From the NCBI GenBank assembly GCA_964035545.1, contig OZ037766.1, forward strand, positions 3,834,722 to 3,898,721: 64,000 nucleotides of DNA. Direction: 5' to 3'. Within the stretch, counting starts at the first letter, position 1, and the number at the start of each line of letters is the position of its first letter. The notes under the pieces are model-generated. The model searched no databases. It was not told where the DNA came from and saw only the letters and a list, made by a program, of their open reading frames with translations. The stretch comes from Bugula neritina. Taxonomy: Eukaryota > Animalia > Bryozoa. Of the stretch, positions 1 to 64,000 are shown in pieces. The position numbers were made by a program, and so were the translations under genes.

Positions 1-2523
1 GAAAATACAATCTATTACAATCTATTATAGAAATTCTAGAATGATCTATTTGTTTAATAGCAAAAGCTTCATCATGTCTACTAACGTAACATCAGTTCTG
101 AAGCTAAACTTTGCCATAACATCGGATCTAGTTTGTTAATGATACTATACAAATAATGTTTATACCTATTTATAACGTCACAACTTGATAAGAAGCAGGA
201 AATAATGCTAATGGAGAACTATAAAACTATTAAATATTTTATTGCACTCTACTTAGTACTATGGCATACATTATCTTGATGTTATCAACAGTTACTATGC
301 ATATAATCTACAATTAAAGACTTGATAAAATGTTGCCATATTACTATATATGGTCTGTAGATAAAAATATCATACAGTCAAGTGGAGGTAACTTCCTACT
401 TCTTATTACAATTATTTACTGTATAGTAATTCACAGAAATCACCTGTCAAAAGTATTTCAATTTGATTTATTGACTCAAAGTACTACTTAGCTGTTAAAC
501 AATTAGCCTTTTATCTGAATTAGAAATAAAGTGTGCTTTTTGGTAACGAAATTCACATCATGCATAATGATGTGAAACTACAAGAGAGTCACTGTTGAAG
601 CCTTCTTTTTCGACATTTATACAAGAACACAGGCTATTGGTATTGAGAGTTTCTTACTTTTTACATTTTTTCTCACTTTTATGGCAGCAGTGAGAAAATA
701 TTTAAGTTTGAAATATAATTTTTGTTTGAGTTTTCAAGGTCAATATTGCAAACGTTTTTGCAAGAATGCCTTATTACTTTGAGTGAAGCAAATAAAGCTA
801 ACAAATGCTACGAAGTATCCTTTTAGAAAAGTTACTGTTATTGAACTATTTGCAAGCTTAAATCAGTGAGATTTAGAGTTTCTCTACAGCTATGTGTAAA
901 AATTACAGGTAAAATTTCAACAAAATTATAAAAATATATCTTTATACTGAAACTCGTTTACAGCTCCTAGATAATTATCTTCTTATATAATACTGTTGTT
1001 ACTTCCAGTGATATGGGATTGCATTATAAAGAAAAGCTATAACAGTACAATGTATATAAGGCTGGTTTTTGATACATTGAACTTGTTAGATAGCACATTT
1101 TCCCTTTGGTTACTGCAGCCTGAAAAATGGCAAGCTAAAAATAATTTGATAAAGCTTTGATGTAATCTCATTGCAAAGTTTTAATTATCAAATGATATGA
1201 TGCCTTATACTTGAACATTTGTGTTTGGAAGCTTGCCAAGAAAGTATTCTCTCGGTAGTTGATATAAATTATGAGACATACTTTTTGATTGTCTGAGCTA
1301 ATGGCCCGATAAGAATTAAGGTATTCTTCATATCATACCAACTAATACGAAATTTTACTTCGTATAATCTTTTGGCATATTGCCATATTACTAGGATACG
1401 ATGAAATATACACAATATTTATCACAAAGTCCTAATTTTAAGTCATTGCCAAAATAGCTCAACTATAGGTAATGGTGCAAATAATTCATTTAGACTGTGC
1501 ATCTCTATAAAGCTATGGTTCCTAACCTTTTTCACAGTTTTACTATACTGGATCACCAGTAAGTTTCAAAAGCCAAGACTACATTTTCAGCTCATTTAGC
1601 ATCAGTCATAATCAACAAACCTTTTAATAGAACTTCCTAAGTCTGCAGTAATTTACTGCCCTCATTCTCAATAGAAAATGACTACGAATTAAGGCTAGAG
1701 AGAATCAAAGCAACACGTATAAGCTGTTGACTTTCTATACTCAAAGACAAGTGCTAAATGACGTAAGTACTAAGGTAAGTAATATAATACTCTTGTGACT
1801 TGTTGTAAAAATTGTATAATCAGTTGTATATCTTGTAGGGTATTAGCAATCTATAACAAAAATTTGCATACAAATTAGCAACATAAACATAACTGTATAT
1901 TATATCATGAAGTTAAAAAGTTTGGTTGGGTTGCATTAATTTTAAATCTATACTCCATGACTTTTTGAACAAATAAATTATTAAGTGCAGGTTTTATGTA
2001 ACATTCCACAGTTATTGCAGTAAAATTGCTTAATAAATAAATTAAAAATTATTTTACTTGAAAATTTGTCTTTTATTTAGTCAGACTACTTTAACTTTCA
2101 TACAGTTGTAGGTATTTTTATGTACAATTTACGTAGGATTTACATGAGTTGCAAGATCGTTCTAGAACATATTCCTGTATAGCTTTTTACTATAAAATGT
2201 TGTTGAAAAGCAGAAATATATGTGTCTATTTTTCCAATTTCACTGAAGGTTTATAAAGGTCAAGATAATGGTATTTTAAAAACTATTCTCTTTTCTAAAG
2301 TACTTTTAATTAGAATGTTTTTAGTTTATAGTTTACGCCAAACAATGATTTTCAAACTGCTGCATGCTTTATACACCATTTACAATGTTTATTTAACAGT
2401 TAAATTCACAAGAGTGAGTGTAAGTTTAATATGATCTTTCATAACTCTATTAGGTATCAGTGGTACAAATCTATGATTTATCTGTAGCGTTCTATACTGT
2501 AGATAGGATTGGGACACGCCATC

Positions 2524-3321
<798 letters not shown>

Positions 3322-3427
3322 GTAGTGTGTGATTTGTAATTAAGTACAATACTTTAATTTTTAATAAAAATTGTTGTTAGTTTATTAATAGTAAAAAAGT
3401 ATTGTAATCTTTAAAATATGTATATGT

Positions 3428-3550
<123 letters not shown>

Positions 3551-6500
3551 ACATTTCAGCACCAGGTTTTCAGAAGAGCTGAATTAAATAAATGTGGAAA
3601 GGTGTTTTTCTTTGGGTCAGCAATTAACAGCTACATGATGCTACATGAAGTCTTCAAGCATGTTATATCAGCAATAGTTACTAGCTTTCTGTTACTCAGA
3701 ATGCATTGCAAATTGTATGAGATGGATAGACATGAAATTGATTTTTCAATTCCAAAAGTTTCAATTTGTGTCCCATGTTAATTTCCTTTATAAAAGTATG
3801 AAAATAGAGTTACCTCTCCATGAAATTAGAATATTGATAGTTAATAATAGTTACCAAGAGTTATATAAGATAACCTTTGTTAAACAACTTTAAAGCAATT
3901 TATACAAAATAATTATATCAGGAAAAGTTTTTCTAGTGGTAAAAAGACACACAAATTGGATGTTGACTACAACTAGAAGTGGTTTAGAGGTTTAGGTATG
4001 TGTAATAAAGAGATTAAGAAAAACCTGTGTTTTAGATTATAGATATGTAACTAAGATATGATTTTCTTGTGTGAATTTCAACTCACACCTCAAACCAAAA
4101 TTTATTAAGAAACGTAAAGAACTTAGGCCATTTCTTTGTTACTGCTCCTAAGTGGTGGTTCAGTGAATCTGGTTTACTGTTGCATGTGTTGTTATTGCAC
4201 TCTGTTAGCACTGGTATGTTATAAACTTCTCCCAAAAGTAATTTAGGCCTATTCACTTCTTTTTAATGTCATGCAACAGGTCTGAAAGATTAGAGAAACA
4301 TTTTAAAGTGGAGCCATCATCTTCTTATTGCTAGGAAAATAAATTCATACCAAAATAACTCTACTTTTGAGTAGTCCAGCATGTCATTTTTAATGCCGAT
4401 CTAAGCCAATGCATGGTTGTCATTTAATCAATAAATCACATCACATATTTCTGTACATAACAGCACATAAGAGCACATAAGAGCACAGAATCATAGCCTA
4501 AGTACCAACGCAGAACAAAAACTTCCTAAGTCCGCTCACCAACAGCCCATCCACTTGTGTTAGCCCTTTGATCTCCATTATTTAAATAAGTACCACTTCT
4601 TTATGAGCAAATATCTTGCATCATTGGCTATACAACATTTCAGCTTTAGCCGCACTCGTATTATAGCCCAGAATAATATCTACTGTAGTTAGTAGTAGTA
4701 GAAAAAGTAGCTCAGCCAGTTTACGTATATAGGCAGGGAAAAAAAGTGCAACTTGAAGCTCCGTAGCACAATCTACTTTGTAAGTATCGTTAACCTTAGA
4801 GAAGGTAGGACTTAATATATTGCAATGAATAAATTTAGTTTTCTCGTATAAAGATTGTTCAAGTCAAGTATAGCTTTTAATATATAAGCTTCTCAGGTAC
4901 GACTATATATTTATATGCAACATGGGTTTATTGCTAGGCAGGGTCATTTCTTTGCGTTATATAATAAATGAATTAGAAGCAGCAAAACAATTCGTTCAAA
5001 ATTGAAATTATTATAGTTGCAGTTATTAATAGCAAAACTACCCTTGATTATTACAGTAATATAATACGTTTGCAATTAAAAGCAAATTCTTTCTGAATTG
5101 AAGTTTAAGAGCTTGTACATATACTTATAGCAATGATGAGCGTCTTTCTTTAAAAGCAACGTCTTTTTACTTTCCTGTCCGTGCATGCGTAAAGTATTTT
5201 TATTTTATTCGCCAAAAATATTAGCAGTAAAGATGCAGCTTTTTGCAGCTAACAAATTTCAAGAAAATGAAGTTACCCAGTCACTGTGTAAGCCAAGTGA
5301 TTTATTATTTATCCTCGCCAATTGCGTAGGTAAAAGTTCAAAGCTTTTTAAACAGTTTAATATACCTACTGACAATAATGATAGAACTAGGGAGTTATCT
5401 TATCAAATGGTCTTGTCTATCTTTTTCATTTTACCAGGTTTAAGTTGCTCAGTTCTGGTTTCTGGGTTCGTAACTGGCAATCAAATAACTTCCTTTGCAT
5501 TTACCTCCTTTACCTTGCACTGCATTGAAGACAGTAAACAGTTCAGCAGCAGTATTATTTGTAAAATTATAAATATACAGTAGGGGTAAGGGGGGGGCAC
5601 AACAGTCATAGGGGTACAAAAAACCGTCCAAATTGTGAGAGAACTTATTGACTTAGAGTTGTGATTTTTTTTCATAAAGAGGTATTGACATAATTATTCA
5701 GCCATTGTAGTTTCAACACTTGCGGAACATACGTGTTGAAAAGGCGGTTGAAAAACTGTTTTTACCTACTTTTTGTAAAATTTTTAGGATGTCGTTAAAG
5801 CTTTATAATTTTTTACACTCAAAGGCAACAAGCCTAGATTTTACTGATATTGTTGCCATTGCTTGTCTCTACATTGCTTAACTAGTATAACAGCAAACTC
5901 TGAAATAAATTTTCCTTGAGGCACATTTATGTTCAATTTGGCCATCCGGGGCACAATGGGCCACCTGATTATTGTACCCTGATCACTGTTATTAGTTTGT
6001 TCGCCCAAAAAGTTGGTTGAAATGTTACTAAAATCTACAGATATAGCCATTTCTGACCTTTTTGTAAAATATCAAAGACATCATGGTAAGACTACAAAAC
6101 TACAAGGTGAAGCTCCCCTAATATATACATCTGGTGAGGTTAAAGCTATGCTATTTTATACATAATACAAAACACTCTGCTGTTGCTACTAGTAGATAGT
6201 CATGATATTCATTATACATTATATCATTAAGGGAATATACATGTATTTGACTAAAATAAATTGTGATTTGTTCATTCGCTCCCCCCCTCTCCCTTCTGTA
6301 CTCCAGCCACAAACCGAAGCCATGCACCTTAGCTACAGTTCATAGAAAAAAGTCCACTCAAAATTTTGTAGCGCATGTTACTAAAGTTTTTTTCTGATAA
6401 AAGTTCCTCTGAAGTGCAAATAAAAAACATTTTTAGTTCTAAACAGTAATGATAATGGCACCGTAGAACCGAGTGATGTGCGTTTGATTTTGCCTTCCTC

Positions 6501-7476
6501 CGCTATTGGTGCGTGGCACAAACTGTACAGCTAAAACATGAATTTTGCTTTAGATCTGAAAGAATATTTTTATTTATTTGTAATATTAAATGAATAAAGA
6601 TCAGATGCAACAAGATCTGCAAAGTTTCAATATATTTGTTGTGTCCCACCCAGTGGCCCATTGTACCCCGGTACCGGGGCACAATGGGCCGATTTTTTCG
6701 TCATGAAAATTTCTTTATTCTGAAAGTTGTGAGAGAGAGAGAAACAACAAACTGATACCTGGAATAGATAACAGATGCAGCATTAAGACTAGAGATTATT
6801 GAACTAGTAACTTGAAAAACAGACGAATGAGAGCAAAGAATGCAAAATTCGGCCCGATTTTAATATCTCTTGTCTCCTGAGTGGTGTAGCTATTACATAC
6901 ATGCTGTTTGGGGTTGTGTGCTCAAACAATTTGGTTTTCTAATAATGATGGTTTATTAGACTCTATAGAGTCTGTGGTATTAAAAACTAATACTAGCTAT
7001 TGCAGACTTTTATTGTATAACATTTTTAGCTACTGCAACACATAGACAGGTTAATTACTGAGCTGGTTTAAAAGTTTAAAGTTTAAACTTTGAGCACACC
7101 ACCCCAAAAATTATGTAGATGATGGACAAAACCCACCCGATGCTAGTTAAATTAAATGACCTCAAGTCTTGCAACTTAAATCGCTGTACGGTGTTGGTGT
7201 CAGTAGCTTACTTGATAGTTAGCTTTGAGTTCTTTAGATCAATTTGTCAATCTTACTTCATTATTGATCTTTAACTTAGTTGTGTAAATAAAGTACACCA
7301 GGCGTGTAATATAGAATGTGCAGCTTTTTCCTTAGGATAACTACCCATACAATGTCTTAGATAGGCTTTAGCTTCTGGTTTTATGTTATGTGAAGTTACA
7401 GAAGTAGGACTCATAATTATACTCTGTCTAGAATAACAGAATCTAAAGCTGTTTCTATCCATCAACATTATACATA

Positions 7477-7572
<96 letters not shown>

Positions 7573-7700
7573 AATAATCAGTTCCTAGAAACAAGGTATA
7601 ATTTAATAAAACTCCAGCTGCTTGAACGGCATTGTGGGAAATCTTTGGACAAAAGAAAGTTTAACTGTACTACAGGTGATCTGAACATCAGAAGAAATCA

Positions 7701-9419
7701 ATGGAGGATGGTGGATACATTATCTTCATTGTGGCGGCAGTGATAGTGAAAGTGATCATATGGATAGTGATATGTAGGTATAGATGCAACTCCAGACAGG
7801 TGAGAGTGGAATCGTGGTGGAGTTCTGTAGTATTGAGATTACACTACACTACCACTACACTACACTACACTACACTACACTACACTACCACTACACTACA
7901 CTGCACTACCACTACACTACACTACACTACACTACACTACACTACCACTACACTACACTGCACTACCACTACACTACACTACATTACACTACACTACCAC
8001 TACACTACAATGCATTACACTACCACTACACTACTACTACACTACCACTACACTGCACTGCACTGCACTGCACTGCACTGCACTGCACTGCACTGCACTG
8101 CACTGCACTGCACTGCACTGCACTACACTACCACTACACTACACTACACTACACTACACTACACTACACTAGAACTTGATGGTTAGTTTGTATGCTTGTT
8201 AGTAAAAAGTTAGGGGCACATACTTCTAATGTCAAACAAGCCTCACACTGGGGCTAATCAGAATTGCTCAGGTGTTTTTGTTGCATTGTTATTGCATCAT
8301 ATTAAATATTGTAAAACTATTGAACACTTGTTTGTAGTTACACGAAAGCTTTGATTCTTGTAATTTTTAAATTTTAATTTAAACTTGCATCGTTCTGGAG
8401 TAAAACGAGTTTTTTTTCTTAAATTTTGCTTTTAAAACTGATATATATTCTTAAATATGCTAGATGAACATTTCCAGTATATATATAATTGATATTTTTG
8501 TGTTGAGGAAGTTGATGATAAATCAGAAAAGGATGTCAACTCCTAAGTATAAAGTTGTTGGTTGTAAGCAAGTTGATGGATAAAAAAGATATTTTTAAAT
8601 TATGAAAAAGCTGCAACCTCTATGCTTTAACATCGTAGCAATTGTGTAAACAACTCCAAAATTGCAATTATCCTGTAGAGGTGCTTAGTAAGTAATTCAT
8701 AACTATCTATAACATCATTGTTACCTAACAGAGAAACCGTTGTTTTACTGGTTATAGACTTATAGCAAGAATTTCTAAGGTGTGTGAAATTGATTTCCTT
8801 GGCCAAGCGCCAGACCAAGTTTATTCATATGGATATGTCCCATCAAATGTGACTGGAGCAAACAAACCAGCTATAAATGATGCTTTATTTTATTCAAATG
8901 CAACTTAAATAACCATCATTTGATCTTAGCTTAAAATTTACCAAAGACAATTATTAGATTCAGATTTATTCAATTGACCAAATCTGACAACCAGATTTTT
9001 CATGATACATTGGCTTAATATTCTTTTGAAGTATGTACATAATCATAATATATTAATCAAGCTTAATTTCTACTATTTTAGCGTGTAGTGACTAGGCAGG
9101 TTATTACTGTTATTACACCCCACCCGTCTGTCCAATCTCCTTATGGACCAACTGCTACATCTACAGGATATGCTTCTGGTGCGGCGCAAGAGCCAATCCA
9201 GTTTGCTCCGCTACCTGCCGCCCCGGGCAGTGAGTATTTGTCACTTACTTAAAACTTTAAATCTGAGGCTAAGAAAACATAATGACTCTGTCGGCAAACT
9301 TAATTTCATTTATAGCCTTAGAGTGATGATATTTTTATTTTATAGAGCCAGCAGCAACCCCTGAGCCTGAGATTCCAGATAGTCAGCCACCGCCCTATGA
9401 TAGATATGTCCGATACTAG
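7701..9419 (+). CDS. Small single-pass TM protein with Pro-rich tail and PPPY motif, copy 1 (exons 7701-7799, 9082-9229, 9346-9419; 106 aa)
   Basis: GT-AG introns with consistent phases 0 and 1; exons conserved across copies; TM followed by CRYRC, tail ends SQPPPYDRYVRY. Confidence 0.8.
7840..8170 (+). repeat. (CTACA/CTGCA)n pentanucleotide repeat; related tract at 15292-15480
   Basis: Direct observation. Confidence 0.95.
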
Positions 9420-10970
9420 AATTTCCATGATCAGCCTGAGTGTTTCTACTTTATTATAACATTATTATTGAGTGTGTTTACTCCCCCCCCCCCCTTTCCT
9501 CCCTGTCATTTATTGTGTGGTGCTCACTCAATGCAATCAGTTCATATCTTTTCTTGCTTTTATTTTATGTTAATCATATTTTTATACACAATAATATAAT
9601 AGTATGTGACACAACAAGATAGCTGTGACAATTTTCATAGAAATTTACAATTGTGTTAAAATCTTGATAAAAATTATGAGATGTTTTCTTATTAAAATTT
9701 GTATTTAAGATTTTGAGTCAAGCTTTAAAATGACTTAATATAAAGCGTATAACCAAGTGGGCAAATAGTGATTTATCATTGGCATCTAGCTCACCTAAAA
9801 ATATATATTGGTTTATGATTGCTAATTAATGAAATGTAGTTAAATTATCTTCAAGTATGCATAAAATACATAGATACATTCCATGAGTGGCCTATTATTT
9901 GAAATACTCACTTTCTTGTTATAACAATTCGGTGGGTGCTATAGAGATGCGTTGGAAAGCTGCTACACAGCTATATAGTTGATTACTAACATGCATCAAA
10001 TGAAACACGGAGCAACATAATTTGTCAAACTGAAGTTGAAACAGGTGCAGCCCTAGTGGAGAAGACTGATCATTGATCATAGCACAGCCATGTGCTAAAT
10101 GATAGCAAGTAGGGGACACGCTTACCACCAAACCACACAAGAAGCAATAATGTCAAAAGAGCTGAGACTATATTATGAGCTGAAAATATAGTCTTATGAT
10201 TTGTGGCTAAAGGTGACCTTATCGATCCATGCTGTAGTGAACTAGGCTGTGAGTTGAGCATTAACTCTTCACTGATGTCCTTTTATTCTAACATACATTA
10301 GTTGATCGCATTTGACACTGATTGACTTCTATTGACATCGGCAAGACTACAATTATTGCAATTCAAACTTACATGGTCAGGATAAACATAAATAAACAAA
10401 ATGAAAACAAAAACAGTTGTATATAATCCACAAAAAAAAGAAACAATATAATTAATGTAAATAACTTACTTATTTTGCTCTCTTAAAATTACACTAGTCC
10501 ACTAGCACCAACTATTGCCAAGTGCCAGGGGTCTTTTAGTTAGCACTGGCTGTGCTGTAGAAACCTTTTTTAGTACGTTTTAAATATAGCTAAAATAGCT
10601 TAGCAAAGTAGCGCTAATTTCGCCACACATGCTGTGGGGTGCATTAGGTCCAAGAGAGAAAATGCTTTTATTTTAAAACATTGTATAACTGCTCATGCAT
10701 TCAGAAAATAAATAAGTTTATTATATATAGTATACTGACGATATATGATTTAGTTTATCAACACCATAAAATTTCAGTTTGATTAGAAAATGGATTAACA
10801 TCAGTGAGTGAGAGTGAAACAAGCATAAATAAGGTCACATTTTATTGAAAGGGCAAGTGATTTTGGCTGAGATATCTACCAAATTACAATGTAAGTAAAG
10901 GAAAGCAAGTAATGTTTTGTAATGACAGAACATTTAGTATCACAGCGTGTAAACATTATTATAAATACAA

Positions 10971-11632
10971 TCACCCGGCCATACTCTTGTGAGACTTCAA
11001 CCATTCTTTTTTAATCTTCTTCCTCTTACCATATTGAAATAAGGATTTCCACACAAGGCTGTTTTTCAGAAAGAGTTGTTGGCACATATCCACAGTTATA
11101 ATTATCTGCCCATGATATCTGTTTGCTGGTATGTTGTGGTTTTTAAGTGTTTGATTTACATCGGGGCAAATTTTTGTTGATGTTATGACATTTAAACTTG
11201 CAAAATATTCAACTTGCAAACAACACCAATTTATTGTAACAGAAAAAGTTTAAAAAGTTTAAAAATTGAATTGGTATGTTTCTTTTTCAAATTACTAACT
11301 CAATGCATTGAATAAAAAATTTTAAATTTCAAAGTGTCTTGTAAGATTTTCTATCAATTTCCAAAGTGTTTAAAAGACGATTCCTTTACTTTTGAAAAAG
11401 GAATGTCTCAACTTTTAATTAGTTTTTCAATAACTACACATGTATGAGTATTGAAATTTAAAATGAATGAAGTTTTCACTGCTTTCTCAATACAGCAATA
11501 ATAATTGTTTGCAATACATAGAATTTACTAGAAAGTAGTAAGTTTTACCTCCACCCAGAATTCCTCTGTCTGCACTTCTCGTTGGTTCCACCAAGTCTTA
11601 TTGAGAGCCTCATATAACAGCAAGTCACCAAG
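10971..11632 (-). pseudogene. 3' relic of the sulfotransferase gene (last exon and part of the penultimate)
   Basis: Homologous to 42808-43460; truncated at ~11632; acceptor CAG changed to CAA. Confidence 0.75.
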
Positions 11633-12435
11633 TGTTGTTATCGCACTCTGTTAGCACTAGCATGTTATAAACTTCTCCCAGAAGTAATTTATTCATTTCT
11701 TTTTAATGTCAACAGGTCTGAAAGATTAGAAAAACATTTTAAAGTAGAGCCATCATCTTCTTATTGCCAGGAAAATAAATTCATACCAAAATAACTCTAC
11801 TTTTGAGTAGTTCAGCATGTCATTTTTAATGCCATTCTAAGTCAATGCATGCATGGTTGTCATTTAATCAATAAATCACATCACATATCCCTGTACATAA
11901 CAGCACATAAGAGCACAGAATCATAGCCTAAGTACCAACGCAGAACAAAAACTTCCTTAGTCCGCTCACCAACAAGCCCATCCACTTGTGTTAGGCCTTT
12001 GATCTTCATTATTTAAATAAGTACCACTTCTTTATGAGCAAATATCATGCATCAGTGGCTATACAACATTTCAGCTCTAGCCCAACTCGTCTTATAGCCC
12101 AGAATAATATCTACTGTAGTTAGTAGTAGTAGAGGAAGTTGCTCAGCCAGTTTACGTATATTGGCAGGGACCGAAAGTACAACTTGAAGCTTGTAGCACA
12201 ATCTACTTTGTAAGTACCATTAACCTTACAGAAAGTGGAACTTAATGAATAAATTCAGCTTTCTTGTATAAAGATTGTTCAAGTTAGGTGTAGCTTTTAA
12301 TATATAAGCTTCTCAGGTACGGCTATATACTTATATGCAACGTGGGTTTATTGCTAGGCAGGGTCATTTCTTTGCGTTATACAGTAAATGAATTAGAAGC
12401 AGCAAAACAATGCGTTCAAAATTGAAATTATTATA

Positions 12436-13909
12436 CTTCTACTTCGATACTTCGACTTTAGCACGCGCTAGATCACCATAAGGCGCAAGAGGCGTGCCTC
12501 AGCAGCTTGTTACAATACATTTGACATAGAATCATAACTGTATTTGCATACATTATGCATTTTAAATTTGGTAATTGTAGTACCTTTCAGGTTATCATTT
12601 ATCAAGTATTTAGGGAGTTCCAATTCTTAGGTCTCTAATAGTGCGCGGTAGGAAGCTGTTATGATATGCTGTGCACATGGCAGATATCGCAGTTGGTATT
12701 CCGTTAGATGCAGCCCTCGTGGTAACCGTAGCGGTTGACTTGTCCCTTGTCAGCTCAGTGTAGCTGGAAGATAATGCCTGATGACATTCTTCTTTGGACA
12801 AGATCTTCAAAAGGAGGGTTATTCGTAGGCTTTTGCGACGATCTTCCAGTGATGATATGTTGAGTTGTTCTCTTGCATCACTGATGCTAGCCTCCCGGCC
12901 TTTGAGACAGCAGATGAATCTAATAGCTCGGTTCTGGACTAACTCAATTTCTTTCACAAGTTGCTTTGTTACAGGATCCCAAGTGGTTGCAGCATATTCT
13001 AGTATAGGTCTGCAGAGAGTCATATATGCCAGCAGCTTTGCTTTCTTGGGAGCTCCATAGAGGGATAGCTTTAGCATGCCAAGAACCTTGTATGCTTTGT
13101 TTATTTTCTTAGTTATGTGGCTGTGAAACTTGAGGTTAGATTGTAGTGTAACTCCAAGGTAGGTAATCTCATCTACGTAGGGCAATGTTTCTCCCCCTAG
13201 TCGATATGATGGTTGAATTTGGGGATCTTTGCCAAATGACATGATTCGGCATTTTGAGGAGTTGAAGGGCATCTTCCACTTCAGAGACCAATTCTCAATC
13301 TGTTCAATATTCTTTTGGAATTTTCGGACATCATCTAGGGAGTCTACCTCTTGAAAAATCAGTGTGTCATCAGCAAATAAACTGACACTGCAACTTAGTA
13401 AATCAGGGAGATCATTGATGTAAAGAAGGAATAGGGTGGGCCCCAGGACAGAGCCCTGTGGAACGCCAGAAAAGACTGGTAATCTACCAGAAGAGTGGCC
13501 ATCTATGATTACTTGCTGCTCTCGCTTTGTCAAAAAGTTCTGGAGCCATCGGAGTATGTGAGGATTAATTCCATCAACGACGCTTAACTTATGTATGAGT
13601 AGCTTGTGGGGGACTTTGTCGAAGGCCTTCTGGAAGTCGAGAACAAGAGCATGAGTGGTGTGAGAGTTGTTCATTGACCTGGTAATTTCATGGAGGGTTC
13701 CACAAAGCTGGGTTTTGCAGGACAAGCCACGACGGAAACCATGTTGACGATTATGGAGGATGGGATCTAACAGTTTATTGAGATAGTGTAGCACAATGTG
13801 TTCCAGTAACTTGCAAGGTATACTGGTTAATGATATTGGTCGATAGTTATTTGGCATATCTAGCTGGCCTTTCTTGTGGACAGGGATGATGTTGGCTAGC
13901 TTCCATCCC
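12436..13909 (-). mobile_element. 5'-truncated LINE (CR1/L2 group); RT frame 12610-~13905
   Basis: YRPISLTS, QHGFR, LDFQKAFD, GVPQGSVLGP, FADD, YLGV motifs. Short-repeat 3' tail (GAAGTA/GAAGTC). Boundaries defined by the empty paralogous site at ~5006-5035. Confidence 0.93.
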
Positions 13910-14277
13910 GCAGTTATTAATAGCAAAACTACCCTTGACTACTACAGTAATATAATATGTTTGCAATTAAAAGCAAATTATTTCTCAACTGAAGTTTAAG
14001 AGTGTTGGTGTCAGTAGCTTACCCGGTAGTTAGCTTTGAGTTCTTTAGATCTATTTGTCAATCTTACTTCATTATTGATCTTTAACTTAGTTGTGTAAAT
14101 AAAGTACACCAGGCGTGTAATATAGAACCTGCAGTTTTTTCCTTAGGATAACTACCCATACAATGTCTTAGATAGGCTTTAGCTTCTGGTTTTATGTTAT
14201 GTGAAGTTATAGAAGTAGGACTCATAATTATACTCTGTCTAGAATAACAGAATCTAAAGCTGTTTCTATCCATCAAC

Positions 14278-14320
<43 letters not shown>

Positions 14321-14782
14321 TAGATAGCTGCATATAACCTCTCAGGCGTTGTATAACTTGATTACAGTTTGCAAAAACACTTATATTTGCACCATTTACG
14401 CTTTTACTCAAAATTGTTTAGCTTACGTGTCAAAGATTTAATACGTCAAGTTTAAAAATGTTGCTACGCTTGATTTGTGTTATAAACACGATGGGTTGGT
14501 TGTATAAAAATGTCTACTATATTTTGACAATATCAAAGGATAAATGAAGTGAACTGTGAAGCAATAGTTGATTGTGACAGTGGTAGCACTAGACTCCACT
14601 AGTTCAATTTGTCTACTTGTTACTGGTTGATGTTGGTTTTTAGATAAAAACAAGGCTAATAAATAATCAGAAACAAGGTATAATTTAATAAAACTCCAGC
14701 TGCTTGAACGGCATTGTGGGAAATTTTTGGACAAAAGAAAGTTTAACTGTACTGCAGGTGATCTGAACATCAGGAGAAAGCA

Positions 14783-16060
14783 ATGGATGGTGGTACATAC
14801 ATTATTCTAATTGTGGTGGCAGTGATAGTGAAAGTGATCATATGGATGGCGATATGTGGGTATAGATGCAACTCCAGACAGGTGAGAGTGGAATCGTGGT
14901 AGAGTTCTGTAGTGCTGCGAGTACTCAGTAGCCTCTGTAGTGTCGAGGTTTGCGTGCGCCTGCTTGTAAGCCAGAGGTCTTGGGTTCGAATCTCAGTGAA
15001 GGCAAAAGTTTTACAAGTTCACCTAGCAAACATATATAGTAATGTCAGCCATATAATATTGTGCAAAATTCTTTTGAATAACCCAAGTATCTACATTTTA
15101 GAGAAACCTAGAAAGTCAGTTTGAATAAATGTTCGATTATTTGTTGCCACAATGTCAGTTGAATAAATGAGTGCTAGTACATGCTGTATTGGCTACTAAA
15201 CCTACTTACTGTATCATAATTTTATTCTAGATTGAGAAATTTTGTAAATAAGTCTTCTAGGGAGCATACATTATGAGTAAATAGTTTTGTGTATTATACT
15301 ATACTATGCTATACTATACTATACTACACTACACTACACTACACTACACTACACTACACTACACTACACTACACTATACTACACTATACTATGCTATACT
15401 ATACTATACTACACTACACTACCACTACCACTACACTACACTACACTACACTACACTACACTACACTACACTACCACTACCCATCAAATTTTGTGACTGG
15501 AGTAAATAAACCAGCTAATGATGCTTTATTTTATTCAAATGCAACTTAAATAACAATCATTTGATCTTGGCTTAAAATTTACCAAAGACAATTATTAGAT
15601 TCAGATTTGGTCAATTGACCAAATCTGACAGCCAGATTTTTCGGGAGACATTGGCTTAATATTCTTTTGAAATATGTACATAATCATTATATAGTGATCA
15701 AGCTTAATTTCTACTATTTTAGCGTGTAGTGACTAGGCAGGTTATTACTGTTACTGCACCCCACCCATCTATCCACTCTCCTTATGGACCAACTGCTACA
15801 TCTACAGGATACGCTTCTGGTGCGGCGCAAGAGCCGATTCAGTTTGCTCCGCTACCGTCCACGCTGGGCAGTGAGTATTTGTCAATTACTTGAAACTTTA
15901 AATCTGAGGCTAAGAAAACATAATGACTATGTCGGCAAACCTAATTTCATTCATAGCCTTAGGGTGTTGATACTCTTATTTTATAGAGCCAGCTGTAACT
16001 CCGGAGCCTGAGATTCCAGATAGCCAGCCACCGCCCTATGATAGATATGTCCCCTACTAG
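14783..16060 (+). CDS. Small TM/PPPY protein, copy 2 (exons 14783-14881, 15723-15870, 15987-16060)
   Basis: Same exon sizes (99/148/74 nt) and open frame as copy 1. Confidence 0.8.
14931..15170 (+). mobile_element. tRNA-derived SINE-like element in intron 1 of copy 2 (homologue at 24901-25120)
   Basis: A-box-like TAGTGTCGAGG and B-box GGTTCGAATC, followed by a body shared with 24901-25120; stems too degenerate for a functional tRNA. Confidence 0.55.
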
Positions 16061-16648
16061 AATCTCCATGATCAGCCTGTGTGTTTCTGCTTTACTATAG
16101 CATTATTATTGAGTGTGTTTACCCCCCCCCCCTCCCTGTCATTTAGTGTGGTGTTCACTCAATGCAGTCAGGTCATATCTTTTCTCTGCATTATTTTATG
16201 TTAATCATATTCTTATATGCAATAATATAATAGTATGTGACAAGGACAGTTTTCATAGAAATTTACAATTGTGTTAAAATCTTGATAAAAATTATGAGAT
16301 GTTTTTTCTATAAATAGTTAACACTTTTTATAATATAATACAACCACCTGCTACTCATACATCTTAATAAAAATATTTTAATTCAAGTTTTAAAATAATA
16401 TAATATTGTTATTAGATAAGCATACCATGTGAGTAAACCTCGACGTCTAGCTCAGCCTAAAGTTTACACTGGTTTATGATTGCTAATTGATGGAGTTTTT
16501 TGTCTGATGAATTTATTTAAATTATTTTTACGTACCAAAAAGTGCATTTCATGTGTAGTTTGTGATGTGTGACATTCACTTTCCTATTATAATGATATGG
16601 TGCTATAGAGATGAGATGTAAACCTTTTACACGAAAGTTGATTACTAA

Positions 16649-17105
16649 GTGTAAGACCACACGACACATTTTACATGAGCGTGACGTGCGAGAAATGACG
16701 TCTAGCCTAGCTAAAAATTGTATGTCATGAGCGGGATTTTCATGTGTCTAGCATGCTGAGCGAGAAGAGCGGCAAGCTAGTGCTTGTTTGATCTAATTGG
16801 CTTATTATCATTTAGCGAGAACATTTTTTTTATTTCAATTCACGTTTTAGCTTTTAGCGAACTGAATTACAACAGTTTCATATAATTTGCATTTTCCGCT
16901 TTTATAATATCTAATCTAATCGAGTCACTTTGCCGATGACGTAATTTTAAAAACAAACGTCTGTAGGCAAGCAGCAAAGTTTAACGCTAACATCATTGGC
17001 TAATAAATTTTTGCACTCGCAACACACGCACTGTGTGTGGCAGGTCACTAGCGTGTATTCTCGCACGTCACGAACGTGTAAAAAACGGGTCGTGTGACCC
17101 TGCAC
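16649..17105. mobile_element. MITE (PIF/Harbinger-like) with imperfect ~45-bp TIRs
   Basis: CACACGAC..CGTGACGTGCGAGAA versus TTCTCGCACGTCACG..GTCGTGTG; TAA/TTA flanks; absent from paralogous units. Confidence 0.55.
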
Positions 17106-17611
17106 TTAGTATTCACTTACCCAGGCACTGAATAAAACATACCAAACTAATGTGCAAACAGGTGCAGCCCCAATGAAAAATTTGCTGGTTATAACTCAGC
17201 CATGTGCTGAATGATAGCAAGTAAGGGAGGCGCTTACAACCAAACCACACATGAAGGAACAATGCTGAAAGAGCTGAGAATTCTTATGATTTGTGGCTGA
17301 AGCCACCTTATCCATGCTGTAAGGTGTATTAGGTCTAAGAAGAGAGAAATTGTATTGTATAACTGCCCATACATCCAGAAAATAAATTAGTTTATAGTAC
17401 AATATAATATTTAGTTTATGAACACCATAAAACTGCAGTTTGATGAGAATGTTAATAAATTTCAGTGAGTGAGTGTGCAAAGGCATAAATATGGTAACAT
17501 TTTATTGAAAAAGCAAGTGATTTTGTAAACAAGTAAAGGAAAGCAAATAAATTATAATGTTTTGTAATGACAGAACATTTAGTACCACAGCGTGTAAACA
17601 TTATAAATACA

Positions 17612-17860
17612 ATCACCCAGCCATACTATTGTGAGATTTCAAACATTCTTTATTACTCTTCCCCCTCTCGCCATATTGAAGGAAAGATTTTCACACAAGG
17701 CTGTTTTTCAGAAAGAGTTGTTGGCACATATCCACAGTTATAATTATCTGCCCATGATATTGGTTTGCTGGTATGTTGTGGTTGGCAAGTGTTTGATTCA
17801 CGTTGGGGCATATTTTTGCTGATGTTTCGACATTTAAACTCCCAAAATATTCAACTTGCA
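17612..17860 (-). pseudogene. Second relic of the sulfotransferase last exon
   Basis: Homologous to 42808-43050; homology breaks near the Academ-type insertion at 18178. Confidence 0.7.
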
Positions 17861-18609
17861 AACAACACCAATTTATTATAACAGAAAAAGTTTAAAAATT
17901 GAATCGGTATGTTTATTTTTCAAATTACTAAATCAATGCATCGAATAAAAAATTTTAAATTATAAAGTGTCTTGTAAGATTTTCTATCAATTTCCAAAGT
18001 GTTTAAAAAACAATTTTCCATTGCTTCTTCAAAAAAAAGTTTAAACTTTTAATTAGTCTTTCAATAACTACACATACATGAGTATCAAGATTTAAAATAA
18101 TTAACAGTTTCACTGTTTTCTCAATACAGCAATCATAATAATTGTTTGTAATACATAGAGTTTACTAGAAAGCTATATAGTCTAGGAGTAACCTCCAATT
18201 ATCTTTCACTCATTACACTCCGACAGGTAGCCACGCAATTTTTTTAGAAATGGAAAGTTTGAAGGGTCCTAATTAATCTGTGAAAACTCTAGACTGTTCT
18301 GTGCACCCAGTTAGCCACAAGAGCGCTTCAAACTTTTAAATTAATCAGGAGTTGTTTTCTCTTAACATTTTTGTGAATCGGCTAAATATCTTGGAATTAT
18401 TCAAGCTAATTGATTTTATATAAGCAAAATAATTTTGCTGATAATTATAGATACCCTTTTCAATTTTCTGTTATAAAAACTCTAAATTTTTCTGTCCACC
18501 CAGTTAGTCACAAAAACTCTTTAAAATTTTACAGGAGTTGCTTCCCCACAACTTTGTCCAAATCCATTAAATATTATCTTGAAATTATTGAAGCTAGTTT
18601 ATTATATAT

Positions 18610-19778
18610 CAGGGTTGGGGTCAATTACATGTGAATGTAATTAATTACAATTACAATTACATGAAGATTTGTCAATTACAATTACAATTATAATTACAGT
18701 TAAAAATAAATGTAATTAATTACAATTACAATTACATGGCAATGTAATTAATTACAATTACAATTACTTTTGTTCTCACAAGAAATAAATAGAAGTCACT
18801 TCTAGGGTCTAACTACCAGGGGCAGTTTTGACAGTGGTGAACCTCTTTTATTTTCTACAGTGATACTATAGGGTCATTCCATACCAAATCAACCAACTTT
18901 CAAGGGGTCCCACGTCTTTGTGTTTCAGATTTTGCTCATATTTACACTGAATGGACCTACACATGTTGAGATTATCATTCGTGAATATTTCTGGCCTGAC
19001 ACAAAAACATTTTGAGAAATTACTACTTTGGTAAACAAAGGTTGGAAAATATTTTGAGGAAAATTTGTGATTTATACTTTTAGACCAATTTATAAGTAAT
19101 TTAAAATTTGATTAGGCGAGTATTTGAAATTTTTCAAAATTTACAAAGTTTTGTTCATATTCAATGATTTTGCATATATGCACACAAAGTATTCTGTAGT
19201 ATGTATTGCTACTAGTGCAAATTGATAGATATTTTCAAATCACACAGCAAATTTTAAGGCTCAGTCTAGAAAAATGATTGAGATATAGACGTTTATAGAT
19301 TAGTCTAAAAGTAGAAATCACAAATTTTCCTCAAAATGTTTCTCAACCTTTGTCTACAAAAGTAGTCAGTTCTCAAAAAAAATTTGTGTCAGGTCAAAAA
19401 TACTGAAGAAGAGTACTTGAGGCATGTGTAGGTCTATTTGGTGTAAACATGAACAAAATCTGAGACGCAAATAGACGCGGGCAATTGGGTGAGTTAGCAT
19501 GGAATGACCCTATGCTATATTGACCTAACTATCTGAACTTGTTATTTAACAGTAGGCATTGTAGAAAAAGAAGGAGTTTTTAAGATTTAAAAGTTTGAAG
19601 TAATTGACATGTAATTATAAAGTAATTGTAAAAATCAATTACATTAGATATGTAATTAATTACAATTACAATTACAATTACATTTTTAAACCTCAATTAC
19701 AAATTACATTCAATTACTTGAAAAAATGTAATTAATTACAGCCAATTACAATTACAAATTACAATTACCCCAACCCTG
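18610..19778. mobile_element. hAT-like MITE nested in the Academ-type element
   Basis: CAGGGTTGGGGT ... ACCCCAACCCTG termini; 8-bp TSD TTATATAT; many AATTAC/GTAATT subterminal repeats. Confidence 0.85.
18871..19510. mobile_element. Non-autonomous TIR element nested in the hAT-like MITE
   Basis: GGGTCATTCCAT ... ATGGAATGACCC termini flanked by TA; imperfect inverted similarity extends about 200 bp. Confidence 0.75.
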
Positions 19779-22700
19779 TTATATATACAAGCAAAAACTT
19801 TTGCAGATAATCATAGATGTGCTTTTCACTTCTCTGGGTTTAATTCTAGTGATTTTCTTGTGAAAGTGGACGAAAACAAGCAAAGGAATGAGTTTTTTAG
19901 TTATAAGGCAAACATTATTATTGATCAGCTATAAAAAAGCCGATTTATAAGTAAATCTGTGTCTGATAACGATTTTCTTCACGATTTTTATTATAATAAC
20001 TACTTTTACAAAAAAGTAATGAGAAGCAGGTTGATCTAGACTCCGGAAGATAATATTTTAAATGTGTACAATTGAGCTTTGCCAATAAATATATATAAAA
20101 AAGCAATTTGGTTTTTAAAACAATATTATTGGTTAAAATGCATATTTTTATACTATCTTGATATAATGACTCTAGAGTCAATTTAGCTCAGTTAAAGTTA
20201 CAGAAGAAATACCCTAAAGCTTCCATATAATTTAAAATATATATGGTTATATTTAGGCCACCCATTAGAAAAATGGTCTTGGGCTGCCTTATTCAAAGAT
20301 CATAGGCATGTACTTTTTTCATGTGTGCCATTTGTCACAAAAATAATAATTTCTTATCAGCAAATATAAAACAAGCTGAGTTTGAGACTGGCGCATTTTT
20401 GTGTAAAATATGGAGTAAAAATATTTTAGAGAACAATATTGTTATTATAGTTGTTGCATACCAAAAACAATTGCGTTCAGCTACAATCTTTCAAACATGG
20501 TGGAATTCATAAGAAAGCAGAACTCAAAATATGCTTACAATCAGATCAGGTACACAAACTTTTTTACATGCAAAGTATCTTATGAACATCATAATCCCGA
20601 GTGTAATAATCAAATCTCAAGACACTGATGTTTTCATCCGAAGCCTCGCTATTTGCAAAACATTACCTTCTTACCAATTATTTTTTTTCACTGGTGTGGT
20701 AATCATGGTGTCATGCCAGATAGAGGCTAGACTAAATTTCCTACTTTTAGACGCTAGTTATTTATTTTGGTAAAATGTATTTTCATGTGCAACTTATTTT
20801 AATATTATTTAAATATATGTATATTTAAATAAACTTAGATCAATTGCTTGTTATTTAGCACATAAATAAATTCCTTTGATTTGCATTAACTTATTAATCT
20901 TGTATATTTTATACATCTTGCCTGTTGTTCGAAAAGATGTTTTGTTAATAAGTATTCATTAAAGATAGTGTCTATTATTAATGTATTACTACTTTTTGTC
21001 CCACACAAAGTTGTAAAAATAATAGAATGTTATTCAAAGATAATTCATGTTAGCTACTAGAGCTATTAACATATTAGCTATTTAGCAACCAATTCAACAG
21101 TTATATAGGTAATATTAATATATATATGGTAACAAAATAAAAACAGCATCTATCTTGGAGAAAACCATAATCATATTAGGTATTTGGAAGTAAACATTGC
21201 AGCAAATAAATCCGGACTGCAGTTGTGTGCAGCACTTACTAGATTTTGTGCTTTAACAGGTTGTTATTCGACTATAGTGCTTTTTATGGAAGAGGATATA
21301 GCGCATAGCCTACTCTCTTTTGAGAAAATATCTATAATATATGGGAAGTTTTGAACACCTTGGGAAGTATTTTAAGCTGTAAGCCATTACAGCGGCTGAA
21401 GTAGAACAATTTGTCTATAAACTTTATGGAGCAGGAAATTCAAATATAGATAATGTCTGATACACTGTATTTTGTTCACCATCTAAAATAACTTAAAACA
21501 GTTTTCCTCCAACAAAAGATGACTTAAATTTGCATGTAAAAAGAGCAAACTATCAGGCAGCCATTTGGAGAAGGATGACAACAGCCTATATTGATGCACC
21601 ACCCCCAGAACATCACGAAAAGATTGTTGAGAATCATGACAGCATAAATATAAAGTGGATAACTCAAGCTTCCGCACATAAACATGTATATTGCAAAGTT
21701 TAAACTGCTCCTGTAAGACCGGCTGCAACATATCAAGATGTGGATGTCAGAAGTCTCAAATTCAGTGCATGCACTGATGTTTGTCAATGTAAGGATTGTC
21801 TGAAAAGAAGCTCTATATTGGGGAAGAAGCTGATGAGACTGACGGCAGTGACAATGATGGTGAGAATACTTTTTCATAATTAAGCACTATTTTTAGACAT
21901 TTGTTATATATTTTGCTGCAACCAATTTGATTTTGATCATCTCTCATGCTTCTGTTTCTCTAAATAATTTTACAGAACCTTGTTGATTTTTGAAGACATT
22001 TAACGGCTATATATACTGACAGACTAGCAAATGATTCACTTGGGCTGTGCTCAAAAGATTGCAATATTTATTTATTTCAACATTTATTTTGTGCTATAAT
22101 TTTATAAATATAGTTTTTTCACACATCAGCACGACTTTGTTTTTATTTTTGTATAAATAGCTTGGTCATACTTATGCTGCATGCTTATGCCGCGTGCAAT
22201 AAATCGATTCATAACAAACATATATGTTTATATAAACAACTTGGTTTTAATAGTCTTTAAATTCAGTGTCAGCATTGAATTTTAAGTATAAGAGACAATT
22301 ATTTTTGATGTTTCAGCATATATTTTTTCTTCAAGATAGCTTGATAAAATTGGATACTATTTTGCAGTATCCACATTTCTTTTTATCACCCATCCAAAAT
22401 GTCGATTTGTTTTTTGTAATAACTTGAGTTTGGGTAGAGATAAAATTCTAGAGTTTGTAGATTCAGAATCAGCACAAAACTTTGATCTAGAAACAACTTT
22501 TTTTAAGTGGCCACCTAGTAAAGTGTAATAAGCCAATTTTTGAGCACTTTTTGGGAGGTTACTGCTAGACTAATAGTGTTTCATTGGCTGTACAACAGTT
22601 CAGCCCTAACCAAGAACAATACATATAGTTAGTGTTAAAGAAAGTAACTCAGCCATTTTATATAGGCACGGAAAGAGGTGTAAGTCAAAGGCTGGCACAA

Positions 22701-23281
22701 TCTACCTTGTAATTTGTAAGTTTAGTTAACCTTTCAAACAAACAGAATCTTAATGCACAGAGTGTTCAAGTTAGGCTTAGCTTTTACCATATAAGCCTGT
22801 CAGGTATGGTAAAACTATATCTGGGTTTATTGCTAGGCATTTTCATTGCTTCATGTTATAATATGCTGAATGAGTAGAAGCGGCAAAACATTGTGTTTAA
22901 AATCAAAATTATAGTTACAGTGATTAATAGCAAAACTATAACTCATAATTTTTATGTCAACCTTTAAGCGCAAATTCTCTCTCAACTGAAGTTTAAGAGC
23001 TTGTATATGCTTATAGTAATAAGGAGTGTCTTTCCGTGAAAGCAATGATGTTTTACTTTTTTGTGTGCGTTTGTTTAAAGTATTTTGCCTAATCTTGATA
23101 AACATTTTGAGTGACAGTTGGAGTCTTAAAAAGTTTCAAAAAAAGCAAGTTTCCTGCCTACTATATGAAACAATTAACCTATTATTCATCACCATCAATT
23201 ACCTAAGTAGAGGTTAAAGGCTTTTTAGACATTTTAATACATTAAAAATAATAGAACTATAAGGTGTGTGATATGTGATGT

Positions 23282-23677
23282 GTATATGATGATATTATAT
23301 ACAGTATATGATAATATCATATTATACAGTATATGATGATATTATATACAGTATATGATGATATTATATACAGTATATGATAATATTATATACGGTATAT
23401 GATAATATTATATACAGTATATGATAATATTATATACAGCATATGATGATATTATATACAGTATATGATAATAATATATACAGTATATGATAATATTATA
23501 TACAGTATATGATAATATTATATACAGTATATGATGATATTATATATACAGTATATGATAATATTATATACAGTATATGATAATAATATATACAGTATAT
23601 TATAATATTATATACAGTATATGATAATATTATATACAGTATATGATGATATTATATACAGTATATGATAATATTAT
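23282..23677 (+). repeat. 22-bp minisatellite CAGTATATGAT(G/A)ATATTATATA
   Basis: Direct observation, no unique spacers. Confidence 0.93.
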
Positions 23678-24750
23678 AATAATACATAACAGTAAAACAC
23701 AATAATAATACCTCTGGCCTCCTTAGTGGTTAAACTATTATTATATTTATATGGATTCTAGATCTTATAGCTATCATCCATAGACTGTTTTAGGGATGTT
23801 TGCTCAAACAATTTTATAATAAATTTTGCACCCTCGCTAATGAAGTTTTTTCGTCAGGCTTCGAAGTTCATATGTATTATGAAACTCACAATAATTATTG
23901 CTGATTTCTATTGCGTGCTATTCTTAGCTGCTGCAACACAGAGCTTAGTCACTGGGCTGGCTAGAAAGTTTAAACTTTGAGCACACCACCCCAAACAGCA
24001 CGTAGATGATAGACAAAACCCAACCGATGCCAGTTAAATCAAAATGTCTAAAGTCTTGCAACTTAAATCACAGAGTAGTGCTGGTGTTCATTATAGTTGG
24101 CTTTGTTGGTTGATATCTTTTAGTTTTTTAGACTTATTATATTTAGAAATCTTGCTTTATTATTGATCCTTAACGCTACACTGAATTACATAAATAAATT
24201 ACATCAGGCGCATAATATAGAATTTTAGGACTGGTTTCCTTACAAAAACTACGCATACAATATCTTAGCCTTAGGCCTCTGGCTTTATGTTATGCGGAGT
24301 AGATAGCTGCATAGCCTCTTCCGTGAGTAACAACTTGATAGTCTACAAAAACACTTATATCTGCTCCATTTACACTTTTACTCTACATTTTTACAGCGAA
24401 GTCAAAGGTGTAATAAGTTAGGATTAAATTCATTTACGCTTGATTTGTGTTCCTTTAATACGATGGGTTGGGTGAAAATATCTTTCATCATGACAAAACA
24501 AAAGGATAAATGAACTATAAAATGTAAAGTGGTGGAACTACACTGAACTAGTTCAACTTGTGTATATTTGCTATTACTCAATTTTTAAATAAAAACAAGG
24601 CTGATGAATATTTAGTTTCTAGCAATGAAATTTATATGTGTAAAACGTGACAAAGGCTTGAACGGCATTGTGGGAAGTCGTTGGGCAAGCAAAAGATCTT
24701 GCTATAACATTTCACTTTACTGCAGGTGGCCCAAATATCAGAAGAGAACA

Positions 24751-27700
24751 ATGGAGGAAAGTACATTCATTAGCATAATTGTGGCAGTAGTGATGGTCAA
24801 AGCCATTATATCAATAGCGATATATAGGTATAGATACATCTCAAAACAGGTGAGAGTGGAAACATGGCGTTGAGTTCTGTAGTGTTAAGGTTACCCAGTA
24901 GCTCCTGTGGTGTAATATTGCTTAGCACGGCCGGTTTCCAATCTGAAGACTGCAGGTTTGAATCCCAGTGGGTGCAAAAGTTTTACAAGTTCACCTATAG
25001 CAAATATACAGTAATATCAACCATATAATATATGGAAAACTTTTTTAAATAGCAAAAGAAATCCGTCAGTTTAAAGAAATGTTCAATCATTTGTTCTCGC
25101 AATGTTGGTTGAGTAATATCTGCTAGTACATGCTGTATGGGCTACTAAAACTGGCCTTGCTTCTTACTTACTGCATCGCAATCTGATTCTAAAAATTCTG
25201 TGAAATATTGTAGATAAGACTTCCTCCATGCAGAGAGCATACACTATGAGTAAATTATAGTTTGGTATACTCTTAAGCTATGCTAGAACTTGATTATTAG
25301 TTTGTATGCGTTTTATTAAAATGTTAGGGCTATGTATTTCTAGTGTCAAACAAGCCTCACACTGGGGCTAGTCAGAATTCACCAGGTGTAAAATTTATTT
25401 CGTTCAATATTGTGATTAAATTAGTGTTTTGTTGCATTGTTCACTGCTTTACATTAAATATTGTAAGACTTTCTAATGCTTGTTTGTAGTTACACAGAAG
25501 CCTCGATTATCATAAATTTTTCTATTTTGTATATTCTTGCATTTTTTTTTCTTTTCATAAATTTTGCCCTTGAAATTGCCTAAAAATATGTTATATCATA
25601 TTAGCATTCATGGCATACTTTTGTGTTAAAGATGTTAATAGTAATTCATTTCTCATATAAGCACGCCAACTCCTAGATAGCACTGCAGTTATATCTAGGA
25701 GTTGAGCTGCTAACATGTTAGTAGTAAGGTAGTTGGTGCACATGGATGAACAAATTGTAAAAAAATTACAGGGTCTATAATCATCATATCAATTGGGTAA
25801 ACAACTCCAAAATTACAGTTATCCCGTAATCGTGCTTAGTAATATATACCTATCTATGTTACTCAACAGCAAAATCATCTTTTTAGCTGTAGCATATCAG
25901 TAAGTAATATTTTGTTGACTACAGCATGAATTTCGGAGAGTAGTAGTAGGTGGATGGTCCTAGGACAACCCTTCCCCCGTCGAGTCTTCGACTCTCCGGT
26001 GTCAGGGATTGTCCTAGGACGCATCCACCTACTACTACTCTATTAGTTTTTTTCGTTAAGTTTTAGAAATTGTACGTTTTAGGACAGTTTATTATTTTAT
26101 TGTCCCAGAATTGTATGTTTTAGGACAGTTTATTATTTTATTAAGTTTACTATTTTATTACTATTAATTTAGAATAAAAAAATATTTTATAGAGTTTTGT
26201 TTTAAAATTGTACGTTTTTAGGACAAACATTAACTTTTATTTCAGAATGCATTCACTCGTTACTATTAGTAAGATAATAAATTATTATACGCTGAGAATA
26301 TAATAATTTAGTGTTTAAACGTTATAACTTGGAAATGTGGGTTGAGATTCTGTAGATTCTATTATATCACCATCGCTCGTTGATATAATTAATTTATTAC
26401 CAACTGCTCCTTGTAATTTAGGAATAGCGTAATTATTTATATTATTTATTGTAATAAGATCTGAAATATTTATACCCGTTTCTACAATATTACCATCACT
26501 CGAAAGCATTAATAATTTACCTCCGATTATTGGTTGTATTTTATTCATAGCGAAATTATTTATATTACTAGTCGTAATAATATCGCTAATGCTTAAACTA
26601 CTATCCGCAACATTACCCGAAGTAGTCGAAACGGTTAATTTTTCATTCGCTGGTTGTATTTTATTTATAGCGAAATTATTTATATTACTAGTCGTAATAA
26701 CATCGCTAACGCTTAAATTACTATCTATAATATTACCCGTATTAGTTGATACGGTTAATTTTTCACTCGGGTCTCGTATAAGAGGTACGGCGTAATTAGA
26801 TACATTAGTTTTCGTAACGACATCATCAACTTTTAAATCACTATCTATAACGCGTCCATCGTCGGTTGATATAGTTAATTGATTAATAGGATGTAATATT
26901 TTAGGCATACTCGTATCGTCAACGTATTTTTTTGTGGCTACGTCTTGATCGTCAACCGGATTAATAACTCTAGATATTTTATTTTCACCCATATCTAACG
27001 TACCCGTAAGAGTACTACTACCGTTTATTAAAACGAATTTTTTTGTATCTATTTTTGTTTTTTCGCTTCCTCCGAATTTATAAACACTCATTTATAATTG
27101 TAGTAAAGTTTTAACGACACTAATTCAAACGGTAAAGCTATAGGCGCGTTGTCATTAACCGTAATGTCATTGGGTTTACGACTAATATAATCGTTTGAGC
27201 AGTGTAATACTAATCCAATATTTTTATCGCTCTCAATATATTCCAACATAGGTATTTTTACGCGCGCAACGCCTCCTTGAATTATATATTCTTTAGTATT
27301 GTGTTTGAGAGGGTTATTAACATTACCGATGATTAAAGTTAAATTTTTATCTTTCCAATATAAAGGATTATCATTATTAGCTGGAAGATGTTGAAATTCT
27401 AATAAAGCGTATTTTAGTTCTATTGGTTTATCCACTATATACCCCAATAATATTCCTATATTAATTGTTGTGCTAAAAGATTGTATAAAAACATTATTAT
27501 TTTTAGTTACGACTCTTTCGATATAATTTTCTTTTTTAGCTTTCGCTAATGATTTACCAAACTTATAAACACTCATTTATTACGGTATATAAAATTCGTC
27601 TAACCCGTGTCTATACCTCCCATTATTTTTTGAGGAAGAAAGATCTAAAGTAATAAAGCCGTGAGGTTTTTGCCATCCTTTATAACAAAAGTTTTTAAAT

Positions 27701-39700: not shown

Positions 39701-41318
39701 TTTAATTAATGATTATTTAGTCAATAAATCTATAGAAATAACGCACGCGTTAATACAATTTTATAACGAAAGTTCACCTAATAATAAAACGAAAGAATTA
39801 TATTGGACTGATAAAAAATTTGGTTTACATATTCGTAATAGCGTAAATCCATTTGACGAGTCTAAAGAAAATATATTTTATACTATTAGCGGTGCTGAAC
39901 ATAATGTTCCGTATAGTAAAATAAATATTAATAAAATTGTTAACGCTAATAATAATTTTTCGTTTACAATAGCTCTTTCGAGTAATTATCCAAATCATAA
40001 ACCTAATGACGTAATTCTTGTTAATACACTGAGTGAATTCGCTACTGATGCACTACCCTTTGATTACGTATATTTAAAACTTTATTATAATAGTTTAACT
40101 AATTAAAAAATTATTATTAATGCTTTCGAGCGATGGTAATATTGTAGAAACGGGTATAAATATTTCAGATCTTATTACAATAAATAATATAAATAATTAC
40201 GCTATTCCTAAATTACAAGGAGCAGTTGGTAATAAATTAATTATATCAACGAGCGATGGTAATATAATAGAATCTACAGAATCTCAACCCACATTTCCAA
40301 GTTATAACGTTTAAACACTAAATTATTATATTCTCAGCGTATAATAATTTATTATCTTACTAATAGTAACGAGTGAATGCATTCTGAAATAAAAGTTAAT
40401 GTTTGTCCTAAAAACGTACAATTTTAAAACAAAACTCTATAAAATATTTTTTTATTCTAAATTAATAGTAATAAAATAGTAAACTTAATAAAATAATAAA
40501 CTGTCCTAAAACATACAATTCTGGGACAATAAAATAATAAACTGTCCTAAAACGTACAATTTCTAAAACTTAACGAAAAAAACTAATAGAGTAGTAGTAG
40601 GTGGATGCGTCCTAGGACAATCCCTGACACCGGAGAGTCGAAGACTCGACGGGGGAAGGGTTGTCCTAGGACCATCCACCTACTACTACTTCGGAGGTGT
40701 ATGAAATCGATTTCCTTGGCCAAGCGCCAGACCAAGTTTATTCATATAGATATGTCCCATCAAATGTGACTGAAGCAAATAAACCAATAAATGATAGTTT
40801 TTTCAATTGCAACTTATTAACAAATGTTTGGTCTTAGCCTACAATTAAATAAAGATAACTATTAGATTCAAACTTAGTCAATTGACCAAGTCTGCCGGCT
40901 AGAATACATTGGCTCAATATTTTTTTGAAGTATTTACATAATCATAATACAATGATTGGGCCTACCTTCTACTATTTTAGCGTGTAGTGACTAGGCAGGT
41001 TATTACTGTTACTGCACCCCACCCGTCTGTCCACTCCCCTTATGGACCAACTGCTACATCTACAGGATACGCTTCTGGTGTAACACAAGAACCGATCCAG
41101 TTTGCTCCGCTACCTGCCGCTCCGGGCAGTGAGTATTTGTCACTTACTTAAAACTTTAAATCTGAGGCTAAGAAAATATAATGACTGCGTTGGAAAACCC
41201 AACTTTATTTATAGCCTTAGAGTGTTGATATTCTTATGTTATAGAGCCAGCAGCAACCCCGGAGCCTGAGATTCTAGATAGTCAGCCACCGCCCTATGAT
41301 AGATATGTTCCCTACTAG
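24751..41318 (+). CDS. Small TM/PPPY protein, copy 3 (exons 24751-24849, 40981-41128, 41245-41318); Polinton in intron 1
   Basis: Same exon sizes and splice sites; frame open. Confidence 0.75.
25939..26039. other. 101-nt terminal fold-back palindrome (left end)
   Basis: Arm AGTAGTAGTAGGTGGATG-GTCCTAGGACAA-CCCT pairs with AGGGATTGTCCTAGGACGCATCCACCTACTACTACT (two 1-nt bulges). A symmetric 9x9 partly paired segment follows, then the apex GAGTC-TTC-GACTC. Confidence 0.95.
26065..26228 (+). repeat. Three subterminal direct repeats AATTGTAYGTTTTAGGACA(GTTTATTATTTTATT) in the TIR
   Basis: Copies at ~26065, ~26107 and ~26205; they share the TAGGACA core with the terminal hairpin. Confidence 0.8.
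26278..26310 (-). terminator. AT-rich hairpin (12-bp stem, 9-nt loop) just past the fibre stop codon; mirrored at 40319-40351
   Basis: TAAATTATTATA / TATAATAATTTA. Confidence 0.55.
26315..27091 (-). CDS. Putative fibre/spike shaft protein, 258 aa
   Basis: N-terminal MSVYKFG. GTLDMGENKI...DQDVATKKYVD resembles tail-fibre neck motifs. About five ~40-aa repeats (KLTVSTxxGNIIDSxLSxSDxITxxNINNxA). Confidence 0.7.
   Translation of the reverse strand: MSVYKFGGSEKTKIDTKKFVLINGSSTLTGTLDMGENKISRVINPVDDQDVATKKYVDDTSMPKILHPINQLTISTDDGRVIDSDLKVDDVVTKTNVSNYAVPLIRDPSEKLTVSTNTGNIIDSNLSVSDVITTSNINNFAINKIQPANEKLTVSTTSGNVADSSLSISDIITTSNINNFAMNKIQPIIGGKLLMLSSDGNIVETGINISDLITINNINNYAIPKLQGAVGNKLIISTSDGDIIESTESQPTFPSYNV
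27088..27576 (-). CDS. Fibre-associated/putative receptor-binding protein, paralogue 1 (162 aa)
   Basis: MSVYKFG N-terminus; LYWKDK, KPND and ALPF motifs shared with ORFs 39070 and 39585. Confidence 0.55.
   Translation of the reverse strand: MSVYKFGKSLAKAKKENYIERVVTKNNNVFIQSFSTTINIGILLGYIVDKPIELKYALLEFQHLPANNDNPLYWKDKNLTLIIGNVNNPLKHNTKEYIIQGGVARVKIPMLEYIESDKNIGLVLHCSNDYISRKPNDITVNDNAPIALPFELVSLKLYYNYK
27580..28338 (-). CDS. A32/FtsK-HerA-type genome packaging ATPase
   Basis: Walker A GKSGCGKT, Walker B LIIFDD, RGRH and LSQ motifs typical of A32-like ATPases. Confidence 0.95.
   Translation of the reverse strand: MEIENLSWKNEINRNNNPLLPKSIRGLIVGKSGCGKTTLLCNLLLQPNWLDYDKLMIYGKSLSQPEYINMRKAFERKLTKEEILNFFKNSDAIINSSINVNRVLKNSKGNGNINAEFIESSDDVYDPSELDASNKNLIIFDDLMLEKQKTCESYYVRGRHNNVDCFYLSQNYFKLPRNTIRENANFICLFPQDGKNLNHIYQDHVTGDLTLNEFKNFCYKGWQKPHGFITLDLSSSKNNGRYRHGLDEFYIP
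28336..28353. promoter_or_regulatory. 18-bp perfect palindrome CATTTATTATAATAAATG containing both divergent start codons (ATPase / PLA2-integrase)
   Basis: Self-reverse-complementary; only 12 bp separate the two ATGs. Confidence 0.8.
28351..29715 (+). CDS. Fusion protein: Zn ribbon + parvovirus-type phospholipase A2 + RVE (DDE) integrase + chromodomain, 454 aa
   Basis: CxxC..CxxC N-terminus; PGHNFLGPGT and AMRHDVCY (PLA2); WAADLVDM, IDVFSKY, VDKGKEF, VERWNRTMK (integrase); ALVKWLGYPDSQNSWV (chromodomain). Confidence 0.93.
   Translation: MYCCKCKTKTKTLNYEKRVSKNNRLMGYGNCGQCGCKKTTFVGSGLANNLINNLPFELHYPGHNFLGPGTKLNKRLNDDMTPKEWSKPVDRDDAIAMRHDVCYALNKDTKTRNEICDKNMLDELKAIPNPTPFEQRHSRFASAIIGAKKRLGWGWTNELAEELHKPVQKKFRKRRVWVSGIDNIWAADLVDMTEFAKFNNGYKYLLTVIDVFSKYGWIIPLKNKTGKATALALKTILTRRKPQHLWVDKGKEFYNKDVKSLIDLYSTENEEKSSVVERWNRTMKERMFKYFSANNTYKYIDVLKDLVKRYNETKHSSIGMTPIEASNPSNENKVRVKLYPNLPALSKPKFAVGDRVRIPRKKRTFEKGYTVRWTEEVFTINKILYTNPTTYKLTDSGGEEIQGSFYERELQKTSQEMYRIERVIKKKGKKALVKWLGYPDSQNSWVNLNVLERL
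29715..29872 (+). repeat. Intergenic tandem array of AAAAGTGGACAC / TAGACAC units with an embedded 10-bp-stem hairpin (29797-29820)
   Basis: Directly visible; TGGACACAAA-TGTG-TTTGTGTCCA. Confidence 0.9.
29886..30692 (+). CDS. Conserved Polinton protein (PZ-like, putative core protein), 268 aa
   Basis: YPATRGLLSLLT, DLANYANIL and C-terminal DPNALVERLELLISSAKAGNTGVRNEI motifs recalled from Polinton conserved ORFs; lies upstream of the capsid block. Confidence 0.7.
   Translation: MSYLKIYDPIKRDKTVQDFISRKNKLKENFKRERERELNAAMAQEKYFEPVIASQAQTTDALKQLLTLPNYNVQPAITDGVINLDEFTQNALAGLEPGAYNVKWDGNRHVIGTKPISFNDGKIIFDNEEYPATRGLLSLLTRKTPIGYNDNDLANYANILDNSGAIYQSKHGPIDKNSEKWKNIVRPIWEQLYPQRAKLANSKKAKRQVGDGVVYLSSDPNALVERLELLISSAKAGNTGVRNEIVSILDELLRMKIITRDYYKSILV
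30696..31022 (+). CDS. Small basic putative core/membrane-lytic protein, 108 aa
   Basis: YAGGG followed by amphipathic IFDTIRNVVTKIAS; Lys/Arg rich; directly upstream of MCP. Confidence 0.6.
   Translation: MYVYDKRQRLQRHYAGGGIFDTIRNVVTKIASNSSVRELGKKAIAKAGTAAGEKIVNAIKKRRLNAIKKRSLNAKSQAILQKLSLAKNVLNNSNISNILEGSGQAIAY
31044..32318 (+). CDS. Major capsid protein (double jelly-roll, PY), 424 aa
   Basis: Size, beta-rich sequence and position before penton. Motifs PSKSYLIIEG, LRHLFGFADDYEK, KPKYIIVGFQ, LNSERYP, LFVIDVSKQ are typical of Polinton MCPs. Confidence 0.92.
   Translation: MDSLNITQKIVLDTSVERDQVHEYEPVTGTNLNTPSEIRIVINQQDLYVQPSKSYLIIEGRLTKADGTAYADADLVTLTNNGMAYLFKSIRYQLDGHDLEYINNPGHASTMMGLLTYPDDYGKSRGLNQLWSKDTTAAAAAANLGFNARQIYIIQKPDPKGTFSIKVDLRHLFGFADDYEKVLYGIKHQLTLVRDTNDNAIFRANGVDAGKITLDKVSWWMPHVTPSFEMKHKLYKIIESKTELPLIYRSRWCDSIAVPQTTNFTWRLGSRGDTEKPKYIIVGFQTDKNESQTTNPAVFDHVNVKSVYAMLNSERYPEVDYDIDFAKMKFSRVYGDASKFCGEYYGINELIAYSNVLPSEYKDLYALFVIDVSKQSEALKSSVADIQLRVQFSQNVPANTQAYALILSDKTMSLSSDGNNLKVI
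32319..33077 (+). CDS. Minor capsid protein (penton, single jelly-roll, PX), 252 aa
   Basis: LNPPIEL, SFPNI, LPVGVYEL, LRDVLGF, PGYKIIEKPHNLIYLP, DQKGNLLDLSGE motifs. Confidence 0.88.
   Translation: MDNRILREIADNTASKQTMTIGVTDTKTRIITQLNPPIELNKNKKYEMCLISLDTFYSFPNISTDRNSYRWSKDGGTTWHLVSLPVGVYELDQLEEAIQDEIVKEGGNRNGITLQANKVTFRIILKLKPNYQIDFNVENSLRDVLGFNAAIYNQPYIEATNIVNILNINAIHVQVDCINGSYIDGTYKPVIYSFFSSVSPGYKIIEKPHNLIYLPVHVKYIKTLTVTVTDQKGNLLDLSGEQLSIRFHLREV
33090..33659 (+). CDS. Putative core protein precursor with an adenovirus pX/pVI-like hydrophobic peptide, 189 aa
   Basis: MSGG-FLGALLGIATRVIPTLL resembles the adenoviral pX cleavage-site region; three further KGxGL motifs. Confidence 0.65.
   Translation: MGYCEIIGNVPQAQKQKIMNAYRSGKGCVIKLPLESGNDKLVVTKTQNDNILKALNANKKNITLEMSPSLVKTNASMSGGFLGALLGIATRVIPTLLKTIIPGVLSGAASAGVERAIKGKGLYLKKGGCVCSVEPNLNGSITLKPVASSNLMKGNGLYLKQGSSYIKGEGLILGPNSPFKNIPLLGMLL
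33652..34102 (+). repeat. 29-bp perfect direct repeat TATTATAGTTAAAGAAAACATATATAAAT flanking the 130-aa ORF (33652-33680, 34074-34102)
   Basis: Two identical copies read directly from the sequence. Confidence 0.9.
33679..34071 (+). CDS. Orphan ORF, 130 aa, with short E-I-I-Y-K-like repeats
   Basis: Open frame with the ATAAATG start context shared with the other element genes. Confidence 0.65.
   Translation: MATVITYKSLDGTPITETIYKNNDCEKRVYEGGDIKERIIYKKFNILDEMNNSTNECGLLEEITYNNKKEIIYKEDNGKIKIKTIYKTKEIIQELNVGLMNYAAARIPSFFTKLKYAEDEIKKRRNDALH
34134..34162. terminator. AT-rich hairpin (13-bp stem) between convergent ORFs
   Basis: TTAATTAATTATA-ATA-TATAATTAATTAA overlapping the stop of ORF 34159-34638. 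Confidence 0.55.
34159..34638 (-). CDS. Two-TM-helix membrane protein, 159 aa
   Basis: Two hydrophobic segments between coiled-coil-like helices; C-terminal SKFLSDSHIDEQEY motif; ATAAATG start. Confidence 0.75.
   Translation of the reverse strand: MDFRREKLELLNDEIIKLENEYEQKLNCFNWLSKSLKIISGLCGTTNLICGVIITALINANVTKQTLFPLSIIVSIMSVITTSISSQDTKLIKSTLMYLDIYTFIKDSKLEINSMLSKFLSDSHIDEQEYDAITEKYKNINNVILDKKSDIIIARNNIC
34651..34908 (+). CDS. Orphan ORF (85 aa, or 75 aa from ATG 34681)
   Basis: Fills the gap before pPolB and is followed by a hairpin; lacks the ATAAATG context. Confidence 0.5.
   Translation: MIFIILLFYNMDLTVELLDKLIAETEQKKYTPLLEYLYIPVINNISLKEINFRTRKQIPNINKYFYIKSILKREAYKRKEENRDV
34930..34960 (+). 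terminator. AT-rich hairpin (13-bp stem, 5-nt loop) between the 85-aa ORF and the pPolB promoter
   Basis: TATTATTACTTAT-TTTAC-ATAAGTAATAATA. Confidence 0.55.
34964..35002 (+). promoter_or_regulatory. Putative pPolB promoter: AAAATTGA ... TTAAAGAA ... TATATAAATG
   Basis: AAAATTGA (34964-34971) equals the mimivirus early promoter octamer; the TTAAAGAA block is shared with the 29-bp repeat at 33652 and 34074. Confidence 0.5.
35000..38671 (+). CDS. Protein-primed family B DNA polymerase (pPolB), 1223 aa
   Basis: Exo I YADFEC, Exo II HNLSGYD, polymerase motifs YLDANNLYG, KLMNNSVFGK, FTDTDS. EndoVII-like insert CYIC..DHCHLTGNYRGAAHKNCN. Rho-N-like N-terminus; OTU-like DNKCFMWA..HY. Confidence 0.98.
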   Translation: MEFNTKITVKALKALAKERGLKRYSRLKKAELIRLLSPMDEPVPNIGQPPLIPTPVKKIMREIFTQTTRNIKKWVIKPITKIINPIKDKIMALYNQPKLKEQAANGWFQTYEIKGLPGYDIDSFCKLIKLNVLKLLKPTIKIKIFIYCEMKKHNMSTGETIVEIMPFTSNIETILESTNINEIYDEIIERIKENFASLNAKGSSWMFKAIKKMEININKYQPLNGSSWIDLPKEIKLKKAVINPKNEDNKCFMWAILMSVHTPKNHPERINNYKEYVNKFSWEGVEFPATKKSIDAFEEANSNIGINVFTWDGKTINLWKKTKNQGKIINLFYISDDKKSHYAYIKNLNKLLGSQINKRVSAKHICVNCMNSCRSNESLKKHQDWCLTNDGVTTVFPKIENKIKFQSSHHCRSMRVPFVIYADFECFTKPIQSCQPNSQESYTNQYQQHEPSGFGYYIVSVTGECEYRSYTKQYEDENIGELFMKLLELDIKNLYKKHKFPKPMKISASEQESFELAEICYICEEKLGNDRVRDHCHLTGNYRGAAHKNCNLNYKIPKFYPIFIHNLSGYDAHLFIKNLGGEPSCIPNTEEKYISFSKKLLVDEFTNKEGEKIKVTREIRFLDSYKFMSSSLASLVANLKRDDFKHLQKHYIKKQLDCYAEKQLDLLLRKGVFPYDYFNNVSVLDETFLPPKEKFYSSLTESNISDEDYEHAQNVWQEFNMKTFREYHDLYMKIDVLQLADVFENFRNVCLEHYKLDPAWYYTAPGLSWDAMLKTTKLELDPITDVDQLLFFEKAIRGGVSMISHRYAKANNKYMENYNASEPSSYITYLDANNLYGWAMSKNLPTGNFKWMTEKRCKDLEKSLNFPPSFLEVDLEYSKELHNFHKDYPFCPERLTINKVEKLIPNLNNKKNYVIHYEALKQCLMYGLKLTKIHKGITFNESNKLKEYINLNTKLRTLARSDFEKDFFKLMNNSVFGKTMENIRNRIDVKLVTSESEAKKLTNQPNFKGYTIFSENLIAVHMNVTKLKFNKPVYLGAAILDISKTLMYDFHYEYIRLKYGNKAQLLFTDTDSLMYHVQTEDFYKDILPDIENKFDTSNYPENHKLLNNKNKKVIGMFKDEAGGKQITEFVGLRAKLYSYKIDGIEEKKCKGINKTTRNNRITFDDYKECLLTRRDQLRTMNVLRSHKHTMYAETINKVALSSEDDKRIILEDGITTVPYGYNK
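38668..39069 (+). CDS. Adenain/Ulp1-like maturation cysteine protease, 133 aa
   Basis: GTHWVA, YFDSFG and Q..ICGHLC catalytic motifs. Confidence 0.95.
   Translation: MSIKLENKALSNIELEFAIKKLKIPRFRGVFSKNDLPDKPRKKECGILNLDNLMGNGTHWVAWYKNNNKKYYFDSFGLHPPLEIMKYLKPPIFYNTERVQEFGTVICGHLCLYWLKEMSKHESPQLIINKLLI
39070..39588 (+). CDS. Fibre-associated/putative receptor-binding protein, paralogue 2 (172 aa)
   Basis: MSSVYIFG; KELYWTDK; ALPF..KLYYN; clearly homologous to ORF 39585. Confidence 0.6.
   Translation: MSSVYIFGNSAKATIINEKPYITKIIIPSEFYCSSSGFGGTLIKDFLVDEPIEITNILVQFYGEQAHNTKELYWTDKRIGLQVRNSAEIFGVSDENTFYDISGSEHNLPFSEISVNKVIEANKDFSISIALSKTYPSHKPSDVILTDTPASEITTAALPFHYVLIKLYYNYK
39585..40106 (+). CDS. 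Fibre-associated/putative receptor-binding protein, paralogue 3 (173 aa)
   Basis: MNIYKFS; KELYWTDK; ALPF..KLYYN. Confidence 0.6.
   Translation: MNIYKFSKVNITTNKAYITSIIPKHEFYYYEDINSFTVDLINDYLVNKSIEITHALIQFYNESSPNNKTKELYWTDKKFGLHIRNSVNPFDESKENIFYTISGAEHNVPYSKININKIVNANNNFSFTIALSSNYPNHKPNDVILVNTLSEFATDALPFDYVYLKLYYNSLTN
40113..40690 (-). repeat. Right terminal inverted repeat (578 bp), including a duplicate of the last 64 codons of the fibre gene (40120-40314)
   Basis: Reverse complement of 25939-26516; ORF 40120-40314 equals the C-terminus of ORF 26315-27091 with one D/N change. Confidence 0.95.
40590..40690. other. 101-nt terminal fold-back palindrome (right end)
   Basis: Exact reverse complement of 25939-26039; apex GAGTC-GAA-GACTC. 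Confidence 0.95.
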
Positions 41319-42807
41319 AATCTCCATGACCAGCGTGTGTGTTTCTGCTTTACTATATAGCATTATTATTGAGTGTGTTTACCCCCCCCCCCTTTCCTCC
41401 CTGTCATTTATTGTGTGGTGCTCACTCAATGCAATCATGTCATATCTTTTTTTGCTTTTATTTTATGTTAATCATATTTTTATATACAATAATATAATAG
41501 TATGTGACACAACAAGATAGCTGTGACAGTTTTCATAGAAATTTACAATTGTGGTAAAATCTTGATACAAATTATGAGATGTTTTCTCTATAAATTGTTA
41601 ACACTTTTTATAATATAATACAACCAACCACCTGCTACCCATACATCTTAATAAAAATATTTTAATTCAAGTTTTAAAATAAGATAATATTGTTATTAGA
41701 TAAGCATGCCATGTGGGTAAACCTTGACGTCTAGCTCAGCCTAAAACCTGCACTGGTTTATGATTGCTAATTGATGAAGTTTTTGTCTGAGGAAGTTATT
41801 TAAACCATCTTCACATACCATAAAGAGCATTTCATGTGTAGCTTATCTTAAGAGACATTTACTCTCTTATTATAATGATATGGTGCTATATCATTATAAT
41901 AGGAGAGTGAATTATTATTAAATAATTCATTGAGTGCTTTAAATAAATTAAGCTCATGAATTACAACTATGTTCAGTGCCAGTAAGATGCGCAGAATAAA
42001 AATGTGTCTGAATTGAAATTGCAATTAAATCATATTTTTGGTGATAATTAAATATAATTTGTCTAATTAAACATTTTATTTATAATTTTCATCATAAATC
42101 TTTTGCGAAAACATGTAACAAAGATGCAGAAACTGGATGAATTTATCACGCAATTACCGACTGTAAACACATAGTAATATGAGCCACGCCTGCTACTGAT
42201 AAGTAGCAAAATGGCGGACAACGCCCAAAAGTCGCCACTCTGATATCGCTCATCTCTGATACGGGCACTAAATAAAACATGTCAAACTGATGCGCAAACA
42301 GGTGCAGCCTTAGTGAAAAAGACTGTTTACTGGTGTCTCCTATACTTGGAATCATTTAGCACAAAGCACAGCCATGTGCTAAATGATGGCAAGTAGGGGA
42401 CACGCTTACCACCAAACCGCACATGAAGGAACAATGCTAAAAGAGCTGAGACTACACTGTAAGAATTCTTGTGACTTGTGGCTGAAGTCATCTTATCCAT
42501 GCTGTAAAGTGTATTAGATCTAAGAAATTGTGTTGTATAACTGCACGTGCATCCAGAAAATAAATAAGTTTATACCTAGTACAATATGTTTAGTTTATCA
42601 ACAACATAAAAATGTAGTTTGATTAGAAAATGGATTAACATCAGTGAAGGAGAGTGAAACAAGCATAAATATGGTGACATTTTATTGAAAGGGCGAGTGA
42701 TTTTGGCTGAGATTTCTATCAAATTACAATGTAAGTAAAGGAAAGCAAGTAATGTTTTGTAATGACGGAACATTTAGTATCACAGCGTGTAAACATTAGA
42801 AATACAA

Positions 42808-45800
42808 TCACCCAGCCATACTCTTGTGAGACTTCAACCATTCTTTTTTAATCTTATTCCTCTCACCATATTTAAGAAAAGATTTCCACACAAGACTGTT
42901 TTTCAGAAAGAGTTGTTGGCACATATCCACAGTTATAATTATCTGCCCATGATATTGGTTTGCCGGTATGTTGTGGTTGGCAAGTGTTTGATTCACGTTG
43001 GGGCAAATTCTTGCTGATATTTTGGCATTTAAACTTGTAAAATATTCAACCTGCAAACAATTCCAATGTACTGTTAACAAAAAAGGTTTAAAAAGTTTAA
43101 AAATTGAACAATTATTGTTCTTTTCAAATTTTTAAACATTGAATAGGAAATTATTAATCATGAAATTTCTAAAAATAATTTCTAAAAATTTTGAATGTGT
43201 TTAAAAGACGATTCCTTTACTTTTGAAAAAGGAATGTTTCAACTTTTAATTAGTTTTTCAATAACTACACATGTATGAGTATTGAAATTTAAAATGAATA
43301 AAATTTTCACTGCTTTCTCAATACAGCAAGAATAATTGTTTGTAATACATAGAATTTACTAGAAAGTAGTAAGTTTTACCTCTACCCAGAATTCCTCTGT
43401 CTGCACTTCTGGTTGGTTCCACCAAGTCTTATTGAGAGCCTCATATAACAACAAGTCACCAAAATTAACTTCTTTTGACAATAACCTCTCTTTGGTCTGT
43501 TCAGTTAATTGAGGAGCATGGTAGTCATAGGTTCCAGTCATGTATTTCTTATAGAATATATCAGCATAGTCCCAGTTGAATCTTCTCTTCAATATCAAAA
43601 GAGACGCATCATACTGCTCGTAGAGCATAACAACTGCCGTTCTAAAAGAAGACATAACAGTAATATCTTTACAATATAAGAGTATATAAATATATATAGC
43701 ATTTTTCATCAAGATGGTTGTAGTCCTGTGTGAATGGCAATATATTATATTACATTGTCTTTATAATATAAAATATATTTAAAATATATCCCTATATAAT
43801 AAAAATAAATCAATGAGAAAAAAATTGATGACTATTTTATTTATCTAAGTAACTGTATGCATGCAGTTTAACAACGTTTTAACCTTGAAAGTATAAGTTT
43901 ATTTTATTTATCTAGATTAGCAAAGTAAAGTATTGAACAAAAAATGTTATTCCTTTTCAATAACATAGTATATTATATAATAAATAACAACACGAGTATT
44001 TGCACACCTATACCTCTGTATTATAAAATTGATATGTTCCATCATGGCAGAAACATTATAGCGGTTGGCATAATCAAAGCCCAATGTACACAGTTGTCTC
44101 AAGTGAAATGTATGTAGTCCTTTTCTATTCTTTACTTCTTCAAACATATATTCATCATTGTTTACAACCTCCTCAGCGCTCTAAAAAAGGTTTGAATAAT
44201 ATTATTGCTCATGTTGATCAACCACATTATTACCCTAAATTTCTTCATTATATAAAAATCTATAGCATTGAGTAGAATATTTTGCATTATCAATCAAAAA
44301 TTGCATTCCTCTTTCAAGAGTTCTCACTTAGAGGTCGTACAAGTGTATTATATATTATACTGCTGCTATCATGAAAGGCCTTGGATTATTTTTATCTAAA
44401 TGATTAGATTATAGAGTTATCTTATCACAATGTAGTATGATTAATAAAATTCAAAATAATTCCTATTTTCACCGTTTTCTAAATACAGCAATAATTTTAT
44501 GCAATACAATGTACCATTTTTCAGCAGAACTTACCTTTTTAAGGAAATTGGAGGAAGCTGACACCATCCATGCTACTGGCTCCCTAACTGGTACTATCAG
44601 CTTATATCCTTTCTTCATTCGCTCGTCCAGTGTTTGGGGATTGTAAACTGCAAAGTTTATTAGTACTTCTGGCTTTTCTTCAACTTTCGGCCCAACTAAC
44701 CATTCTGAAACTAAAACAACAGTGAAGTGTTGAAGCTTCTTGACAAAAGAATTGCTCATTCTTCTGTTTTTAATCTATGAATGGGCAGTGGGTGCCTAGT
44801 GGCCTCTGCCTTTACTGTTCAGGCGATTATTTTAGAATAACATGCTAAGCACATATTCACACCTTGGCTTATGCCTTTTAGCTGGTGCGTCCAAGTTGTT
44901 GAAGTTGGCCTCCCTTGATTAAGATTTAATTGCAAGTTTTGTGATTCAAGTAATTTTCATTTAAACCTAGACTATTGTTATTAAAAACTAGTTGGTAGGC
45001 CTTGGTATTTAGCAGTGCCGATAAAAAGTAAATATGCAGATTAAAGAAAGCAGGCATGCAGAAATTTAGCTGTATTAGTTTTATTAGCTATTAGTAAATA
45101 TTCATCAAGTCAAGTCGTTGGTTTTGACAAGCTTGGAAAAAGCTTGCTGTGAACAAGATCTTTCAATTAGATATTCTTTTACGAACCTGAAGCATTTCTA
45201 TAGACTGGCATCAACAAATTAAGTGAGTGAGCCTTACTAAACCTGGAGAGGATGGAGAAAAGCGTGGTTGAACCAGTTTTGGGAATCTTTACAAATACGA
45301 AGCTTGTAATCTTAGACTGCCCAGTCCCTGCATCAACAATTTTGTATGCAAAAAGTACAATTACATGCTTCCAGTAGAATAGCATAATTTAATCTGTAAT
45401 AATGTATTTGCAGAGACCTATTGAGCTATGAAATTAGCTAAAACAAGAGATGTAGTATTGCTTTAATAGCAGAAGTAGCTTAAAATAAAATTATCTTTAC
45501 CATATTTTCGAATTAATTGCTAAAATTTCTAATGAAAATGAGGATTTCAGTAGCTATAAAGTTTGTGCCAACATTTTAGCCACTGTAACTTAGTTATTTT
45601 ATAATATTGAATTTCATTCTGCATTACAATGCATTAAAACAGAAGTCTGCTGCTATCTTTAGAAAAACAACTAAGCAGCTAAACTAAATGCTAATTACTT
45701 AGTAAAGAATTTAAAATTGTAAGCAACTCTTCAACAATAAAAACAGTTGAGTCTTTCACGTACTACATCATCAAAATACACATTTCCTTTTTCTAAATAT

Positions 45801-46603
45801 AAGTCACACTCGCGATAAGCTATTTTGGACTCAGCAAGGTTTTGGACTTCCCATTTTGAAATGACCACTTTAACTGTGCATGCCTGAATTTTTTCCACTC
45901 TGTCCATTTCCTCAGTGTGTCTTTAGTCTAATATAAAAGACACTGCAATATGAAACAGCTATTAGACTTACAGCTTTCTCCATGAACTTTTGCAGGTCTA
46001 ATCCAACGTATAAGTTTGTAACTTTTAGAACTGCTACTTATATAACATCTGCAAAATGAATAGAACTTTTGTAAAGATAGTTTAAGGCCTAATAAGGGAG
46101 CTGCTATTGCATAGACAGCGGACTTGGTGTAATACTTGTAGGCCAACTCTAAGGTTGGAAGTTCAGCAAGATCATTGGAAGGGCAACCTAGCCGATCATA
46201 CCATCTTTTATGCCACATCAACAGGCCCAACACTATGTTGTCGGAATGGTGAGAGGTATAGTTTTTAGACTGGTGAAACATTATCCTTCTTGTAAAAACT
46301 GCAGGCCTTCAATTTGCAAACTATAGGGTGCTCACCTTTACACAGCTATAGGGGCTACTGGGAAATCTCAACGCTACACTTCAAGATTTCTCTAAAGATT
46401 TCAAACAAACATTGGTAAAAGGTAGTGCGTATTCAGGCATTTTTACACCTTTGAGTATAATCAGGTAGTAAGTATTTAGTTTTAATAATTTAAAAAGAGT
46501 ACTAGAAAATAGCCGTATGTATAAGTATTGGCTATACTCACAGTATAATGAAGCTAATCGCCAGGATGATTATCATTTTATAAGATTCATTACTTGATTT
46601 CAT
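42808..46603 (-). CDS. Galactose-3-O-sulfotransferase-like gene, copy A (7 exons; exon 3 acceptor mutated, possibly rescued or a pseudogene)
   Basis: Type II TM N-terminus MKSSNESYKMIIILAISFIIL; 5'-PSB KIPKTGSTT; 3'-PB VREPVAWMVS; EQYDASLLILKRRFNW; DLLLYEALNKTWW. Exons ~46542-46603, 45972-46048, 45187-45345, 44535-44710, 44014-44180, 43380-43641, 42808-43050. Confidence 0.75.
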
Positions 46604-48045
46604 TTTAACTAAAGTTATTGTTATAGCTTGTAGCGTGCAGGTTAGATTTAAGTAGGATTCAAACAGCGAGACTGAACTCACTGCAGCTGAGATGGCGATG
46701 AACAAATTCCTTTTACTAGATTTAGGTGAATGACCATTGGTCAGCGTCTATTATGTTTTGTTAGAAAGTCACTAAAAGCAGCACCGAGTTGGAAGTCACT
46801 GCGTGCAGTTTGTATAGACATAATTGTCAAAACTCGAGACTCTCAACCACAATGACTACCAACTTGTTGCTGCTTCTAGCAATTACCATTTTAGCTATGG
46901 TCGTAACCACTGTTACTATATTATATTATATTATGTGCTTTTGTTGATAGCTAGTCGCGGATTGCCAAGAAGCTGCTTTATAATGCTAAGCAACCAGTAA
47001 ACACAGCCTACTTAGGATTACTACTTAGTGTGAAGTAAATTCTGCACTTTATTTTCTAATAATAAACCAATCAAATCAGAATTTTTCTACGTTACATAAA
47101 CTAGCCCAATGCAGTATATGATTATGAATAAATTTATAACCTAAAAGATAAAGACTATAAATGGTAAGGTTTTGTAAATAATCAGGTGCTATAGTCAGGT
47201 GATTTGTACGATGTTTTAGAGTCTAGACCTAGCATAGTTTCTTGCACGGTATCATTTGTAGTCATTCTTATTCTCAAAGTCAAGTCATTTTCATAAAGTA
47301 GCTTCAAAGTCAAGTCATTGTGTGTTTGTTTCTTACCCTGAAAGGAATCAAAAAACAACAGCTCTGTTTATGTAGGCTGGCCAAATGTCTCACAGCTTTT
47401 ATTCACATCCTTTAGACAAAAATAATACAGAGATAATGGAGATAATATAACTAAAAATAATTTAGGGTTTCAGTTTAGCTTATATAATAGGTAGGATAAA
47501 AATAGTTGCATGATGCCCATCAATAAATAAAATAGCAAATTAGCCAAAAGTTAATTCAAACAGCGAGACTGAACTCGCTGCAGTTGAGCTGCCGATGAAT
47601 AAATTCCTTTCACTAGATTTAAGTGAATGACCATTGGTCATGTTTTGTTGAAAAAATTACTAAAAGCAGCACGGAGTTGGAAGTCACTGAGTGCACTTTG
47701 TATAGACATAATTGTCAAAACTTGAGACTCTCAACCACTGCACTCAGTGAGCACTAACTCATTGCTGCTTCTAGCAATTTCGATTTTTCTGTCACTATGG
47801 TTGTAATCACTGTTATCTATATTTTATATTATATTATGTGCTTTTGTTGACAACTAGCCACCAGACTGCTTTATAATGCTAAGCAACCAGTAAACACAGC
47901 CTACTTAAGATTACTACTTAGTGTTACGTAAATTCTGCGATTTGTTTTCTAATGATTGACCAATCAAACCTGGATTTTTCTATGTAATATGTATAGGACC
48001 ATTGTACTATACGATTATAAATAAATTTAAAACCTGCAAGATAAA

Positions 48046-48349
48046 CTGTCCACTCCCCTTATGGACCAACTGCTACTTCTACAGGATACGCTTCTAGTGT
48101 AACACAAGAGCCAATTCAGTTTGCTCCACTACTGGCCGCCTCGGGCAGTAAGTATTTGCCACACCATACTCCCTTTCTTACTTGAATCTTTAAATCTGAG
48201 GCTAAGAAAATATAATAACTATAATGACTAACTTTATTTATAGCCTTAGAGTGTTAAGATACTCTTATGTTATAGAGCCAGCTGTAACCCCTGAGCCTGA
48301 GATTCCATATAGCCAGCCACCGCCCTATGATAGATATGTCCCCTACTAG
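48046..48349 (+). pseudogene. 5'-truncated copy 4 of the TM/PPPY gene (partial exon 2, exon 3)
   Basis: Homology begins mid-exon 2; no exon 1 seen upstream. Confidence 0.75.
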
Positions 48350-49339
48350 AATCTCCATGGCTAGCCTGTGTGCTTCTGTTTTACTATAGCATTATTATTG
48401 AGTGTGTTTTACCACCCTCCTTCCCTCCCTGTCATTTATTGTGTGGTGCTCACTCAATGCAATCATGTCATCTTTTCTTGCTTTTATTTTATGTTAATCA
48501 TATTTTTATATACAATAATATAATAGTGTATGACACAACAAGATATAAGCTGTGACAGTTTTCATAGAAATTTACAATTGTATTGAAATCTTGATACAAA
48601 TTATGAGATGTTTTCTCTATAAATTGTCAACACTTTTTATAATATAATACAACCACCTGCTACCCATACATCTTAATAAAAATATTTTAATTCAAGTTTT
48701 AAAATAATATAATATTGTTATTAGATAGGCTTGACATGTGGGGAGATATTGATTTAGCGTTAACATCTAGCTCAGCCTAAAATCTACACTAGTTTATGAT
48801 TGCTAATTGATGTAGTTTTATGTCTAAGGAATCTATTTAAATCACTTTCACGTACCATAAAGTGCATTTCATGTGTAGCTTATCTTAAGAAACAATCACT
48901 CTCTTACTATGATGATGTGGTGCTATAGATCGAGATGAGATGCGAAACTGTTACACAGGCTTTGAACACAACATGTCAAACTGATGTTGAAACAGGTGCA
49001 GCCCTAGTAGAGAAAACTGTTTTTTGGTCATAGCACAGCCATGTGCTGAATGATGGCAAGTAAAGGACAAGATAAATTAGTTTATTGTATTGACAATATA
49101 TTTAGTTTATCAACACCATAAAACTTCAGTCTGATTAGAAAACTAACATTGATTAACATTAGTGAGTGAGAGTGAAACAAGCATAAATATGGTGACATTT
49201 AATTGGGCAAGTGATTTTGGCTGAGAGTTCTACCAAATAACAATGTAAGTAAAGGAAAGCAAGTAATGTTTTGTAATGACAGAGCATTTAGTATCACAGC
49301 GTGTAAACAATATATACATATACTTTTGTGAGATTTCAG

Positions 49340-54290
<4,951 letters not shown>

Positions 54291-55610
54291 TTTAACAGAA
54301 GTTATTGTAGCTTGTAGCATGCAGGTTAGATTTAAGTAGGATTCAAACAGCGAGACTGAATTCACTGCAGCTGAAATGGCGATGAATAAATTCCTTTTAC
54401 TAGATTTAGGTGAATGACCATTGGTCAGCATTTATTATGTTTTGTTAGAAAATCACTAAAAGCAGCACCGAGTTGGAAGTCACTGAGTGCAGTTTGTATA
54501 GCCATCATTGTCAAAACTCGAGACTTTCAACCACTGCACTCTATGACTACCAACTTGTTGCTGCTTCTAGCAATTACCATTTTAACTATGGTTGTAACCA
54601 CTGTTACTATATTATATTATGTGCTTTTGTTGATAGTTAGTCGTGGATTGCCAAGAAGCTGCTTTATAATGCTAAGCAACCAGTAAACACAGCCTACTTA
54701 GGATTACTACTTAGTGTGAAGTAAATTCTGCACTTTATTTTCTAATTATGAACCAATCAAATCAGAATTTTTCTACGTTACATAAACTAGCCCATTGCAG
54801 TATACGATTATGAATAAATTTATAACCTAAAAGATAAAGACTATAAATGGTAAAGTTTTGTGAATAATCAGGTGCTATAGTCATGTGATTTGTATGATGT
54901 TTTAGAGTCTAGACCTAGCATAGTTTCTTGCACGGTATCATTTGTAGTCATTCTTATTCTCAAAGTCAAGTCATCTTCATAAAGTAGCTTCAAAGTCAAG
55001 TCATTGTGTGTTTGTTTCTTACCCTGAAAGGAATCAAAAAACAACAGCTCTGTTTATGTAGGCTGGCCAAATGTCTCACGGCTTTTATTCACATCCTTTA
55101 GACAAAAATAATACAGAGATAATGGAGATAATATAACTAAACATAATTTAGGGTTTCAGTTTAGCTTACATAATAGGTAGGATAAAAATAGTTGCAGGAT
55201 GCCCATCAATAAATAAAATAGTAATTTAGCCAAAAGATAATTCAGGGCACCTTCCGTCACCATTATTTTGGTTTGAAAATGTCAGCTTTATAATTAAGTG
55301 AGTCAATCAATGATAACTACAAAATATGGTATTGTAAGTATTACATGCAGAATTGTAAGTATTACAAAGTAATCATAATAAACAGCAAAATATTCACAAT
55401 GAAAATTTCATTAAAAAATTGAAATGGCAGTTGTTATAGCAAGTGGCTTAAATAATATAAATAGCCCAAATTCCAGTAAATTCTACATCTAATACAACAC
55501 CATTCAAAATGGTAGCTATAAATACAAAATATCACGTGCCTAAAAAGTAAATAGTTGTATTTCCTATCCTGACTGGCAATAAAAGTGGAGGCACTACCCT
55601 ACCACTCGAC

Positions 55611-57226
55611 TCATTTTCGTTTAGAGAAGAAGGAGCTCATTTTAGTTGAGGCAGACTTGTCCATGATCTTGTTCATTAGACTTTTGGATGACTTGGCGAG
55701 AGGCTCTGAGCTAGGACTAGACGTAGCTGGAGTTGTGCCCTCACTCACTCTACATCATACACAACACATACACACAGAGTAGATAACTTCATATATAACA
55801 CTGTAACAGTCAACACTAGAGAGAGCAACTGTGGCCTAGTGGTTAGAGTGTTGGCCTACTAAGTGCTAGGTCATGGGGTCAAATCAGGGTCAAGGTCATT
55901 GGTGAAGTTACTCCTGTGTCACAGCCAGCAGTTCTTAGTTGGCTTAAAGAAAACCTATACCATCAGGGGCTTCAAGAGCACACTAAGCACAAAGTGGTGG
56001 CTATTTCATTACAGTGTAGGCAACCCTGAATTAGTGTTAAATAGGTTGGTTATGAAATTAACTGGCAAATACAACCATTTTAAAATAAGCAAAGAGAAAT
56101 TGTTCCATATGCTTGATTCTAGTGAATACATTTGCAAGTAGAAGCAGCTGAGAAAAACCTGCGATTCTGACAGCAAAGAAAAATTTTGTTTTAGCAGAGA
56201 GTTTAGCTGAAGCAACAAAATAACTACCAGGTAGGGTGGGCTACCTGCAAGCTCGTACTTTTCTAATATTTTCTGAACTAATTTATTCAAAATATTTAAA
56301 GCAGAAACAATTTAAAAATTTCAAAATGGTCACAATCAAACATGGTAAAATTTTCTGATGGCTCAAGTTTAGCTTTTTTAGCAAATCAGATGAGATTTTG
56401 TAGTGTGGCATCAACCAGTTCATCAACTGCTTACACTTCAGTTACTGCTGTACAAGGAGATACTTTATATATAATAAATCAACAACTAGTAGATAGGTAG
56501 CAGTGGAACAGTCCCCACTGCATCTCTGTATCAACTAGACACAGTAGATGTATGTCTACTCTACAGGCAGCTCGTGTGAAACTCACCTGCTAGGGGAAGC
56601 TGAAGCTCCCTCCAGTTTATGTTGTATTTCGGAAACCATGGAGCCTATAACAGCTCCACCCTCTAGCCCTAGTTCTTTCAAGTCAAGTTGAAGAGATTTT
56701 AGGCCAGGCAAGAAAGAGTCCTGAGTTATGTGTGTTGAAATGACTAACAAAGATAGACTTGAGGAAAATATTAGAAGAAAAATTCCTAATTAGAGGGCTA
56801 AGATTTTTTAGCAGCATTTTATCCAACTTTCCATCAGTATATACTTTTTCTCACCTTTTACCACCATTTCCTGATCGGTATATACTACTTCAATCTCATT
56901 CAATTACACAAGAATAAAAAAATTAAATAAAGAATTAATTTTTTTTCCACAGCAAAATTTTCACAGTACAACACAAACACTGCACTAACTCTGAACACCT
57001 ATGCTTACACCCCATAAGCATTACCATATCATTCAGTTTCAAAAAATATCTTTCAACTTGAAAATGAAGGAATGTAAAGCGATGTGTATTTTGTGTGTGG
57101 AAAGGATACAGCAGCAGTAGAGGGCACAGTAAGCATCAATGAGGGCAAGTGCTACAGCCTTCCGCAAATTAGTGTCACCACATGAGTTATTCTCCATGGA
57201 CCAGCGGGCTAACTGAGATATGACAA
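55611..57226 (-). CDS. RELCH: RELCH/KIAA1468 (RAB11-binding LisH/coiled-coil/HEAT protein), last three exons (57110-57226, 56587-56743, 55611-55749)
   Basis: Spliced translation ..LIDAYCALYCCFISTHITQDSFLPGLKSLQLDLKEL..SSFFSKRK* matches the RELCH C-terminal pattern AYSALSCCFIS..FLPGLRCL as I recall it; phases are consistent. Confidence 0.85.
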
Positions 57227-58516
57227 CTGCAAGAAAATAAAACTGTTTATTATAAACAGAGAAAACTACATATTTCAGAGAGAAACCTAAATATTATACT
57301 GACACACTCTACCTATGCAGTATTAATATATTAATATATATCTTAGTTACTATCTACATGTACTGTTAAAGGGTTGTATACTCAAACAGTTTTTTACAAT
57401 GCATTTTGTTCTCATGATGACGATGTTTTGGTTTTATCTTTTACCTAATAAAACTAATAATAATTAAACTTCCAAGCCAGCTCAAGCAGTGTGTTGCAGC
57501 AGCAATGAAAGTCAGCAATAATTACTATTAGTTTTATAATACTACAGAATCCAAGAGTTGCAAAAAGTTACCAACAAAAACACAAAATTTATTATAAAAT
57601 AAAACATACAACCCTTAAACATTTTGTAGATGATAGCCGAGATATATAAGAGTATTTTAATACTGCATAGATAGAGTGTGTCAGGGAGTCTTTAATTAAG
57701 GAGTTGTGCTTTCATACACATATACATACACAACAAAGTAGACAACTCCAAGGTTGAGGAGTAGTTGATATGTTTACAGGAGATGTTATATAAAGTTATT
57801 TAGGCTATTCAATCCATGAAAAAGATTCAACCAAAACTATTTCACGCACAATGTCTACCCAATAAGATAAAGAATAAAGTATAACTACAGCTACAGAAAT
57901 ACCTAATGGTGGACTGTTTTAGGTCAATAATATCACTGAAAGTTTATATATCCACATGGCTTCCCTAATCACTAGTAAGAAATGCCAAATGAATCTTCAT
58001 AGACTACATGACTCCATCTAATTTAGTTATAATCACATTAGAACAGCATGGGACTTCTAATTTTATTTCCAAGTCTATCTTCTGAATCCAAATACGCAGT
58101 CTGGTAGAAAACCTGCCTATTCCACTGGGAGCACACAAAATGGCTAATGAACCCAATAAATGACTTTAATAGGTAAGGTGGCTTAGTATACCACCCGCAG
58201 TGGTGCATCAAAGGCCATACACTACTGTGATATTACTGCAGAGTAGAAATATAATCAGCCTAAGACATGAGGCTGTAACTGATAGAGGAATGCTATGCGA
58301 GTAGAAATGTAGAGAAGTTTGTAAGCCACTCATTACAATAATTTACTATAAACACACAAGACTAATTAACAGCTGGCAGGTCTGTATGATTACACAACTA
58401 AATCAATATAAGAAATAGAAAGTATGAAATTATGTAAAGCTGTTTGAAGAGCTGCCTGGAGCAATAACACTTCGAGTTTGCTGCTGTTGGAGACATCATA
58501 CTGTACACGAGGAACT

Positions 58517-61500
58517 ATGTCTGAGCATGCCCATTACTATAGCAACCACATACATCAGTGTAAGTATATAAATTATGAAAATCATTTCATATCATTTCCA
58601 AATTTAGTTTTATTAATTTTAATAATTTTTGGAGAGAGGGTCAGAATTTCTAACCTTTTGATGGGCTGACTTTGTATGAAAAGGTAAGTGCAATAATGAT
58701 ATTTTAAAAAAGCCTGGGTTCTAGACTAAAAATACAAAAAAAAAAGCAAAATTTTCCGCTTTTTTCCCCTTCGCTCCAAACCAAAACATATCAAGATAAT
58801 TAGAGAGCTTAGTCTATTGAAATTGCACTTAAACATGAGTCAAATTATCAGATAGCTAAAACAGATCTAGGTGAATTATAATACATGTCTGTTTAGATGC
58901 AAAAGGTAACTACAGCCAAGTGGCTCACGAGTGGCCGACAGAGTTGGCCATATTCTATCTCTCGTTGGAGATCATCGGAACTCTTGGAGCTTTCACTATT
59001 CTGTTTACAATGATCAGCAGCAACACGTAAGCATCTAGCGTATAAGATATACTCATCTCACAGCCCCACTAAACTATGAGTCTCTGGAATATCATATCAT
59101 GTTCGGCTATAGCCAAATCAGCCGAGTCGACAAAATGGTGGAATATTTATTTCTATAGTAGCCGACCCAACAAGTGAATAAAAAGTCACTCAGCTAAAAA
59201 CACTTTCTCACTGTCAATAATTTTATTTGGTAAATTTAGCCAATTAAAAAGTTAGGTGGGGTCATAGCAAAATAAGGGATTTAAAAGGAGAAAAATTTAA
59301 ATTTTGGATCATATCAAACAGAACAGTTAGTGAGGAAATCCAGCTCCATTTAATTACATATTATCAATTGTATTATAATACATCCATTAATAAACATAAA
59401 GTTTCTTTTCTGCAGGTTCCTCATTACCTACAGAGTGTATTTGATTTTGGCTGCCATTATTGATGTCTTCATGATGTTTATACTCGGAGGGAATGGAGCA
59501 TTGAAGACATTTTACCCTAATATGAACGCAGTTTACTAGTAAGTCATCCCTACTGTTGGGAGGTGAATGTTTTAAGAAATAATTATAGAAAAGCAGTTTT
59601 CTGTCCAGTAAGTAAAGCACCTCAACTCAAACCGGTCTTCAAGGAAATCTATAATGGGCAAAGTGCAAAGTAGTAGTTAAATGCCATTAGATGAAATGAT
59701 TGATCACACTTTTTGACTATATGCTAAAATCAAAGGACAATAATTTTGCTTTCATAATGCATATCCACCAACTTAGATAGAGTTTTTGACTGAAAATCAT
59801 GAATTTATAAACACATCTTTAGCACTAAAGTAGTTATTGGTACAGCAAGTGTTACAACATCTTATACTGAATTTTGACAGCATAATCCTACAGTCGGACA
59901 TTAGCTGCAGAGTCTATCACGTGCTGGTGGGCTTCTTAACCCACTTCAACGTGTGGATACACATAGCCCTGATGATAGAGCTGTTTGTAATCTGTGTGTT
60001 CCCTAAGAAGCTGACCTCCGACAGCAGTACTGAACGGGCACACTACCTCTCCCTTCTGCTACTCTCTGTCTTACTCATTGTCAACATGAACTACTTCTGG
60101 ACAGTGAAACGGCAAAGGGCAAGTTTAACTCCAGAACTACTTAATACTCTTGCTTTTTAGTGTGCATTAATGGAGATCTTCTGCCACCTATCAACAATCC
60201 TTTATATCACTAGCAAGTTGGGCTATGCTATTTCTATCTATCATAAATAAATGCAAAATAAATTCCATGATGTAACAGAATTCAGATAGAAGTAGTTTTT
60301 TAAAAGTTGAATGGAACTTTAATCGTGAAAAATTTGATATTTTCCTTTTCCTATATTACAAAATTTACTTTTACTATGTGAAAAAAATATTTTAGGTAAA
60401 ATTTAAACCGTCTAAAAGCATAAAAATGTTACGGTCTTTAAGCAAAGTTTATAAGCAGCAATGAAAATTGACTACAGTCAGAAAGTTTAAATAAATTAAA
60501 TTAGCCTAATTTCGGCAGTTCCAAGGTAACTATCTTTAAAAATTGGGTAGCAATGGAATAATTTGAGAAAAGGCAGAAGGCTTGTCTATGTTTGTTTGTC
60601 ACAGGAAAGGAAATTTTGAAAATACTACTCTTTTGAACTACATTAATTAAGTTTGTGAGTACGACCTGGTAACCCACTAATGTCTGTATACTTATATAAA
60701 AACTTTACAGCCTCCTTCTATATGGAAGTCATATGGACAAGTAAGTTGTGTCAATATTCAACTTAAAACCATTTATTACCTGAATTACAAAGAGCAATCT
60801 TCTAACATACACACCTCGAGGGTCTCAAATATAAAATTAATAATATTTTAACCTAATTTTTTGGACCATTAAATCCATTTTATCTGAAAATAAAATAGAG
60901 TTTACATACAAAAAATATTACCCCGTGACTTGAAAATTAAATTAAATTTGTTATTAACTTCATTTATAATTAAAAAAATTGAAAAAAATTTCAACTGATA
61001 TACCGTATATAGTTATTAATTTAGTGCTATAGATTTCATTGATCGATTTGGTTAACAAGCAATCACCAGGTCTATTCAAATTCACAAGAAAACATACCAG
61101 AAATAGACCCCTCGTGATGTGTCACATAACATAAAAGCCTATAGACCACTAACAAACCTATAAAATAACATCCTGGCATTATAATTTTACATAGAAGTGA
61201 ACGGAACAGTGGGGGGACAGTGATAATGAAAACAGCATCTGCTGGTAGACAAACCAATTAGAAATTAATTCACTCAAGTGCAAGTATTCCATTCATAAAG
61301 CAAAAAGCAGCAGAATGAGCTTGTAGTAAATACAATAAAACATTTTTTGTAAAATAAGCCAGAAACTGCAGTTATTTTCTGTAGTCTATAAGAGTAGTAT
61401 TACCTGAGCTGCTACAAATTAACATTTTTCTTTAAGAAGAGTTTCTTTTATGTGAATTGTAGATCTATTAAATCAAACAATTTTGCAGATTAACAAGTGT

Positions 61501-63240
61501 ATAATTATACTCTAATATGCACTTGCTCATCTCTTGTTAGAAATCATTAGTTGTCATTGTCTTGTATCAATCTGTAAGATTGGGTTTTGAGTGGCTTTTT
61601 ACCTTTAAACCTTTTAATTTATCTGATATATTCTTTTCTATTGTCTACTTTGCTAGCAACAAATTGTGAATATGTTGAAGTTTGCAACAGATAGAAAATT
61701 CTTACCAACTCACAGATCACCTAATCTCATAGGCTGCGTGTGGCTACCAATAACAATCTTTATTTTCTGTCTTATTTTTTATTTTCTTAATAGAAAATGC
61801 ATTGTGTTTACTAGAAGTATGCTACAGATATACTTTTCGCTGGTTGTATTTTCTAGCAGCTGTATATCATTTAGGAAATGCTTCAATATAATTTAAGATG
61901 TGCTTTCAACAGGAGCCTTTGGGGATAGATAATGTTGACCTTTGCTATTTTGATTCAAGTTTTTCGGTATTTGAAACGATGGTGTATCCTGTGATCGAAA
62001 GCAGCCTTATCGGTGTTATTCCGTTCTTTGTGTGGCTCTTTCTGGTGATTTATACAGCTAAAGAGTTCTGTGAGTATCTACATAATTGTATTTGTACTAT
62101 AAATTGAATTGCAGAACACTATAATTTTGCGCTAAATTGTATTAGATTATATTATTTTTCGCCAAAATGCATTGCAATGCATTATAATATTGTGCCAAAT
62201 TGCATTCCATTGGAGTATTATAATATTGTACTAAACTGTATTGCATTGGAATATAACATTTTATTAAACTGCATTGTATTGCAGTATAATATTGTATAAA
62301 GATGCATTATATCGCAGTATAATAATGCATTGAAGTATAATATTGGACTAAAAAGTATTGCATTGCTTTATAATACAGTGGCAAATTGTATTGCATTATT
62401 TTGTGTCAACATTCAAGTCAAATTGTGATGAATTATTTGCAATGTAATTTATAACTTTAAAGTAGAGAGTAGCCTAAAGTACTATAATTATTGTTCCTAT
62501 TCCATCTTGTGGTATTGCATATTACTTTGAAATTGTATTAAAATTTAATGCAGTTTAGTATATCACACTACCATAACATCCATTACCATAACATGCACTA
62601 TCATAACATCCACTACCACAACTACAGATGCCCAGGGATCAATGAGGCCAGGGGGTTTGCTAATTCCCACCCGACAGTATTGGAACATCAGTTATTCTAT
62701 GAGCACCATCTACCTAATGGGACACATACCCAGGTTGGTTTGGCAGATACAGAGATACGTCAATTACACAAGGAACGCTCAGCTAAACCCAGGTTAGTGT
62801 TCTATAACCTTACAAACTAAACAATATTATAGTTTGTTTATAGAACTCTGATTTATCAAGTATATTTTATATATGAAAAAAATGCAAACTTCGTTTTCAA
62901 AACTTCAAAACTACATTTCATGACTAGAATGCTTTCATTACTATATAACTTTATCTTTATGGACACACAATGCTGGATAAAATTAATTGGTATTTAGCAC
63001 TTAAATGGGACAGTACACCCTCTAAGTCTTAAGGTGTAAACATCAACGGTGAATAAGCCAGGCTTTAACTCCATATTTTCAGGAATCTCGACTTTGCTGA
63101 GGTTCCACACCGAGCTGATAGATGGAGACCCCTGGTGTAACCTCCCACAAGTTATCGTTATGGCTTTCAGGTGCATCGTGCTGCTGGCAGTCAGCAGTGC
63201 TTTCAGGTCAGCAGTTAAACTCTTCACATTCCAATTATGA
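58517..63240 (+). CDS. Divergent rhodopsin-family 7TM GPCR (7 exons: ~58517-58559, 58897-59026, 59416-59538, 59881-60118, 61913-62070, 62608-62792, 63083-63240)
   Basis: Seven hydrophobic segments in compatible phases: IIGTLGA, YLILAAIID, CRVY..NVW..MIELFVICVFP, TM4, VIPFF, IYLMGHIP, VSSAFRSA. Exon edges approximate. Confidence 0.75.
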
Positions 63241-64000
63241 GATTAAAAAATAAACTGCAGCCCTTTTTTCTAAAGATTGAATTTTTTTGTGGCTTCAATT
63301 CTCCCCTTTAGTCTATTTTGAAGCCTTTCGTTCGTTAGGTTCAATGCAAAGCTGTCTGTGCAGCAGTTAGTCTCCAGATTTCAATTAAACTGCCGTTTTT
63401 CAAATCAAATCTTACAGAATTTTGCTGCCTCAACCCCCCCCCCCTAAGTTTAATGAATGTTGCCCCAAAAATGGAATACAGAATGAAAAGAGAAAATTGC
63501 TTCAACAAAAAGAGAAATTGATGCAACCAACTTGATTAGTTTATTCCTAGGTTCAGGCACTACCACCAAAAAGTAAATTTGAGAATCGAAATTATGATCA
63601 AAAGATCAAAAGATTTTTAATTTAGGAAAATAAAAATCTAAACAATTTTTAATCCAAATTTAAAAACAATTTTAAGCTCCAGTAGCACAAGTAATTTGGA
63701 CTAGCTGCTAATATTAATTTAGCAAAGAGAAAATAATCTAAATCTACAACTGATCCCTTATTACATCTTAGAACAATAATTTAAACTTTTCCATCATTCC
63801 ATCTGCAGAGAAATGTTAAGAAATCAATTGGTTTCAAGACAGCAAACTCTTGCATGAAACTTTTTTCATGCCAAGGAGCTTGCATAAATCTGATAGCTAG
63901 ATTTGTGACAATTGCTATGAATTTTGCGACTTTTACAAAAAGTAATTCCTACTTCTCATATCTCACTACGGCCTCCTGCTAAATATTGTAGAAAAGAGCT

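Follow-up and report, generated by a model that had tools for sequence, protein, structure and literature searches.

A TAAATG start word in an intact Polinton of Bugula neritina and its possible reading by the RNA polymerase of a helper virus

The window analysed in this study, a stretch of 64,000 nucleotides from Bugula neritina, contains a Polinton element of 14,752 bp at positions 25939-40690, which is a recently inserted member of the known Group-1/Beta family. It had been predicted to be an intact endogenous Polinton, and this is borne out by terminal inverted repeats (TIRs) at 25939-26516 and 40113-40690 that are 578 nt each and 100% complementary, by a TCGGAG target-site duplication (left copy 25933-25938, right copy 40691-40696) and by unbroken core open reading frames (ORFs). 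The identical TIRs and the many variant contigs show that the element is multicopy and recently mobile. The left TIR begins with AGTAGTAGT, the ends being of an AGT-repeat type, and its first 101 nt are self-complementary (-39.5 kcal/mol, z -11.4); no comparable hairpin was seen at the termini of 83 related loci, although the majority of these may be without their ends. The right TIR contains a 64-aa copy of the C-terminus of the fibre-like protein (40120-40314), which was left out of the gene count. The whole element is enclosed by intron 1 (24850-40980, plus strand) of a small host membrane-protein gene belonging to a tandem family, as indicated by spliced loose ends at 40979 in runs X1-X4 that match exon 1 of two paralogues, with the exons in frame. 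The CpG observed/expected ratio was 2.05 in the element versus 0.39 in the host flanks.

Sixteen ORFs are present in the element and all of them are uninterrupted. The predicted lack of introns agrees with these unbroken frames and with the joints listed for four RNA-labelled contig sets, among which no GT..AG ends were seen, and the gaps are mostly short as expected, 12 of the 15 being 21 bp or less and the remaining three 170, 87 and 91 bp. On the minus strand, a 258-aa protein with 40-aa repeats (26315-27091, start TTATAAATG) is homologous to the terminal ORFs of five related loci and may have a fibre role. It is followed by orfA (27088-27576, minus strand, 162 aa, start TAATAAATG), which has only 9 relatives at E<=0.001 and has the N-terminus MSVYKFG in common with the fibre-like ORF; its paralogues are orfB (39070-39588, 172 aa) and orfC (39585-40106, 173 aa), both on the plus strand at the other end of the element. 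An A32/FtsK-type packaging ATPase (27580-28338, minus strand; Pfam Pox_A32, E=2e-8) diverges from an integrase (28351-29715, plus strand) in which Pfam recognised DUF5679, PLA2-like, rve and chromodomain regions. The two start codons lie 12 bp apart and both are included in a perfect 18-nt palindrome, CATTTATTATAATAAATG (28336-28353). An array of 12/19/31-nt repeats of the GTGGACAC(A/T) type (29715-29870) separates the integrase from a PZ-like conserved Polinton protein identified by alignment (29886-30692, plus strand, 268 aa). The predicted model of PZ (pLDDT 69.6) had a DUF8207 protein as its sole structural match and none in PDB, and this result gave no support to a role as the element's own transcription factor.

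The plus strand continues with a small basic protein (30696-31022, 108 aa; four homologues in related loci) and with the double jelly-roll major capsid protein (31044-32318; PF21738, E=5e-58), whose relatives number 3379, the named ones coming from scallop and bryozoan. The start of the next gene (32319-33077, plus strand) is fused to the capsid stop as TAAATG, and its position and conservation point to a candidate minor capsid (penton) protein. A conserved basic/hydrophobic protein (33090-33659, plus strand, 189 aa; 15 homologues in related loci) precedes a 130-aa orphan (33679-34071, plus strand), which has a 28-bp direct repeat at its flanks, the start motif being part of the repeat. A 159-aa protein with two hydrophobic stretches (34159-34638, minus strand) diverges across a 12-bp gap from an 85-aa ORF (34651-34908, plus strand), the sole gene whose start, TATAAAAAAATG, is without TAAATG. 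The family-B DNA polymerase (35000-38671, plus strand, 1223 aa) contains Rho_N and endonuclease VII domains together with the motifs DANNLYG, NSVFGK and DTDS; it had no match to PF03175, as in the Beta class (PMC8502044), and no sequence match in PDB, and the N-terminal OTU-like domain that also marks this class gave no hit in Pfam. An adenain-like cysteine protease (38668-39069, plus strand) was assigned from a Peptidase_C5 hit at E=0.002, which is below cut-off, and from 13 close homologues. In a Pfam scan of all 16 proteins, the small uncharacterised orphans among them, no RNA-polymerase family was matched, in agreement with the prediction that none is encoded.

The original prediction placed nearly all of these genes in a common ATAAATG context, and all 15 listed start codons were indeed found with ATAA directly upstream. 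Enrichment of the motif at starts is likewise upheld, as ATAA precedes 15 of the 16 starts but only 2 of the 279 remaining ATGs counted over both strands (Fisher p=3.6e-22); for TAA alone the figures are 15 of 16 and 7 of 279. Each of the 16 starts has a TATA no more than 14 nt away, where shuffled sequences would give 3.9 such starts. The form said to be usual, TATA(A)TAAATG, is seen at 12 of the 15 starts; the starts at 27091 and 39585 read TTATAAATG and that at 27576 reads GTAATAAATG. AATAAA is included in 7 of the 15 motif starts and is missing from the other 8. In both divergent pairs the starts are 12 bp apart, and the palindrome at 28336-28353 puts TAAATG on both strands.

Two trivial origins of the motif, which had been named as possible artefacts, can be ruled out. 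A Kozak context is excluded by T at -3 in 15 of 16 starts, where eukaryotes prefer a purine, and 8 of these 15 starts also lack G at +4; Nakagawa et al. (PMC2241899) compared 47 eukaryotes and found A to be the preferred base at -3 in every one of them. The host Kozak context, visible at two paralogous starts only, reads AATCA-ATG and GAACA-ATG. Coupling of stop and start codons is excluded because TAA is the stop of the upstream gene at only 2 of 15 starts (32319 and 39070). At 27091, 38668 and 39585 the motif falls within the final codons of the ORF that lies upstream, and at 28338, 28351 and 34638 it is present with no same-strand gene upstream. TAAATG is a real, clade-restricted, anti-Kozak start word, and its exact presence at 15 of 16 starts, including those of the lineage-specific orphans at 33679 and 34638, indicates that it is under current selection.

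The use of the word inside genes was analysed by 3000 synonymous shuffles that kept codon-junction dinucleotides, with TAAATG as the a priori motif. It was found twice in sense-strand ORFs against 9.2 expected (p=3e-4), which is rank 2 of 731 hexamers, a rank that fails correction over all hexamers. In the same ORFs and shuffles AAAATG, GAAATG, TTAATG, TAAATA and TAAATT were at expectation, and TAAATG itself was not depleted on the antisense strand (5 vs 5.2 expected). A depletion confined to the sense strand is not predicted by a DNA promoter and fits a signal in RNA equally. Words of nuclear mRNA processing were not avoided, as counted without a control set of AT-rich nuclear genes: AATAAA occurs 57 times against 51 expected, 21 of them in the polymerase ORF, and GTRAGT 5 times against 4.9.

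Other cis-signals were searched around the same starts and stops. From -150 to -12, or downstream of the starts, no k-mer at a fixed distance exceeded random anchors, and a host-type promoter was not found at the gene starts of the element. Pyrimidine-AG acceptors for trans-splicing occur at 0 of 16 starts, baculovirus-type TAAG within 40 nt at only 2 of 16, and a CroV-type TCT box at 2 of 16 against 3.2 expected. No consistent T-run, hairpin or regular poly(A) signal follows the 16 stops. The idea that the element carries helper-type cis-signals is partly supported at its starts and finds no support at its gene ends, where no terminator could be demonstrated. To our knowledge, discrete terminators are likewise absent from vaccinia late genes.

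The distribution of the word was followed through 81 related loci collected with a capsid profile, 65 of which provided 147 homology-anchored starts, or 93 distinct ones once near-duplicates were removed; two further loci were viewed separately. A looser form, T-A(2-6)-ATG, is present at 61 of the 93 distinct starts versus 58 of 2236 internal ATGs. When the relatives were split by contig-name group, a sister set of 43 loci with about 55% protein identity to the element showed TAAATG at 11 of 21 distinct starts, among them the two of the divergent ATPase/integrase pair; T occupies -3 in 13 of the 21. The remaining relatives have A at -3 in 70 of 76 starts and TAAATG in 2 of 76. A capsid tree of 39 rows, in which the five nearest relatives are represented as protein only, joins the lineage of the window to four sister-set members with moderate support (85/93). 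Inside the ORFs of the sister set TAAATG is low on both strands (4 vs 8.7 and 2 vs 7.3 expected), and CAAATG is depleted more strongly (11 vs 26.8 expected); the remaining relatives show no depletion of TAAATG in ORFs. The capsid genes of these remaining relatives have an AT-rich W4-TC[TA] box 11-26 nt upstream in 9 of 21 cases versus 3.3 expected, and the same box was found at 30 of 51 giant-virus capsid genes versus 10.8 expected. The late motif of CroV and mavirus is TCTA in AT-rich DNA (PMC8547959). Several motifs were tried and the counts are uncorrected, so that the likeness between relatives and giant viruses may serve as a lead.

Evidence from transcripts was sought in contig sets whose RNA status is a guessed label, the contigs alone being indistinguishable from DNA. 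Spliced transcripts of the host are present in runs X1-X4, whose contigs extend over most of the element in many variant copies. The RNA-labelled contigs span the divergent starts without a drop from the local depth: the palindrome is crossed by one unbroken contig in X1 (28280-28490, depth 267), in X2 (28280-28386) and in the unlabelled X10 (depth 2147), and an X4 contig (28158-28416, depth 2.1) also spans the divergent pair. If these contigs are mRNA of the element, its transcripts start outside TAAAT; if they are DNA or intronic read-through, they are as expected of a silent provirophage. The depth profile of X1 tracks that of X10 (Spearman 0.71), so the element signal in X1 may be DNA. No leaders resembling 5' poly(A) were seen among the loose ends listed in the RNA-labelled sets. 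The non-coding TIR is nearly without cover in X1 and X2, a gap which the record filter may itself produce. Contigs of X1 and X2 break off at 34642, which is 4 nt upstream of the start at 34638; these ends were rejected as evidence of a transcription start because a masked repeat adjoins them.

Taken with the shared TAAATG, the lack of an own RNA polymerase suggests that expression of the element is probably triggered when a large DNA virus infects the same cell. On the sequence evidence we consider, with little more than even confidence, that TATA(A)TAAATG may serve a cytoplasmic helper's RNA polymerase as a poxvirus-like initiator, and that the element would be provirophage-like. Its transcription would then be carried out by the enzyme of the co-infecting cytoplasmic large DNA virus and not by host Pol II. 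This reading is also favoured by the CpG ratio of the element, 2.05 versus 0.39 in the host flanks, and has a precedent in the mavpol-related PLVs of entomopoxvirus occlusion bodies (PMC11296320). T at -3 is also a feature of poxvirus post-replicative promoters. Vaccinia uses TAAAT as its intermediate/late initiator and produces a 5' poly(A) by slippage (PMC6211774), and in most post-replicative poxvirus mRNAs this leader directly abuts the AUG (PMC5595341). Initiation in the element may similarly take place within the AAA of TAAAT, in which case the T would never enter the mRNA, as we infer, and slippage would add a poly(A) leader, so that the mRNA has A at -3. With a single class of promoter for the polymerase, integrase and capsid genes alike, every gene would be expressed in the post-replicative phase of the helper, as in mavirus, and the copy integrated in the host would represent a silent form that is passed on by inheritance.

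The earlier proposal of transcription by a poxvirus- or NCLDV-like helper stands in so far as the sequence tests favour a transcription initiator; no helper was identified, and the motif is not specific to poxviruses. TAAATG is annotated at many conserved late genes of salmon gill poxvirus (PMC4542343). The late initiator of ASFV is TA(+1)TA with a median leader of 9 nt (PMC7163114), and abalone is known to have an asfa-like virus (PMC7067878). The TATA part of the word fits the late starts of asfarviruses and other giant viruses too, which leaves the helper class broader than poxviruses. Among 127 distinct giant-virus capsid starts exact TAAATG was present in 3, and A was at -3 in 88%. Among 22 viral contigs there are 8, one of them a phage, in which the 18-nt palindrome provides a start codon; in the giant-virus contig L104 it provides both divergent starts, and RNA polymerase subunits were found in L104 and in another viral contig, L095. 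For the wider divergent ATAAATG pattern, in 80 of 119 loci, 0 of 81 sites had ORFs on both sides and 12 had one on a single side, so the divergent layout is uncommon among the large viruses sampled. Single-protein scans of the viral contigs gave no relatives of element proteins, and no gene common to the element and an NCLDV was found.

The element may instead be an autonomous nuclear polintovirus for which host Pol II uses promoters that are dispersed or overlap within the adjacent ORFs. TATA(A)TAAATG would then be an AT-rich initiator or leader peculiar to the lineage, derived by drift from a family-wide, Kozak-like TA(3-6)ATG. We regard this as possible though not probable. It is favoured by contigs of three RNA-labelled runs that span both divergent starts, by element sequence in RNA-guessed runs of three studies, by the Kozak-compatible A-run of the relatives (A at -3 in 70 of 76), by the Beta adintovirus transcripts reported in fish tissue (PMC8502044), by the multicopy and recently mobile state of the element and by the chromodomain that its integrase carries. 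On the other hand, T stands at -3 in 15 of 16 starts, no upstream element was found at a fixed distance, and the ORFs show no avoidance of words for polyadenylation or splice donors. The established spacing from TATA to the Pol II start is about 24-30 bp (PMC7163114); a TATA 5-8 nt before the ATG would thus direct initiation past it, yet the N-termini align with those of homologues from residue 1. The sense-only depletion speaks for another explanation, in which long polycistronic or read-through transcripts are made and UAAAUG marks internal or re-initiating translation or RNA processing. Contigs that span same-strand gene junctions, gaps of 0-21 bp and AATAAA within 7 of 15 starts agree with such an RNA-level role, which we nevertheless consider improbable, since the motif is also present at the first genes of divergent units and after gaps of 91-170 bp, direct stop-start fusions are limited to 2 of 15 and AATAAA is missing from 8 of 15.

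A vestige of a helper-dependent ancestor, or a word read by the RNA polymerase of a cytoplasmic linear plasmid (of the yeast-VLE type with TAAAN initiator) in place of a lytic virus, appears very improbable. Against it, yeast-VLE-type plasmids are not known in animals, no conserved upstream sequence was found at a fixed distance, and the exact motif at 15 of 16 starts, with the orphans at 33679 and 34638 included, indicates current selection. The gradation of TA(n)ATG across the family is in its favour, together with the TAAAN initiator and slippage leaders of yeast VLEs (PMC6211774). Reading of TATA(A)TAAATG by the polymerase of a helper virus is retained as our preferred explanation. A wider version of it, in which one clade of otherwise ordinary animal Group-1 Polintons would be virophages integrated in the germline and dependent on a pox- or asfar-like virus that is yet to be discovered in marine invertebrates, with start motifs that track helper lineages (TAAATG here, TCT...TATA-A(n)-ATG in relatives) and with a function in inherited antiviral defence, is doubtful at present.

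The mode of expression of animal Polintons/Mavericks is an open question of the field, as is their status as viruses in their own right or as parasites of larger ones. Reading by a helper polymerase gives a testable prediction, namely transcript starts inside TAAAT with poly(A) leaders that appear only with the helper, and also a sequence handle for the helper itself. If it is true, the provirophage strategy of protists would have a counterpart among elements integrated in animal genomes, and the host would have a large DNA virus that is still to be discovered.

In comparison to known systems, the element resembles the mavirus/EMALE provirophages of Cafeteria (PMC8547959) in being integrated, bounded by TIRs and devoid of an RNA polymerase, with one promoter word before its genes. 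Their word, TCTA, matches the late promoter of the known helper CroV, whereas the element has TAAATG, an animal host, a Polinton-type capsid and no known helper. Membership of the element among taxonomic virophages (Maveriviricetes) was rejected, as its capsid matches PF21738 and no virophage capsid family, and its close relatives are all PF21738. Tetraselmis PLVs reactivated by TetV-2 (10.1101/2025.10.09.676808) are also integrated and have a virophage-like lifestyle; they differ from the element in their algal host and in having experimental proof. Closer in host, the entomopoxvirus-associated PLVs of Barth et al. 2024 (PMC11296320; accessions KJ683044-6) are Polinton-related, occur in animals and have been proposed as hyperparasites of poxviruses, two of them lying beside the mavpol2 capsid clade. 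They come from occlusion bodies and have divergent capsids, and no rve integrase was detected in AHEV_PLV1, whereas the element is a canonical integrated Group-1 Polinton; the available text of that paper has 0 matches for 'promoter' or 'TAAAT' and thus contains no promoter analysis.

The word of the element resembles the initiators of cytoplasmic systems, namely TAAAT(G) of vaccinia, TA(+1)TA of ASFV and TAAAN of yeast VLEs, in that it contains TAAATG and also a TATA no more than 8 nt from the ATG. Element mRNAs begun in the manner of ASFV would still carry the U at -3; those begun in the poxvirus manner would not. In vaccinia the word is an intermediate/late initiator, whereas in the element it also precedes the polymerase and integrase genes. 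The Group-1/Beta Polinton family is known, and in the literature covered, which excludes most subscription journals, we found no earlier report of the TAAATG start word or of helper-type promoters in animal Polintons. Beta adintoviruses, as described by Starrett et al. 2021 (PMC8502044), have TIRs, a 6-bp duplication, rve integrase, packaging ATPase, adenain, double jelly-roll capsid, a polymerase outside PF03175 and a PLA2-like domain, all as in the element. They are treated there as animal viruses in their own right, and the word 'promoter' has 0 occurrences in the text available. The same source describes virions from baculovirus-infected insect cells, and in fish tissues a 25-fold excess of DNA along with the transcripts, with no helper named; these data weigh toward autonomy in at least some members. 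The element differs from most of its Beta relatives in that nearly all of its genes carry the strict anti-Kozak TAAATG, which most relatives lack.

The element lies at 25939-40690 of the window, where host tandem arrays with units of 6.5-7.5 kb occupy 7600-18200 and 40700-55000. These array families comprise small membrane-protein genes and galactose-3-O-sulfotransferase-like genes, and a LINE reverse transcriptase ORF is present at 12610-13938. The dinucleotide composition of the element is the mirror image of its host flanks, with a CpG observed/expected ratio of about 2.1 and depletion of CpA and TpG, whereas the flanks have a ratio of 0.39. Codon junctions show this CpG excess strongly (697 vs 448). 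In related Polintons the ratio ranges from 0.5 to 1.5. Two related Polinton contigs (L082 and L083) were found to be filed within bacterial MAGs, a placement which is likely due to binning contamination.

The outer 101 nt of each terminal inverted repeat (25939-26039 and 40590-40690; AGTAGT...ACTACT) are self-complementary, so that a long imperfect hairpin can form at each end of the element. The folding energy of this segment is -39.5 kcal/mol (z -11.4). No terminal hairpin of this kind was found among the 83 related loci, whose ends may be missing. Three paralogous proteins of 162-173 aa, encoded at 27088-27576 and 39070-40106, adjoin both terminal repeats; these have only 9 relatives at E<=0.001 and are possibly fibre heads.

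A 28-bp direct repeat including the start motif (33654-33681 and 34076-34103) stands on either side of the orphan ORF at 33679-34071, and this region varies between copies of the element, as seen at the joint at 34050-34154 and in loose ends of the RNA-labelled contigs (X4). The flanking repeats together with the copy differences suggest that the orphan ORF is an exchangeable cassette. The array of GTGGACAC-type repeats between the integrase and PZ (29715-29870), in which one copy is inverted, also differs in length between element copies.

The 18-nt palindrome of the element has an identical counterpart in the giant-virus contig L104 (3001-3018), where it forms the common start region of two divergent genes. 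In several related Polintons (among L001-L081) the capsid-gene upstream regions resemble giant-virus late promoters, following the order AT tract, TC[TA], TATA, A-run and ATG, as exemplified by Polintons L003, L014 and L020 in comparison to the giant-virus capsid-gene loci L135 and L192.

What the first reader, a model, noticed from the sequence alone, without database searches (positions are those of the whole stretch)
25939..26039. 101-nt fold-back hairpin at each terminus, so the AGTAGT end motif occurs twice per end in opposite orientation
Seen: the outermost 101 bp of both TIRs (25939-26039, 40590-40690) are an imperfect palindrome. It has a 34-bp stem with two unpaired bases, a symmetric mismatch region and a GAGTC-TTC/GAA-GACTC apex; each arm contains the 10-bp palindrome GTCCTAGGAC. 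Established: the Polinton model uses protein priming at simple AGT-repeat ends and needs no hairpin; imperfect terminal hairpins with flip/flop forms typify parvoviruses and poxviruses; C-GAA-G is an exceptionally stable DNA triloop. Inference: the palindrome could extrude as a cruciform in the chromosome and be cut, perhaps by the EndoVII-like domain in this pPolB, to release the provirus. It could instead allow self-priming or end repair alongside protein priming. How Polintons leave the chromosome is unresolved, so this is a concrete candidate mechanism.
Basis: partly seen in the sequence, partly recalled or inferred. Interest (0 to 1): 0.85.

Follow-up and report, generated by a model that had tools for sequence, protein, structure and literature searches.

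The report
Hairpin-tipped ends of an animal Polinton
An intact virus-like jumping element (Polinton) in what is likely an animal genome ends on both sides in the same 101-base fold-back sequence, also carried by its sister copies, which likely acts as a single-strand end signal for its protein-primed polymerase rather than as a cruciform cut out of the chromosome.

Summary
A 14,752-bp intact Polinton (6-bp target duplication, 578-bp TIRs) ends on both sides in the same 101-nt imperfect palindrome (z about -11). Its stem base lies exactly at the host boundary. The hairpin was seen in 4 of the 6 runs laid (2 studies) and is kept by sister subfamilies whose adjoining TIR sequence differs. Unphased hints of compensatory change exist. 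No inverted (flop) isomer or solo 101-mer showed in the rows displayed.

Extrusion costs about 58 kcal/mol, against 10 for a perfect palindrome. The EndoVII-like piece is a roughly 36-residue insert found in 114 of 120 related polymerases.

Best reading (0.4): a fold formed on single strands that rebuilds a short duplex origin for protein priming. Rivals are double-strand binding sites or a relic, self-priming, and single-strand excision.

Terminal palindromes with a hairpin-priming model are already described for protist virophages and PLVs, mostly without pPolB (2026 preprint). This scan also noted hairpin-ended Mavericks on other DNA. New here is the combination with an intact pPolB Polinton. 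Whether other animal Polintons have it could not be tested.

The parts
25933..25938 (+). Left target-site duplication TCGGAG
25939..26039 (.). Left terminal 101-nt imperfect palindrome; stem base flush with the host boundary; top strand has a TTC loop, bottom (3'-end) strand a C-GAA-G loop
25939..26516 (.). Left TIR, 578 bp, 2 mismatches to the right TIR (26368, 26498)
25960..26225 (.). Six copies of the motif YTRGGACA (25960+, 26010-, 26079+, 26101-, 26120+, 26218+): two in the hairpin arms, four in the AT-rich TIR interior; candidate protein-binding site (inferred)
   Evidence: 12 in the two TIRs, 0 in 13,596 bp of element interior, 1 in 49,248 bp of host; 4 observed in 26040-26314 against a mean of 0.01 in 1,000 shuffles
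26315..27091 (-). 258-aa ORF, weakly fibre-like; its 3' end lies inside the TIR
27580..28338 (-). A32-type packaging ATPase
   Evidence: PF04665
28351..29715 (+). rve integrase with PLA2-like and chromo domains
31044..32318 (+). [quoted passage not shown]
35000..38671 (+). [quoted passage not shown]
36557..36664 (+). EndoVII-like insert (aa 520-555; D534, H535, N551) inside the exonuclease domain
38668..39069 (+). Adenovirus-type maturation protease (weak match)
40113..40690 (.). Right TIR
40590..40690 (.). Right terminal 101-nt palindrome, exact reverse complement of the left one (same isomer); top strand carries the 3' end and the C-GAA-G loop
40691..40696 (+). Right target-site duplication TCGGAG

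Best explanation
The 101-nt fold-back at both ends of this intact Polinton is kept across its sister subfamilies and likely works on single-stranded DNA, where it would snap back into a short duplex that shows the AGT-repeat start site and a repeated motif to the element's protein-primed polymerase. Shown: the fold, its flush position at the host boundary, its retention in subfamilies, the same isomer at both ends, and an open pPolB with OTU-like and polymerase motifs. Inferred: when a strand is displaced during protein-primed strand-displacement synthesis, or exposed at a host fork, its 3' end folds at once. The 3'-end strand is the better folder and carries the GAA triloop. This would protect the end and rebuild a local duplex origin before the two TIRs, 13.6 kb apart, can pair. 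Initiation by the terminal-protein domain at the stem base would copy the hairpin without inverting it, so only one isomer would exist.
For: (1) Stem base equals the element/host boundary at both ends. (2) Retention: the summed contig depth over the hairpin bins against the AT-rich TIR interior was X1 9,162-9,463 vs 995-1,793 (26110-26233), X2 6,558-8,808 vs 561-813, X3 1,071-1,735 vs 0-78 (26079-26233), X4 738-763 vs 81-161; used as a ratio only. Other TIR interiors begin only behind 26047 and 26053. (3) The 10 substitution places listed all lie at 26005-26018; none at 26019-26039. (4) Unphased pairing hints. A T put in behind 25969 (X3, 1 contig) lies opposite an A put in behind 26006 (X1 2 contigs, X3 2). 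G26018>A (X1 3, X3 4 contigs) has a partner T at the place of C25959 in one X3 contig (table 7, read by eye). A four-base block of that outer-arm fragment is complementary to a block in the commonest inner-arm variant (single-contig rows, by eye). (5) No flop signature among the rows shown, and host flanks join at 25939 in X1 and X3. (6) The 3'-end strand folds better (-42.1 vs -39.3; ensemble share 0.44 vs 0.16). (7) Protein-priming parts look kept: three AGT repeats, invariant G202-S203 in the N-terminal region (fits the linking-residue context in PMC11161782, passages), OTU-like Cys motif in 110 and His motif in 109 of 111 full-length relatives.
Against: No phased covariation: the outer arm's variants were not listed (short contigs), and T26015>C, carried by about half of X1's depth there (2,787 of 5,830), has no partner change seen. 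The full TIR duplex is about 58 kcal/mol more stable than the two hairpins together, so the hairpins would be transient once both ends are single-stranded. A paired 3'-OH at the stem base has template ahead of it and invites self-priming, which this model must suppress. Two single-contig X3 copies lack the inner arm (joint 26004-26276, depth 41; loose end at 26261). Three viral contigs with TIRs at both ends (L001, L209, L213) show no terminal fold (z -0.56, 0.39, 1.87), though none starts with an AGT or AG motif, so their tips are probably missing. No biochemical evidence exists.
Confidence: 0.4

Rival explanations
1. The symmetry works in double-stranded DNA, or is a relic. The two arms are an inverted pair of protein-binding sites (end motif plus YTRGGACA), or the trace of one ancestral fold-back event inherited by all subfamilies, and folding is incidental.
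For: The motif in the arms recurs four times in the TIR interior, where no fold is predicted. The mid-stem is variable, and T26015>C has no partner seen. Covariation is unphased. The Halocafeteria preprint itself offers accidental annealing as an alternative.
Against: The inner 18 bp stay an exact complement of the tip while sequence 8-14 bp further in differs between subfamilies. An insertion pair and a base change fall on opposite sides of the same stem steps.
Confidence: 0.2
2. Parvovirus-like self-priming. The paired 3' end primes synthesis of the second strand, giving hairpin-closed or dimer intermediates that are resolved by a nick; protein priming serves the open end.
For: The 3'-terminal base pairs at the stem base with template directly ahead. 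The GAA triloop is on the 3'-end strand. The same model is proposed for protist virophages and PLVs.
Against: Hairpin transfer should leave flip and flop ends. None showed in the 12 of 13 indel rows and 12 of 21 loose-end rows displayed, and both ends of this copy are one isomer. No Rep/HUH-like gene was recognised among 16 ORFs (several ORFs stay unannotated). Caveat, recalled and not found in my search: the left end of some parvoviruses keeps a single orientation.
Confidence: 0.17
3. Single-strand excision signal. At a host replication fork each end folds, and the integrase or a structure-specific nuclease cuts at the stem base, which is the exact boundary, releasing a single-stranded element (a local version of the racket model).
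For: The stem base coincides with the boundary at both ends. The racket model calls for a single-stranded intermediate (PMC4196379, passages; preprint Fig. 4C legend). The integrase is open.
Against: No excision footprint or solo 101-mer showed: depth runs on unchanged past 26039 in X3 (1,768 and 1,768) and nearly so in X1 (10,046 and 9,047). That rve integrases act on duplex ends is recalled.
Confidence: 0.13
4. One reading: the palindrome extrudes as a cruciform in the chromosome and the EndoVII-like domain of pPolB cuts it to release the provirus.
For: D534, H535 and N551 match in order the T4 EndoVII catalytic D40, H41 and N62 (PMC5481773 passage) and are conserved. One diagonal cut of such a junction would fall on the boundary and keep one isomer (geometry, inferred). 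At superhelical density -0.06 the computed relief (54-73 kcal/mol) approaches the cost.
Against: Cost is 57.9 kcal/mol without the junction term, 45.6 of it in the central 43 bp, against 10.0 +/- 0.5 for 200 random perfect palindromes; relief is at most 36 at density -0.03 (formula recalled). Imperfections near the loop block extrusion. The insert covers only profile positions 23-61 of 159, has Y or F where T4 has E65 (E65 and the dimer requirement recalled), and is present in 114 of 120 relatives, so it is no special partner of this end.
Confidence: 0.06

Closest known systems
Animal Polintons/Mavericks with 5'-(AGT)2//(ACT)2-3' ends (PMC8097293, passages and one supplement search; 'adintoviruses', PMC8502044, passages)
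   Same: AGT-repeat tips, 6-bp target duplication, TIRs, pPolB, rve integrase, ATPase, protease, double jelly-roll capsid, size about 15 kb.
   Different: Neither paper's main text contains 'hairpin'; here a second, inward copy of the end motif closes a 101-nt fold-back at each tip.
Terminal palindromes of endogenous virophages and PLVs in Halocafeteria seosinensis (bioRxiv 10.64898/2026.07.28.741278, section 7 and passages read)
   Same: Palindrome inside the TIR next to the target duplication; hairpin priming proposed; untested there too.
   Different: Those are in a protist, 52 nt in the example given, and preferentially on elements without pPolB. This one is 101 nt, bulged, on an element with an open pPolB, probably in an animal.
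Parvovirus and poxvirus terminal hairpins (recalled)
   Same: Imperfect terminal fold-back of about 100 nt with unpaired bases and a small apical loop.
   Different: No flop isomer seen in the rows shown, no Rep/NS1-like gene recognised, and the element integrates with a 6-bp duplication and encodes a protein-primed polymerase.
Adenovirus panhandle origin (recalled)
   Same: A displaced strand rebuilds a duplex origin for protein priming, without inverting the end.
   Different: There the two distant ITRs pair; here each end could do it locally.
T4 endonuclease VII (PF02945; catalytic residues from PMC5481773 passage)
   Same: CxxC...DH...CN order with D, H, N at the catalytic places.
   Different: Only about 36 residues, inserted in a polymerase exonuclease domain; the rest of the T4 protein is unmatched.

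Membership tests
Polinton/Maverick | Protein-primed PolB and rve integrase genes | tested here: met
Polinton/Maverick | TIRs, (AGT)n tips and 6-bp target duplication | tested here: met
   criteria from PMC8097293 passages
Polinton/Maverick | Double jelly-roll capsid, A32 ATPase, protease | tested here: met
   (protease match weak, E 0.002)
Parvovirus/poxvirus-type hairpin telomere | Imperfect terminal fold-back | tested here: met
Parvovirus/poxvirus-type hairpin telomere | Flip and flop isomers | tested here: inconclusive
   No flop signature in the rows shown (12 of 13 indel rows, 12 of 21 loose-end rows; 12 of 61 indel rows); contigs drop rare forms and no raw reads were held
Parvovirus/poxvirus-type hairpin telomere | Encoded nickase or resolvase (Rep/NS1, A22) | tested here: inconclusive
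   None recognised in Pfam (16 ORFs), PHROGs (12 ORFs) or Atlas (2 ORFs); several ORFs remain unannotated
Parvovirus/poxvirus-type hairpin telomere | Hairpin exists on free genomes and primes or closes them | not testable with these tools
   needs extrachromosomal DNA
T4 EndoVII-type junction resolvase | D/H/N catalytic triad with zinc ligands | tested here: met
   D534, H535, N551
T4 EndoVII-type junction resolvase | Full-length domain including the part beyond N62 | tested here: not met
   match ends at profile position 61 of 159 and 61 of 82; the sequence returns to exonuclease motif II at aa 565
T4 EndoVII-type junction resolvase | EndoVII fold of the insert | tested here: inconclusive
   361-aa model matched polymerase exonuclease domains (best phi29, Z 12.9, rmsd 3.0, 170 aligned); the 71-aa single-sequence model was poor and was not searched
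T4 EndoVII-type junction resolvase | Paired cleavage of four-way junctions | not testable with these tools
   bench assay

The most novel reading that the evidence does not exclude
The hairpin lets the Polinton leave the chromosome without being cut out. On a single strand exposed at a host fork, the fold marks the exact boundary, the terminal-protein domain of pPolB initiates there although no free end exists, and a second round from the far hairpin trims the product to unit length: a 'copy-out' route to free, protein-capped genomes, possibly shared by many animal Polintons whose tips have never been folded.
Probability: 0.15. Interest if true: 0.85.

Novelty: new variant of a known kind. Interest (0 to 1): 0.5.

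Why it matters
How integrated Polintons give rise to free genomes is unresolved; the racket model is a proposal. A 101-nt structure whose stem base is the exact boundary, on an intact multi-copy element that keeps its protein-priming polymerase, gives a small defined substrate for initiation, self-priming and cleavage assays with oligonucleotides. It also extends terminal palindromes, so far linked mainly to protist elements without pPolB, to a pPolB Polinton. The value is tempered because the concept is in a 2026 preprint and generality is untested.

Tried and rejected
No genome is held for this window, so genomic copies could not be collected directly. All 24 listed runs are contigs, and no RNA holder is listed. 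X12 and X18 laid 0 contigs on the hairpin (no proof of absence). Viral-contig scans with the single pPolB and with the 258-aa ORF found nothing; the capsid alignment found 1 locus and the pPolB alignment 12. A symmetric AGT...ACT pattern gave 120 loci of about 750, and the 125 matched stretches folded far more weakly than this hairpin. The metagenome scan returned 80 of 524 confirmed capsid loci; none showed an intact tip with TIR, end motif and fold-back. The prokaryote-genome scan (2 loci) and the apex pattern (13 loci) gave only 17-20-nt matches, treated as chance. The rest of five truncated viral contigs could not be fetched. PDB sequence searches with the insert and with the pPolB profile found no EndoVII entry; Foldseek and VIA-align listed none, which is not exclusion. 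Solo 101-bp mini-elements as the cause of the high hairpin depth were rejected for most copies because depth continues past 26039. An amplification or assembly artefact was rejected as unlikely (several runs, both ends, fixed bulges). In two supplements (PMC8097293, PMC10748475) the searches showed end motifs or table heads only, no end sequences; bioRxiv supplements were not seen and may list further palindromic ends.

Full report
Observation. The element runs from 25939 to 40690 (14,752 bp) between copies of TCGGAG. Its TIRs are 578 bp with two mismatches. The outer 101 nt of the two ends are exact reverse complements. They fold into 18 bp, a one-base bulge, 12 bp, a one-base bulge, 4 bp, a 4x4 loop, 3 bp, a 2x2 loop, 5 bp and a triloop, at -39.3 and -42.1 kcal/mol, with z about -11 and 0 of 200 shuffles as good. 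Two points can be added. The base of the stem is exactly the element/host boundary. The strand that carries the 3' end at each terminus is the one with the C-GAA-G loop and the better fold; that such loops are unusually stable is recalled.

The element. The ORFs are open and include an A32 ATPase, an rve integrase, a double jelly-roll capsid protein, a 1,223-aa pPolB and a weakly matching protease. Named relatives are from a scallop, a bryozoan, a sea anemone and a coral, at 52-58% identity. With the LINE-type reverse transcriptase and microsatellites in the flanks, an animal host is inferred; it was not identified. The pPolB keeps OTU-like Cys and His motifs (110 and 109 of 111 full-length relatives) and an invariant Gly-Ser in the N-terminal region, which fits the terminal-protein description in PMC11161782 (passages). 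Protein priming therefore looks retained, and the hairpin is an addition to it.

Other copies. No genome was held. Of 24 runs listed I laid six: X1-X4 and X1, X3, X12, X18. X12 and X18 gave nothing. In X1-X4 (two studies; X1 may be the source strain) the summed depth over the hairpin was about 5 to more than 10 times that over this copy's AT-rich TIR interior, and X3 had zero depth at 26079-26109 while covering both arms. Loose ends show other interiors starting behind 26047 and 26053. So subfamilies that differ in the TIR interior share the hairpin. Depth continues past 26039 (X3 1,768 and 1,768; X1 10,046 and 9,047), so the inner end motif is not commonly used as a terminus, and solo 101-mers do not explain the depth. 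All 10 substitution places listed lie in 26005-26018; the inner 18-bp copy of the tip shows only two small indels (26029, 26031). Outer-arm substitutions were not listed, although outer-arm contigs carry 2-8 other letters, probably because those contigs are short; covariation therefore cannot be counted. Three unphased hints favour pairing: a T inserted behind 25969 opposite an A inserted behind 26006, a T at the place of C25959 opposite G26018>A, and a short complementary block between single-contig fragments of the two arms. Against this, T26015>C, at about half of X1's depth, has no partner seen, and two single X3 contigs lack the inner arm.

Flip/flop. A flop end would show as a base missing at 26021 in a contig that runs on into the interior, or a base added behind 25956 in a flank-joined contig. 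Neither appeared in the 12 of 13 indel rows or the 12 of 21 loose-end rows shown, nor in the 12 of 61 indel rows. Host flanks join at 25939 in X1 and X3. Contigs drop rare forms, so this shows that one isomer dominates, not that flop is absent.

A repeated motif. YTRGGACA occurs six times per TIR: in both hairpin arms and four times in the interior (4 against 0.01 expected). It is absent from 13.6 kb of element interior and occurs once in 49 kb of host. The GTCCTAGGAC palindrome is two such sites overlapping in opposite orientation. This suggests a protein-binding site and keeps alive the reading that the arms act in duplex form.

Cruciform and EndoVII. Converting the 101-bp duplex into two hairpins costs 57.9 kcal/mol before any junction term, 45.6 of it in the central 43 bp. 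For 200 random perfect palindromes of the same length the cost is 10.0 +/- 0.5. With a recalled supercoiling formula the relief is at most 36 kcal/mol at density -0.03 and 54-73 at -0.06. PMC3834812 (passages) reports that imperfections clustered near the loop make extrusion uncompetitive. The EndoVII-like piece is aa 520-555, between exonuclease motifs I (aa 421) and II (aa 565). A 361-aa model (pLDDT 85) matches the phi29 exonuclease domain. The piece keeps D534, H535 and N551, the order of T4's catalytic D40, H41 and N62 (PMC5481773 passage), so it may be an active nuclease. But it covers only positions 23-61 of a 159-position profile and is present in 114 of 120 related polymerases, 18 of 19 aligned ones and 6 of 12 viral-contig loci. 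Inserted HNH or VSR nucleases in Polinton polymerases are already described (PMC10748475 and PMC11161782, passages). Nothing ties the piece to this hairpin.

Generality. It could not be tested well. Eighty of 524 metagenome capsid loci reached no intact tip. Of 12 viral-contig pPolB loci, three have TIRs at both contig ends; none folds at its first 110 nt, and none begins with a Polinton end motif, so the tips are probably missing.

Mechanism. I favour (0.40) a fold that forms on single strands and rebuilds a short duplex origin at the 3' end for protein priming. It explains the flush stem, the perfect outer 18 bp, the strand asymmetry, the single isomer and the retained priming machinery. Its weak points are that the full TIR duplex is 58 kcal/mol more stable than the two hairpins, so they would be transient, and that the paired 3'-OH invites self-priming. 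The rivals are duplex binding sites or a relic (0.20), self-priming with orientation-keeping resolution (0.17), single-strand excision at the stem base (0.13) and cruciform/EndoVII (0.06). All steps beyond sequence, fold and distribution are inferred.

Prior art. Ten full-text searches were run; those pairing Polinton or Maverick with hairpin, palindrome, terminal hairpin, stem-loop or racket terms were 9, 26, 48, 49 and 89, read as listings. They turned up one direct precedent: bioRxiv 10.64898/2026.07.28.741278 (section 7 and passages read), which describes palindromes next to the target duplication in virophages and one PLV subtype of Halocafeteria, mainly without pPolB, with a hairpin-priming model. 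Passages only were seen of PMC11296320, PMC12747079, PMC8097293 (plus one supplement search), PMC8502044, PMC8547959, PMC10748475 (plus one supplement search), PMC11161782, PMC4196379, PMC3834812 and PMC5481773; none describes a terminal fold-back in an animal pPolB Polinton. The library lacks most subscription papers, the original Polinton paper was not read, and preprint supplements were not seen. Earlier AI notes of this scan report a Maverick with a 210-nt hairpin behind AGTAGT (e1-9909988), a 50-nt palindromic tip in a chytrid element (e1-7220831) and a hairpin near Giardia Polinton ends (e1-637947). I did not test them, and they are not counted as support.

Verdict. A real, conserved end structure and a new variant of a known kind. 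Interest 0.5.

Noticed in passing
window 29714-29870: Tandem array between the integrase and the 268-aa gene with 8 copies of GGACA, the same core as the TIR motif YTRGGACA; may be an internal binding array.
   Followed up: partly
window 27088-27576, 39070-39588, 39585-40106: Three small ORFs (162, 172, 173 aa) near the two ends share DNA similarity and C-terminal letters (families D2, D7, I3, I6); probable paralogues, unannotated.
   Followed up: no
window 28351-29715: The integrase ORF carries a PLA2-like domain before the rve core and a chromodomain after it.
   Followed up: no
window 25800-25938: X1 carries this insertion, while flank contigs of X2 and X4 leave the window at 25914 and one of X3 at 25934; the insertion may be polymorphic.
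   Followed up: no
window 26004-26276 and 26261: Two single X3 contigs appear to be copies with the inner arm and TIR interior deleted; an X4 contig has a much shorter TIR interior behind an intact inner arm.
   Followed up: partly
L209 13-70: A 12.3-kb viral contig with TIRs and a distant pPolB has a T-shaped fold near each end, but it folds no better than shuffles (z 0.39).
   Followed up: partly
L001 1-16929: A viral contig with the same Polinton gene set and 1,086-bp TIRs whose ends lack an AGT or AG motif, probably truncated.
   Followed up: partly
window 12610-13938: Host reverse-transcriptase ORF (PF00078); long TA microsatellites near 3440, 7470 and 50520.
   Followed up: no
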